Translations under genes and position numbers: made by a program
DNA from: Myxococcota bacterium
GTDB taxonomy: Bacteria > Myxococcota_A > UBA9042
Reading direction: 5' to 3'
Assembly (NCBI GenBank): GCA_044347905.1
Contig: JBIKTV010000002.1
Location: forward strand, 1-48,104
DNA length: 48,104 nucleotides
Notes under the pieces: generated by a model
What the model saw: the letters and a program-made list of their open reading frames with translations, nothing else
Databases searched by the model: none
What the model was told of the DNA's origin: nothing
Shown: positions 1-48,104 of the stretch, in pieces
Layout: each line of letters opens with the position of its first letter
Position numbering within the stretch: position 1 is the stretch's first letter

Positions 1-1774
1 CCTGGCCGCCAGGCCGGTCCACCTGGATCGCCGCGGTCAAGCGATGGGCCAGGCGATGGTCCACCTGCGCAGTCGCCCCTTGACCCTGCGCGGTGTCCGG
101 CCATTGGGCCCGCGGCAGTTGCAGCAGCGCAAAGCGCCCGGCGCGCCACAGCGGCTCCAAGCCCAGGGCAACAAACCCAGGGATCAAGCGCGGATCGGCG
201 AGCACCAGGTGGCTGCAACCGCTGCGAACCAGCCAGGTGAGCGTGTGGGCATAGACCCGCGCCTGCGCCGTCGGAACGCCAAAGAGGTTGTCGTGGGCAG
301 AAGCGGTCCAGTCCGTCGCGTAGGGGGTCACCCCGTAATAGGGCCCCAGCTGGTGCAACCCGGCGTTGTGGCTAGTCAGCGCCAGCACGTGGGATTGAGC
401 AAGCAGGCTTGGGGAGCCGTCTTGCTGCTGCAATGGCATGGTCTGATAGGTATTTTGCAGATAGACCCGGCGCCAATCCGCTCTGTGGTGGGCGCGCAAA
501 TAGTTCCACAGCTGGCTCACCTCGGCCAACTCAGGGCTGTGGGTCGGTGCCACCTGTTGGCGCAGCGGCCAGCCCCAAAGCAGGCACGCGACGGTCAACA
601 GCGCGGCGGCGGCGGTGATCACGGGGCGGCGATTGGTCTGTGCACCCCGCTGAAGCAAGGGCCAACGCGCCAGGAGGGGCAGGGCCGTCAGGGCCAGACC
701 CAAGCGCAGTGGGTAGAGAAAGCGCCAACTCACTGGACCCAATAGAGGCAGAGAAGTCCCCGGTAGCACGGCAAACAATAGACCAGCCAGCATCGCACTG
801 AGGCCCAGGCCCAATACGGCCGTGGGCTCCGGCGCGGTGCGATTCAGCGCTGAGCGCACCTGCAGCGCCGCCCCGCCCAGGCCAGCCAGCAGCAGCGCCG
901 CCATCACCGCGCCGTCCAAGCCCCAGAGCTGCCACTCCGCCGCGGGGCGCCGACTGATCATGGCCACGAGGTCCTGGGGAAAAACCAGCAAGCGCAAGAG
1001 CATTTCGCTGTTCAGGTTCTGCGGCGACCTCTGCACCGCCTGGCCGTCCAGGAGCGGCTGCAGCCAGTAGGCCGCCGAGGCGAGCGCGCCCAGGGCAAGA
1101 GCGGCCGCCACAGCCGCAGCTTGGCGCCACAGCCGCCTTTGACCAAGGCGGGCCACGGCCACGGCACCCAGCAGACCGGCGACCAACAGGGCAAAAGTGT
1201 GCGTGAGGCCGATGACCCCCACCAGGGCCGCGAACCCGGCCAGAGAGCGGGCCGAACTGCCCGGCCGGGCAAGCACAAAAGCCAGGGCGATGCACAGAGC
1301 CATCCCCAAGTAGAACGGGTACATACCGCCCAACGGCGACTCCACGCCGGCCAAAGCTGGTCGCTGAACCAGCACGACGTAAGCGGCCAACGCCGCCCCG
1401 GGCGTCGACAATTGCTGGCGGGCCCCCGCAAACAGCGCGAGGGCCGGCGCGACCAGGCCACCGACCAGCAGAGCCGAATACGCCGGCTCCAGAGGCAGGC
1501 CCAGGCGAACGGCGGAGGTGAGCAGCCCCGTCCAAAGCGGTGAATGCAGATTTCCGACGGGAGCGCCCAAAAAACCAATGTCAATCCAGGAGCTTTGACT
1601 TTGAGCCAGCGCGTAGATTTCCGCGAGGTGCACGGGATTGTCGAGGTAGCTGGCGGCGCCCCCCGTCCACACCGGCCAAGCCAGCAGCAGCGCACAACCG
1701 ACCAGCCAGAGGGCTGCGGCGCCGTCCTGGCGCGTCCAAGGTCTCCAATTGTAAAGGGGTTCGTGACTATTCAT
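1..1774 (-). CDS. Polytopic integral membrane protein, 3' end runs off the window (possible GT-C-like glycosyltransferase; family not recognised with certainty)
   Basis: This ORF is not in the supplied track. Reading the reverse complement from the ATG at 1774-1772 stays open to position 1 (591 codons, no stop). I hand-checked the codons at 1-58 and 990-1021. The translation starts MNSHEPLYNWRPWTRQDGAAALWLVGCALLLAWPV and contains many hydrophobic helices (GMALCIALAFVLA, LVGVIGLTHTFALLVAGLLGAVAVA, AVMAALLLAGLGGAAL, LSAMLAGLLFAVLP). A soluble C-terminal part follows. The listed ORFs 44..745+, 531..1535- and 1012..1695- are Arg/Pro/Gly-rich shadow frames. Confidence 0.7.
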   Translation of the reverse strand, partial: MNSHEPLYNWRPWTRQDGAAALWLVGCALLLAWPVWTGGAASYLDNPVHLAEIYALAQSQSSWIDIGFLGAPVGNLHSPLWTGLLTSAVRLGLPLEPAYSALLVGGLVAPALALFAGARQQLSTPGAALAAYVVLVQRPALAGVESPLGGMYPFYLGMALCIALAFVLARPGSSARSLAGFAALVGVIGLTHTFALLVAGLLGAVAVARLGQRRLWRQAAAVAAALALGALASAAYWLQPLLDGQAVQRSPQNLNSEMLLRLLVFPQDLVAMISRRPAAEWQLWGLDGAVMAALLLAGLGGAALQVRSALNRTAPEPTAVLGLGLSAMLAGLLFAVLPGTSLPLLGPVSWRFLYPLRLGLALTALPLLARWPLLQRGAQTNRRPVITAAAALLTVACLLWGWPLRQQVAPTHSPELAEVSQLWNYLRAHHRADWRRVYLQNTYQTMPLQQQDGSPSLLAQSHVLALTSHNAGLHQLGPYYGVTPYATDWTASAHDNLFGVPTAQARVYAHTLTWLVRSGCSHLVLADPRLIPGFVALGLEPLWRAGRFALLQLPRAQWPDTAQGQGATAQVDHRLAHRLTAAIQVDRPGGQ

Positions 1775-2051
1775 CGGCCTTGTACGGCGGTTTGCGTTGC
1801 GCAGGCGCGGAAGCAGCCCCAGATTGTGACGGACCTCACCTCGCCGCGCCAGCACCCGGGTGGGGCTCCAATTCAGGGGGCAAGAGAATCAACCCTGAAT
1901 ACCCGGCCTCGCGCCCCTGCATGATGGAAGCTCTCAATGGACCAACAATAAAAGTCCGTCTCCCAGCGGTGATTTGACCCGCGCGGCGATTGCAGGTACC
2001 GTCGCCGCCGGACCCTGGCGAAGCAGCTGGGGCCCAAGCGCAACGGACCGT

Positions 2052-3302
2052 ATGAAACTGCACCGGGCCAGTGATTGGATCGCCGCCGTTCTGTTGGGCC
2101 TGACCGCCCTGGGCAGCGCTGCCGTCTGGCAACAAACGCGGCTAACGCAGCAGGCCCGGGCCAACCACTCCGCCTTGCGCGCCGCGACAGTTGCTGCCGC
2201 CGACCTGGACCGTGGCACCACCGCGCTGACGGAAGCTATGCGCGCCTATGCCGCCACGGGCGAGCCGCGGTATCTCAGCGCCTTTCAAGCGGAGAGTCTG
2301 CGCCAGCGCACCGCGGAAAAGGCTATGGATCGCCTGGTCAAGAGCCCGGCGCTGGGTCTGACGGCTGAGCCGCAAGCCGTCGGCAACGTCGCCCGCGCGG
2401 CGCCCGAGATTAGGCCAACCGACACCGACGCGGATCCCTTGAGCCAGGTGCGCTTGCACTCCGCCGCGCTGATCGAGCTGCACAATCGCGCGGGTCAAGC
2501 GGTGGCTACGGGCAACCGCCCCGCAGCTCAGGCCTTGCTGCACAGCGCGGAATACGAAGCGGGGCTGCAACGGCTGCGCGAACGCAGCGGACGCGTGCAG
2601 GACCTCGTGCGCCAGAGGTCGGTGGCCACCGCTGCGGAGTTTGCCCGGCAGAACCAGGGGGCCCAACAATTGGTCGCCCTTGCCCTGCTGGCCAACGCGG
2701 TGACGGTGGCGGTTGTGTTGGTGGGCTTTTACCGCCGCCGGGTCATCAAGCCCTTGGCGCAGCTGGCCGAGCGTCTCGATCGCCATGCCGCCGGTGAGCC
2801 GGGCGTGTCCTTTGAGATAGGCTGTCCAGACAATGAGATAGGTCGCATTGCCCGCACGCTTCAGCACCTGAGCGAGGCCGAAGCAGCGCTCCGCGTCGGG
2901 AGGCGAAGTGCCGAGTCCGCGGAGGCCTGGTACCGCCACATCATTGACGCCGCGCCGGACGGCATGATGGTGGTGGACGCCAAGGGCATCATCTTGCTGG
3001 CAAATCCGGAGATCCATCGCATTTTTGGCTATGGTCCCCAGCAGCTGATCGGTGCGAGCCTGGACACCCTGGTGCCGGGCGACGTGCGGGCGCGCCACGC
3101 GGCCAATCGCGAGCGCTTCATGCAGGCCAGCCAAGGGCGGGTAGAGCGCCTGCAGGGCGGTTTTATGGCCGAACACCGCAGCGGTGCGCCGTTTGCCGTG
3201 GAGCTGAGCCTGAGCAAGATGCCGGCGATGGACGAGTACGGTACCTGCGTCTGTGTGGCTCTGCGTCGCGCGGGTGAGCGTCAGGCCGTCGAGGGCGCTT
3301 GA
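2052..3302 (+). CDS. Membrane sensor protein with CHASE3-HAMP-PAS architecture and no transmitter or output domain
   Basis: Track ORF 1974..3302. I prefer the ATG at 2052 (MKLHRASDWIAAVLLGLTALGSAAVW, an N-terminal TM helix). A CHASE3-like segment is present (TEAMRAYAATGEPRYLSAFQAE). A second TM helix (LVALALLANAVTVAVVLVGFY) is followed by a HAMP-like linker (RRRVIKPLAQLAERL...NEIGRIARTLQHL). A PAS domain follows (WYRHIIDAAPDGMMVVDAKGIILLANPEIHRIFGYGPQQLIGASLDTLVP). The ORF stops about 15 aa after the PAS domain. Confidence 0.8.
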   Translation: MKLHRASDWIAAVLLGLTALGSAAVWQQTRLTQQARANHSALRAATVAAADLDRGTTALTEAMRAYAATGEPRYLSAFQAESLRQRTAEKAMDRLVKSPALGLTAEPQAVGNVARAAPEIRPTDTDADPLSQVRLHSAALIELHNRAGQAVATGNRPAAQALLHSAEYEAGLQRLRERSGRVQDLVRQRSVATAAEFARQNQGAQQLVALALLANAVTVAVVLVGFYRRRVIKPLAQLAERLDRHAAGEPGVSFEIGCPDNEIGRIARTLQHLSEAEAALRVGRRSAESAEAWYRHIIDAAPDGMMVVDAKGIILLANPEIHRIFGYGPQQLIGASLDTLVPGDVRARHAANRERFMQASQGRVERLQGGFMAEHRSGAPFAVELSLSKMPAMDEYGTCVCVALRRAGERQAVEGA

Positions 3303-3304
3303 TA

Positions 3305-3337
3305 GGGTCAAGGGGGCGGAGCGTCTTCGCTTGACCC
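3305..3337 (+). terminator. Candidate stem-loop just after the sensor gene stop codon (no U-tract)
   Basis: GGGTCAAG (3305-3312) pairs with CTTGACCC (3330-3337) around a 17-nt loop. The structure starts 3 nt after the TGA at 3300-3302. No T-run follows, so an intrinsic-terminator function is uncertain. Confidence 0.25.
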
Positions 3338-3443
3338 GGCAGGAGGGCGGGCGTACAACAAAAGCCGCTGGCGCCGGAATCAACCGGCCTTCAGCCACGC
3401 GATCCCGGCTTTGCTGCGACCGCACTTAGCCAAAGGAGCCCAG

Positions 3444-3551
3444 ATGCCTAAGGGTCAAGAGAAGACCGATAAGAACAACAAGCCCAAGCTGTCGACTGCG
3501 GAAAAGCAGAAGAAAAAGAAAGAGAAAGAGGCGGCCAAGAAGAGCCCGTAA
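3444..3551 (+). CDS. Small (35 aa) lysine-rich basic protein
   Basis: Too short for the ORF track. AAAGGAG lies at 3432-3438, 5 nt upstream of the ATG at 3444. The translation is MPKGQEKTDKNNKPKLSTAEKQKKKKEKEAAKKSP, ending at the TAA at 3549-3551. The region is a local low-GC island in otherwise GC-rich DNA. Confidence 0.55.
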   Translation: MPKGQEKTDKNNKPKLSTAEKQKKKKEKEAAKKSP

Positions 3552-3628
3552 CTGAGCTAGGGGTACCCAAGGCTACGTGGGCGGAATCATAGCCCGCGCT
3601 GCCTTGGGGTCGTCCAGGGGCCCGCGCT

Positions 3629-5569
3629 TCAGCCGGACCAAAGAACTGTGGAGCTGCAGGCTTGTAGCTCCACGGCGACGCCCGTTGCGGTCGGCACGAT
3701 GCGCAGATCCTCGCCGCCCACCAAGCCCCACCACGGTCCGCCGGGCAGCTCAAACCACGCTGGGCTGTCCTGCTCGCCGTTGAACAGCACCGCTACCGGC
3801 CCGCGGCGCGACGAGGCGGTGTAGCCAAAGCTCCACAGCCGGTCGCCCTGGACCACCAGCAGCGGATAGGGGCCGCTCAGGGCGTCGGTTAGCCAGTCGC
3901 GTCGCACTTCTAGGGCCCGGCGATACCACTCCACCAGGGCGACGTTGACCGTGCGCTCGCGCCAGTCCAGGTGGTTGGTGGCGTCGTCGCGGCAGTAGCT
4001 GTTGCCGTCCAAGGGCCCAGCGAGTTCGCCAGTGGCCGCCTGAACCTTTGCCCGGCCCCACTCTTGGCCCTGGGCCAGCATCACAGGTCCGCGGGCCCAG
4101 AGCAGCACCGCAGCGAGCAGCTTGAGGCGCCGAAGCAGCGGCTCTGGCATCGGCTGCAGTTCGGCCCGCGTGACATTCTGCCCCGGCTCCACCAGCCCCA
4201 GGCTCAGGCGCAGAAAATCGCCGCTGGTGTGGTCATCATGGCTTTCTACATACTGAATTGCCGCCTGCGTCATGGGCATGTGGCCGCCCAGGTGCCGCGA
4301 CACACCGGCGATGAGCGGCGCCAGGTGCTCGCGCGGCACGTTGCCATCGCCGCGTCCCAGGGCCCAACCGCGGCCCAGCTTGGGGTGGTGTCCTAAGAAA
4401 CCATTGCGGAATTTGTCATTCCACACCGTCCAGCCCAGCTCGACCAGGCGATCGGGCCGGTAGCCGCCCATGCTCCACGGCTCGGCGATCAGCAGGCAGC
4501 GGCTGTACTCGTCGCGACAGGCATCGCGCATAGCGGCAAGTACCCGATCATCCAGAACTTCTGCCAGATCCAGCCGCAGTCCATCGACCTGGTATTCGCG
4601 CAACCAGTGCACCGCGGCGTCGACCATCAGCTGGCGCAGGTGGGGATCGCGGCCGTCCAGGTCATGGCCGCAGCCCGTGTGATTGCGGAGCGAACCTCCG
4701 GGGTTGCGCACGCGCCAGTGGCCCGGGTCCAGCAGACACAGCGGATTCTCATCGTGGATCGACACGTGGTTGAACACCAGGTCCAGCACCACCGCCATGC
4801 CGCGGGCGTGGAATTCGCGGATCGCTTGCTTGAGCTCGACGCCGGGATCGGCAAAGGTACCGTCTTCGCTGACGCCAATCCATTGGCCAGGCTGAGGATT
4901 TTGACCGGCCAGCGAATAGCGCTCGGACGGAGCGAGCCAAAAGCTCGGCATATAGCCCCAGTGGTTGATGCCCGTGGGGTTCCAGGGCGCCACCGGCTCT
5001 AGCACCGGAAAGCTGGTGACGGGCAGCAATTCTACAGCGTTGACGCCAAGTTCGCGCAGCGCGGCCAGACCAGCGCCCGGATGGCTGGGCTCCACCAGCC
5101 CCAGGTAGGTGCCGGGGTGGGCCACGCCAGCGGACGGATGAATGGTAAAATCGCGGACATGCAGCTCCATGACCACCAATTCGGCCATGGGCACGGCGGG
5201 GCGCGAGGTGTGCTGCCAGTCAAAATCCCTAGGCTGAATAACGCTCCAGGCGGGGTGCCCCAGGGTCCACTGCCGCGCCACGGCGGTCGAGCGAGGATCG
5301 GCCACCTCAAAGGTCGCGCCGTCCTGATCCACCCGGTAGCGGTAATAACGCAGCGGTGCCGGCTCTGCGACCTCCCACACGCCCGTGTAGATGCCTCGCA
5401 GGGCCTGCATGGCCAAGACCCGCTCGCCCGTTGGGTTTTCTGGATGGGTGCGCTCCAGCAGCCACACCCGCGCGGCTTTGGGGGCCAACAAGCGGAAGCG
5501 TCCTTCGCTGGACACCCAGCCCAAGGGCAGACTGTTTAGGCCCTCAGGCTCAATTCGGCGTCTTGCCAT
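3629..5569 (-). CDS. GH13 alpha-glucan debranching enzyme (isoamylase/pullulanase, GlgX-like)
   Basis: Track ORF 3629..5710. I prefer the ATG at 5569 (MARRRIEPEGLNSLPLGW), which gives a CBM48-like N-terminus (RFRLLAPKAARVWLL). The four GH13 conserved regions are visible: VVLDLVFNHV, DGLRLDLAEV, LIAEPW and IQYVESHDD. The start overlaps the glgB stop by 20 nt. Confidence 0.85.
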   Translation of the reverse strand: MARRRIEPEGLNSLPLGWVSSEGRFRLLAPKAARVWLLERTHPENPTGERVLAMQALRGIYTGVWEVAEPAPLRYYRYRVDQDGATFEVADPRSTAVARQWTLGHPAWSVIQPRDFDWQHTSRPAVPMAELVVMELHVRDFTIHPSAGVAHPGTYLGLVEPSHPGAGLAALRELGVNAVELLPVTSFPVLEPVAPWNPTGINHWGYMPSFWLAPSERYSLAGQNPQPGQWIGVSEDGTFADPGVELKQAIREFHARGMAVVLDLVFNHVSIHDENPLCLLDPGHWRVRNPGGSLRNHTGCGHDLDGRDPHLRQLMVDAAVHWLREYQVDGLRLDLAEVLDDRVLAAMRDACRDEYSRCLLIAEPWSMGGYRPDRLVELGWTVWNDKFRNGFLGHHPKLGRGWALGRGDGNVPREHLAPLIAGVSRHLGGHMPMTQAAIQYVESHDDHTSGDFLRLSLGLVEPGQNVTRAELQPMPEPLLRRLKLLAAVLLWARGPVMLAQGQEWGRAKVQAATGELAGPLDGNSYCRDDATNHLDWRERTVNVALVEWYRRALEVRRDWLTDALSGPYPLLVVQGDRLWSFGYTASSRRGPVAVLFNGEQDSPAWFELPGGPWWGLVGGEDLRIVPTATGVAVELQACSSTVLWSG

Positions 5570-7439
5570 CGCCTCGCCACTCCAGCAGGTGAACTCCGTA
5601 GGGAGCCACGTCCAATTGGCCATGCGGCCGACCCCAGCGCATCTCCGCGGTGACATTTGGCGGCAGACACGGCCGCGAACCGCCAAACTGCTGCAGGTCG
5701 CTGCTGGCAATCACTTGCCAAGAACCGCACTGCGGAAGCGGAATCCAGTGTCCCGGCCGCGCCACGGGGGTAAAGTGCAGCACCGCCACCAGCGCGTGGC
5801 CGTCTCGACTCCGCCGCTGCCAGACCAGCACGCTGTGGTCTTTGTCCGCCCCTTCGACCCACACAAAGCCGTGGGGGCTGCAATCGCCGTCGTGCAGGGC
5901 AGGGTACATGCGATACAGCCGGTTCAGCTCGCCGACCCACGCGATCAGCCCCTGGCGGCCGGGCTCAGCGCTGAGCGGCCAATCCAGCTCGCGGTCCTGG
6001 TTCCACTCGCGCGCTTGGCCAAATTCCTGGCCCATGAACAGCAGTTTCTTGCCCGGATGCAGCCACTGTTCGCCGTAGAGGAGCCGCAACTGCTCCAAAG
6101 CGTGGTGGCGGTCGCCGGCCATCTTGTGCAACAGCGAGCCCTTGCCGTGGACCACTTCGTCGTGCGAAAGCGGCAGGACAAAGGCCTCAGCAAAGGCATA
6201 AGTGCTGGCAAAAGTGAGCCAATCGTGGTGATGGGCCCGGTACAGCGGATCCTTGGCCAAGTACCGCAAGGTGTCGTGCATCCAGCCCATGTTCCACTTG
6301 TAGTCAAAGCCAAGGCCGCCATCTTCCAGCGGCGAGGTGACTTGCGGGAACGCGGTGGATTCCTCGGCGATGCTCAGGGCGCCGGGAAATACCTTGTGGA
6401 TCATGGTGTTCATGTCGCGCAAGAAGGCGATTGCCTCCAAGTTCCAGTTGCCGCCGTGGACGTTGGGCTGCCATTGGCCGTGGCCGCGCGAGTAGTCCAG
6501 GTAGAGCATGGAGGCCACGGCGTCTACCCGCAGGCCATCGATGTGGAACTCGCTGAGCCAGTAGTGCGCGCTCGACAACAGGAAACTGCGCACCTCGGGC
6601 CGGCCGTAGTCAAAGATCAGCGTGCCCCAGTCGGGGTGTTCGCCGCGGCGCGGGTCGGCGTGTTCGTACAGCGGCGTGCCGTCAAAGTTGGAGAGGGCGT
6701 GGGCATCCTTGGGAAAGTGCGCGGGGACCCAGTCCATGATGACGCCGATTCCCGCCTGGTGCAGGGCGTCGATCAGAGCGCGCAAGTCGTCGGGCGAGCC
6801 GTGGCGCGACGTGGGGCAGAAATAGCCCGTGACCTGATAGCCCCAAGACGGGTCGTAGGGATGCTCAAGCACCGGCAGCAGTTCTACGTGGGTAAAGCCC
6901 AGGCGCAGCAGGTACGTCACCAAAGGCTCAATCAAATCGCGGTAGTTCCACGCGTGCCCCTGACCGCCGCGCCACGAACCCAGGTGCAGTTCGTAGATAG
7001 ACAGCGGTTGATCGCGGCGCTGCCTGTGGGGCCTGCCGCTTAGCCAATCGCCGTCGCCCCAAGCGTGCTGACTCGCTTCGACCAGTTGACTCGCCGTCCC
7101 TGGGCGCAATTCCGCTGACCTTGCATAGGGATCGGCGCGCTCCGTGGCAAAGCCGTGCAGATCGACCACGCGGTACTTGTAGAGCTGGCCGGTGAGCGGT
7201 CCGGAAAGCACACCCCACCACACCGCGCCTTCGCGTTGCAGCGCCTGGGGTTGCCAATCATTCCAGGTGCCCACAACGCCCACAGCTTGGGCAGAAGGCG
7301 CCCACACGGCAAAGCGCCAGCCTCGCCCACCTTCTGCGTGGGGCAGATCGACCGGCCAAGCCCCCAGGGAGCGCCAGGTCTCAGCGCCCCAACCTTCAAA
7401 AAAGCTCTGTAATTGACTGAAGATAGGATCGGGATTCAT
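5550..7439 (-). CDS. glgB: 1,4-alpha-glucan branching enzyme
   Basis: Track ORF 5550..7568. I prefer the ATG at 7439 (MNPDPIFSQLQSFFEGWGAETW). Diagnostic GlgB/GH13 motifs are present: HVELLPVLEHPYDPSWGYQVTGYF, GVIMDWVPAHFPKD, DGLRVDAVASMLY, SIAEEST and LPLSHDEVVHGK. Confidence 0.95.
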   Translation of the reverse strand: MNPDPIFSQLQSFFEGWGAETWRSLGAWPVDLPHAEGGRGWRFAVWAPSAQAVGVVGTWNDWQPQALQREGAVWWGVLSGPLTGQLYKYRVVDLHGFATERADPYARSAELRPGTASQLVEASQHAWGDGDWLSGRPHRQRRDQPLSIYELHLGSWRGGQGHAWNYRDLIEPLVTYLLRLGFTHVELLPVLEHPYDPSWGYQVTGYFCPTSRHGSPDDLRALIDALHQAGIGVIMDWVPAHFPKDAHALSNFDGTPLYEHADPRRGEHPDWGTLIFDYGRPEVRSFLLSSAHYWLSEFHIDGLRVDAVASMLYLDYSRGHGQWQPNVHGGNWNLEAIAFLRDMNTMIHKVFPGALSIAEESTAFPQVTSPLEDGGLGFDYKWNMGWMHDTLRYLAKDPLYRAHHHDWLTFASTYAFAEAFVLPLSHDEVVHGKGSLLHKMAGDRHHALEQLRLLYGEQWLHPGKKLLFMGQEFGQAREWNQDRELDWPLSAEPGRQGLIAWVGELNRLYRMYPALHDGDCSPHGFVWVEGADKDHSVLVWQRRSRDGHALVAVLHFTPVARPGHWIPLPQCGSWQVIASSDLQQFGGSRPCLPPNVTAEMRWGRPHGQLDVAPYGVHLLEWRGDGKTPN

Positions 7440-7456
7440 GGTTTCTTCTTGGACGG

Positions 7457-9373
7457 CTATTTGCACAGGACGCCGTCGCAGGTCTTGCCGCCGCTGCATG
7501 GGGTGCCCGCCGGAACCGCACTGCCGGCGCTGCACAGGCCATTCTTGCAGCTGCCGTTGCCGGTGCATTCCAGCTTGTCATCGCAGGTGGTGCCGGTCAG
7601 CAGCTTGGTCTTGCAGCCGTCGACCTTGTCGCAAGTATTCTCTGTGCAAGGGTTTTGGTCGTCGCAGCTGATCGGAGTGCCCGTGCACGAGGCGCTGAGG
7701 CACTGATCCGAGTGGGTGCAGGCCGTGCCGTCGTCGCAGGGGGTGGAGTCCGCGACCATCTGGTTGTTGCATTTGCCCGAGTTGGGTACGCAACTCTCCA
7801 TGGTGCAAGGGTTTGTGTCGGCACAGATCTTCTCTTGGCCCGGCTGGCAGCTGCCGGCGGCGCAGGTGTCATTGGTCGTGCACAGGTTGCCGTCGTCGCA
7901 AGGGGCGGAAGGGCCGGGGCTGTGGGTGCAGAGCTTGACTGGATCGCAGGTGTCCAAAGTACAGGGGTTTCCGTCATCGCAGTTGAGCGGTGCACCGGCG
8001 CAGCTGCCGCCTTTGCAGACGTCTTTTTCCGTGCAGGTGTTGTTGTCGTTGCAGCTGCCGCCGTCCGCCGCGGTGGCCGTGCAGCCGACTGCGGGCTCGC
8101 AAAAGTCCTTGGTGCATGGGTTTTTGTCGTCGCAAGCCAACGCGCCGCTGCCGACGCATTGGGCGGATTTGCACTTGTCCCCCGTGGTGCAGGCGTTGCC
8201 GTCCTGGCACGGATCCGCGTTGTCGACCACGAGGCAGCCGGTGGCCGTCTTGCACGTCTGGTCAGTACACGGGTTCTTGTCGTCGCAATTTACCGGTGTT
8301 CCCAAGCACTTGCCCAGGGTACAGGCGTCTGCCGAGGTGCACGCGCTGCCGTCATCGCACGGGTCGCTGTGGTTGCTGTGGGTGCAGCCGGTCTTGGGGT
8401 CGCAGGCATCGGTGGTGCAGAGGTTGCCGTCGTCGCACTGCTTGCCCAGCGGGATGTGCTTGCAGCCGTCCGCGGCGCCGCAACTATCGATGGTGCAAGC
8501 GTCTTTGTCGTCGCAGCCCATCTGTTCATCGGTGCTGGCGTCGCAGTCGTCGTCGATGCCGTTGCACGTCTCCACCGCCGGCAGCTTGGCGCTGCAGTCG
8601 CTCAGCCCGGTCTTCTCGCACACGCGCTTGCCCTTGCAGACACCGATCGACGCGCCGCCCGCGTCCTTGGCCGTCTTGCTGCAGGTGGTCTGGGCGCCAT
8701 CGGCGATGGCCAAGGCGTTGCACGGGCACAAGCCGTCTGCGGGGATGCAGTGCTTCTCATTGAGCCCGCCCTCGATGGACGGCGTCTCCGCGCAATTATA
8801 ACCCGAGGGGCACTGATCAGTAGAATCGCAGACATTGGCGCAGAAAAACCCGGACGCGCCCTTGTCCGCTGAGGCTGCGACGCAGTGGCTCGCCTGTTCA
8901 GCGTAGGTCTTGCAGACCAGCGACTCCGTGCAGGCTTGGCACAGCCGGGCGAAGCGCTCGACACAGAGCTTGTAGGTCTTGCCGTCACTGGCCACCACCG
9001 ATTTGCACAAATTGCCGGGGCTGCACAAGCCGTTGGGGTTGCACGCGGGCGAGCAGCGCTTGCCGGCTTTGGTGGGCAAGCACGCGGAGCCGGGGCAATC
9101 CTTGTCCGCTTTGCAGGTGCAGCCCGGGCCGCCGGGGCACGCCTGCGCGGTGTCGCCGCTGGAGCTATCCTTGGCATCGCCAGCGTCGACGGGCGGTTGG
9201 GCCGTGTCTTGGCCGGCGCTGTCGCTAATCGCCGCGGTGTCGCTGGTGCCCGTGCGGTCGACGAGCGCGTCATCACTGCCGCAGGCCGCGAGGGCGATCG
9301 ATAGTCCGGCCCAGAGAAAGAGCCAGCGGCTGCGGTGGTTCGCAAGGGGGGAGGCAAAAGAGCGATGGGCCAT
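7457..9373 (-). CDS. Secreted lipoprotein made largely of cysteine-rich CTDC-type repeats
   Basis: The protein has a lipobox signal peptide (WLFLWAGLSIALAAC|GSDD). A Cys-rich N-terminal region follows, then a CNGIDDDCDASTDE motif. After that come 13 tandem units of the form C-D-D-x-N-x-C-T-x-D-x-C...G-C (for example CDDGNLCTTDACDPKTGCTH, CDDKNPCTDQTCKTATGC, CDDGNPCTLDTCDPVKLCTH). The gene ends 17 nt upstream of the glgB start. Confidence 0.85.
   Translation of the reverse strand: MAHRSFASPLANHRSRWLFLWAGLSIALAACGSDDALVDRTGTSDTAAISDSAGQDTAQPPVDAGDAKDSSSGDTAQACPGGPGCTCKADKDCPGSACLPTKAGKRCSPACNPNGLCSPGNLCKSVVASDGKTYKLCVERFARLCQACTESLVCKTYAEQASHCVAASADKGASGFFCANVCDSTDQCPSGYNCAETPSIEGGLNEKHCIPADGLCPCNALAIADGAQTTCSKTAKDAGGASIGVCKGKRVCEKTGLSDCSAKLPAVETCNGIDDDCDASTDEQMGCDDKDACTIDSCGAADGCKHIPLGKQCDDGNLCTTDACDPKTGCTHSNHSDPCDDGSACTSADACTLGKCLGTPVNCDDKNPCTDQTCKTATGCLVVDNADPCQDGNACTTGDKCKSAQCVGSGALACDDKNPCTKDFCEPAVGCTATAADGGSCNDNNTCTEKDVCKGGSCAGAPLNCDDGNPCTLDTCDPVKLCTHSPGPSAPCDDGNLCTTNDTCAAGSCQPGQEKICADTNPCTMESCVPNSGKCNNQMVADSTPCDDGTACTHSDQCLSASCTGTPISCDDQNPCTENTCDKVDGCKTKLLTGTTCDDKLECTGNGSCKNGLCSAGSAVPAGTPCSGGKTCDGVLCK
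7529..8515 (-). repeat. Degenerate tandem coding repeats (13 units of about 72-81 bp) encoding the CDDxNxCTxDxC modules
   Basis: In the translation the repeat units begin at aa 287, 313, 339, 363, 389, 414, 441, 465, 492, 517, 546, 570 and 597 of the 638-aa protein. Two sub-types alternate (CDPxxGCxH and CxxGxCxG). Confidence 0.8.
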
Positions 9374-9579
9374 CGGGCGATCCGTACAGCCCGCGTGTGC
9401 CGGGCCATCTGTAGGGTACCATTGGCCCCACCAAACGCCAAAGATCGCTCCGATTCACCGCCTTGGGCGCTCATACGCCGCAAATGCGCCGGCCCGGCGA
9501 TGATCAGAGGGCTGCGGTGGATCCGAGACCTGTGCTAGGCTCCGCGGTCCCGGGGAGGCCGCCCGGCAGGATCCAGCCC

Positions 9580-11661
9580 ATGTCCGTTGCAGACTCCAAG
9601 CGCTTTTACGTCACGACGCCCATCTACTACGTCAACGATAAACCGCACATCGGCCACGCCTATTGCACCATCCTCGCGGACGTGGCTCAGCGCTGGCAGC
9701 GGCTCTTGGGCGCCCAGAGCTATTTTCTGACGGGCACCGACGAGCACGGCCAAAAAGTCCAAGAAGCGGCGGAAAAGCGCGGCATTCTACCCCAGGCCCA
9801 CTGCGATGAACTGCATCTGGCTTTCAAGCAGCTTTGGCCCGAATTGCACTGTGCGCCCAACCAGTTCATCCGCACCACGGAGCCGCGCCATCAGCAGGTG
9901 GTGCAGCGGGCCCTGCAGCAGCTTCGCGATCGCGGCCTGATCGTCGAGCGGGCCTTTGAGGGCTGGTACTGCGTGCCCGATGAGCGCTTTTGGACGGAAA
10001 AAGAGCTTGAGAACGGCGCGTGCCCCACGTGCAGCCGTCCGGTCGTGCGCCTGCAGGAGAAGAACTGGTTCTTCTTGATGAGCCGCTATCAGCAGCAGCT
10101 GATCGACGCCCTGCGCAGCGGTCGCATCCAGGTGGTGCCGGCGAGTCGCGCCAATGAAGTCCTGGGCTTTTTGGACAAACCTCTGCAGGATCTTTGCATT
10201 TCACGCCCCAAGTCCCGGCTTTCTTGGGGTATTGAGCTGCCGTTCGATCGCGACTTTGTCACCTACGTTTGGTTCGACGCGCTGCTCAACTACGCTTCCG
10301 CCATCGGTTTTCTGGACGCCGCGCCGCCGACCGATGCCCAGTGGCCGTCCAGCGATCTGAGCGGGAGCGCCAACTTTGCCGCGTGGTGGCCCCATGTTAC
10401 CCACATGCTGGGCAAGGACATTTTGACCACCCACAGCGTCTACTGGCCGACCATGCTGATGGGGCTGGCGGAAGCGTTTGACCAGCCCACCGACGCCTGG
10501 CTGCCTTCGCGGCTCGTGGTGACCGGCTGGTGGCTCAAAGACGACAGCAAGATGTCAAAATCGCTGGGCAACGTCGTCAGCCCTCTGTCGCTGAAAGACA
10601 AGTACGGCCCCGAAGTGCTCCGCTACTTCCTGATGCGCGAGATGGCGGTGGGCCAGGACGCCAATTTTAGCGAAGAAGCGGTCGTGCGGCGCAATAATGC
10701 CGACTTGGCCAACGATCTGGGCAATCTGCTCCAGCGGGCCACAGCTTTGGCCAAGAAGTACTGCGACGGCAAGGTGCCAAGCAAAACCTGGTCGGAAATG
10801 CGCCCTTATGCCCACAATAGTCAGTTTCTAGCCATGAAGCTGCTGGGAACCCTGGACGACGAAAGTAGAAATGCCCTGCCGGCCGACCTGCAGGAGCGGG
10901 TCAACCAGATGGAGCCCATCGCAGAAACCATTGAGAGTTTCAGGTTTCACAAGACCATTGCCGATGTGATGCTTTACGTGGCCCAACTCAATGTCGCTAT
11001 TTCGCAGGATAAGCCCTTTGAGATTGCCAAGACCGACCTGCCGGCGGCCCAGTCGGTGATCTACGCGGTCCTGGACGGCCTGCACAACGTCGCCCACATG
11101 CTCGCCGCCATCTTGCCGGAGACATGTAGCGAAATTCTAAGGCGTTTGGGCTCGCCGCAGCTGCCGCTGACCCTGGCAGAGCTCAGGCCGCTTTCTTTGG
11201 CCGCCGGTCTGGAGCTGCAGGAAGGTCCGCCGCTTTTCCCCAAGTATGAGTTCAAGGTTGAGGTGGAAGTGCCTGCCGCGCCTCAGGTTTTGCACGCCAC
11301 TTCGCCCGCAGCGGACGCGCCCGCCGGTCTGCCGGCCATCGGCATTGATCACTTTGGCGCCACTGAGCTCAAAATCGGCCAGGTGTTGCACGCGGAGCCG
11401 GTGCCCAAGTCGACCAAGCTGCTGCGCCTGCAGATCGACCTGGGCGAGGGCCAACCGCGGCAGATCCTCTCCGGCATCGCCGAGTCGTTTACCCCGGATC
11501 AGCTGGTGGGTCAGCAGGTGCTGGTGCTGGCCAACCTCGCGCCGCGCAAGATGATGGGCATGGAGTCCCGCGGCATGGTGCTGGTGGCAGAAGACGCCGA
11601 GGGCAAGCGCGTCCTGGTGCAGCCGCAGCGCGCGGTGCCGGCCGGCGTTCAGGTGCGCTAG
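9580..11661 (+). CDS. metG: Methionine--tRNA ligase with a C-terminal tRNA-binding (Trbp111/EMAPII-like) domain
   Basis: Track ORF 9463..11661. I prefer the ATG at 9580 (MSVADSKRFYVTTPIYYVNDKPHIGHAY). The literal HIGH motif (HIGHAY) and KMSKS motif (DDSKMSKSLGNVV) are both present. The C-terminal OB-fold tRNA-binding domain is visible (IGQVLHAEPVPKSTKLLRLQIDLGEG...LVLANLAPRKMMGMESRGMVL). Confidence 0.95.
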   Translation: MSVADSKRFYVTTPIYYVNDKPHIGHAYCTILADVAQRWQRLLGAQSYFLTGTDEHGQKVQEAAEKRGILPQAHCDELHLAFKQLWPELHCAPNQFIRTTEPRHQQVVQRALQQLRDRGLIVERAFEGWYCVPDERFWTEKELENGACPTCSRPVVRLQEKNWFFLMSRYQQQLIDALRSGRIQVVPASRANEVLGFLDKPLQDLCISRPKSRLSWGIELPFDRDFVTYVWFDALLNYASAIGFLDAAPPTDAQWPSSDLSGSANFAAWWPHVTHMLGKDILTTHSVYWPTMLMGLAEAFDQPTDAWLPSRLVVTGWWLKDDSKMSKSLGNVVSPLSLKDKYGPEVLRYFLMREMAVGQDANFSEEAVVRRNNADLANDLGNLLQRATALAKKYCDGKVPSKTWSEMRPYAHNSQFLAMKLLGTLDDESRNALPADLQERVNQMEPIAETIESFRFHKTIADVMLYVAQLNVAISQDKPFEIAKTDLPAAQSVIYAVLDGLHNVAHMLAAILPETCSEILRRLGSPQLPLTLAELRPLSLAAGLELQEGPPLFPKYEFKVEVEVPAAPQVLHATSPAADAPAGLPAIGIDHFGATELKIGQVLHAEPVPKSTKLLRLQIDLGEGQPRQILSGIAESFTPDQLVGQQVLVLANLAPRKMMGMESRGMVLVAEDAEGKRVLVQPQRAVPAGVQVR

Positions 11662-11664
11662 CTG

Positions 11665-12354
11665 ATGGCCGCCGCGAACGTCGAGTCCAAAGACCTGCTG
11701 TTGTCTAGTGGTTTTCTGGCCTTTGCCCGCCACGCCGGGGTGTTGATGGCCTTTGAAGAGCGCGGCGTGGTCCCGGCAGCGCTGTGCGGCACCTCATCCG
11801 GGGCGCTGGTGGCGGCGCTGTGGGCTGCGGGGCTGCGCGGCGACCGACTGACGGCGCTGCTGGCGTCGCGGCCCCCGTGGAGACTGCTGCGGCCCAGCGC
11901 GGCGCCGTGGCGAGGTCTATTGAGCATGGCAGGGCTGGCCGAATTTCTGCGCCCACATCTGCCTGAACAATTTGAAGATCTGCCGATGCCTTTGGCCGTA
12001 GGTGTCGTGCAAGGCGAGCACCATCGTCTATTGACCAGCGGGCCATTGCTGCCCGCCGTGCTGGCCTCTTGCGCGATGCCGTACGTGTTCCACCCGGTCC
12101 AATTCCAGGGGCGCTGGTATCAAGACGGCGGCGCGGCGGATCGGCTGGGGCTGCAGGCGTGGCGGCAATGGCGCCCGGGGCGGCAAGCGTGGGCCCACCA
12201 GGTCGCGCGCACGGCTGGCGTCGACGTGCCCAGTGATCTCTCTGGAATCACAATGATTTCGACACCGCGATCCGGCGCCAACTTCTTCTCGCTGGGCGAT
12301 TTTGCCGGCCAGGTGGGCGAGGCCAAGGCGATCGCCCTACAAGCGCTCAAATAG
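11665..12354 (+). CDS. Patatin-like phospholipase family protein
   Basis: The GxSxG nucleophile elbow is present (LCGTSSGALVAALWAAG). The catalytic Asp lies in a DGG motif (YQDGGAADRLG). A degenerate oxyanion-hole region lies near the N-terminus. The ATG is 3 nt after the metG TAG stop. Confidence 0.8.
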   Translation: MAAANVESKDLLLSSGFLAFARHAGVLMAFEERGVVPAALCGTSSGALVAALWAAGLRGDRLTALLASRPPWRLLRPSAAPWRGLLSMAGLAEFLRPHLPEQFEDLPMPLAVGVVQGEHHRLLTSGPLLPAVLASCAMPYVFHPVQFQGRWYQDGGAADRLGLQAWRQWRPGRQAWAHQVARTAGVDVPSDLSGITMISTPRSGANFFSLGDFAGQVGEAKAIALQALK

Positions 12355-12360
12355 CTGGGA

Positions 12361-13083
12361 CTATTCCGCGGAATTCAGCTCATTGAGCAGGCCTTCCAGG
12401 TTGGGCACCAGCACCTCGCGCCCCTGGAAGTTGGCAATGCCTTCGTCCTCAAAACCGCGCACGGCCCGGGCAACGGTCTCCGGCCTCGTGCCAATCATCG
12501 CGGCGATATCCTGGCGCGACAAAGGCAATTCGATGCGGGCGCCGTTGGTGCCCATCGGTTGGCCAAAGCGCTCTCGCAACATGAGCAAGAGGTGGGCCAG
12601 GCGGGCGCGCACGGGCAGGGCTGCGGCGTGGAGCTTGGCCTCTTCGGCTTCTTCAAGGTCGCGGGCCATGTGCTTGAGAAAGGAGTAGCCCACCATCGGG
12701 TTGCGGTCGAGCAAGCGCCGCACGGCCGCGCGGTCAATAAAGCACACCCGGCTGTTCTGCAAGGCGTCGGCGCTGGCGCGGTAGGGTTCACCAGCAAAAA
12801 AGGCCCGGTAGCCCAAGGTGTCGCCGGCGTGGGCCATGCGCACAATCACGGAGCGCCCAGAAGCGTCGGTCTTGCGCACCGCGACGGTGCCTTCTTCGAC
12901 GCAGTACACGCCAAGACACGGATTGCCTTGATAGAAGATTGTTTGGCCGGGCTGGTAGGCGTTGCACACCTTGACCTGGTTGAGCAGGCCTAGATCGTCG
13001 CCCTCTAACACGCACCACTCGTTGCGGGTTCGCCCTTGGCAGTTAAAGCAAGTAGCGTTTCTGGCAGTGGTTTTTAGTGACAT
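12361..13083 (-). CDS. Crp/Fnr family transcriptional regulator with an N-terminal Cys cluster
   Basis: A cNMP-binding-like beta-roll is present (YQPGQTIFYQGNPCLGVYCVEEGTVAV...YRAFFAGE). The C-terminal helix-turn-helix is visible (LSRQDIAAMIGTRPETVARAVRGFEDEGI). The N-terminus carries CFNCQGRTRNEWC, a C-x2-C-x8-C arrangement. Confidence 0.85.
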   Translation of the reverse strand: MSLKTTARNATCFNCQGRTRNEWCVLEGDDLGLLNQVKVCNAYQPGQTIFYQGNPCLGVYCVEEGTVAVRKTDASGRSVIVRMAHAGDTLGYRAFFAGEPYRASADALQNSRVCFIDRAAVRRLLDRNPMVGYSFLKHMARDLEEAEEAKLHAAALPVRARLAHLLLMLRERFGQPMGTNGARIELPLSRQDIAAMIGTRPETVARAVRGFEDEGIANFQGREVLVPNLEGLLNELNSAE

Positions 13084-13269
13084 CTGCGCCAGTCCTCAGG
13101 GTAGCGACCTTGGCGTACGTCCGCCCGGTCGACCCGGCCGCCCAAGCCCGGGTCAGGGCCCGCGCGGCGCACCGGGATGGTAGCAAAGCAAGGCGAAAGC
13201 GCCAGGGTGAACAGGGGCTAAGCCAGGGCGACTGCCACCGCTGCGTCATACTTTGGGCAGACGGCTCCG

Positions 13270-13728
13270 CTACAGCTCTGCGCCGGTCCGGGCATTCAGC
13301 GCACGGCTCTCTACCCGCGCCCGGACTTGGCGCAGCAAGCTCGGCAGGGTGAAATCGGCCACCTGTTTGGCGATCGCCGACGGCACCGAAATCGTCAGAT
13401 CGACGTCGAGCTGGTAGGCCAGCCGCACTTGGCCGCCGCCCAGGGGCAGGACATCCCAGCGGCCATCGGCTTGGCGCAGGTGATCGCCGTCCACGAGTTG
13501 CCACGCGATATAGTGCGGTTCATCGCCCCAAACGCGGATTCTGAAGCGCCGCGCCTTAAACAGCTTGACCTCAAAAGAGGCGATCCGCGGCTCGCCAAGG
13601 GCCGAGTCGTCCACGCGCACATCCATGACATCTGTCAGAAATTCGGGATACCGCTCGAGGTCCCAGAGCACGGACCAAGCGGCCCGCGGCGAAGCGGCGA
13701 CATCGATTTCAAGGTTGGTTTGGAGCAT
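13270..13728 (-). CDS. SRPBCC (polyketide cyclase/dehydrase-like, START/Bet v1 fold) family protein
   Basis: Track ORF 13270..13848. I prefer the ATG at 13728 (MLQTNLEIDVAASPRAAWSVLWDLERYPEFL). The overall pattern is typical of Polyketide_cyc2-type proteins, at about 150 aa. Confidence 0.65.
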   Translation of the reverse strand: MLQTNLEIDVAASPRAAWSVLWDLERYPEFLTDVMDVRVDDSALGEPRIASFEVKLFKARRFRIRVWGDEPHYIAWQLVDGDHLRQADGRWDVLPLGGGQVRLAYQLDVDLTISVPSAIAKQVADFTLPSLLRQVRARVESRALNARTGAEL

Positions 13729-13863
13729 CGCGGCCGTTCCATTGCGCGGTCTTGGCGCTAAACGCAGGCTTGCTAGCCCCGGCAGAGGCGCGCCATGATG
13801 CGGGTGCATTCGAGTCTTCGCAAGGCGCTTCCCTAGTACGCACTCCACAGCGCGAGGTCTGCC

Positions 13864-14154
13864 GTGTCCACCTCAAGACGACCTCCGTATCGGCCCCCAT
13901 GGGGCAGCGCCGATCGACGCGCGGAGCCGGCCGACCTCCAGGCTTCGGACAAAGGCGATCCGCGCTTGGGCCAGGCCCTGGCGGCCGATCGGGCGGAGAG
14001 CGTCTATCGCGATGCGGAGGCGTGTGCGGCGTGTGCAGCGGCGCGGGCGGACCAAGGCGATAGCGAGGCGCTGTGTGACGATCACCTCGGCCGGGCGCTG
14101 GGCGTCACCGGCGGCTGGGCGCTTGGCGGGCCTGGCCGAAAACTGCTGAAATAG
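13864..14154 (+). CDS. Hypothetical small protein (weak call)
   Basis: A 96-aa ORF with moderately GC-rich third codon positions (...LGQALAADRAESVYRDAEACAACAAARADQGDSEALCDDHLGRAL...). I recognise no motif. The alternative frames in this interval look like noise. Confidence 0.25.
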   Translation: MSTSRRPPYRPPWGSADRRAEPADLQASDKGDPRLGQALAADRAESVYRDAEACAACAAARADQGDSEALCDDHLGRALGVTGGWALGGPGRKLLK

Positions 14155-14310
14155 CCGAGTGGTTGTCTCGGCGCAGCGGCGGCGTTGGCCCGCTCAACGA
14201 TTCTTTGCACAAGGTGGTCGAATTGGACTAGGCGACGGGCAGGGCGTGCGCTACGCTCCAGGCCCCCCGTCGCTGGCTTCACCGCTGGCGCTTCCGGCCT
14301 CGGAACCGAC

Positions 14311-15612
14311 ATGCACCCAGAAAACACAGTTGCCTCCCGCTTATTCCTGATGGCCGCACTGGCCGGATTGGCGGCTCCCGGTCTAGGTTTTGCCCAGGCT
14401 GCGGATCCAGCGCCTGCGCCGGAGGCTTCTTCGCCGGCACCGGCTCCCAGTCCTGCGCCCGCTCCGACGCCTGCCCCCGCTCCAACGCCCGCCCCCGCTC
14501 CAACGCCCGCCGCCCCTTCTGGTCCCGCGCCCGCCGTGCCTAGCCCAGCGGAGCCCGCGGCGCCGGCAAATCTGGCCGCTGAAGCCAGCCCTTCTTCCGT
14601 TCCGCCCTCCCCCGCCGCAGCGGTTCCGCCCGCGGGCATGGCCGTCGCGGTGAGCGCTGGGGCAACCCCCAAGAAGGCCAAGGCCGCGGCGACGAGCTCA
14701 TCCTCCGCGGCGGCGGCTACCGCGCTCCCCAGCGGCAACACCCCGTTTGCCGGTTCGTTTGTCACCTTGCGCAACGTGGCGACCGCGCTGTCAGCCTCCA
14801 AGTCGGTGGATCCGACCTACAACCCGTACTACGCGATGTCGCTGTCGCTCGCGCCCAACTGGAACGTCAACAAGCAGGTGTACGTCCGGGCCAATCTGTC
14901 GATGACGCGCGAGCTAACGCACGAGGATTGGACGACTTATTCCGGCGAGACCATGCTGTCGGACACCTCAGTGACCGCCGGCTGGCGGGCGATCCGCATG
15001 CCCAGCATCGGTTTGAGCGCAGCGCTGGAAGCGGCCTTGGCCCTGCCAACCAGCAAAGCCTCGCAAGCGCGCACCCTTCAGGCTGGCACCGGTGTTGGCG
15101 TGACCGCCGTGTGGGCGGCTGGCAACTTTGCGCTGATCGGGATCTCGCGCGTGGCCTACCAGTGGAACCGCTATACCACCGGCGAGACAGAGACGCCGTG
15201 GCTCGCGGGCTGCTCCAGCACGGCCGCCGGCTGTGACCCCTACGTCACCACTGGCCTGCGCAACCCGCAGTGGCGATTCACCAATTTTGGCATTGTGAGC
15301 TGGTCACCCACCGCTTGGATGGGCTTGAACCTTCAGGGCGGCGTCATCGCCGATCTGCTCTACGACCTCTCGGCCGGGAAGTCCCGCGCTGCTGGCGTGG
15401 TCGTGCCGCTGGGAGATGGCGCCAACCACCGCGAATTGATGGTCTATGGCTTGTCGGCTGAGTTCAGGCCGCACAAAGCGCTGACCGTGGCCTTGGGCGC
15501 CGAGACGGCCAACCCCCAGTTGGCCCCGGATTCGACCTACCGCGCACCTTTCTTTAATCGGTTCACCACATTGTACGTCGACCTTCAGGTCGCGCCGGAC
15601 AAATTGCTCTAG
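14311..15612 (+). CDS. Secreted protein: Pro/Ala-rich linker plus a predicted outer-membrane beta-barrel
   Basis: Track ORF 14185..15612. I prefer the ATG at 14311, which gives a signal peptide (MHPENTVASRLFLMAALAGLAAPGLGFAQA|AD). About 130 aa of PAPAPSPAPAPTPAPAPTPAPAPTPAAPSGPAPAVPSPAEPAAP-type low complexity follows. After that come about 290 aa with alternating amphipathic strands (YAMSLSLAPNWNV, VYVRANLSMTRE, TSVTAGWRA, TGVGVTAVWAA, WRFTNFGIVSW, LMVYGLSAEFRP, TTLYVDLQVA). Confidence 0.7.
   Translation: MHPENTVASRLFLMAALAGLAAPGLGFAQAADPAPAPEASSPAPAPSPAPAPTPAPAPTPAPAPTPAAPSGPAPAVPSPAEPAAPANLAAEASPSSVPPSPAAAVPPAGMAVAVSAGATPKKAKAAATSSSSAAAATALPSGNTPFAGSFVTLRNVATALSASKSVDPTYNPYYAMSLSLAPNWNVNKQVYVRANLSMTRELTHEDWTTYSGETMLSDTSVTAGWRAIRMPSIGLSAALEAALALPTSKASQARTLQAGTGVGVTAVWAAGNFALIGISRVAYQWNRYTTGETETPWLAGCSSTAAGCDPYVTTGLRNPQWRFTNFGIVSWSPTAWMGLNLQGGVIADLLYDLSAGKSRAAGVVVPLGDGANHRELMVYGLSAEFRPHKALTVALGAETANPQLAPDSTYRAPFFNRFTTLYVDLQVAPDKLL
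14455..14508 (+). repeat. 18-bp tandem repeat (3 copies, the last two identical) encoding (PAPAPT)n
   Basis: gcccccgctccaacgccc occurs at 14473-14490 and again exactly at 14491-14508. A degenerate copy, gcgcccgctccgacgcct, precedes them at 14455-14472. Confidence 0.9.
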
Positions 15613-15700
15613 CGCTGGGCGCGGAGTCATCGTTTTTCTGTTTGTTCTTCGGCTCGCCAGGGGAGCCCAATTGCCGCTGCGGCGGTGTCTTAGAGGTCAC

Positions 15701-18700
15701 ATGTACAAGCCGTCCCGCCTCTTCTGGCTGGCCTTGCTCGCGCTGCTGGCGATGGCCTGCGCGGAGGAGCGAGCGCCGATCGACCGCGTTCAGCCTTACG
15801 CCCTTGATAAGGCGTTCTTTGTCGGACCCAAACTCCAGGACACCAGCGATGATCCTGAGTTCTATTCCCGAGCTACCGTTGTCGACGTAGGTTACGGCGC
15901 GGCTCAGGACGGCCTGTTCACCTCGACGTACGCCCAGCCGACTTCGCGGCTCAAGTGGCAGATCACCGAGGATTTGCTGATCGGCCGCTTGGCTTATGAG
16001 CGCATCGCCGGATCGGACTCCAAGGGCTTGGGCAAAGCGACCCATGACGGCATTATCGTCTGCGCTTTCCGCATCCAGTCGCACTTTGACGTGCGCCACG
16101 CCTACAACCCCACCACGGGCGAAGAGCTCAACGTGTTGGAGGAAAACAGCTCCGATCGGCCGTGGTTTGAGCGCGCCAGCTTCCGCGTCGATTGGTCCAA
16201 GAACCTGAACACGGACAGCTACGATTTCGACACCCTGTCGATGATGGGCATCTACGGCGGCATTCAGTATGAGTCGCTGGCGTACCACGTGGACGACCCC
16301 ACGGATGAGAACGCCACCTACTTCGCCAAGGACGGCAGCTACTTTGACGTGACCACCAAGGCGTTTGCCAAGCCGGGCGTCGTCGATCTCAGCCACCTGG
16401 GCTGGGGCATTGACAAGTTCCCGGCCTGCTTCCTGGACGGCAACTTTGGCGGCGGCACCGCTCCGGCGGGTTCCTGCAACCCGATCGAGATCACCTTGCG
16501 CCACTCGTTCCGCCGCGTGGTCGACACGGACTACGAGCCCATGGATTGGGACGGCATCCGCTTTCAGGCCGCCGGTGCCTTTACGGCAGAGCGCCACGGC
16601 TACGCGCGCAACTACGGCATGACGGACGAGAAGTGGTACCGCATGCTCGAGCGCTACAACATCTGGCAGCAGAGCCACGCGTTCTTTGCCGCTGACGCCA
16701 AGACCGGCGTGCTGACCAAGGGCGCCGACGGCAAACTGATCCCGGTCGACCGCAGCGTGGGCAAGCCGCTTGCGTGCAACACTGCAGAATCTACCAAGTA
16801 CTCCAAGGACCCCCACCGAGACGAGAACAAGGACGGCACGGAGGACGAGTGCGCCGCGGTCGGCAACGGCTCGCGCTGCGACACCTTCCGCCAGATGTGC
16901 ACCCTGCCGTTTGCCCAGCGCCAAGCCAAGCCGGTGGCCTGGTACTACGCCGAGGGCAGCGATCCTGAGTACTTTGAGCCCACGGAAGACGCCACCCACG
17001 AGTGGGACATCGCCATGCGCGTGGCCGTCCAGACCGCCAAGTACGCCGAGTGCAGCCGGATGGGCGCGGCGGATTGCGAAGCGAAGTTCCCCGTGTACCA
17101 CGGTCAGCAGGACGACAACGAAGACACCATCGCCTTGGCCAAGGAAGTCGACGACTGCCGCCACGGCCTGGCCTACAAGGAGAAGGGCCGCAACGAAGCC
17201 GCCTGCATCGCCTTGGCCGATCAAGTGGGCCCCAAGCGCGGCGCCACCCCTGGCGTCATTGCGATCGCCAAGCTCCCGGAAATGCTAGTGCTTTGCCACA
17301 GTCCGGTGGAAGCCAATGACCCGGCGATCTGCGCGCCTGCCAAGGAGCGCCTGCCCGCCAACCTCACGGCCGAGCAGTGCTTCAAAGCCCGCAAGGACGG
17401 CGACAAGGCGGTGGTCGCGACCTGTGACAAGGCCGTGCGCGCCCGCCGCGGCGACCTTCGCTACCATCAGGTCAACGGCATCGTCGAGCCGGCGACGCCT
17501 TCGCCGTGGGGCATCATGGTCGACGGCCACGACCCGGTTACGGGCGAAGAAGTGTCGGCCAGCATCAACATCTGGACGTACATCAACGACATGTGGAGCC
17601 AGGGCGTCGTCGATCAGGCGCGCTACATCGCGGGCGAATTGAAGGCCCAAGATATCACCGAGGGCAAGTACATCCGCGATTGGTCCGCGGCCTCGCAGGC
17701 GGCTTCTTACGGCGGTCTGCTCCCGCGCATGTCTGCGGAAGAAGCGGCGGAGCGCCAGTCGGCTACCAGCAACGGCCACAACCACGATCACGCCGCGCAG
17801 TTTGCCCAGCAGAATCCCAAGGCGGCGCAAGCGGCCGATGTGTTGCGCTCGCAGCTCGCCGGTGTCGTTGCGTCCGGCAAGGCGTCGACGGCCCACGGTG
17901 CAGAAGTGCTGGCTCGCCGGCAGTCGGCCGCGGGCACGGCGTTTGAGGCCGCGCTGCTGACGCCGATGATGCAGCAGTTCCTGGGCATGGTCGGTCTGCC
18001 GATGTCGGACGGGCTGTTGGACATGGTTTCGCCCCTGCGCGGTGGCAATCCGACCTTCCAGCGCAATCTCCGTCAAATGAAGGAGAATGCCCTGGCCGAT
18101 CGCGGTGCCTGCGTGTTGGAGATGGCCGACGCGCCCCTGGGCATTGCCGGTTTGGGCGATGAGCTGCAGAAGAAGTTCGGAGCGTTCAACGCCAAGGATG
18201 CGCCGGAAGTGCAGCAGGCCCGCGCGCACAAAATGCAGCGCTACTTGGCCCGCCGTGTGCATTTTGCAGTCATCATTCACGAAATGGGCCACAGCGTTGG
18301 TCTGCGCCACAACTTCCTCAGCTCGGCGGACGCGCTCAACTACCGGCCGCAGTACTGGCAGACCCGCACCCGCGATGGCGCGGAGACCACGCTGTGCAAG
18401 AAGCTCGCGACCGACGGCACCAGCTGCGTTGGCCCGCGCTACTTTGACCCCGTGACCAAGGAAGAGCGCGACAACCTGCAGCCGATGTTCATGCAGTCGT
18501 CGGTCATGGACTACGCCGGTGAAACGACTCAGGATCTCATTGGCCTTGGCGCTTACGACTTCCACGCCGCCCGCATGTTCTACGGCGACGTCGCGACGGT
18601 TCACGCCGATGAGAGCTACCAGGTCAACACCAAGCGCGGTGTCGGCGCGTTGGCCAAGATGGACAGCTTTGGCGGCATCGTCGGTCTTCAGCCGACCATT

Positions 18701-20572
18701 GGCTCCAAGAACACCCAGACCGGGCTGATGAACAGCACCACGAACATCCACTACACCGATCTGCAGAACAAGTACGAAGTGCTGACCAATCCGGCGGAAT
18801 TCTGCCATGAGGTCGACCCGACGCTGTTCAAGCCGGCTCGCTGGAACAAGGATCGCGACGGCGAGTTCAGCCCGTTGATCGACGGTCTCATCGTCACCAA
18901 CAACGGCGTGCACACCCGCTGCCGTCAGCAGCCTGTGGATTACGTGACCTGGACGTCGATGCGCAAGCCCACGGGCAACGAGTTTGGCGGCTTCTACCGC
19001 GGTGGTCCGTCGGTCGACACGGCTGGCCGCGTCCGCGTGCCGTATGGTTTCGCCACCGACAACTGGGCCGACTTGGGCAACGCCAGCGTCTATCGCCACG
19101 ACAATGGCGCGGATCAGTATGAAATCTTTAACTTCATGATCACCCAGGGCGAAGTCAACCACATCTTTGACAACTACCGCCGCGGCCGCAAGAGCTTTAC
19201 GGTCAACGGCGCTGCCAACCGCGCCATCGGTCGGTACTATGAGAAGATGCGCGACGGCGCCAAGGGCCTGGCCCTGTACCGCAACATCTATCGGGACTTT
19301 GGCCTGAGCTTGGGCGTTGGGCCGGATGACATGTGGAACTACGCCGCGGCCAACTTCTTCCCGGACTCGATCCTCGCGGCCGGCATGGTGTTCGACCACT
19401 TTACCCGCATCGCCCAGCGCCCTGAGGCCGGCACGCACTTCAACGACAAGGGCCTGCTGCTTTCGACCGAGAACGAAGGCGGCGACAGCAAGCCCACCGC
19501 GCTGACCGTGCCCAATGGCGCCACTGGCTTTATGGGCAACGTGAGCTTTGGCGGCCGGCCGATCGAGAACAAGCTGGCGGATGACAAGGGCGAGTACGAC
19601 TCGCAGTACACGCTCAATGCCGGCTCGTACTATGAGAAGGCTGCGGTGTCGATGCTCATGACGGAGTCCGTGGACAACTTCATCAGCTCGACCATGGGCG
19701 ACTTTACGGACGCCCGTTACCGCTCGGTTTCGCTGGCGGATCTGTTCCCGGAGGGCTACCGGCGCTTCCTGGCCAATACCCTGACCAATGATGAGACCTT
19801 GAAGGGCGCCCGCATCGCCAGCAAGGACGGCAAGCCAGAGGTCGACGCCGACGGCTACCCGTCCAAGGCGATTGGCTGGACTTCTTGGTACGGCACGGAG
19901 GCGCGGTCTTGCTTCCCCGCCGATCAGTCCAACGTCTGCCGTTCGTTTGGCAAGTCGGACACGGCGTACGCCGCGCAGAAGGTCGCTGAGGCCCTGCCGA
20001 TCGAGTCGCAGCTGGGCTTTGAGCAGCAGAAGTTCTACATCGCGTGGACCATGCTGTACCTGTTTGAGAATCAGCAGCAGAGCTGGCTCGACATGCTGCG
20101 GATCTGGGAGTTGGGCGTCGATTCGGATCCCAAGCTGGGCGACAACCGCATTGAGCTGCACTACCCGGGTGGAAAGACCTACATTGCGCACACTTATGGC
20201 AAGGAAGTCGTGTTTGGCAAGACCGTGCAGAAGGGCATCGCCGCCCGGGTCATCGAGTACGCCAACCAGCTGATGAAGGAAGCGTATCAGACCACCGATG
20301 GCCCCGACCTGGACGGCGACGGCTCGCCGGATTGGTACCTGCCCGTCATCAACCCCAAGACGGGCGAGGCCTCGGTCAAGTACGACGCCGGCGTCGGCAC
20401 CATCCAGAACACGCCCAGCCTCACCTGCAAAGAGAGCGACACGTCGGCCTGCGTCTGCAACGACAACCGCTCTTGCCTCGCGCTGAAGGCCTACATGCAG
20501 GTGCCGTACTACTTGCGCGAGTCCATCGACGCCTATTCGATCGGCCTGCCGCACAAGAAGGGCGTGTACTAG
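15701..20572 (+). CDS. Giant (1623 aa) lipoprotein zinc metalloprotease, metzincin type (DUF4953-like catalytic core)
   Basis: Track ORF 15671..20572. I prefer the ATG at 15701, which gives a lipobox (MYKPSRLFWLALLALLAMAC|AEE). The full metzincin signature HExxHxxGxxH is present in VIIHEMGHSVGLRHNF. A downstream Met-turn-like MQSSVMDYAGE follows, as in the Bacteroidota DUF4953 zinc-protease family. The codon bias is strongly coding throughout. The antisense ORFs 15563..17224 and 17285..20650 are shadows. Confidence 0.85.
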   Translation: MYKPSRLFWLALLALLAMACAEERAPIDRVQPYALDKAFFVGPKLQDTSDDPEFYSRATVVDVGYGAAQDGLFTSTYAQPTSRLKWQITEDLLIGRLAYERIAGSDSKGLGKATHDGIIVCAFRIQSHFDVRHAYNPTTGEELNVLEENSSDRPWFERASFRVDWSKNLNTDSYDFDTLSMMGIYGGIQYESLAYHVDDPTDENATYFAKDGSYFDVTTKAFAKPGVVDLSHLGWGIDKFPACFLDGNFGGGTAPAGSCNPIEITLRHSFRRVVDTDYEPMDWDGIRFQAAGAFTAERHGYARNYGMTDEKWYRMLERYNIWQQSHAFFAADAKTGVLTKGADGKLIPVDRSVGKPLACNTAESTKYSKDPHRDENKDGTEDECAAVGNGSRCDTFRQMCTLPFAQRQAKPVAWYYAEGSDPEYFEPTEDATHEWDIAMRVAVQTAKYAECSRMGAADCEAKFPVYHGQQDDNEDTIALAKEVDDCRHGLAYKEKGRNEAACIALADQVGPKRGATPGVIAIAKLPEMLVLCHSPVEANDPAICAPAKERLPANLTAEQCFKARKDGDKAVVATCDKAVRARRGDLRYHQVNGIVEPATPSPWGIMVDGHDPVTGEEVSASINIWTYINDMWSQGVVDQARYIAGELKAQDITEGKYIRDWSAASQAASYGGLLPRMSAEEAAERQSATSNGHNHDHAAQFAQQNPKAAQAADVLRSQLAGVVASGKASTAHGAEVLARRQSAAGTAFEAALLTPMMQQFLGMVGLPMSDGLLDMVSPLRGGNPTFQRNLRQMKENALADRGACVLEMADAPLGIAGLGDELQKKFGAFNAKDAPEVQQARAHKMQRYLARRVHFAVIIHEMGHSVGLRHNFLSSADALNYRPQYWQTRTRDGAETTLCKKLATDGTSCVGPRYFDPVTKEERDNLQPMFMQSSVMDYAGETTQDLIGLGAYDFHAARMFYGDVATVHADESYQVNTKRGVGALAKMDSFGGIVGLQPTIGSKNTQTGLMNSTTNIHYTDLQNKYEVLTNPAEFCHEVDPTLFKPARWNKDRDGEFSPLIDGLIVTNNGVHTRCRQQPVDYVTWTSMRKPTGNEFGGFYRGGPSVDTAGRVRVPYGFATDNWADLGNASVYRHDNGADQYEIFNFMITQGEVNHIFDNYRRGRKSFTVNGAANRAIGRYYEKMRDGAKGLALYRNIYRDFGLSLGVGPDDMWNYAAANFFPDSILAAGMVFDHFTRIAQRPEAGTHFNDKGLLLSTENEGGDSKPTALTVPNGATGFMGNVSFGGRPIENKLADDKGEYDSQYTLNAGSYYEKAAVSMLMTESVDNFISSTMGDFTDARYRSVSLADLFPEGYRRFLANTLTNDETLKGARIASKDGKPEVDADGYPSKAIGWTSWYGTEARSCFPADQSNVCRSFGKSDTAYAAQKVAEALPIESQLGFEQQKFYIAWTMLYLFENQQQSWLDMLRIWELGVDSDPKLGDNRIELHYPGGKTYIAHTYGKEVVFGKTVQKGIAARVIEYANQLMKEAYQTTDGPDLDGDGSPDWYLPVINPKTGEASVKYDAGVGTIQNTPSLTCKESDTSACVCNDNRSCLALKAYMQVPYYLRESIDAYSIGLPHKKGVY

Positions 20573-20591
20573 AGTTCGTTTCTTGGAAGGA

Positions 20592-20636
20592 CGCCGGCGC
20601 CTGATGGGCGCACAAGCCACGGGCGCCGGCGCCTGA
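20592..20636 (+). terminator. Palindromic direct repeat / hairpin 20 nt after the metalloprotease stop
   Basis: cgccggcgcc (20592-20601) is the reverse complement of ggcgccggcg (20622-20631), giving a 10-bp stem with a 20-nt loop. In addition, cgccggcgcctga is repeated directly at 20592-20604 and 20624-20636. There is no U-tract. Confidence 0.3.
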
Positions 20637-20896
20637 ACCAAAGCGTGCACAAGGGTCGCCGTTCATCGCAGACCCGGCCGCTGTCCAGCTTCCTCAATCC
20701 TCTGCTGATTCAAAGACATCTGCTGAGCATTCGCCCGGCCTTGCTTGGGCCCCGGGGAATATTCGGCTGGCCTAGCGCATTCGGGTTGCGTCGCCCGCGG
20801 GGCATGCCTAACGTGTAAGGGCAAGGTAACGGCGTTCAAGCACCTCCGCCGGGCAGTCGGGCACGGAAGGGGTTGGCGCGGGTTCAGAGGCAGACG

Positions 20897-21652
20897 ATGG
20901 CGATCCTGATGCAACAGCTGAAGCGGCGCGCGGGGCTCTGGGGGGCCTCAGCCGTGGTGCTGGCGGCAGCAGTCGCGACCGTGCTGTGGATCACTGGTCG
21001 GCCGGCGCAAGAGGTCCCTTTGGCTGCGGTCCAGGGCCGGGTGGTGACCGCGCCGCTGCGCCAGCCGTCGTTCAATGCGGCCCAAGCCATGCACTTGGTG
21101 GCGACGCTGCGGTGGGGCCAACCCACAGCCCAGCCGACGCCCAAGCAAGCCGCTACCGATCAGGTGAACTGGGACGGCTATTTGTCTCTTGATTGCGGCG
21201 AGATTCGCAAGGTCGAGGGCTTGGGTCTAGAGCAGCGCAGGGGCGAGGACGGTCGGGCGAGTGAGGGCGACCGCATTGGCCCTGTGGTCGTCGGTGAGGC
21301 GGGCGATCAGCGGGTGTATTGGCGTTCCGCGACGGCCAGCGATTGGGACGGCGTGCGCGTGACCCTGGATGTGTGCCCTCCTTCAGCGCAGAGAGAGAGC
21401 GGCGGTTCCCTCAAAGTAGTCACGCCTATGCGGACTTATGTGGCGCGGTTGGCCTGGAGTGTCGACGATTTTGTGTCGATGCCCGTGGGCCGCGGGGCGT
21501 TTCTGGACGTCCACATCGCTGCGGAGCGCGACAGCCAGGCTCTGCAGAGGCAGCGCGTGACCCTTGCCCCCGTGGTGCTGGACAAAGGCGATCGGCAGAT
21601 GGCCGGAAGCGACGAGCCGCCCGCGGTGGTAGACGGCGGTCCGGCGTTGTAG
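20897..21652 (+). CDS. Hypothetical membrane-anchored protein
   Basis: Track ORF 20873..21652 has a TTG start. The first ATG is at 20897 (MAILMQQLKRRAGLWGASAVVLAAAVATVLWITG), giving a single N-terminal TM helix. The remainder is soluble and I recognise no motif in it. Third positions are GC-rich. Confidence 0.55.
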   Translation: MAILMQQLKRRAGLWGASAVVLAAAVATVLWITGRPAQEVPLAAVQGRVVTAPLRQPSFNAAQAMHLVATLRWGQPTAQPTPKQAATDQVNWDGYLSLDCGEIRKVEGLGLEQRRGEDGRASEGDRIGPVVVGEAGDQRVYWRSATASDWDGVRVTLDVCPPSAQRESGGSLKVVTPMRTYVARLAWSVDDFVSMPVGRGAFLDVHIAAERDSQALQRQRVTLAPVVLDKGDRQMAGSDEPPAVVDGGPAL

Positions 21653-21739
21653 CATCGGCCCGGGTAGACGCCGCGCTGGCCGGGCTCTTCCCGGCGACCG
21701 TCTGCCAACCGCTCAATTACATTGCTCTATGGGAACAAC

Positions 21740-22270
21740 ATGCAAGCAAGGATCGGCATCGTCACTATCAGCGACCGGGCCAGCAGCGGCGTCTATCAAG
21801 ACCTGGGCGGCCCGGCGATCGAGCAATACTTTGGTGAAGTGCTCAATTCGCCTTGGGAGTCGGTATATCGGCTGATTCCCGACGACCAAGCGGGGATTGA
21901 GAAGACCTTGGCCGAGCTCTGCGATGTCGAAGGTTGTTCGCTGGTTGTGACGACGGGCGGCACGGGTCCGGCGGTGCGCGACGTGACCCCAGAGGCGACG
22001 CGCGCGGTGATCGACAAGGAGCTTGAAGGCTTTGGCGAGCAAATGCGCGCGGTAAGCTTGGCCAAGGTGCCGACGGCGATCCTCTCTCGCCAGACGGCTG
22101 GGGTGCGCGGGCGGGCGCTGATCATCAACTTGCCGGGCAAACCAAAGGCGATTGCCGAATGCCTGGACGCGGTCATGGCTGCGGTGCCGTACTGCATTGA
22201 CCTCATCGGCGGGGCATACCTGACCACCCATCCCGAGCGGATCGTGGCCTTTCGCCCCAAGGGCCCTTGA
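21740..22270 (+). CDS. mog: Molybdopterin adenylyltransferase (MogA/MoaB family)
   Basis: Track ORF 21722..22270. I prefer the ATG at 21740. The sequence MQARIGIVTISDRASSGVYQDLGGPAIE...LVVTTGGTGPAVRDVTPEAT...GVRGRALIINLPGKPKAIAECLD matches the MoCF_biosynth fold with its TGGTG motif. Confidence 0.9.
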   Translation: MQARIGIVTISDRASSGVYQDLGGPAIEQYFGEVLNSPWESVYRLIPDDQAGIEKTLAELCDVEGCSLVVTTGGTGPAVRDVTPEATRAVIDKELEGFGEQMRAVSLAKVPTAILSRQTAGVRGRALIINLPGKPKAIAECLDAVMAAVPYCIDLIGGAYLTTHPERIVAFRPKGP

Positions 22271-22432
22271 AAAACCTAGTCGATTCGCCCTGGGCCCCTT
22301 TGCCTGTTGGGTGGGTCGCAAGTGTGCGCCTCCAGAGGGCGGGCAGGCTTGCATTAGCTGGCCGAGGCTCCTAGACTTCCCGCCCGCGCCGACCAGGTGG
22401 AACGCGCGGCAACTGTAGTCAGGTGAAGAGAA

Positions 22433-22981
22433 ATGAGCGACACGACGGAGACCCTCCTGCCGGCCAGCCCGGAACCCAGCACCCCGGCTTCTGAAGAGGC
22501 CGCGCGCAACGATGACCAAGAGGCCCTAGAAGCCCTGGCTTCCTTGCCGCCGCGTCAGTTTGCCCGCCTTTGTCGGCGCGTGCCGCTGCGCACCTTTATG
22601 GCTGAGCTAGAGAAACTCGACCGCGGGGTGTTTTTCCGCCACTTCAAGGGCTATCGCCCCTCAAAGATCGATGCGAGCCACCTGGAGAAGGTGCTGCGCA
22701 AAGAGATGTTTGAGAAGCGCAACGGCCTGCTCGCCCAGCTGGTGATCTACAACTGGGACGAAGCGGAGTACCGCCTCTACGGCGACCTGCAGAAGGAAGT
22801 CAAGAAGATCAATGAGGATGTTGAGGCGATCGAGCACATCGAAGACAGCCAGGGGGACGAGATCATCGCGGCCCTGCTGGCGGTGTACGACCTGCGCGAC
22901 ATTCACATTGCCTTTGTGATCAATGGCGTGCGCGTGTCGGCTGCCTATCTGGCCAGCAAGTTCGCCGACGTTCTGAAGTAG
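22433..22981 (+). CDS. Hypothetical cytoplasmic protein (acidic N-terminus, conserved-looking helical C-terminal domain)
   Basis: A clean 182-aa ORF (MSDTTETLLPASPEPSTPASEEAARNDDQEALEAL...FFRHFKGYRPSKIDASHLEKVLRKEMFEKRNGLLAQLVIYNWDEAEYRLYGDLQKEV...). I recognise no domain. Its stop is 6 nt from the stop of the convergent histidine kinase. Confidence 0.6.
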   Translation: MSDTTETLLPASPEPSTPASEEAARNDDQEALEALASLPPRQFARLCRRVPLRTFMAELEKLDRGVFFRHFKGYRPSKIDASHLEKVLRKEMFEKRNGLLAQLVIYNWDEAEYRLYGDLQKEVKKINEDVEAIEHIEDSQGDEIIAALLAVYDLRDIHIAFVINGVRVSAAYLASKFADVLK

Positions 22982-22987
22982 CCCTTC

Positions 22988-24112
22988 TCAGGGCTGCGGC
23001 TCGCTGGGCGCCTCGGGCAGAACCACAGAGAAGGTCGAGCCTTTGGCGACTTGGCTCGTGAGCTCCAGGCGTCCGGCCATCCGCTCCACCAGCGAACGCA
23101 CGATCGACAGGCCCAGGCCCGCGCCGCCCACTTGGCGGGCCCGGCCCTTGTCAACCCGATAGAACCGCTCAAAAACACGCGTCTGTTCCTCTGGACGAAT
23201 GCCGATCCCGGAATCCGTCACGGAAATCCGCACTCCTGCGCGCGGCTGACCTGGCTCGCGCTGCACGCGGATCTCAATGCGCCCGCCGGCCGGCGTGTAC
23301 TTGATGGCGTTTTGCAGCAGGTTGCCAAGGGCCGTGTCCAAGGCGGCGCGGTCGGCGATCACCCGCAGCCGCGCGGTGCCGGACTGGGCCACGCGCACGG
23401 ACAGACCGCTGCGGTGGATGGCTTCAGCCTGATTCTCCAAGAGGGTTTTCAGCACTTCGGCCACGTCCACTGGCTCCGGGTGCAGCTGCCACTGCTGCTG
23501 GTCGAGCCGGCACAGGTCCAGGAGCTGCCCCAGCAGGGTGGAGAGGCGCTGGGCATGGCGGTGGATAGTCTTGTGGATTTGCTCGAGTTTTCTGGGGTCG
23601 GCCGGTGGAGCGTCGACGAGCGTCTCTGCCCAGCCCAGAATCGCCGTCGTGGGCGTGCGCAGCTCGTGGCTGGCATTGGCGATGAAATCCATCAACATCC
23701 GCTCTGTGTCGCGGCGTTCGGTGACGTCGCGCACCACCCCAAGGGCGCGATGACCCCAGTAGTCGTGGTCGGGCAGCGGCACCACGCGGATCTCAAGCAA
23801 GCGCGTCTGCAGACCGCGGTGCTCCACATCCAGGCTGCGCGGACCCTCCCCGCGGAGGACCTCCGCAAATGCTTCTATGAGTCGCGGCTCACTAATCATG
23901 GCGGACAGGGACTTGCCCTGGCTCAAGGGCGGCAGAAGCAGCGTGTCGCGCAAGCTGCGGTTGGTCACCACCAGGCGCATCTTCTCATCGACGACCATCA
24001 CGCCATCGCCCAGGGCATCGAGCATGGTCCAAAACAGGTTGGCGCGCTGATCGGGAGGGGGACCCTTGCGGAACTCGTTGGTATTCTCTGGGAAATCGGG
24101 CTGATCCTGCAT
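22988..24112 (-). CDS. Cytoplasmic PAS-domain sensor histidine kinase (PhoR-like HisKA/HATPase_c)
   Basis: There is no TM helix. A PAS domain is present (LFWTMLDALGDGVMVVDEKMRLVVTNRSL). The kinase boxes are visible: H-box ASHELRTPTTAILGW, N-box LGNLLQNAIKYTP, G1 VTDSGIGI and G2 GGAGLGLSIV. Confidence 0.92.
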   Translation of the reverse strand: MQDQPDFPENTNEFRKGPPPDQRANLFWTMLDALGDGVMVVDEKMRLVVTNRSLRDTLLLPPLSQGKSLSAMISEPRLIEAFAEVLRGEGPRSLDVEHRGLQTRLLEIRVVPLPDHDYWGHRALGVVRDVTERRDTERMLMDFIANASHELRTPTTAILGWAETLVDAPPADPRKLEQIHKTIHRHAQRLSTLLGQLLDLCRLDQQQWQLHPEPVDVAEVLKTLLENQAEAIHRSGLSVRVAQSGTARLRVIADRAALDTALGNLLQNAIKYTPAGGRIEIRVQREPGQPRAGVRISVTDSGIGIRPEEQTRVFERFYRVDKGRARQVGGAGLGLSIVRSLVERMAGRLELTSQVAKGSTFSVVLPEAPSEPQP

Positions 24113-24121
24113 GGCGAGCCT

Positions 24122-24823
24122 CTACTGCGGGGCATCGGGGGCGCGCAGGCAATAGCCAAATCCGCGCACGGTGTGAATCGCCTCGCCCGCTTGGCCCAGG
24201 CGCTCGCGCAGGCGCTTGACGTGGGTGTCGACCGTGCGGGTCTGCAGGTCCGGGCTCATCCCCCACACGTCCTCCAACAGGGTCTGGCGCGACTGCACTT
24301 CGCCCTGGCGCTGCAGCAGGGTGCGCAACAGCTTGAATTCCAAGGCAGTTAGGTGGAGCTCTTCCTGGCCGACCAGCACGCGGTGCTGCTGATCGTCCAT
24401 GAAGATCTCGCCACAGCGCATCCCGGACTCGGCGACAGGCACGGCAGGAGCGGCGGGGCTTCGCCGCAGGATCGCCTTGACCCGCAACATCAATTCGCGA
24501 ATCGAGAACGGCTTGGCCAGGTAGTCATCGGCGCCGGCCTCCAGGCCCTGGACGCGGTCGCTCTCTGCGGTGCGCGCGGTCAGCATCATCACCGGCGTCG
24601 CCGCCAGCTGGGGATCGGCGCGGAGGCGCTCGCAGACCTCGATGCCGGACATATCGGGCAGCATCAGGTCCAGAATCACCAGCGCCGGCTGATGGCGCTT
24701 GGCCAGGGCCAGGGCCTCCGCGCCCGTGCCGCAACTGACAAACGCGTAGCCGTGGGCATCGGCGGTGTGCTCGACGAGCTCGCGCAGGTCCGGCTCATCT
24801 TCTACAATCAGCAGCATGATCAT
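24122..24823 (-). CDS. OmpR/PhoB-family response regulator
   Basis: The receiver domain is present (MLLIVEDEPDLREL...LVILDLMLPDMSG...MLTAR...YLAKPFS). The winged-helix output is present (LTALEFKLLRTLL...TVDTHVKRLRERLG...IHTVRGFGYCL). The start ATG overlaps the upstream gene's stop (ATGA at 24820-24823). The kinase start is 9 nt downstream. Confidence 0.93.
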   Translation of the reverse strand: MIMLLIVEDEPDLRELVEHTADAHGYAFVSCGTGAEALALAKRHQPALVILDLMLPDMSGIEVCERLRADPQLAATPVMMLTARTAESDRVQGLEAGADDYLAKPFSIRELMLRVKAILRRSPAAPAVPVAESGMRCGEIFMDDQQHRVLVGQEELHLTALEFKLLRTLLQRQGEVQSRQTLLEDVWGMSPDLQTRTVDTHVKRLRERLGQAGEAIHTVRGFGYCLRAPDAPQ

Positions 24824-25500
24824 GGAGGTGCTCCGGCTTTGGGGGAGTGGGCAGAGGCGGTGCCGCTGGGGGTGGCGGCCGCGGGCAGGTCCAATTGCGT
24901 CGGCACCACCAGCAAGGCGGCGGCGCTGCGTCGGCCCAGCTGCACCTGGACCAGCAGCGCCAACAGGTCGCCTTGGCCATTTTCAAAGGCGGTCAGGTCG
25001 ATGGCCGTGGCCACCGCACGGAGCGGCCAGCGCCACAGCGGCTGATAGCCACCGCTGGCCTTGACCAGCACGGCGGCGAGGCGATCGCGGCTCAGGGCGG
25101 CCCACAGTTGGCCGTTGGAGCTGCGCACCAGCACGTCGAGCGGGCTCACGCGCTCGCGCGGCGCTTGAGGCACCGAATGGATTCGCCGGGACACCAGGCC
25201 TTCTGTCACGCTTTCATCGATGCGCAAGCGATCGAGCTCGCGGCCGCTGTCATCCAGCCGGGCCACCAGACAGGGCTGACCGGGGACATTGCTGCTGGCC
25301 TGGGAACCGGAGCGCCAGGCCATTCGCCGGCCGTCCGCGGACCAGCCGAGAAAGCGCACCCAAGCGCCGCTGTCGATCAGCTGGCCTGCGCGCGGACCTG
25401 AATCTTTGGCGGGCGGCGCGGCTGCGAGGCCGGCAGACCACAAACAGGCGACCCCAAGGACGGCACGCATCAGCCAGCTGCGCCTTGACGGGTGGATCAT
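24820..25500 (-). CDS. Hypothetical secreted/periplasmic protein
   Basis: Track ORF 24820..25527. I prefer the ATG at 25500, which gives a signal peptide (MIHPSRRSWLMRAVLGVACLWSAGLAAAPPA). The remainder (WVRFLGWSADGRRMAWRSG...) looks beta-rich and I recognise no domain. Translation is coupled to the response regulator. Confidence 0.6.
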   Translation of the reverse strand: MIHPSRRSWLMRAVLGVACLWSAGLAAAPPAKDSGPRAGQLIDSGAWVRFLGWSADGRRMAWRSGSQASSNVPGQPCLVARLDDSGRELDRLRIDESVTEGLVSRRIHSVPQAPRERVSPLDVLVRSSNGQLWAALSRDRLAAVLVKASGGYQPLWRWPLRAVATAIDLTAFENGQGDLLALLVQVQLGRRSAAALLVVPTQLDLPAAATPSGTASAHSPKAGAPP

Positions 25501-25513
25501 CGGGCGCAGTCGC

Positions 25514-26890
25514 TCATGGGGCTGCACCGCCGGCCATTTCCTGAAGCATCTGGCGCAACTTGGCCATTACCGGGCCCGGATTGCCACCGGCCGTCAGGCG
25601 CGCGTCAAAGCTGCCCTCGCCGCTCGTGTCATTGGTGTGGACCCGCGTCACTTCGCAATGCAGAGCCAGGACATCTTTGGGCCCGCCCTTGCCGGCGAGG
25701 TAGACCACCACGCGCTCATAGGTCGCGGGCAGGACCTGGGTCGAGACGCGCAACTTGCTCTCACTCAGCCGCAGCAAATTGCCGTCATATTTGCGCTTCT
25801 TGGGGCCAGCCTCAAACTGCACCTTCATGTCGACGCGCTGAGCCTGGTCGCCGGCGTAAAGCTCAGCGGCGCTCATGATCTTGTCCGACGAAGCCATCCG
25901 CGCGGGTGCTGCTACGGACGCCGCTCCAGGGGCAGAAGGAATGCCAGGAGTGCTCGCGGAACCCTTGCCAATGCCGCCGAGGATCCGCTGCATGACGCTG
26001 CTGCTGGCAGTGCGCCGGTTGACATCGACCACGGGGGCGGCGACCTGGCTGCTTGGGTCGACGATGTGGACTAGAATTTGCTCATTGACGTCGTGTTCAG
26101 TGTCCCGCGTCGTGGGGGTAGCTATGGGCGCGGCGGCGGGGCGTTGGCGCATCGGCTCTGGCGCGGCGGCCTGGCTGGCGACCGTCGCCATGACCCGGGT
26201 GGCGTCGGCATCGGCGGTGTGCGGAGCGGTGGCTGGACGCGGCGCCTGAGAGCCCAGGGAATTCATAGCCTCCAGCAGGGCGCTGCTCAGGTCTGGATCC
26301 CCCGTGCCCATGGCGGGCGCGGAACTGGCGGGGGCGGCTGAACTTTGTGGCGCGCTGGCTGCTTGGGGGACCGCTGCGCGCTCAGCGCCCGAACGGCCAA
26401 ACTGCGGGGCGGCTACAGCCGCAGGGGCGGACACCCCTTGGGGCGGATCGGCTTGGCGCGCAGTCGGCCTCTCTGCGGCGGCGGGGGCTGCATCCGGCAG
26501 GGAGTAGACAAAGCGCTTGAGATCCGGATTGTCGCGGTTGCGGCCCACGGACACACTGCCGCCCAGATCGATGCCGTGCTTCTCAATGAATTCTCTCAGC
26601 ACGGCGGCGCTGGCGGTGGTGCCTACGCGCTGCAGGCTCACCTCGACTTGCTGTTCGCCCCAGTCGCTGTCGACCACCGAGGCACAGCGGCCGTCCAGCG
26701 CCATGGCCTGGGCCGGATCATCATTCTCAATGCGCAGATAGACCTGGGTGCCCACCTCAGGCGCCCGCAGCGCGGTGAGCTGAGCCACCCGACCGCCCAG
26801 GCTGACGAGCGTGCCGATGGATCGGGTAGACTCCCACTCCAATGTGACGGTGGTATCAAGCAATTCAAGGAGATTGGCGTCGTCGGTCAT
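25514..26890 (-). CDS. Hypothetical protein with N- and C-terminal PilZ-like beta-barrel domains joined by an Ala/Pro/Ser-rich linker
   Basis: The N-terminal segment is TVTLEWESTRSIGTLVSLGGRVAQLTALRAPEVGTQVYLRIEND...DGRCASV. The C-terminal segment is VDMKVQFEAGPKKRKYDGNLLRLSESKLRVSTQVLPATYERVVVYL...LHCEVTRV. Both resemble PilZ domains, but the RxxxR and D/NxSxxG c-di-GMP motifs are only partly kept. A low-complexity spacer of about 230 aa separates them. Confidence 0.55.
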   Translation of the reverse strand: MTDDANLLELLDTTVTLEWESTRSIGTLVSLGGRVAQLTALRAPEVGTQVYLRIENDDPAQAMALDGRCASVVDSDWGEQQVEVSLQRVGTTASAAVLREFIEKHGIDLGGSVSVGRNRDNPDLKRFVYSLPDAAPAAAERPTARQADPPQGVSAPAAVAAPQFGRSGAERAAVPQAASAPQSSAAPASSAPAMGTGDPDLSSALLEAMNSLGSQAPRPATAPHTADADATRVMATVASQAAAPEPMRQRPAAAPIATPTTRDTEHDVNEQILVHIVDPSSQVAAPVVDVNRRTASSSVMQRILGGIGKGSASTPGIPSAPGAASVAAPARMASSDKIMSAAELYAGDQAQRVDMKVQFEAGPKKRKYDGNLLRLSESKLRVSTQVLPATYERVVVYLAGKGGPKDVLALHCEVTRVHTNDTSGEGSFDARLTAGGNPGPVMAKLRQMLQEMAGGAAP

Positions 26891-27072
26891 GGACCCTCTG
26901 CCAGGGGGACACCTTCCCCGCGCGGCGGCGATTCGCTGCTAGTTCACCGAACCCAAACGTTGCACAGGTCCGCTGCTGAGCCAAGGTCTGACGGTATTCA
27001 GGCCACCCAGCCGCACCACCCCAAGATAGCCCGTACACCCGCACGCCCAATGCCAGTTTTGGCGGTTGGGCA

Positions 27073-27858
27073 TCAATACTCGCAATAGCCGACCGAGCTG
27101 GAGAGCTTGGAGCAAGCCGTCGTGACATCATCGCAGCCGGTAGGGGCGGTCAAGCTGCAGATCTTTCGGCAATAGCCTTTGGCCCCGCCCGCCGCGCCTG
27201 CGCAGTGCAGTCCGGGCAAGCAGTCGGTGTTTTGGGTGCAGACTTCGCCCGCAGGCGTCGAGCCGGCCGTGGCGCAGCCAAAGCCACCGGATACCAGGTA
27301 ACATCCCTGTTTAGCTTCGCATTTGGGCGAGAGCGGGCTGCAGGGCTCGTACTTGGCCATGTCGCAGACGCTGTAAATTTTGTCGACGATCTTGTTGCAG
27401 CCGCCGCTGTCGCAGTGGGCCACGGACGTGCAGTAGGGCGCGCAGGCCGACTTGCCGTTCTGCGACGTCACGCACATGCCGATCTTGCAGCCCTTTCCGT
27501 CCGCGCAGTCTTCGCCGACGGCGTGTTCACCGTTGGCAACACAGGCGATTTTGTCGCTTTCGTCGTAGCCGCAGTGGGTGTCGGCGGGGCAATTCCAGTC
27601 GACCGGCAGGTCCCACGGCTTGCACGGCGGCTTGACGATGTCGGCCTTGGCGTCGCTGGTCTTGGCATCGCTCGCGCTGCTGTCCGCGGTGGCCGTGTCG
27701 GACGCTGAAGCCGTGTCGCCGGGAATGGTGGTGGTGGTGGCGGTGTTCTCTGCAGCGTCTTCGCAGGCCGAGAGAAAAACGCTGCCGGCCAGCGCGAGGC
27801 CCAAGGGCAGGGCGGCGGCGAATAATATCTTTAGGTTCAGGGCTTTGTGCCGCAGCAT
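27073..27858 (-). CDS. Cysteine-rich lipoprotein
   Basis: Track ORF 27073..27984. I prefer the ATG at 27858, which gives a lipobox (MLRHKALNLKILFAAALPLGLALAGSVFLSAC|ED). A Thr/Ser/Asp/Ala-rich linker follows. After it comes a Cys-dense domain of about 190 aa (CKPWDLPVDWNCPADTHCGYDESDKIACV...GEDCADGKGCKIGMCV...CAPYCTSVAHCDSGGC...GEVCTQNTDCLPGLHCAG...GYCRKIC...GYCEY). Confidence 0.75.
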   Translation of the reverse strand: MLRHKALNLKILFAAALPLGLALAGSVFLSACEDAAENTATTTTIPGDTASASDTATADSSASDAKTSDAKADIVKPPCKPWDLPVDWNCPADTHCGYDESDKIACVANGEHAVGEDCADGKGCKIGMCVTSQNGKSACAPYCTSVAHCDSGGCNKIVDKIYSVCDMAKYEPCSPLSPKCEAKQGCYLVSGGFGCATAGSTPAGEVCTQNTDCLPGLHCAGAAGGAKGYCRKICSLTAPTGCDDVTTACSKLSSSVGYCEY

Positions 27859-27901
27859 CTGAGACCTTCGTGGCGCGTCGCAGGCGCAAGCGCGGATTGT
27901 G

Positions 27902-29281
27902 TCAGAAGCTGCCGCCGAACGCGAGTCCCGCGTGCCAGACCTGCCCGCCGTGCTCCAAGTCGCCCACCGGGTCGTTGCGATCAACCTTGAGCGCCACGCG
28001 ATGGCTCTGCAAGTGCCACTGAAAGCCCGCGTCGATGTGGAGAGGCCCCGGCGTGTCGCGGTCGTCGATGTCCGCCTGGGCCAGCTGGCGGCTCAGACGC
28101 TCGGCAAAGCTGCCAAAACGCCAGCTCAAACCCGCGCCCAGCACATGGGTGTCGGAGTCGAGGTAGTTGAACGGCCCGCTGGCCCGGGGGGCAGGAGTCG
28201 GTCGGTAGCGGTAGCCGCCGCGCAGCAGCCACGCTGGACTCGCCCGCCACTCAGCAGCCAGCGCTGGACTCCAAGTATTGCGCAGGCCCAAGCGAATTTG
28301 CGGCGTGTCGGTGCCGATGTCGAGGATGTTCTGCAGGCCAAAACCTGTCACCGCCGGTCCCGCGGCGTCCAAGGAGACATAAGGCGACGGATCCGGTGCC
28401 GCTGACCAGCGCGCCCAGCCCAAATCCGCCATCAGCTGAAGACGACCGCTGGCACTGCGCCACGCCGCGCCGGCCTGAACCGTGTCCGGCGAAAACAGCG
28501 TATTGTGGCCCAAATTGATGAAAAGCTGGGCAGGGTCGCCTAGTTGGACATCCGTTGGGATCGCGTATTCCAGGGACAATTGCTGGCGGTAGCTGAGGCC
28601 AAACCACAGCTGCGGATGGGGATGCCACGCCCCGCCGGCGGTCAGGCGCGCGCGCGGCTCCAGGCCAATGCGAATCGTTGCGCGGTCATAGTCGTGATTG
28701 GTGGGCTGGACGCGCAGATCGATGGCGGCGTTCAGCACGGCCAGCACTTGCGCGCCCGCGCCGAGCCACAGGCCGTCGGCCACCTGCAAAGCGGCGCCAA
28801 ACAGGAAGGCCAGGCGATCGGGCATCCCTTCATACTGAAAGAAGTTTGGCGTTTGCGGGTCGGGGCCGGAGATGCGGATGAGGTGACCCACGGGCAAGGC
28901 CAGACCCGCGCCCAGGGCCAGGCGCCGCTTCAGAATGCCGCCGACGGGATAGTTCCAACCTAGCTCAAAGGCTGAGGAATCCGCGGGCTTGGCCGGCTGA
29001 CGGGTCGACGAACCGCCGGGAAACTGCTGGGCACAGCTCACCGGGGCGCCTTTGCAGTAGGGCCTCGTCATGCCCACTTGGAGATCCACGCGGGTCAACG
29101 ACATGCCAAACCAAGCACCGCCCAGAGGGGATGCCAGCAACATCGCGGGGTTGTGGAAAGCGGCTTCCCCACCCCGGGCACTCGCGGTCAGCGCGCCGAC
29201 CAGGCCGTTGGCCCGAGGACCGCCGCCAAACAGCTCAAAAACGCTCGCCTCGGCTGGAGCGGTCCAGCACAGCGAGAGCAA
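27902..29281 (-). CDS. FadL/TodX-family outer-membrane channel for hydrophobic compounds (start codon uncertain, possibly up to 29308)
   Basis: The N-terminal hatch-like motif SVFELFGGGPRANGLVGALTASARGGEAAFHNPAML is typical of the OMPP1/FadL/TodX family. The C-terminus ends in an aromatic residue (AGLAFGGSF). Amphipathic strands run throughout the sequence. The track start (TTG at 29281) cuts off the signal peptide; see the findings. Confidence 0.8.
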   Translation of the reverse strand: MLSLCWTAPAEASVFELFGGGPRANGLVGALTASARGGEAAFHNPAMLLASPLGGAWFGMSLTRVDLQVGMTRPYCKGAPVSCAQQFPGGSSTRQPAKPADSSAFELGWNYPVGGILKRRLALGAGLALPVGHLIRISGPDPQTPNFFQYEGMPDRLAFLFGAALQVADGLWLGAGAQVLAVLNAAIDLRVQPTNHDYDRATIRIGLEPRARLTAGGAWHPHPQLWFGLSYRQQLSLEYAIPTDVQLGDPAQLFINLGHNTLFSPDTVQAGAAWRSASGRLQLMADLGWARWSAAPDPSPYVSLDAAGPAVTGFGLQNILDIGTDTPQIRLGLRNTWSPALAAEWRASPAWLLRGGYRYRPTPAPRASGPFNYLDSDTHVLGAGLSWRFGSFAERLSRQLAQADIDDRDTPGPLHIDAGFQWHLQSHRVALKVDRNDPVGDLEHGGQVWHAGLAFGGSF

Positions 29282-29304
29282 CGCGGCGTAGAGGGCGAGG
29301 CGCT

Positions 29305-30399
29305 TCAGAAGGCCCCCTTCTTGCAGGGCTGCGAGACGAGATCGCCGACCAAGGCCAGGGCCCCCGGCAAGGCTTGGGAACGCAGCAATTCAATCAGTTC
29401 TGGCAGGGCTTCAATGGCTACGTCAGGCCGCAGGACGAGGCCCAACAGCTGATTCCACGCGTCGCGGGCCGCGGGCTTTGTCGCCAAAACGTCGGTGGCA
29501 TAGGCAATTACGGGGAGCCAGAGCTGACTGTCCACGTCGATCTTTGCGAAGGCCAGGGGATCCAGCGCCACCAGCACGTCATAGCCGTGGCCCGCAATCA
29601 GCTGATCCGGGTCGTGGTGCAGCAGGCAGACGGCAAATTGCTGAAGGGCGATGCGGGCCTGTTCCTTGTCAGCTGCTGCATCGCCCAGCACCGCGACACT
29701 CAGGAGGGCGTGCAGGGCGTCGACCAGGCCGGGCTGTTCGGGGGTGCGCAGCTGCCCCACGGTCTGCAGCAAGGGCGCGGCGTCAAAGCCATCTTGGGCT
29801 AGGGAAGTCGCGAGGTTGCGGATGATGATCTGAAAGCTCTTGCGCCCTTCCACCCCTGGGGCCTGGAGTGCGGCCAGGAGCTGTTGGCCACCGGCGGGGC
29901 CCGCTTCGAGCAGACCGTCCAGCGCCGTCGCGGCCTTTGGGTCGCGGAACAGCCGGGATCCCAGGACAAAGAGCTCTGAAGACAGGCAGTTCTGGGCCAC
30001 GGTTGAGAAAGCGGTCATCTCAGCGACGCGCGGCGGCAGCGGCGGCTGGGCGTTGGGATCTCCGGGCAGGGGTTCAAAGATCGCCACCACCAGGGGCACC
30101 AGCGCGCCCAGGCCCTGAGGCGAGATCAGATCCGGCAGGTGCTTGGAGGTATCGGGCGGCAGGGCGGCGGCGACATCCAGGACGAGCTGCACCACGGCGC
30201 GCTGGCTCGCGGGGCTCAGGCGGGTGGACAAGAGGCCGGCGAGGTGGGTGGTCTTGCCGGCCTTGGTCAATTCCATCAGCGGCCCAAGGCGTTGGTCGAT
30301 GGTCGCGCACTGGCCGCGCGGCGGCGCCTGGGGGGCAGAGTCATCCAATGCCCCGCAAGCGCAGAGGAAAATCGCCGCGGCTGCGAGAGTCGCTTTCAC
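29305..30399 (-). CDS. Hypothetical helical lipoprotein
   Basis: Track ORF 29305..30408 has a GTG start. An alternative GTG at 30399 forms a GTGA overlap with the upstream stop and gives MKATLAAAAIFLCAC|GALDD, a lipobox. The remainder is Leu/Ala-rich, predicted helical, and I recognise no domain. Confidence 0.65.
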   Translation of the reverse strand: MKATLAAAAIFLCACGALDDSAPQAPPRGQCATIDQRLGPLMELTKAGKTTHLAGLLSTRLSPASQRAVVQLVLDVAAALPPDTSKHLPDLISPQGLGALVPLVVAIFEPLPGDPNAQPPLPPRVAEMTAFSTVAQNCLSSELFVLGSRLFRDPKAATALDGLLEAGPAGGQQLLAALQAPGVEGRKSFQIIIRNLATSLAQDGFDAAPLLQTVGQLRTPEQPGLVDALHALLSVAVLGDAAADKEQARIALQQFAVCLLHHDPDQLIAGHGYDVLVALDPLAFAKIDVDSQLWLPVIAYATDVLATKPAARDAWNQLLGLVLRPDVAIEALPELIELLRSQALPGALALVGDLVSQPCKKGAF

Positions 30400-32387
30400 G
30401 GCACGCACGACGGCGCATCGGCGAGGCCTTGGGCCAAAGTCCAGGACAGAAGCTGCACGCCGCTGGGAGCCGGGTGGCGCTCCACCGCGTCGCGCACGGC
30501 CAAGATGGGCTCCAGGGCGGTGGCTGAGGCGCTCTGGGCCAGCACAAACAGCGCGGGCCGGTCGTCGACGCGCAGGCGATCGAGGAGGGGCTCCTGGCTA
30601 GGCAGGCGCTGCAACAGGGCCAAGTCAATGGCCTGTAGCGGCTGACCTGGCCCGCCGCGATAAGCCAAGGGCAGGCGCCCCTGTTCGGCGGTCATGTCGC
30701 CCCGCGGCAGGGCAAAGGCCAGCCAGGCGCCGCGCAACTCCGGGCCCACCAGTTCGCCAGTCAGCAAATCCTGGGCATCGGCCAATTCCTGGGCGCGGAG
30801 CTGGTGTTGGCGGGCCAGGGCGGTGTCCAGTTGGCCAAAAGCCCGGTGCGGCGGTTGCGGGATCGGTCCGGCGCTGAGGCCGGCAATGCTCTGGGTCCGC
30901 TGCAGCGCGCCGCCCAGGGAAGCCGCGGCAGCACTGACGGCGGCAGGCTCACTGGCGCTCAGCAGGACCCCTGCGGCCGCCGGTTGCTCTAGGAGCCATG
31001 CGAGCGCCGGGTCCTGATTGGCGGCGATGGCCACGGCCTGCCAAGGCCCCGCGCTGAGGATTTGCCGGGCGGCCGACAAGCTCTCCTCGATCTTGCCGCC
31101 CGACGCCGTCACCCACACGGTCCACGGCAAGCGCAGCGGGTCGGCGCCGTCGAGCTGCGCGGGCACGCCGTCCCAGCCGCGCACGGCTAGCGCGCCCACC
31201 AGATTGGGGACGTCGCGCACGGCGAGGAGGCGCTGGGCCAATTGCTCTGGCGTTTCAGGTGTTTGGCCAGGTCGAAGCTGGAGGACAAAACGCTGGGCTG
31301 CGTCGACGGTCTGGGGCAAGAGCTGCGAGCCCTCGCCAAAAGCGCCGCGCCATTGCGGATCGCGCCGCAGAGCGGCCTCTTGGCTCGACAGCAGGGCGCT
31401 ATCGCCCGCACTGCCGGCGTCCGCCAACACCAGCAGCGCCGGATTGCGCCCCACCAGCGCCGCCTGCGGAGCGATCGACACGCCGCGGCGCAAGGCGAAC
31501 AGTCGCGACAGGGGCACATCCTCTAGGGCTTGATCGCCGGGGCTGTGCTCGCGAGCCGCGCGGGCCTTGTCGAGCGAGGCGTGCAGCCACGCGGCGCTCT
31601 CCGCACTGTCACTGAGAGGCGGACCAGCTTGGGGATTTGCCAAGGCGCCGAGGGCACTCTGGAGGGCTGTGGCCAGGGAAACGCGGTTGTCCGCCAGGGT
31701 GCGGGTCAGCACCTCCAGGGTAAAGGTCGGCGTGACGGCGCCTGCGACGTGGAGTCGACTCGCCCCGGGCAACGCTGTGGCCAGCCGAGCCAGAGACTGC
31801 ACCGATGCAGTGGCCATCTGAAGGTCGCTCTGCGCGCCGGTGACCACCCAGGCGACCCGTGCCCGCGCGCCTTTGGCGATCGCCGCCGAGATCGGCGCGG
31901 CGAAGTCCTTTGGGGCGTGGGCCTGCCAGCTCGCAGCGACTGCGGCGGCGCTGTTGGCCAGCTCGGCGCTCCGCATGCGCACGACCAAGCGCAATTCCCC
32001 AGGCGCGGCGCGGCTAATGACCTGGTCTACCCCCGCAAGCTGCCGCAGAGCCCGCACGCTGTCGCGGCTGGCGGCATCGACTTGGCTCGGGTCGAGCAGC
32101 GGCGCAGGCACGCGCATTAGCACGTCAACCGTCTGAATTCCTGGCAGTTTGTCTGGTGCGCGGCCATACCTCAACGGCGCGGCTACAGCTGCGGCGGGAG
32201 GGGGCTGCGGCGGTTGCAGTGCGGTGGGCTGTGCTTGGCCGCTCCCCTGGCCTTGGGCCGTTGCGGGCGCCGGGGCGCTCTGGGTGGCCCCGGTCGTGGG
32301 CGACTTGCCGCACCCCGGACCGGCGCCAAGGGCAAGCGCCGACCCCAAGCCCAGCGCCGCGACCGCGCGAAGGGTCCTAAAACCCAT
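30396..32387 (-). CDS. Large lipoprotein resembling the periplasmic porter/docking portion of an RND transporter but lacking transmembrane helices
   Basis: Track ORF 30396..32435. I prefer the ATG at 32387, which gives a lipobox (MGFRTLRAVAALGLGSALALGAGPGC|GKS). After a Pro/Gln-rich linker, the segment LPGIQTVDVLMRVPAP...SVRALRQLAGVDQVISRAAPGELRLVVRMRS...ALPGASRLHVAGAVTPTFTLEVLTRTLADNRVSLATALQSALGALANPQAG follows the AcrB-type pattern. That pattern runs LP...V.V...v...l..l.GV..v.S...G...l.v...s...lPGv..v...G....+v.ld...l...gls...v..al...n...paG. A second half of similar style follows. I see no hydrophobic TM block anywhere after the signal peptide. Confidence 0.6.
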   Translation of the reverse strand: MGFRTLRAVAALGLGSALALGAGPGCGKSPTTGATQSAPAPATAQGQGSGQAQPTALQPPQPPPAAAVAAPLRYGRAPDKLPGIQTVDVLMRVPAPLLDPSQVDAASRDSVRALRQLAGVDQVISRAAPGELRLVVRMRSAELANSAAAVAASWQAHAPKDFAAPISAAIAKGARARVAWVVTGAQSDLQMATASVQSLARLATALPGASRLHVAGAVTPTFTLEVLTRTLADNRVSLATALQSALGALANPQAGPPLSDSAESAAWLHASLDKARAAREHSPGDQALEDVPLSRLFALRRGVSIAPQAALVGRNPALLVLADAGSAGDSALLSSQEAALRRDPQWRGAFGEGSQLLPQTVDAAQRFVLQLRPGQTPETPEQLAQRLLAVRDVPNLVGALAVRGWDGVPAQLDGADPLRLPWTVWVTASGGKIEESLSAARQILSAGPWQAVAIAANQDPALAWLLEQPAAAGVLLSASEPAAVSAAAASLGGALQRTQSIAGLSAGPIPQPPHRAFGQLDTALARQHQLRAQELADAQDLLTGELVGPELRGAWLAFALPRGDMTAEQGRLPLAYRGGPGQPLQAIDLALLQRLPSQEPLLDRLRVDDRPALFVLAQSASATALEPILAVRDAVERHPAPSGVQLLSWTLAQGLADAPSCVP

Positions 32388-32588
32388 GCAAAGCCTGGCG
32401 ATTTTGCGGCAGTTCTGCCACGGAGGTGTCGACACGTCTGAACCCCTGTCCGGCGCTGCCTCCGGATGCGAGCGAAGCTTTCAAGCATAGCGGGGTCGTC
32501 GGAAAAGCCAATGGCCGGCGCAGCACCCGCCAGGGCGATCGCAAGAAGCACGGATCTGGGGTTACAGGACGACCGCGCGGTCCAATTG

Positions 32589-32667
32589 GCCCCCTTCGTC
32601 ACCCTCGCGAAGGCGGGGGCCCAGGCTAAAACCAAACCATTCGCCTGGGTTCCCGCCTTCGCGGGAA
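32589..32667. repeat. Pair of inverted REP-like GC-rich hairpins (BIME-like) in the intergenic gap between the two minus-strand operons
   Basis: Hairpin 1 (32589-32620): GCCCCCTTCG ... CGAAGGCGGGGGC, an imperfect stem of about 10 bp with a 2-nt bulge. Hairpin 2 (32650-32667): TTCCCGC cttc GCGGGAA, a perfect 7-bp stem with a 4-nt loop. The cores CTCGCGAAGGCGGGGG and CCCGCCTTCGCGGGAA are near reverse complements of each other. Translated on the minus strand they give the familiar REP artefact peptides VIPAKAGTQ and APAFARVT, seen in track ORF 32183..32713. Confidence 0.7.
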
Positions 32668-32746
32668 TGACGGTGTGGGCGGTCCAGCGGTTCTTGCGAT
32701 AGCCCCGCAGCACCGGCGAAGGGCGATACCTCCGCGGGCGGCAGGC

Positions 32747-35431
32747 CTATTTCAGCGCATACAGCGCCGCCGCCCGCACGCAGCCCTGGCGGCCATTGGC
32801 CAGGCGCACTTCGACGCGGCCGTCGGCCAGCTCGCGCAGCCGCCGGACCTCAAGCCCCTCTGGCAGGCCAATGGGCTCGCCCACGCCGGTACAAGCGGAG
32901 AGGGGTTCGTCTTCTTCAACCACCACGGCTTTGACCACGGTCGCATCGGTGTAGAACGCCACCCCCAGCCACGCGGCGCACAGCACATGGGCGCTCAGCG
33001 CTGAGACGGCCCAAACCCCAACCAGCGTCCGCCGCCGCGACCTTGAACGGTGCCACCACAGCCCCAAGGCCACAAACCCCGCCAGGGAGCCGGCCAAAAT
33101 CAGCAGGGGCCGCGGCGCGGATCGGGCCAAGGCCTCCGCCAGCGCCGGTGTCTCGTCAAAAACGTGCAGCGTGTCGTGGCGGCGCCGGGCTTGTTCGCCC
33201 AGGAGCGACTGGACTTCGCCGAGGTTGGCTTCGATGTCCAGGCGCAGGGCGCTGTCCGGCTCGCGGCTCAGAGCTTGGCGGTAGTGGCCCACCGCAGCGC
33301 CTTTGCGTCCCAGAAGAAATAGCGCATTGCCAAGGTTGTAATGCACGGCCGGCGCGGTGACCTTGTGCTCCAACAGCTCCTGGTAAAGCTTGGCCGCCTT
33401 GGGCATTTCGCCCGCTAGGTAGGCGCGGTTGGCTTCGGCAAAGGTCTGATCCAGGGTCGCCGCCTGGGCGGCCATCGGCAGCAGCGCCGCAGCGGCGGTT
33501 GCCAGAAGCGCCATTGCCAGCGACGTCAGCGCCGGCGCAGCGCGCAGCAACAGCGGATCCAGGCGCTCCACCAGCACGGCGATGCGCTGTGCCGTCGCCA
33601 TCAGCTCCGCCTCGCGATTGTCCGCCGGGGCATAGCGGGCGTACTCGCAGTGGCTCAGTTCGTCCACGACGGCCTGGCGCAGATCGGCCGCAACCCCCGC
33701 CCTGTCGATCAGCCCAATGGCTTCTCGCTCTGAGAGCGGCGCGGGCGGCATCCCCGCCGTTTGGGCCAGGTAATCCAAGAGGATCCGCCGCATCTCCACG
33801 TATGCCGCGCCGGTGTCGGCGTGCTTTTGGGCGGCCAGGAGGGCGGCTTTGGCCTCTGCCGCGGCGCGCTTGCGGCGGAGCAAGGGGGCTTGGCGCGCCT
33901 GCCGGCTCCGCACCATGGCCGCCAGCGCCCACAGGAGCGCCGCAAGCGACGGACTGGCCAGCAGGCCCCAGACCCAGCGCTGGTTGTGCCACGCCTCCAC
34001 CGGGGTCGCTGCGAGGTCAGCCTGGGCCGCCAGGGGCCGCACCGGTCCGCGCTTTGCTGCCGGCACCGCCGCCGCACCGCCCGCAGCCGGGCCGGGCTTG
34101 GCCGAGGATTCCTTAGCCGCCGCCTCAGTTTTTTCCTGCCCAGGCGCTGCTGTCGCCCCCGGCAGGGCCGGCCCTTGCACCTCGATCTCAAACGGCCCGA
34201 CCTGCGAGGTCAGGTAGTTTTCTGTCGCGGGGTCAAAGTGGCTCCAAGCCAGCGCCGGCAAGGTGTAGGTGCCCGGTTGGGAAAAACTGAGCACATACTG
34301 CCAGGTGCGCTTGCCCGTCTGGCCGGCCAGGCCAAAGCGCACGCCGTCCCCTGGCCGCCCGGGCAGGGCTTCTACCGCCATGTTTGCGAGCGGCGGCGGC
34401 GCAATATCCCGGAGCCCCAGCAAGTTTCCGTCGCCGCTCAGCTCGTATTGCAGCAGCAGGCGCTCCCCGGTCATGACCTTGTGGCGCGTCGCAGCCTGGC
34501 CCGCCACCAGCAGCTGGCCGCTGACGGCAAAGCTGCCGACGTTGCCCGCAGAAAAACCCTGAGGCCGGCCCTTTTCTGGCAGCGGTCGCACCTTGAGCGC
34601 CACCGCCGGCCCTGTGGCTTTGCCCGACTTGCTCTCAAAGAAATCGCCGATCTCCACCTTAAAACTGGGTGAATCGATGCGCATTTCGCCCACCCTGGCC
34701 GGCGTCAGCAGCACCCGCTGCGTCACTTGGCGCATGTAGGGCCGGCCGCCGATCTGCACCGCTTCAGCCTTGGACTCGCCTTTTTGCAGGTCCTGGACAT
34801 CCGCATCGCCGTAGTGAGGTGGCGTCAAGCCGCGGATGCCCTGGATCGACACCTGGCGCGACCAGTACAGCTCAAAGGTCACCACGACGGCTTGCCCGGC
34901 ATACGGCTCCACCACAGAGAGCGACGGCCGCACAAAAAACGGCTTGCCCAGGTATTGGCTCAGCTCACTAGCTGCGATGGGCGACAGCGCTGCACCGCCG
35001 GCCTCCGCATCGCCGACCACCTCTACCTCTACAGCCCCCGATCGAGCGACCACGTTGGAATTGCTTAGTAACTCCACCGGTCCCAGGGTGAACTTGCCCG
35101 GCTTGGCGGGGTTGCCGATAAACGTGTAGCTCTCAATGCGCTGCATGGCGCCGTTGATGATGCTGACCTGGGTCTGGGTGCCCGCCCGCGAGAAATCAAA
35201 GCCGGGACTCGACAATTCCGTCATCGCGTCAAAATCGCCGGTGGCGCTGATCACCACCCGCAGCTGCTCATCCACGTTGAGGCGGTTGGCGGACACCTGC
35301 AGCTGCACCTGCGCCTCCGCCCAAGCCGGACTGGTCGTCAGCAGGCTCAGCAGCGCCACCAGCCACAGCCACGCGCGAGGCTGCGGCGCAACCCTCCACA
35401 GATGCTGCGGTTGTCGATCCTGCGACGCCAT
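32747..35431 (-). CDS. batD: BatD-BatE fusion protein (BatD oxygen-tolerance domain, TM segments, TPR repeats, C-terminal SH3b-like domain)
   Basis: A signal peptide is present (WLWLVALLSLLTTSPAWA|EAQ). A BatD-like beta-rich region follows (VQLQVSANRLNVDEQLRVVISATGDFD...FVRPSLSVVEPYAGQAVVVTFELYW...FAVSGQLLVAG). TM helices come next, then a TPR region (ANRAYLAGEMPKAAKLYQELLEH...HYNLGNALFLLGRKGAAVGHYRQALSREPDS). Two more TM helices and an SH3-like C-terminus complete the protein (ATVVKAVVVEEDEPLSA...GLEVRRLRELADGRVEVRLANGRQGCVRAAALYALK). Confidence 0.8.
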   Translation of the reverse strand: MASQDRQPQHLWRVAPQPRAWLWLVALLSLLTTSPAWAEAQVQLQVSANRLNVDEQLRVVISATGDFDAMTELSSPGFDFSRAGTQTQVSIINGAMQRIESYTFIGNPAKPGKFTLGPVELLSNSNVVARSGAVEVEVVGDAEAGGAALSPIAASELSQYLGKPFFVRPSLSVVEPYAGQAVVVTFELYWSRQVSIQGIRGLTPPHYGDADVQDLQKGESKAEAVQIGGRPYMRQVTQRVLLTPARVGEMRIDSPSFKVEIGDFFESKSGKATGPAVALKVRPLPEKGRPQGFSAGNVGSFAVSGQLLVAGQAATRHKVMTGERLLLQYELSGDGNLLGLRDIAPPPLANMAVEALPGRPGDGVRFGLAGQTGKRTWQYVLSFSQPGTYTLPALAWSHFDPATENYLTSQVGPFEIEVQGPALPGATAAPGQEKTEAAAKESSAKPGPAAGGAAAVPAAKRGPVRPLAAQADLAATPVEAWHNQRWVWGLLASPSLAALLWALAAMVRSRQARQAPLLRRKRAAAEAKAALLAAQKHADTGAAYVEMRRILLDYLAQTAGMPPAPLSEREAIGLIDRAGVAADLRQAVVDELSHCEYARYAPADNREAELMATAQRIAVLVERLDPLLLRAAPALTSLAMALLATAAAALLPMAAQAATLDQTFAEANRAYLAGEMPKAAKLYQELLEHKVTAPAVHYNLGNALFLLGRKGAAVGHYRQALSREPDSALRLDIEANLGEVQSLLGEQARRRHDTLHVFDETPALAEALARSAPRPLLILAGSLAGFVALGLWWHRSRSRRRTLVGVWAVSALSAHVLCAAWLGVAFYTDATVVKAVVVEEDEPLSACTGVGEPIGLPEGLEVRRLRELADGRVEVRLANGRQGCVRAAALYALK

Positions 35432-35434
35432 GGC

Positions 35435-38400
35435 CTACCAGTCCTTGTCGGGGCGAGAATTCTTGAACGGCGAGCGGCGCATGGCCTCTTCCGCCTCCAG
35501 GTTGTGCGGGTTGTGGTCGTTGCGCTCCATCTGCCGGCGCTGGCGCTCCTGCTGGTCTTTTTGCTCTTGTTCCTTGGGATCCGCCGGATCTTTCTTCTCG
35601 TCCTGGGGATCCTTCTTGTTTTCGTCGTCCTTCTTGTCGTCCGGCTTCTGCTCGTCCTTCTTGTCTTCGTCCTGCTTGTCTTGCTTATCTTGCTGATTCT
35701 GCTGGTTCTTGTCGTTGCTGGGCGGAGGCTCATCGATGCGCAGCACGTAGAAGTTCTCTACCCCCGGGGCCGCCCGCACGCGCAGTTGCACCACCCGCTC
35801 CGCCTTGGACCCCGGCAGACTCAGGACCTGCAGCGCCGCACGGCCTTTGCGCGCCGCCGGGGAATCCTCTGTCTTGCTGCGGGCTTTGCCTTCTTCCGCC
35901 GTCGCTGTCTGGGCCTTGGCCAACTCTTTCACGCCAGATTCATCCAGGGCGTCGAGCTCCAGGCCACCGTGCTGGCGATCGTAGCGCGCGGAAATCTGCA
36001 GGCTCTGCCCGGCTTTCTGCGTCAGCTGCAGCCAGTCCTGGTCGCCCTTGCAGATGCGCAACAGCCTCTCGCCGCCCACTTCGACCGGCTTGGCCTCCTT
36101 GGCGCTGTCGTTGGGCTCCAGCTCGTCATTGCCTGCCGGGCAGGGCGGCAGAATCCGCAGGCGCAGCTGATACGGCAGGTCCAAGCGGGCCTGACCGCGG
36201 TCGATGCTGGGCTCTGGCGTACCTGGCGGCAGGGAAATGTGGGGAATCGGCTGGGGAATCGGCGGCTGACCCGCTTGGCCCTGTTGACCCGGCTGACCCG
36301 GCTGCCCTGGTTGACCCGGTTGACCAAATTGACCGGGTTGCGGCGCCATTCCGGGCATGGCGGCGGACGGCATCTGCGGCACCGGTGCGGGCGCGGGTCC
36401 CGGCGGCGGCTGGCCCTGACCTGCTGGCCCGGGCTGAGGCTGCGGTCCGTTGATCGGCAGACCTCCGGGCGCAGGCGAGGTAATCGCGGGCAAGTTGGGC
36501 ATGCCGCCGGGCGGAAAATCCGGAGCCGCGACGCCACCGCCGGTCACCCGCACCCGATAGCGCCCTGCCGGAGGAGCCAGCACGGCCACGGTGCGCACCA
36601 CACTGCCGCCGGCGCTGACCGCTCCGCCCACAGCCTGACCCCAGCTTTGACCTTTGTCGTCAAACACTTCTACGGTGAGCTGCCCGGCCAAGTCCGCGGC
36701 GTCCGGCAGTTCCTCGACCGACGCGCCCAGGTCCACAAACAGGCTCTCCCCGTCCTTGAGGTCCACGGCGTACCAGTCGTCATCCCCCGGGCAAAGCTGT
36801 AGTCCTTCTAAGGGCTTGCTCAGCATGTCGCTGGTCAAAGGGTTGGCCTGCAGCGCTTGGTCGTTGTCCTCAAACGGGTCATCGCGCTCGCTGCACGGCG
36901 GCAAAATCTCCAGCTGGAGGGTGTAATCCGCCTCGGTGTCGGCCGCCCCGGCCACGCGCACCAGCACATCGCCGCCTTCCTGTACCGCCAGCCGCGCCGC
37001 CAAGCCTTCTTTGCCCTGGGCGCCCTTGCTCAGGCGGGTGCCGTTGGCGTCCATGATCTCAAGGGAAATCTCGCTGCTCCCCAGATCGACCTTGGGCTGG
37101 AGCGCGGCCTTGAGCCCCTGGCCCGGCATCAGCGGCACGCGGAACCAATCGGCGTTGTTGGGGCACAAGCGCGCCTGCAGCGGCTGGCCAATCGGCAGCT
37201 GACGGGCCTGCGCCGGAGAGTCGTTGGGCTCCGCCGGGTCTTCAATGCGCTGGCACGCCGGCAACACCCGCACGTTCAGGTCGTAAGGTGTCTCCACCTC
37301 GGCGATATCGCGCACGTCAATCAGCACGGTTTGAGGCGCAGTGACACCAGCGAATTCAATCTGTTCGCTGAGCTTCACCTCCGCTCCGCTCTGGCCAATG
37401 GCCACCTTGCCGTCCGCGCTCAGCAGCGCCATGCCCAGCTGCGGCTTGCCCGGCGCGGCGGTGGAGTCCTCGCTCGGCGGCGTCGGGTCGGCCTTAGTGG
37501 TCAGCTTGGCGCGCAGGCGGTCGCCGGGCTGCAGGTCGAGCTTGAAAATATCGTGTTCTGCTGGGCACATGCGCAGGTCCACCGTGGTCTCGCGCTGGCC
37601 CTCCGGCATCGTCAGCGGCTTGGCCTGTTCGGCGGTGTCATTGGGCTCTTCTTTGCCGTCGCGCTTGCTGCAGGGCGGATAGGCGCCGAGCCGGGCGATC
37701 TCTAGATTGCGCCTTGTTTCCATGCGGTTGGGGTCAGCAAGCAGCGACTGTTCCAGGCTGGTGACCGCGAGCTTGTAGTGCGGCAGGGGATCCGCTTCAG
37801 CCGACGCCGGCGAGGCCGGACTGCCACCTGCAGGCAACTGTCCTGGCGGATTCTGACCTGGCGAATTCTGGGGCGATCCCTGGGGATTTTGCCCTGGGGC
37901 AGGGGGCGGCGCGGCGGGACCGTGGGGCTGAGCGCCCGCCTGGGCCCCGGGTTGGTCGGCCGCAGGCGGTGCCGATGCCTTGGTCCTTTCAAGCGCTTGA
38001 GCCCAATCGAGCTGCGCAGTCCCCAACGCGTAGTGGATATCGGCTTCGATTTGCGGGTCGCGCAATTGCAGGGCGCCCAGGGCCCGCGACAGCGCCGTCA
38101 CCGCCTCGCCGTGGTTGCCCATCCAGGCCATCGCCACGCCCATGTTGTACCAGATGAGCGCGTGCTCAGGTCGGCTGGCCTGGGCCTGCTTGAACGACTG
38201 CAGCGCCTCGCCGTACTGCTTTTGCTGCAACTGCTCGCGCCCCTTAGAGATATCCGGGTTTTCGCGCTCCAGCCAGGCCGCGTGCGCAGGGCTCACAAGC
38301 GCCCCACTCGCCGTCAAGAGCGCCAGCAGCAGGCCGACCGCCAAAGGCGCCTTGGCGCGCACCGGAGCCGCTGCGGGTTTCTTGCGCCGGCCAGCCAGCA

Positions 38401-39439
38401 GCATCTCTGCCAGCAGCAGCAGCAGCGCCGGGCCCAGCAGCCACTGGTAGCGGTCTTCACCCAACATCTTGAATTGCGCCTGGTATTCCGCTTTCTCTAG
38501 GCCATCGAGCGCCTCAAAAAGTTGCGACACCACGGACTGATTGCCGTAGCGGAATGCCTTGCCGCCGCTCGCCTGGGCCAGTTGCTCCAGCAGATCCATG
38601 TTGAGCTTAGAGAAAATCGGATTGCCCGCTTCGTCCTTCATGACCCCCGTGGCCGTGCCGTCCGGCCCCAGAATCGGCACGGGATCGCCAAATGCCGAGC
38701 CCACGCCGACCGTGTAGATTTTGATGCCCTTTTCAGCGGCCTTGCGCGCCGCATCTAGCGCGGCTCCCTCGTGGTCTTCGCCGTCGCTGAACAGCACGAT
38801 GGCGCGGTGCTTGGAGCCCTTGAACTGGGTCATCAGGTTGTCGCGCAGCTCCGCCTCGGCCTTTTCGCGTTCGCCGGTGAGCAGTTCTGTGGCCAGGGTC
38901 AGCGCGCGGCCGATGTTGGTGCCGCCCACGGGCAGGTCGTCCGGGCGCAGGTCCTGAAGGTAAGTCTTGACCACCTCGTGATCTGACGTCAGCGGGCATT
39001 GCACAAACGGAATCCCGGCAAACGGCACCAGCGCCACCCGGCCACCGGCCAGCCGACCCAGCAGCGCGCTGATCTCCAGCCCCGTCCCCTGCAGGCGGTT
39101 GGGCACAACATCGCGGACCAGCATGGATTTACTGGCATCTACCACCAGGGCAATGTCGATGCCGGCGTTGGACACTTCCGTTTCGCGCATGCCGTAGCGC
39201 GGCCGGGTCGCCGCCCCCACCAGCAGCAGCAGCGCCAGCGCCCACAGGCCAAGCCGCAGCGCCGCCTGGCCAGGCTCAAAACCCTGCAGCAGCCGCCGCA
39301 CCACCGCGCCCGTGCCCAGCTTGGCCAGACGCTTGCGCCAACCGCTGAGCTGCACCGCGGCCCACAGCACCAGCAGCGCTGCTGGAACGAGCGCCCAAGC
39401 AGCGGCGGGTTCGGCAAAAGTCAGGACGTCGGAGTTCAT
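35435..39439 (-). CDS. batB: Giant BatB-BatC fusion: TM + vWA domain + TM + TPR, extended by four PPC (pre-peptidase C-terminal)-like modules, a Pro/Gly/Gln insertion and a K/D/E/Q-rich tail
   Basis: The vWA MIDAS motif is present (IDIALVVDASKSM...GGTNIGRAL...IVLFSDGED). TM helices lie at about aa 15-30, 60-77, 335-350 and 365-385. A TPR region follows (YGEALQSFKQAQASRPEHALIWYNMGVAMAWMGNHGEAVTALSRAL). Four modules each start at a Cys and carry the PPC signature: EEPNDTAEQAKPL...CPAEHDIFKLDL, AEPNDSPAQARQL...CPNNADWFRVPL, FEDNDQALQANPL...CPGDDDWYAVDL and LEPNDSAKEAKPV...CKGDQDWLQL. They occupy aa 590-1237. The tail covers aa 1241-1334. Confidence 0.85.
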   Translation of the reverse strand: MNSDVLTFAEPAAAWALVPAALLVLWAAVQLSGWRKRLAKLGTGAVVRRLLQGFEPGQAALRLGLWALALLLLVGAATRPRYGMRETEVSNAGIDIALVVDASKSMLVRDVVPNRLQGTGLEISALLGRLAGGRVALVPFAGIPFVQCPLTSDHEVVKTYLQDLRPDDLPVGGTNIGRALTLATELLTGEREKAEAELRDNLMTQFKGSKHRAIVLFSDGEDHEGAALDAARKAAEKGIKIYTVGVGSAFGDPVPILGPDGTATGVMKDEAGNPIFSKLNMDLLEQLAQASGGKAFRYGNQSVVSQLFEALDGLEKAEYQAQFKMLGEDRYQWLLGPALLLLLAEMLLAGRRKKPAAAPVRAKAPLAVGLLLALLTASGALVSPAHAAWLERENPDISKGREQLQQKQYGEALQSFKQAQASRPEHALIWYNMGVAMAWMGNHGEAVTALSRALGALQLRDPQIEADIHYALGTAQLDWAQALERTKASAPPAADQPGAQAGAQPHGPAAPPPAPGQNPQGSPQNSPGQNPPGQLPAGGSPASPASAEADPLPHYKLAVTSLEQSLLADPNRMETRRNLEIARLGAYPPCSKRDGKEEPNDTAEQAKPLTMPEGQRETTVDLRMCPAEHDIFKLDLQPGDRLRAKLTTKADPTPPSEDSTAAPGKPQLGMALLSADGKVAIGQSGAEVKLSEQIEFAGVTAPQTVLIDVRDIAEVETPYDLNVRVLPACQRIEDPAEPNDSPAQARQLPIGQPLQARLCPNNADWFRVPLMPGQGLKAALQPKVDLGSSEISLEIMDANGTRLSKGAQGKEGLAARLAVQEGGDVLVRVAGAADTEADYTLQLEILPPCSERDDPFEDNDQALQANPLTSDMLSKPLEGLQLCPGDDDWYAVDLKDGESLFVDLGASVEELPDAADLAGQLTVEVFDDKGQSWGQAVGGAVSAGGSVVRTVAVLAPPAGRYRVRVTGGGVAAPDFPPGGMPNLPAITSPAPGGLPINGPQPQPGPAGQGQPPPGPAPAPVPQMPSAAMPGMAPQPGQFGQPGQPGQPGQPGQQGQAGQPPIPQPIPHISLPPGTPEPSIDRGQARLDLPYQLRLRILPPCPAGNDELEPNDSAKEAKPVEVGGERLLRICKGDQDWLQLTQKAGQSLQISARYDRQHGGLELDALDESGVKELAKAQTATAEEGKARSKTEDSPAARKGRAALQVLSLPGSKAERVVQLRVRAAPGVENFYVLRIDEPPPSNDKNQQNQQDKQDKQDEDKKDEQKPDDKKDDENKKDPQDEKKDPADPKEQEQKDQQERQRRQMERNDHNPHNLEAEEAMRRSPFKNSRPDKDW
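36266..36340 (-). repeat. 9-bp coding microsatellite-like repeat encoding (PGQ)n
   Basis: The plus strand reads ...ctgacccgcttggccctgttgacccggctgacccggctgccctggttgacccggttgaccaaattgaccgggttg... This translates on the minus strand as PQPGQFGQPGQPGQPGQPGQQGQAGQ (aa 1034-1058). Confidence 0.85.
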
Positions 39440-39481
39440 GGCACCTCGGGCAAAGGTCCGCTGGCGGTTTAGGTTTTCAGC

Positions 39482-40603
39482 CTACGCCGGAAAAGCGCGC
39501 AGCCAAGTGCGGCGCAACACCAATTCGACCATCAGCAAGGCCAGACCGGCGATCAGCCAGCCGTAGAACAGTTCGCTGCGGTGGGTGCGCACCTTGACCT
39601 GGAAGGTTGTCTTCTCTAGGTCTTGGAAGTCTTTGGCAAATTTCTCCGCGTCCCAGCTGTCATAGAAGCGGCCGCCGGTCAGATCGGCGATCTGCTTGAG
39701 CAGCTCTGGGTCAGTGGGGAACGGCCGGTCGGGGCGCTGGTACACGCGGCGGCCAAAGCGATCCGTCACCGGGCCACCGCGCAGGGGGTCAAAAGCCGGC
39801 AGCCGAGTCTCTTTGCCCGAGCCGACCTGGAACGTAAAGAAGCGCACCTTCTGCTTATCCGCCAGCGAAGCGACGTACTTGGGCACGGTGAGCGGCTCCA
39901 TGCTGCCGCCTTCTTGCTTGCCGTCGGTAATCAGGATCACCATTTTGGAGCGGCTCTTGGCCTTCTCCAGCCGCAAAAAGGCCCGGTTCAGGGCGTCGCC
40001 GATTGCCGTGCCGGAACCATTGATCGTGCAATCGTTTTGGCAGTCCTGGCTGTCCTCGCGGTTGCGCCGACCGTCGTCCAGCACCAGGCCGTCCAGGGCG
40101 TTGAGCACCCGCACATAGTCCAAGGTCGGCGGGAAGCGCAGGTAGGCCTCGCCGCCAAAGATCACCAGACCCACCCGATCGGACGTGCGCCTTTTGATGA
40201 AATCCTTGAGGATTTTGCGGGCCGCCTCAAAACGGTTGTCCGGTTCCTGGCCGGCAGCCTGGAGCGCGGCGATGTCTTCCTGGCTCATGTCGATGGCGTT
40301 CATGGAGCCGGACATGTCCAGGGCGATCATGATGTCCACGCCTTCGCCGGACAGCACCTCCGTGTCGACCATCTGCGGCCGCGCCAAGGCGACGATCAGC
40401 AGGGCCGCCGCGGCAATCCGCAGCCAATCCGGGAGTTTATACAGGCGAACCCGCAGGGTCGGGGCCACCTGCTTAAAGCCGCTCAGCGATCCCGCTTGCA
40501 CGGAGACCGGCGCCCGCCGCGACCGCACCCAAGCCACCAATGCCAAAGCGGCCAGGCCGAGCAGGAACCACGGATGTTCAAAAGTCATGCCGCTTTGATT
40601 CAT
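39482..40603 (-). CDS. batA: BatA-type membrane-anchored vWA domain protein
   Basis: Track ORF 39482..40681. I prefer the ATG at 40603, which forms an ATGA overlap with the upstream stop. An alternative ATG lies at 40588. The N-terminus M(NQSGM)TFEHPWFLLGLAALALVAWV is typical of BatA. The MIDAS motif is present (VDIMIALDMSGSM...GTAIGDAL...MVILITDGKQ). A C-terminal TM helix closes the protein (ELFYGWLIAGLALLMVELVL). Confidence 0.9.
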   Translation of the reverse strand: MNQSGMTFEHPWFLLGLAALALVAWVRSRRAPVSVQAGSLSGFKQVAPTLRVRLYKLPDWLRIAAAALLIVALARPQMVDTEVLSGEGVDIMIALDMSGSMNAIDMSQEDIAALQAAGQEPDNRFEAARKILKDFIKRRTSDRVGLVIFGGEAYLRFPPTLDYVRVLNALDGLVLDDGRRNREDSQDCQNDCTINGSGTAIGDALNRAFLRLEKAKSRSKMVILITDGKQEGGSMEPLTVPKYVASLADKQKVRFFTFQVGSGKETRLPAFDPLRGGPVTDRFGRRVYQRPDRPFPTDPELLKQIADLTGGRFYDSWDAEKFAKDFQDLEKTTFQVKVRTHRSELFYGWLIAGLALLMVELVLRRTWLRAFPA

Positions 40604-42237
40604 GATGGGCGGCCTCCCAGGGCCAGCGGCAGCAGCAACAGGCCCGCGGCCACCAGCGCCACCAGCACCGGCGGAATCCACCCGGCCACACCGCGGCGGC
40701 TGCCATAACGACTGTCAATCACGCGGGTATTTGCCCACTGGTCGCCGATACGCCGCATCTCCGGCAGGTACAAGCAGGTCACCGCCTCCGCCACCAAACC
40801 GGCCAGCGGCACCACCAGCAGCAAGTTGCGCAACAGCCGCGCGCTGAGGCCCGTCATCTCCGCGGTCGGCAGGTCCTCCTGATCGTCGCGGTTGGCCCGG
40901 CCCGGAACCTCGCCGGGAAGCTCATCCTCCCACTTGGCAATCTGTAGACCAACCAGGGTTTTGCCGGGCGATTGGCCAGCTAATACATCGCGAACAATCA
41001 GCCAAAGCGGCAGCATTGCGTAAGAAACATCGAACAACAGCTGATTGGCGGTGTCGATGGCCACCCAAGCGAGCAAGGCGTTGGCCAGCGCGCCGATGAA
41101 CACGTCGACGGCAAAAGCCCTGGCGCGAAGCGGTGCTGGGGCCATGACCATGAGGCGAAGGCGGCGCTGCCGGGCCAGTCGCTCGGTCTCTGCGCGGCGC
41201 TGGGCCTCGGTCTCTTCCGCGGTCAGCATGGTCTTCTCTACCACCCGCTGCACCCACGCGGCCTCTCGCTGCAGTTCCTCTGGCGCAGCAGGCACTTGGG
41301 CGAACTTGACCAGGTCCGATAGCTCGGCAAAGGCCCGCAGTTCGTCCCTCATCACCCCGCGGACCTCGATGGTTTGCAGGTGGGCCAGCAGCTCTGTGGT
41401 GGTCATGTCGATGGCGGCAAAGCGATAGCGACCACCCAGGTATTGCCGCAGAATCTCTGACAATTCCGCAAACACTTCGCGGGCGCTCGCGGTCTGCAGC
41501 CGCCCGGAATTGTTCAGCTCGCGCAGGCGATCCAGCGCTGCCACGTGGGCCGGCACCGTGGGCTTGGGGGCCCGCCGCGCGGCGCGATCGCGATAGACCT
41601 TGAGGCCCGCCGCAGTGATCACCGCGGACAGCGCCATCATCGCCGCGATCAACAGGGCGATCTCTAAGGGGGTATTCTCCTCCACCAGGGGGCGCGGCGC
41701 CGGCAGAGGCGAGGCTTTCACCGCCGTATCATTGGCAAACTGCGACTTGACCGAGAAGCGCAGCGGCGCCACCTGCACCGTGCCCGACTCGCCCGCGCCA
41801 CCTTGGTCGGTCACGCGATGCCACGGGATCTCAATGACCGGGGTCTTGCCGGCACCTTGGCGCACGGCGAGGGCAGGAAGCACAAGGGTTTCAACGATCT
41901 GTCCGGCCAATTCCTGGCGCTCGCTGCGCCCCGGATCGCGGGTATCGACGAGCAGCGGCCGCAGATCCGGCTTGCTGGGGAAGAACACCCGATAGCCCGC
42001 CGGGTAGCGCAAGGTCACGCGCAGTTCGACCTTCTCTCCAAAAAGCGGTGTCGTGTTTGAGAGTTTGGCCTCTACTTGGATGGGCGCTGCCGCAGCCGCC
42101 GCCGTGGGAGACGCCGCCGCAGCCAGGGACGGCGCCGCAGCTGCAGCGGGCTGAGCTTGGGCAAATGCCGATGCCGCCAGCAAATTTGCCAGGGCCCACG
42201 CGGCAACCATAAACCATGGGGAGCGCTGCGCCATCAT
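40600..42237 (-). CDS. Fusion protein: secreted BatD-like N-terminal domain + DUF4381-like TM/helical module + RDD-family membrane domain
   Basis: Track ORF 40600..42300. I prefer the ATG at 42237, which forms an ATGA overlap with the DUF58 stop and gives a signal peptide (MMAQRSPWFMVAAWALANLLAASAFAQA). The BatD-like segment is QVEAKLSNTTPLFGEKVELRVTLRYPAGY...VQVAPLRFSV. A TM helix (LEIALLIAAMMALSAVITAAGL) and a DUF4381-like helix (AALDRLRELNN...VFAELSEILRQYLGGRYRFAAIDMTTTELLAHL) follow. The RDD hallmarks are present: RARAFAVDVFIGAL, GQSPGKTLVGLQI and RRIGDQWANTRVI. Confidence 0.75.
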   Translation of the reverse strand: MMAQRSPWFMVAAWALANLLAASAFAQAQPAAAAAPSLAAAASPTAAAAAAPIQVEAKLSNTTPLFGEKVELRVTLRYPAGYRVFFPSKPDLRPLLVDTRDPGRSERQELAGQIVETLVLPALAVRQGAGKTPVIEIPWHRVTDQGGAGESGTVQVAPLRFSVKSQFANDTAVKASPLPAPRPLVEENTPLEIALLIAAMMALSAVITAAGLKVYRDRAARRAPKPTVPAHVAALDRLRELNNSGRLQTASAREVFAELSEILRQYLGGRYRFAAIDMTTTELLAHLQTIEVRGVMRDELRAFAELSDLVKFAQVPAAPEELQREAAWVQRVVEKTMLTAEETEAQRRAETERLARQRRLRLMVMAPAPLRARAFAVDVFIGALANALLAWVAIDTANQLLFDVSYAMLPLWLIVRDVLAGQSPGKTLVGLQIAKWEDELPGEVPGRANRDDQEDLPTAEMTGLSARLLRNLLLVVPLAGLVAEAVTCLYLPEMRRIGDQWANTRVIDSRYGSRRGVAGWIPPVLVALVAAGLLLLPLALGGRPS

Positions 42238-43157
42238 TGCCTCGCCGCCCGCCGAAGGAAGTAATTCACCAGCCCGGCCAAGTAGTCTTCGCCGACCCAC
42301 GCCTCAATCGGCTCCACGCCGTGTTTGCGCTGGGCCTGCTCCAGCTTGCGCCGGCCCACCTGCTGGCGCTGCCAAAACGTCTGGCGCGAGGCGGCATGGC
42401 CGGCGTCAAACAGCAGCAATTCTCCGGTCTCTGGATCCTCCCACTGGATGACGCCGCCCAGGTCCGGAAGCGTCATCTCCGCGCGATCGCCAATCACCAG
42501 CGGCACGAGGTCATGGCGGCGGGCCAGCACCCCCAGGGCGCGCTCAAAATCGCCGTCCAAGAAGTCGGAAAGCACAAAGACCACTGAGCGTTTCCGAACG
42601 ATCTTAGACAGGTAGTCGCACGCAGCGTCCAGCCTCGTCTGCTTGCCCTTGGGCTGGGTGCCCAGAATGTCGCGGACCAGCCGCAGGATGTGCGCGCGGC
42701 CTTTCTTGGGCGGCACGTAGTGCTCAATGTGGTCGCTGAACAGCACAAGGCCGACGCGGTCATTGTTGCGCAAGGCAGAAAACGCAAGCACGGCGGCAAT
42801 TTCCGCGGCCAGGTCGCGCTTGGAGCGGCGCTTGCTGCCAAAGCCCATCGACCCGGAGAGATCGACTGCCAGCAGCACCGTTAGCTCGCGCTCTTCGACG
42901 TATTGCTTGACAAAAACCCCGCCTGTTCGCGCGGATACGTTCCAGTCAATCGTGCGCACGTCATCGCCCGGCTGGTACTCGCGCACGGAGTCGAAGGACA
43001 TCCCGCGGCCCTTAAAAACCGCATGGTATTGGCCGGCCAGCGTGTCATTGACCAGCCGGCGGGTGATGAGCTCGACTTGGCGGACCCGCGCGGCGACGTC
43101 GAGCAGATCGTCGTCCTGCTGGTCTTCAGGGATGTCGTGGGTGGCATGCTTTGTCAT
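42234..43157 (-). CDS. DUF58 domain protein (vWA-like, MoxR-associated)
   Basis: YQPGDDVRTIDWNVSARTGGVFVKQYVEERELTVLLAVDLSGSM is the canonical DUF58 core. The gene sits in the usual position immediately downstream of moxR. Confidence 0.92.
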   Translation of the reverse strand: MTKHATHDIPEDQQDDDLLDVAARVRQVELITRRLVNDTLAGQYHAVFKGRGMSFDSVREYQPGDDVRTIDWNVSARTGGVFVKQYVEERELTVLLAVDLSGSMGFGSKRRSKRDLAAEIAAVLAFSALRNNDRVGLVLFSDHIEHYVPPKKGRAHILRLVRDILGTQPKGKQTRLDAACDYLSKIVRKRSVVFVLSDFLDGDFERALGVLARRHDLVPLVIGDRAEMTLPDLGGVIQWEDPETGELLLFDAGHAASRQTFWQRQQVGRRKLEQAQRKHGVEPIEAWVGEDYLAGLVNYFLRRAARQ

Positions 43158-43232
43158 GGAGCTGAGTTACACCGCGATAAGTCATCCAAAGGGCTGCGTT
43201 TCCTAGTCCAACCTACTGTGATCCATGGGCGA

Positions 43233-44219
<987 letters not shown>

Positions 44220-44433
44220 GTAGGCTCCAGAATCGGGCAGAGAAGGGCGAACAAACCGTTGGCGACGGGGACTGGCAACCGCCCAGGCCGGCAGCCTATT
44301 CCGCATTAGTGGCAGATGCGGCAAGGCCGGCTGACCCGAGCGACGCCGCAAGATAAGACGGGGTTGCGGGTTGTCGAGGGGGACCGGGCCAGTCTCGCGC
44401 GACAAACGGCCGCTGCTGGGCTAGCATGGCGCC

Positions 44434-45342
44434 ATGAGCACGATTTCCCTCGCCCTTTTTTTGACCTCCCTGGCTGGCGCTGCCGTCGCCCAAGGTCCCG
44501 CACCACCTGTGAATTTGCCACCTGTGGTCGCCGCGCCGGCGGGCGTCCCTGCGGCGGCCTGCGGCACTGCAGTTGCGGGCACGGCTTGCATCCCCGCGGG
44601 GCCGTTTTACCGCGGCGCCAACAGCGGACCCAAGAACGCCCAGCCGCTGGCAAGTGTCTGGATGCAAACGTATTTCATGGACATCTATGAAGTGACGTAC
44701 GGCGACTATCAGGCCTGCGTCAAAGAGAAAAAGTGCAAGCGATCAAAGCCCTTGTACAACGATTACGACCGGCCCAAGCAGCCCATGGTCGGCATGAGCT
44801 GGTACGATGCGGCGCAGTTCTGCAAGGCCCGCGGCAAGCACCTGCCCACGGAGGCGGAGTGGGAGAAGGCGGCGCGCGGTCCGGACGGCAACACCCACCC
44901 GTGGGGCAACGAGCCGGCTGACTGTAAGCGCGCGGTGATCATGGACAAAACTGGTCGCGGCTGCGGCACGCCCAAGAAGCCACCGCAGGAATTCAAGGGC
45001 CGCACGCTGGAGGTCGGCAGCCGGCCGGCGGGGGTCTATGGCCTGTACGACATGAGCGGCAACGCCTGGGAGTGGGTGGCGGACTGGTACACGCCCAGCT
45101 TTGCCAGCTGCGGCAAGGACTGCCAAGGCCCAGATCCCAAAGGACCTTGTGGCGGAAAGGAGCCGTGTGCCGGCCGCGATCAGAAGCTGGTCAAGGGCGG
45201 ATCGTGGTATTGGCCGCCCAAGATGGCCGCGGCAACCTGGCGCCGGCCGCACTTTCCGGCGAATAAGCCCTACCACCACTTTGGTTTTCGCTGCGCGGTG
45301 TCGCTGGCGGAGGCCGAGGCTCTGACCCGAGCGGGCCATTAG
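44434..45342 (+). CDS. Secreted formylglycine-generating-enzyme-like (SUMF1/FGE-sulfatase domain) protein
   Basis: A signal peptide is present (MSTISLALFLTSLAGAAVAQG). The FGE-sulfatase domain pattern is visible: FYMDIYEVTYGDYQAC, PMVGMSWYDAAQFCKARGKHLPTEAEWEKAARG, GLYDMSGNAWEWVADWY, VKGGSWY and FGFRCA. Confidence 0.88.
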   Translation: MSTISLALFLTSLAGAAVAQGPAPPVNLPPVVAAPAGVPAAACGTAVAGTACIPAGPFYRGANSGPKNAQPLASVWMQTYFMDIYEVTYGDYQACVKEKKCKRSKPLYNDYDRPKQPMVGMSWYDAAQFCKARGKHLPTEAEWEKAARGPDGNTHPWGNEPADCKRAVIMDKTGRGCGTPKKPPQEFKGRTLEVGSRPAGVYGLYDMSGNAWEWVADWYTPSFASCGKDCQGPDPKGPCGGKEPCAGRDQKLVKGGSWYWPPKMAAATWRRPHFPANKPYHHFGFRCAVSLAEAEALTRAGH

Positions 45343-47685
45343 ATGAACCAGCGCGACAAGAACTGGCCGATCTACAGCGTGGCCTTGGCGGCCTCTCTGA
45401 GTGCGCTGTCGCCGGGGCAAGTGTACGCCAAACCGTTGGAATCGCAGCAAGATGGCGTGGCGAGCTTTGACACCCGCGATGAGCAGGTGCTGGTGGGCAA
45501 GGGCGCGCCAGGCGTGCCGGCCTCGGCAGATCAGCAAGGAAAATGGCAGGTTCAGCGCGATCTGCTGCTGCGCGATGGCAATGGCGAGGCGAGCTGGTGG
45601 CTGGCGGCACAGACGGAGAAGCTGCAGGACGGCTTTGTGCGCGGGCGAATTCGCGCCCATCACGCCCAGACGACCTCCCTGATCGTCCGCGCCAACGTGC
45701 AGCGCAAGGCCAACGGCAAGGGCGAACTGGCGATTTTGACGGGCTACGGTGTCACCTGGCACGACGGCCGGCTCGCGTGGCGGCGCTTTGACGGGGGCGC
45801 GCAAAAGGTCCTGTCGCAGGGGGTGGCCCTGGGGCACAAGGGCGTACATGAGCTTGAGATTCAAGTCTTTCTCCTTGGTCCGCACCTGCTGGCCCAGGTG
45901 TTTGACGCGGAAACGATGCAGCCCCTGGCGACGCTGACGGCCTCGGACGCGACCTATGCCGAAGGAACGGTCGGCCTGCGGGTGGCCGGCAAGCACGATG
46001 CGGCGCTGAGTTGGCTGTCGTTTCGCCGCGCTGGGAGCAAGCTGACTCCGCGGGCCGGGGCGCTGGGGCCGCTGCGCTACCTGCAGGTGCCCGAGCGTTC
46101 CCTTGCGGATTTGCAGGCGATTTCTGGCTGGAAGCTGGTAGATCGCAGCGGCGGGCTGGCTACGCTGCAGGCGACGGCGCTGGCCAAAGAGGCGATCAGC
46201 CATCGCTTTGAGGTCGGCGAGGTGTTTCTGGACGAGCCGCGCAAGTTCGCCGACGCCGACTTTCGCGCCGCGAGCGCCGAGCCGGTGGTGGAGCAGGGCG
46301 GGGTCATTCGCCGCGATCGCAGCTACAAGGACGACGCGATGGTGGCGGCCATGCTGGGGGCCTACGCAAAGAAATACAGCGCGATTGCGACTTTGCACGA
46401 GGTTGGTCGCACGCGACAGGGGCGGCCGCTGCAGGCGCTGCGCATTCACGCCGGGTCCAAAAGCGCAGCCGATGTGCCGCAGGTGCTGATCAACGGCGCG
46501 CACCACGGGGTCGAGCTGTCGGCGGTGGAATTCGCCTTGGACAGCTGTGCGGGGCTGCTGGAGGGCTATGGGCGCGAACCGGCCGTCACGCGCTGGGTAG
46601 AAGACCTGACGGTGTGGTGTATGCCGCTGGTCAATCCCGATGGCAACCACGCGTATTGGCACGTTTCTCGCCACGGTGGCCGCAAGAATGGCCGCGATAC
46701 CGATGAGAATGGCCGCGTCGATCCGACCGATGGCGTCGACCTGAACCGCAATTATCCCTTTCGCTGGCATACGTTGGGTGAGGTGGCCAGCCACTCTGAC
46801 CCGCGGCGCTCTTGGTATCGCGGGCCCAGGGCCGCCTCTGAGCCGGAGACGCAGGCGCTGATGCGCTTGGCCGACGCCGAACGCTTTGTCGCGTCGATCA
46901 GCTACCACACCCAGGCCAATGCCATTTTGGTGCCCTACACCATCCCGGAGGCGCGCGATCCGGAGCCCAATGAGGCCTGGGATGTGGCCAAGGCCATGAG
47001 CGCGCGAGCGGGCCCCCAGGTCAACCGCAGGCCTCTTGACGTCAAGCGCCGGCTCTATCCGGTGGATGGCGTCGACCAGGACTGGCACCGCGCGGCCCAC
47101 GGCACCACGGCGCTGCTGGTCGAAGGGACCCTGACGAACCCCGGACGCGCCAAGGGGATTGCCATGGTGGCGGCGACCCGCGGCACTTGGCAGGGCCTGC
47201 TGGAGCGGGTGCTGGCCGGGCCAGGGATTCGCGGCCGGGTGATCGACAGCCAGGGCCGGCCGGTGGTCGCCCAAGTGCAGATCAAGGAGATCGCCTTGAA
47301 CGACGGCGAGCGCTGGACAAGTCGCTGCCGCGACGGGCGTTTTGAGCGGATGGTTGGCAAGCCCGGCAGCTATACCGTCCAGGCGGTCGGAGCGGGCGGC
47401 CAAGTGCTCGCCAGCCAAACGGTGCAGCTGGCTCAGGCGCAAGATCCCGGCAGCATTGCCGAAGTTGAGCTGCGCGTGGCGAGTCCCGCGGTGTCGACCG
47501 CCTCGTGTAGCCGCCCCGACCTCTGCGCCATTGACAGCCTGTGTCGCGCCGCCCAGGGCCAGTGTGTGCAGGCAGGCCCAGCGAGCTTCTGCCACATCGA
47601 CGGCCGGTGCGTGCCCCGCGGCCAGAGCGGCCAGAGCGGCGTGTGCGACCCCGACCGCGAGCCGTGGGGCTGGTCGCCGACGTAA
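45343..47685 (+). CDS. Secreted multidomain M14 zinc carboxypeptidase (LamG/DUF1080-like N-domain, M14 catalytic domain, carboxypeptidase-regulatory-like domain, Cys-rich tail)
   Basis: The ATG directly abuts the upstream TAG (45340-45342). A signal peptide is present (IYSVALAASLSALSPGQVYA|KP). The M14 motifs are visible: INGAHHGVELS (HxxE), PLVNPDG, DLNRNYPF, ISYHTQAN and ALLVEGT. The segment IRGRVIDSQGRPVVAQVQI resembles a CarboxypepD_reg domain. The C-terminal 60 aa contain 7 Cys. Confidence 0.85.
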   Translation: MNQRDKNWPIYSVALAASLSALSPGQVYAKPLESQQDGVASFDTRDEQVLVGKGAPGVPASADQQGKWQVQRDLLLRDGNGEASWWLAAQTEKLQDGFVRGRIRAHHAQTTSLIVRANVQRKANGKGELAILTGYGVTWHDGRLAWRRFDGGAQKVLSQGVALGHKGVHELEIQVFLLGPHLLAQVFDAETMQPLATLTASDATYAEGTVGLRVAGKHDAALSWLSFRRAGSKLTPRAGALGPLRYLQVPERSLADLQAISGWKLVDRSGGLATLQATALAKEAISHRFEVGEVFLDEPRKFADADFRAASAEPVVEQGGVIRRDRSYKDDAMVAAMLGAYAKKYSAIATLHEVGRTRQGRPLQALRIHAGSKSAADVPQVLINGAHHGVELSAVEFALDSCAGLLEGYGREPAVTRWVEDLTVWCMPLVNPDGNHAYWHVSRHGGRKNGRDTDENGRVDPTDGVDLNRNYPFRWHTLGEVASHSDPRRSWYRGPRAASEPETQALMRLADAERFVASISYHTQANAILVPYTIPEARDPEPNEAWDVAKAMSARAGPQVNRRPLDVKRRLYPVDGVDQDWHRAAHGTTALLVEGTLTNPGRAKGIAMVAATRGTWQGLLERVLAGPGIRGRVIDSQGRPVVAQVQIKEIALNDGERWTSRCRDGRFERMVGKPGSYTVQAVGAGGQVLASQTVQLAQAQDPGSIAEVELRVASPAVSTASCSRPDLCAIDSLCRAAQGQCVQAGPASFCHIDGRCVPRGQSGQSGVCDPDREPWGWSPT

Positions 47686-47774
47686 TGCCCAATGCCGCCG
47701 CGCAAAAAGCACCGCGCACCCTCTGACCCAGGCTAACGGATCGGAGGATGCGCGGATTTTCGCTGACGATGTAA

Positions 47775-48104
47775 CTACTTACAGGCGGCGAGCCCGGTCT
47801 CAAGACCCTTGGCCCACGAGCTCTCCGGCGAGCCGGCCGGGAACTTCTTGAGCTCCTCCACGATCTTGGCGCCGCTCTCTTTGTCGCACTGGTTGGTCAG
47901 GACGGTGTGGGCAATGCCCTTGTCATTGTTGGGCAAGGTGGCGTACGCCTTGACGATCGCCGGGCCGATCTTGGCGTTCTTGGCCTTCAAGCCCATCCAG
48001 TTGCCCAGCAAGTATCCATGGGCATCCGGGCTGGCTTGGGCGGCAAACACCGCGATCTGCCGGTCGATGGTCGACCAGCGGTCGTAGTCGGTCTTCTTCT
48101 CCAC
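47775..48104 (-). CDS. Hypothetical protein, C-terminal fragment (5' end outside the window)
   Basis: The frame is open from the window edge to the TAG at 47777-47775 (...DYDRWSTIDRQIAVFAAQASPDAHGYLLGNWMGLKAKNAKIGPAIVKAYATLPNNDKGIAHTVLTNQCDKESGAKIVEELKKF...). Amino-acid composition is balanced and coding-like. I recognise no domain. The leading M in the track is the edge GTG. Confidence 0.5.
   Translation of the reverse strand: MEKKTDYDRWSTIDRQIAVFAAQASPDAHGYLLGNWMGLKAKNAKIGPAIVKAYATLPNNDKGIAHTVLTNQCDKESGAKIVEELKKFPAGSPESSWAKGLETGLAACK

Follow-up and report, generated by a model that had tools for sequence, protein, structure and literature searches.

Do the eight minus-strand genes at 22988-32435 of Myxococcota contig JBIKTV010000002.1 (assembly GCA_044347905.1) form one envelope system, as an initial annotation had suggested, or is the conserved unit a different one? 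In the window (the whole 48,104-nt stretch of DNA that was analysed), all eight open reading frames were found at the positions given in that annotation. The gene arrangement around them was read from the sequence and compared across about 12 related lineages (L numbers below), all of them metagenomes or metagenome-assembled genomes and labelled Myxococcales wherever a label was available. Features lie on the minus strand unless indicated otherwise.

Organization of the array

Most of the previously described junctions were confirmed: lipoproteins A and B overlap by GTGA (30396-30399), the secreted protein and response regulator genes overlap by ATGA, and spacings of 9, 13 and 43 nt separate the response regulator from the kinase, the PilZ-like gene from the secreted protein gene and the FadL-like gene from the Cys-rich lipoprotein gene, respectively. 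The list omitted a 182-nt spacing between the Cys-rich and PilZ-like genes, which divides the eight genes into two tight blocks (A-B-FadL-Cys and PilZ-Sec-RR-HK). Because of this gap, and because 4-nt overlaps occur at just three junctions, the description "eight translationally coupled genes" is an overstatement. The boundaries of the array were also drawn too narrowly: six more tightly packed genes on the same strand (32747-44405) lie upstream, encoding MoxR, DUF58, membrane, BatA, BatB and BatD-TPR proteins. The co-directional array therefore comprises 14 genes over 21 kb, running from 44405 to 22988, with 22988-32435 as its distal half. Relatives whose lipoprotein A is only 26-37% identical keep the gene order, and the arrangement is thus far beyond chance.

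The proposed gene-neighbourhood comparison separates these genes clearly. A, B and FadL are syntenic in every locus recovered, with B always between A and FadL, a 4-nt B/FadL overlap in nine of the 12 lineages and broadly congruent trees for A and B; the secreted protein and two-component genes are not syntenic in this way. A has a linked Bat operon in eight of the 12 lineages, the deepest branches among them, whereas the linkage is broken in four. Six lineages have A-B-FadL only, lacking the Cys-rich and PilZ-like genes. Neither the Bat operon nor the Cys-rich/PilZ-like pair is obligatory, and the invariant core is A-B-FadL. The ancestral order was MoxR-DUF58-x-BatA-BatB-BatD-A-B-FadL-Cys-rich lipoprotein-PilZ-like. 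To date, the A-B-FadL module is confined to uncultured Myxococcota, with no member from a cultured organism.

Lipoprotein A

Lipoprotein A (30396..32435) starts with a GTG codon at 32435, based on alignment with L001. A lipobox and a disordered Pro/Ala/Gln tether of ~45 residues are followed by an RND periplasmic headpiece that is complete and lacks transmembrane helices. The protein had been described as "RND-porter-like", which is correct and understated, as profile, AlphaFold2 and Foldseek results all point to the whole headpiece. The family profile matches CusA (E-value: 7e-8) in two co-linear regions corresponding to CusA residues 40-224 and 735-863, and also matches MtrD, MdtB and others. 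PF00873 was matched by 19 of 36 family members, one member being named "efflux RND transporter permease subunit" by NCBI. When the AlphaFold2 model (pLDDT 86.5, pTM 0.85) was searched with Foldseek, the best match was an engineered soluble AcrB periplasmic construct (AcrBper, 5en5/7b8r; E-value: 1e-21), followed by CusA, AdeB and AcrB. The TM-score against RND headpieces is only about 0.5 and the rmsd is 8-9 Å, so the subdomain arrangement of A may differ from theirs. No hydrophobic 19-mer was found when A was scanned for transmembrane segments, and all family members are ≤704 aa in length. While RND pumps combine 12 transmembrane helices with a headpiece, A is a lipid-anchored protein from which all 12 helices have been lost and which, according to the profile matches and the model, retains both the porter and docking domains. 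The family is small (41 clusters among 1.84 billion representatives), and 27 of its 28 N-terminally complete members carry a lipobox.

An engineered AcrB headpiece lacking the membrane domain still folds, trimerises and binds ligands (PMC8617272), and a headpiece without transmembrane helices is therefore physically plausible as a ligand binder. A porter binding pocket in A is putative; the invariant family residues (Arg, Asp, Trp, Gly and Pro) showed no correspondence to known RND ligand sites. The basic residues after its lipidated cysteine (C-G-K-S in the window) make an inner-membrane anchor probable for A. This motif fits the P. aeruginosa rule in which Lys+3/Ser+4 retains lipoproteins at the inner membrane, and resembles the +2 Lys lipoprotein rule described for M. 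xanthus; PMC3222651 cites both rules, which may not be those of this lineage.

The FadL-type barrel and lipoproteins B and Cys-rich

The third core gene (27902..29308) encodes an outer membrane barrel of the FadL/TodX family, in line with the earlier FadL-like assignment; the barrel has a hatch at its N-terminus and an NPA motif. It scores 43.1 bits against PF03349 (cut-off 29.7), and its profile matches 3dwo (E-value: 4.5e-9) and, weakly, CymD, TodX and FadL (E-values: 0.005-0.24), with the N-terminal hatch included. An open reading frame beginning at TTG 29281 (27902-29281) would have a truncated signal peptide, and no ATG, GTG or TTG is found upstream of this codon in the frame. The full signal peptide (KRLALYAALLSLCWTAPAEA) requires a CTG at 29308, the probable start, which overlaps the B stop codon as CTGA; orthologues have ATG or GTG at the equivalent position. 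For these reasons, the B/FadL overlap noted earlier is plausible in the window, although it hinges on a non-canonical start codon.

Lipoprotein B (29305..30399) is all-alpha, with about 20 helices and four invariant cysteines, and has 21 homologues only. Family searches recovered no recognisable family, a PDB sequence search returned nothing meaningful, and a Foldseek search with the AlphaFold2 model (pLDDT 77) identified no known fold (best E-value: 0.39). B belongs to a new lipoprotein family and is both wholly helical and disulfide-containing. The Cys-rich lipoprotein (27073..27858) combines a lipobox with a low-complexity acidic tether and a domain in which 24 cysteines are invariant, and likewise had no match in Pfam, NCBIfam or the PDB, in agreement with the initial annotation. 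Orthologues keep the lipoboxes of all three lipoproteins (A, B and Cys-rich). In seven lineages, including those in which A is 26-31% identical, the Cys-rich gene follows FadL.

FadL-fold barrels can carry proteins, as in the case of PorV of type IX secretion. This barrel could accordingly be a PorV-type or Slam-like factor that displays the Cys-rich lipoprotein on the outside of the cell, A and B serving as chaperones in the periplasm, and the long acidic tether of that lipoprotein and its position after the barrel in seven lineages are consistent with such a role. We consider this very unlikely: the triad occurs with no nearby Cys-rich gene in six lineages, and the barrel matches Toluene_X/FadL with a transporter-type hatch and NPA motif, while family and profile searches gave no PorV-type match.

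The upstream Bat operon

The first gene of the run (43233..44405) encodes a MoxR-type AAA+ ATPase (PF07726 AAA_3, E-value: 7.5e-66, plus AAA_lid_2). Upstream of it are a divergent ORF (44434-45342, plus strand) and, beyond that, an M14 carboxypeptidase gene (45343-47685). The MoxR gene is followed by genes for a VWA-like DUF58 protein (42234..43157; PF01882, E-value: 3.4e-79), whose upstream position is conserved in L001, L002, L020 and L021, and a membrane protein of no family (40600..42240; weak RDD match) that has an ATGA overlap at each end and orthologues in L020 and L021 (53-58% identity). BatA (39482..40603), with an N-terminal BatA domain and a VWA domain (PF07584 and PF13519), is 64-72% identical in L004, L008, L020 and L021, and the same four lineages encode full-length orthologues of the 1334-aa BatB-like VWA-TPR protein (35435..39439; VWA_2, VWA and TPR matches). 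The last of these genes encodes a BatD-TPR protein (32747..35431; PF13584 BatD, E-value: 2.3e-22, plus TPR).

In eight lineages batD is directly upstream of A; the batD stop and A start overlap by 4 nt in L020 and are 7 nt apart in L021. In the window, batD and A are separated by 311 nt, a spacer that contains a strong hairpin with a ~30-bp stem (32597-32672; RNA fold -61.1 kcal/mol, z=-4.55). The hairpin lies within a ~145-nt insertion (32560..32704) that is missing from the close relative L001 by alignment, and no second copy of either was found in the window or in the fetched relative loci.

This linkage raises the possibility that the module is the periplasmic and outer membrane arm of the Bat complex and not a small-molecule transporter. 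Under such a scheme the A-B-FadL triad and the Cys-rich protein would have structural or signalling roles in an envelope complex assembled by MoxR/VWA proteins (for example, in envelope stress sensing or in redox or metal handling), with the RND fold reused as a scaffold. Bat proteins are proposed to form a periplasmic complex, and chaperone and assembly roles have been suggested for MoxR/VWA systems (PMC3557215). The near-fusion of batD to A in the ancestral order, the many conserved disulfide cysteines of B and the Cys-rich protein and the lack of an energy-coupling domain in A all fit this reading. In contrast, the triad occurs with no adjacent Bat operon in four lineages, and both of its recognisable parts, the RND porter and the barrel (which has the hatch and NPA motif), belong to families in which the known members move small hydrophobic or amphipathic molecules. 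We regard a Bat arm as somewhat unlikely, and it is a reading that predicts little.

The distal genes

In the cytoplasmic PilZ-like protein (25514..26890), a disordered linker connects a conserved N-terminal domain to a PilZ-like domain at the C-terminus. The protein scores 25.6 bits against PF07238 (cut-off 22.5) from two weak stretches. Its gene lies after the Cys-rich gene in seven lineages. The initial annotation had proposed a degenerate c-di-GMP-type adaptor. The degeneracy is supported, as neither RxxxR nor D/NxSxxG was found in the alignment and the binding motifs have been lost; the adaptor role is putative. The next gene encodes a signal-peptide protein (24820..25500) for which searches identified no family and which is limited to the clade of the window (L001 and L002), being absent from L011, L020 and L021. 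It is followed by an OmpR/PhoB-family response regulator (24122..24823; Response_reg and Trans_reg_C) and, as the last gene of the run, a soluble PhoR/PnpS-like histidine kinase (22988..24112; PAS_4, HisKA and HATPase_c) in which no transmembrane helix was found. Both belong to known families, as annotated, although the best NCBIfam scores are below cut-off (PhoB, 234.9 versus 296.2 bits; PnpS, 298 versus 400 bits). Genes after the kinase are convergent on the plus strand. The first (22433..22981) encodes a 182-aa protein of no known family (no Pfam match); its position is kept in L001, L002 and L011 (70-100% identity), and it is at most a putative member of the system.

The kinase had been called "dedicated", which the comparison does not support: outside the clade of the window, the two-component pair accompanies the module in a single sister lineage, L011. 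In L020 and L021 an esterase or nitroreductase-like gene follows the PilZ-like gene instead. The secreted protein and PhoB/PhoR-like pair are later, lineage-specific additions that probably regulate the array in this genome. That the eight genes constitute one autonomous, self-regulated trafficking device, with the PilZ-like protein, secreted protein and kinase/regulator as dedicated parts, is distinctly unlikely. All eight are co-directional and closely spaced in the window, L001 and L002, L011 keeps seven of them with no Bat operon upstream, and the PilZ-like gene is still found with the module where A is only 26-28% identical. However, the restricted occurrence of the secreted protein and two-component genes, the six lineages with the triad only, the 182-nt gap and the more widely conserved Bat neighbour that this proposal ignores all argue against it, and the eight genes as a definition of the unit are largely refuted by the lineage comparison.

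Proposed function of the module

The architecture and homology of the module as described above are, in our assessment, very probably correct. How it works is more tentative. We suggest that a hydrophobic small molecule would cross the outer membrane through the FadL barrel and that A would take it into its porter pockets and relay it across the periplasm to or from the inner membrane, to which its tether of roughly 45 disordered residues probably fixes A. B and, where encoded, the Cys-rich lipoprotein would be partners on the outer membrane side; physical contacts among the three core proteins are predicted from gene order. As A has no proton-relay membrane domain, this step would not be driven by the proton-motive force through A, and none of the genes from A to PilZ was identified as encoding an energy-coupling component. 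The relay would be unenergised, with flux either downhill (uptake followed by metabolic trapping) or dependent on the co-encoded Bat/MoxR complex. A point against the relay is that classical FadL proteins discharge their substrates sideways into the outer membrane and work with no partner in the periplasm. Such a relay is possible, though doubtful; architecture and mechanism taken together as one explanation are quite possible, if short of probable.

Transport could instead be directed outward, on the model of RND lipid exporters of the HpnN or MmpL type: at the inner membrane the headpiece would collect a hydrophobic product (a lipid, pigment or signal), which the barrel would then insert into the outer membrane or release from it. 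Outward is the normal direction of RND headpieces, the probable inner membrane anchor of A suits this route, and FadL channels, being passive, could in principle operate both ways. The cluster nonetheless lacks a membrane domain, a proton relay, a membrane-fusion protein and a TolC-like duct, and no biosynthetic genes are conserved beside the module, its neighbours varying between lineages. An export route is therefore unlikely.

The proposal of an undescribed envelope system holds for a conserved module centred on A-B-FadL: the conserved unit is an undescribed envelope operon of uncultured myxobacteria, not the eight-gene set, in which a new helical lipoprotein and a FadL-type barrel always accompany the RND-type headpiece, mostly directly after a Bat (MoxR/VWA) operon, and which may traffic a hydrophobic molecule across the cell envelope.

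Organization of the gene array

The eight minus-strand genes (G+C of the window approximately 66%) lie exactly where the initial annotation had placed them. From bp 32435 down to bp 22988, they encode lipoprotein A (30396-32435), lipoprotein B (29305-30399), a FadL-like protein (27902 to 29281 or 29308, according to the start codon), a Cys-rich lipoprotein (27073-27858), a PilZ-like protein (25514-26890), a secreted protein (24820-25500), a response regulator (24122-24823) and a histidine kinase (22988-24112). Reading of the sequence bore out the overlaps described for A and B (GTGA) and for the secreted protein and response regulator (ATGA), as well as the spacings of 43 nt (FadL-like to Cys-rich), 13 nt (PilZ-like to secreted protein) and 9 nt (response regulator to kinase). 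A 182-nt gap between the Cys-rich and PilZ-like genes had been left out; the equivalent gap is 42-58 nt in the related metagenomic loci L002 and L011.

The remaining junction, at which the B stop was said to overlap the FadL-like start, depends on the start codon chosen: the overlap is present (as CTGA) if translation begins at a non-canonical CTG at 29308, and absent if it begins at the TTG at 29281. No ATG, GTG or TTG is found upstream of this TTG, and a start there truncates the signal peptide. The CTG gives a complete signal peptide, and FadL orthologues carry ATG or GTG at or near its position, so that CTG 29308 is judged the likely start from sequence comparison. In L001, a close relative that is 87-97% identical to the window, the FadL-like gene starts with a GTG 18 nt further upstream; the same codon is CTG in the window (region 29281-29326).

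Upstream of A, the run continues with six packed genes on the same strand (32747-44405), which encode, in order, a MoxR AAA+ ATPase, a DUF58 protein, a membrane protein, BatA, a 1334-aa BatB-like VWA-TPR protein and a BatD-TPR protein. Their junctions are overlapping or short. A domain search identified the MoxR AAA+, DUF58, BatA (BatA_N and VWA), BatB (VWA and TPR) and BatD components, and these six genes are a canonical Bat operon. The downstream end of the run is the kinase gene, which is followed by convergent plus-strand genes. The first of these (22433-22981) encodes a 182-aa protein without a family, with 6 nt between its stop and that of the kinase; its position is kept in L001, L002 and L011 (70-100% identity), and an association with the two-component pair is possible.

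Elsewhere in the window, a 638-aa protein (7457-9373, minus strand) contains four Dictyostelium-type Cys-rich repeats (PF00526, E-value: 1e-21). A 1633-aa ORF (15671-20572, plus strand) has only a weak Met-zincin (DUF4953) match and has a 1623-aa counterpart downstream in L001; the 1121-aa ORF overlapping it on the opposite strand is probably a GC-rich artefact.

Conservation of gene order

The gene-neighbourhood comparison proposed with the initial annotation was carried out on approximately 12 distinct lineages, all of them metagenome contigs or metagenome-assembled genomes (MAGs), assigned to the Myxococcales where labelled and with 63-69% G+C. A scan of genome contigs with A contributed one MAG, and a metagenome scan with B contributed three loci. 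A, B and the FadL-like gene occur in that order in every recovered locus, with a 4-nt overlap between B and the FadL-like gene in 9 of the 12. The Cys-rich and PilZ-like genes come next in seven lineages (window/L001, L002, L011, L013, L014, L020 and L021), some of which have an A protein only 26-31% identical, and are missing from six. The Bat operon lies immediately upstream of A in 8 of 12 lineages; the batD stop and the A start overlap by 4 nt in L020 and are 7 nt apart in L021. The response regulator/kinase pair is limited to L011 and the window clade (the window, L001 and L002), and the secreted protein to the window clade.

An undescribed, conserved envelope module is thus present, as had been suggested, but with other boundaries and another membership: the triad of A, B and the FadL-like gene is syntenic in every recovered locus, and the genes that close the array in the window are confined to a few lineages. 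It is quite improbable that the eight genes form an autonomous system; their co-directional arrangement is real, and it extends into the Bat operon.

Neighbour-joining trees of A and B, which carry no bootstrap support, are broadly congruent, and in both trees the Bat-linked state and the state with Cys-rich and PilZ-like genes are found on all deep branches. Because of this distribution, the predicted ancestral order is MoxR-DUF58-x-BatA-BatB-BatD-A-B-FadL-Cys-PilZ. As reconstructed from these comparisons, the Bat linkage and the Cys-rich and PilZ-like genes would later have been lost, and the two-component pair and the secreted protein would have been gained.

In L020 and L021, where the Bat operon and A are fused, the two-component pair is not what follows the PilZ-like gene. 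Overlapping or abutting it there are an esterase/peptidase_S9 gene in L020 (17189-18163) and a nitroreductase-like gene in L021 (16995-18692). These enzyme genes may be lineage-specific additions that hint at the substrate.

Lipoprotein A is a motor-less RND headpiece

The most remarkable part of the module is A. A word-level comparison with 5.8 billion clusters gave only six homologues, and a full profile search against 1.84 billion representatives placed 41 clusters in the family. A profile of 36 family members matches both periplasmic loops of the RND pump CusA co-linearly (residues 40-224 and 735-863, E-value: 7e-8) and also matches other RND pumps. PF00873 (ACR_tran) is matched by 19 of these 36 sequences; for the A protein of the window itself, the score is below E = 1. 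An AlphaFold2 model of A (pLDDT 86.5, pTM 0.85; first 71 residues, comprising signal peptide and tether, disordered) was compared with known structures using Foldseek. The best matches were crystal structures of AcrBper (E-value approximately 1e-21 over approximately 640 columns, nearly equal length, 11-13% identity), followed by CusA, AdeB, CmeB, AcrB and MtrD. AcrBper was engineered by joining the two periplasmic loops of AcrB and removing the membrane domain; it folds, trimerises and binds ligands without that domain (PMC8617272). By profile, Pfam and structural comparison, A therefore has the porter and docking subdomains contributed by the two large periplasmic loops of an RND protein.

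A is an RND headpiece homologue and not an RND transporter for three reasons. First, it lacks any hydrophobic segment that could be a transmembrane helix (no 19-residue window has a Kyte-Doolittle mean above 1.6). Second, at 663-679 aa, compared to approximately 1050 aa, it is too short to hold a 12-helix membrane domain with its proton relay. Third, all 41 cluster representatives are at most 704 aa in length. The lipobox is present in 27 of 28 N-terminally complete members and is followed by a basic residue at position +2 or +3. An hhalign comparison of the A profile with the single AcrB sequence was insignificant (E-value: 0.32) but aligned the expected region; the homology claim is carried by the CusA profile match and the structural match. 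As this alignment starts at residue 33, just after TM1, the lipid anchor and tether would stand in for TM1.

A gene fragment or assembly artefact was considered and ruled out, as length, lipobox and absence of transmembrane helices are kept in the 36 members from independent assemblies. We conclude that A is a natural lipid-anchored RND headpiece without a membrane domain. The initial description of A as "RND-porter-like" was right, and can be made more precise in that the whole headpiece is represented. One family member, MCO4761649.1 (P0055; L020 bp 10001-11995; 664 aa), is named "efflux RND transporter permease subunit" by NCBI. This name is likely misleading for the family, and a systematic mis-annotation, because members of at most 704 aa are too short for the 12-helix membrane domain.

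The FadL-like barrel and the co-encoded lipoproteins

The FadL-like protein passes the gathering threshold of PF03349 (43.1 bits, cut-off 29.7), and a profile of eight orthologues matches the solved FadL homologue 3dwo (E-value: 4.5e-9). Matches of the profile to CymD, TodX and FadL are weak (E-values: 0.005-0.24) and include the N-terminal hatch; the first 60 residues likewise align weakly with residues 3-62 of TodX and CymD (E-values: 0.005-0.07). With a hatch and an FHNPA motif that is invariant in the eight orthologues, the protein is assigned to the FadL/TodX family. The module proteins form a divergent subfamily, with partial Pfam coverage and 27-66% identity among themselves.

A, B and the Cys-rich protein are predicted bacterial lipoproteins; the signal peptide of each ends in a lipobox, the Cys of which is invariant. 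B has four invariant Cys residues and an aligned CG in all 17 N-terminally complete sequences, and is predicted to be all-alpha with approximately 20 helices (AlphaFold2, pLDDT 77). Neither Foldseek nor a profile search of PDB sequences found a meaningful relative. We considered whether B might be a remnant of the missing RND membrane domain, as its best Foldseek matches were polytopic transporters, but this was rejected: these matches had E-values of at least 0.39 and TM-scores of 0.1-0.15, and the lipobox, four invariant Cys residues, short helices and lack of convincing hydrophobic segments also argue against it. The Cys-rich lipoprotein contains 24 invariant Cys residues; it had no family match, and nothing meaningful was found with its profile among PDB sequences.

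The PilZ-like protein and the two-component pair

The PilZ-like protein begins with a strongly conserved domain, which a disordered linker connects to a PilZ-like domain at the C-terminus. The protein scores 25.6 bits against PF07238 (cut-off 22.5), a sum over two weak stretches, and three of six orthologues match. The RxxxR and (D/N)xSxxG motifs for c-di-GMP are absent: in four orthologues the C-terminal domain reads LLRL(S/G)ESKLRV without a preceding RxxxR. Its profile matched nothing meaningful among PDB sequences, and the N-terminal domain alone, used as a query for homologues, retrieved a single fragment.

The kinase, a soluble protein of PAS-HisKA-HATPase architecture, has PnpS (298 bits, cut-off 400) and PhoR (271 bits, cut-off 334) as best models, while the response regulator is of the OmpR/PhoB type with PhoB as best model (234.9 bits, cut-off 296.2). 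As neither reaches the NCBIfam equivalog cut-offs for the PhoR/PhoB phosphate system, they are classed by sequence as generic HisKA/OmpR family members. One group has reportedly published two papers on Riemerella anatipestifer, one on PhoP and one on MoxR (PMC9603813 and PMC11834572), which may be a loose parallel to a PhoB/PhoR-like pair at the end of a Bat-linked array.

The batD-A spacer

The spacer between batD and A is 311 nt in the window, 145 nt of which are an insertion absent from L001. This insertion (32560-32704, minus strand) contains a hairpin (32597-32672) with a stem of approximately 30 bp (-61 kcal/mol, z = -4.55). The hairpin has no U-tract, and copies were found neither elsewhere in the window nor in the fetched loci. 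The insertion might represent a REP-like or small mobile element; a terminator by which A is separated from the Bat operon in this strain is another possibility. The approximately 110 nt directly upstream of the A GTG (32436-32545) are almost identical in the window and L001, and the adjoining spacer diverges; this segment is likely a promoter or leader, judging from its conservation. Two copies of GCGCCGG(C/A)CA lie within it, approximately 70 nt apart.

No Rfam match, whether to a riboswitch or to any other RNA family, was obtained for the window, spacers included. A consensus scan, which is ill-suited to this GC-rich lineage, found no promoter-like sites; its single terminator-like site lay inside a coding region, and shuffled sequences gave more.

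Comparison with known systems

What defines an RND pump is the coupling of a proton-driven membrane domain to a periplasmic headpiece. A resembles the whole headpiece of tripartite pumps such as CusCBA and AcrAB-TolC, with CusA as the best sequence match and AcrB, AdeB, CmeB and MtrD as structural matches. It differs in lacking the 12-helix domain and proton relay, with a lipid anchor and tether where TM1 would be, and its co-encoded outer membrane partner is a FadL barrel rather than a TolC-type duct. No HlyD/MFP or OEP (TolC-type) genes were found among the 14 array genes and 13 scanned flanking ORFs of the window, and the genes called in the related loci likewise list no membrane-fusion or TolC-type genes. 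The module does not qualify as a tripartite RND pump: the membrane domain, the adaptor protein and the TolC-type duct are all lacking. The likeness to AcrBper is one of fold, based on a predicted model, between a laboratory construct and a natural lipid-anchored family. Neither a natural RND headpiece without transmembrane helices nor an RND-FadL pairing was found in the full-text open-access literature searched, which is not proof of absence.

The barrel resembles FadL, TodX and CymD in its Pfam score, its 3dwo profile match and its N-terminal hatch with NPA motif. Classical fadL loci are not described with two dedicated upstream lipoprotein genes, whereas the module barrel is always preceded by two. 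In Myxococcus xanthus, the lipoprotein gene MXAN_7039 is apparently co-transcribed with the downstream fadL gene MXAN_7040; they are reported among the cell-envelope genes that affect developmental fate, and both proteins were detected in outer membrane fractions (PMC3222651; bioRxiv 10.64898/2026.08.28.747804). This pair resembles B-FadL in its lipoprotein-then-fadL arrangement. All A- and B-family clusters inspected were tiny and of MAG or metagenome origin, with no cultured genome among the sources listed; for this reason, cultured Myxococcus and other myxobacteria probably lack A.

The six upstream genes have the MoxR, DUF58, BatA, BatB and BatD/TPR composition of Bat operons. An account of such operons in Leptospira, which also cites Bacteroides and Francisella, does not report them together with a lipoprotein of RND-headpiece type, a FadL barrel or a PilZ-like gene, and states that "Bat function remains elusive" (PMC3557215). 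Here, in contrast, A, the FadL barrel and the PilZ-like gene are appended in the same operon. Anti-phage defence of the MoxR-VWA type was considered and rejected: none of ten array proteins had a PADLOC match.

Proposed function of the module

Passage through FadL barrels, by which small hydrophobic or amphipathic molecules cross the outer membrane, needs no energy, and RND porter domains bind such molecules in periplasmic clefts. Our favoured reading, by analogy and with low confidence, is a relay. The FadL barrel would admit a hydrophobic molecule across the outer membrane, and A, on its approximately 45-residue tether, would bind this molecule and carry or channel it through the periplasm. 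A would probably be held at the inner membrane, since K/R follow the lipid-modified Cys, and B, plus the Cys-rich protein where present, would be partners on the outer membrane side. Because A lacks a proton relay, flux would be either downhill or dependent on the co-encoded Bat/MoxR complex. The relay is favoured because both recognisable envelope parts come from small-molecule families and because AcrBper folds, trimerises and binds ligands without a motor.

The alternatives rank below the relay. A route in the opposite direction, exporting a lipid or pigment, is distinctly unlikely, and a PorV/Slam-like protein-display device is very improbable. It is also unlikely that the module serves the Bat complex as a structural or signalling arm. 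The relay remains the preferred reading.

Bat/MoxR-VWA proteins might also form the inner membrane base of a trans-envelope conduit, to which this lineage would have added a motor-less RND headpiece, a FadL-type barrel and a helical lipoprotein of a new family; we make this proposal tentatively and hold it to be unlikely. If it were true, the proton-motive RND motor would be replaced by work from a cytoplasmic AAA+ ATPase or from an assembly of VWA proteins, a hitherto unknown design for a machine that spans the envelope for transport or signalling; it would also provide the first mechanistic role for Bat systems and a new class of RND-derived periplasmic proteins.

The module is RND-derived, FadL-associated and Bat-linked. 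It is not categorically new, because known families account for each identifiable part and the function of the module is so far inferred. To our knowledge, it is not settled how hydrophobic molecules get through the periplasm once they have passed FadL, and A is a candidate periplasmic partner for FadL-type channels. The A family would show a porter/docking module working, or reused, without its motor. We know of no function established for the Bat/MoxR-VWA complex since 1999, and the predicted ancestral fusion of the Bat operon to A, the most useful lead from this analysis, would provide a concrete, testable handle on it.
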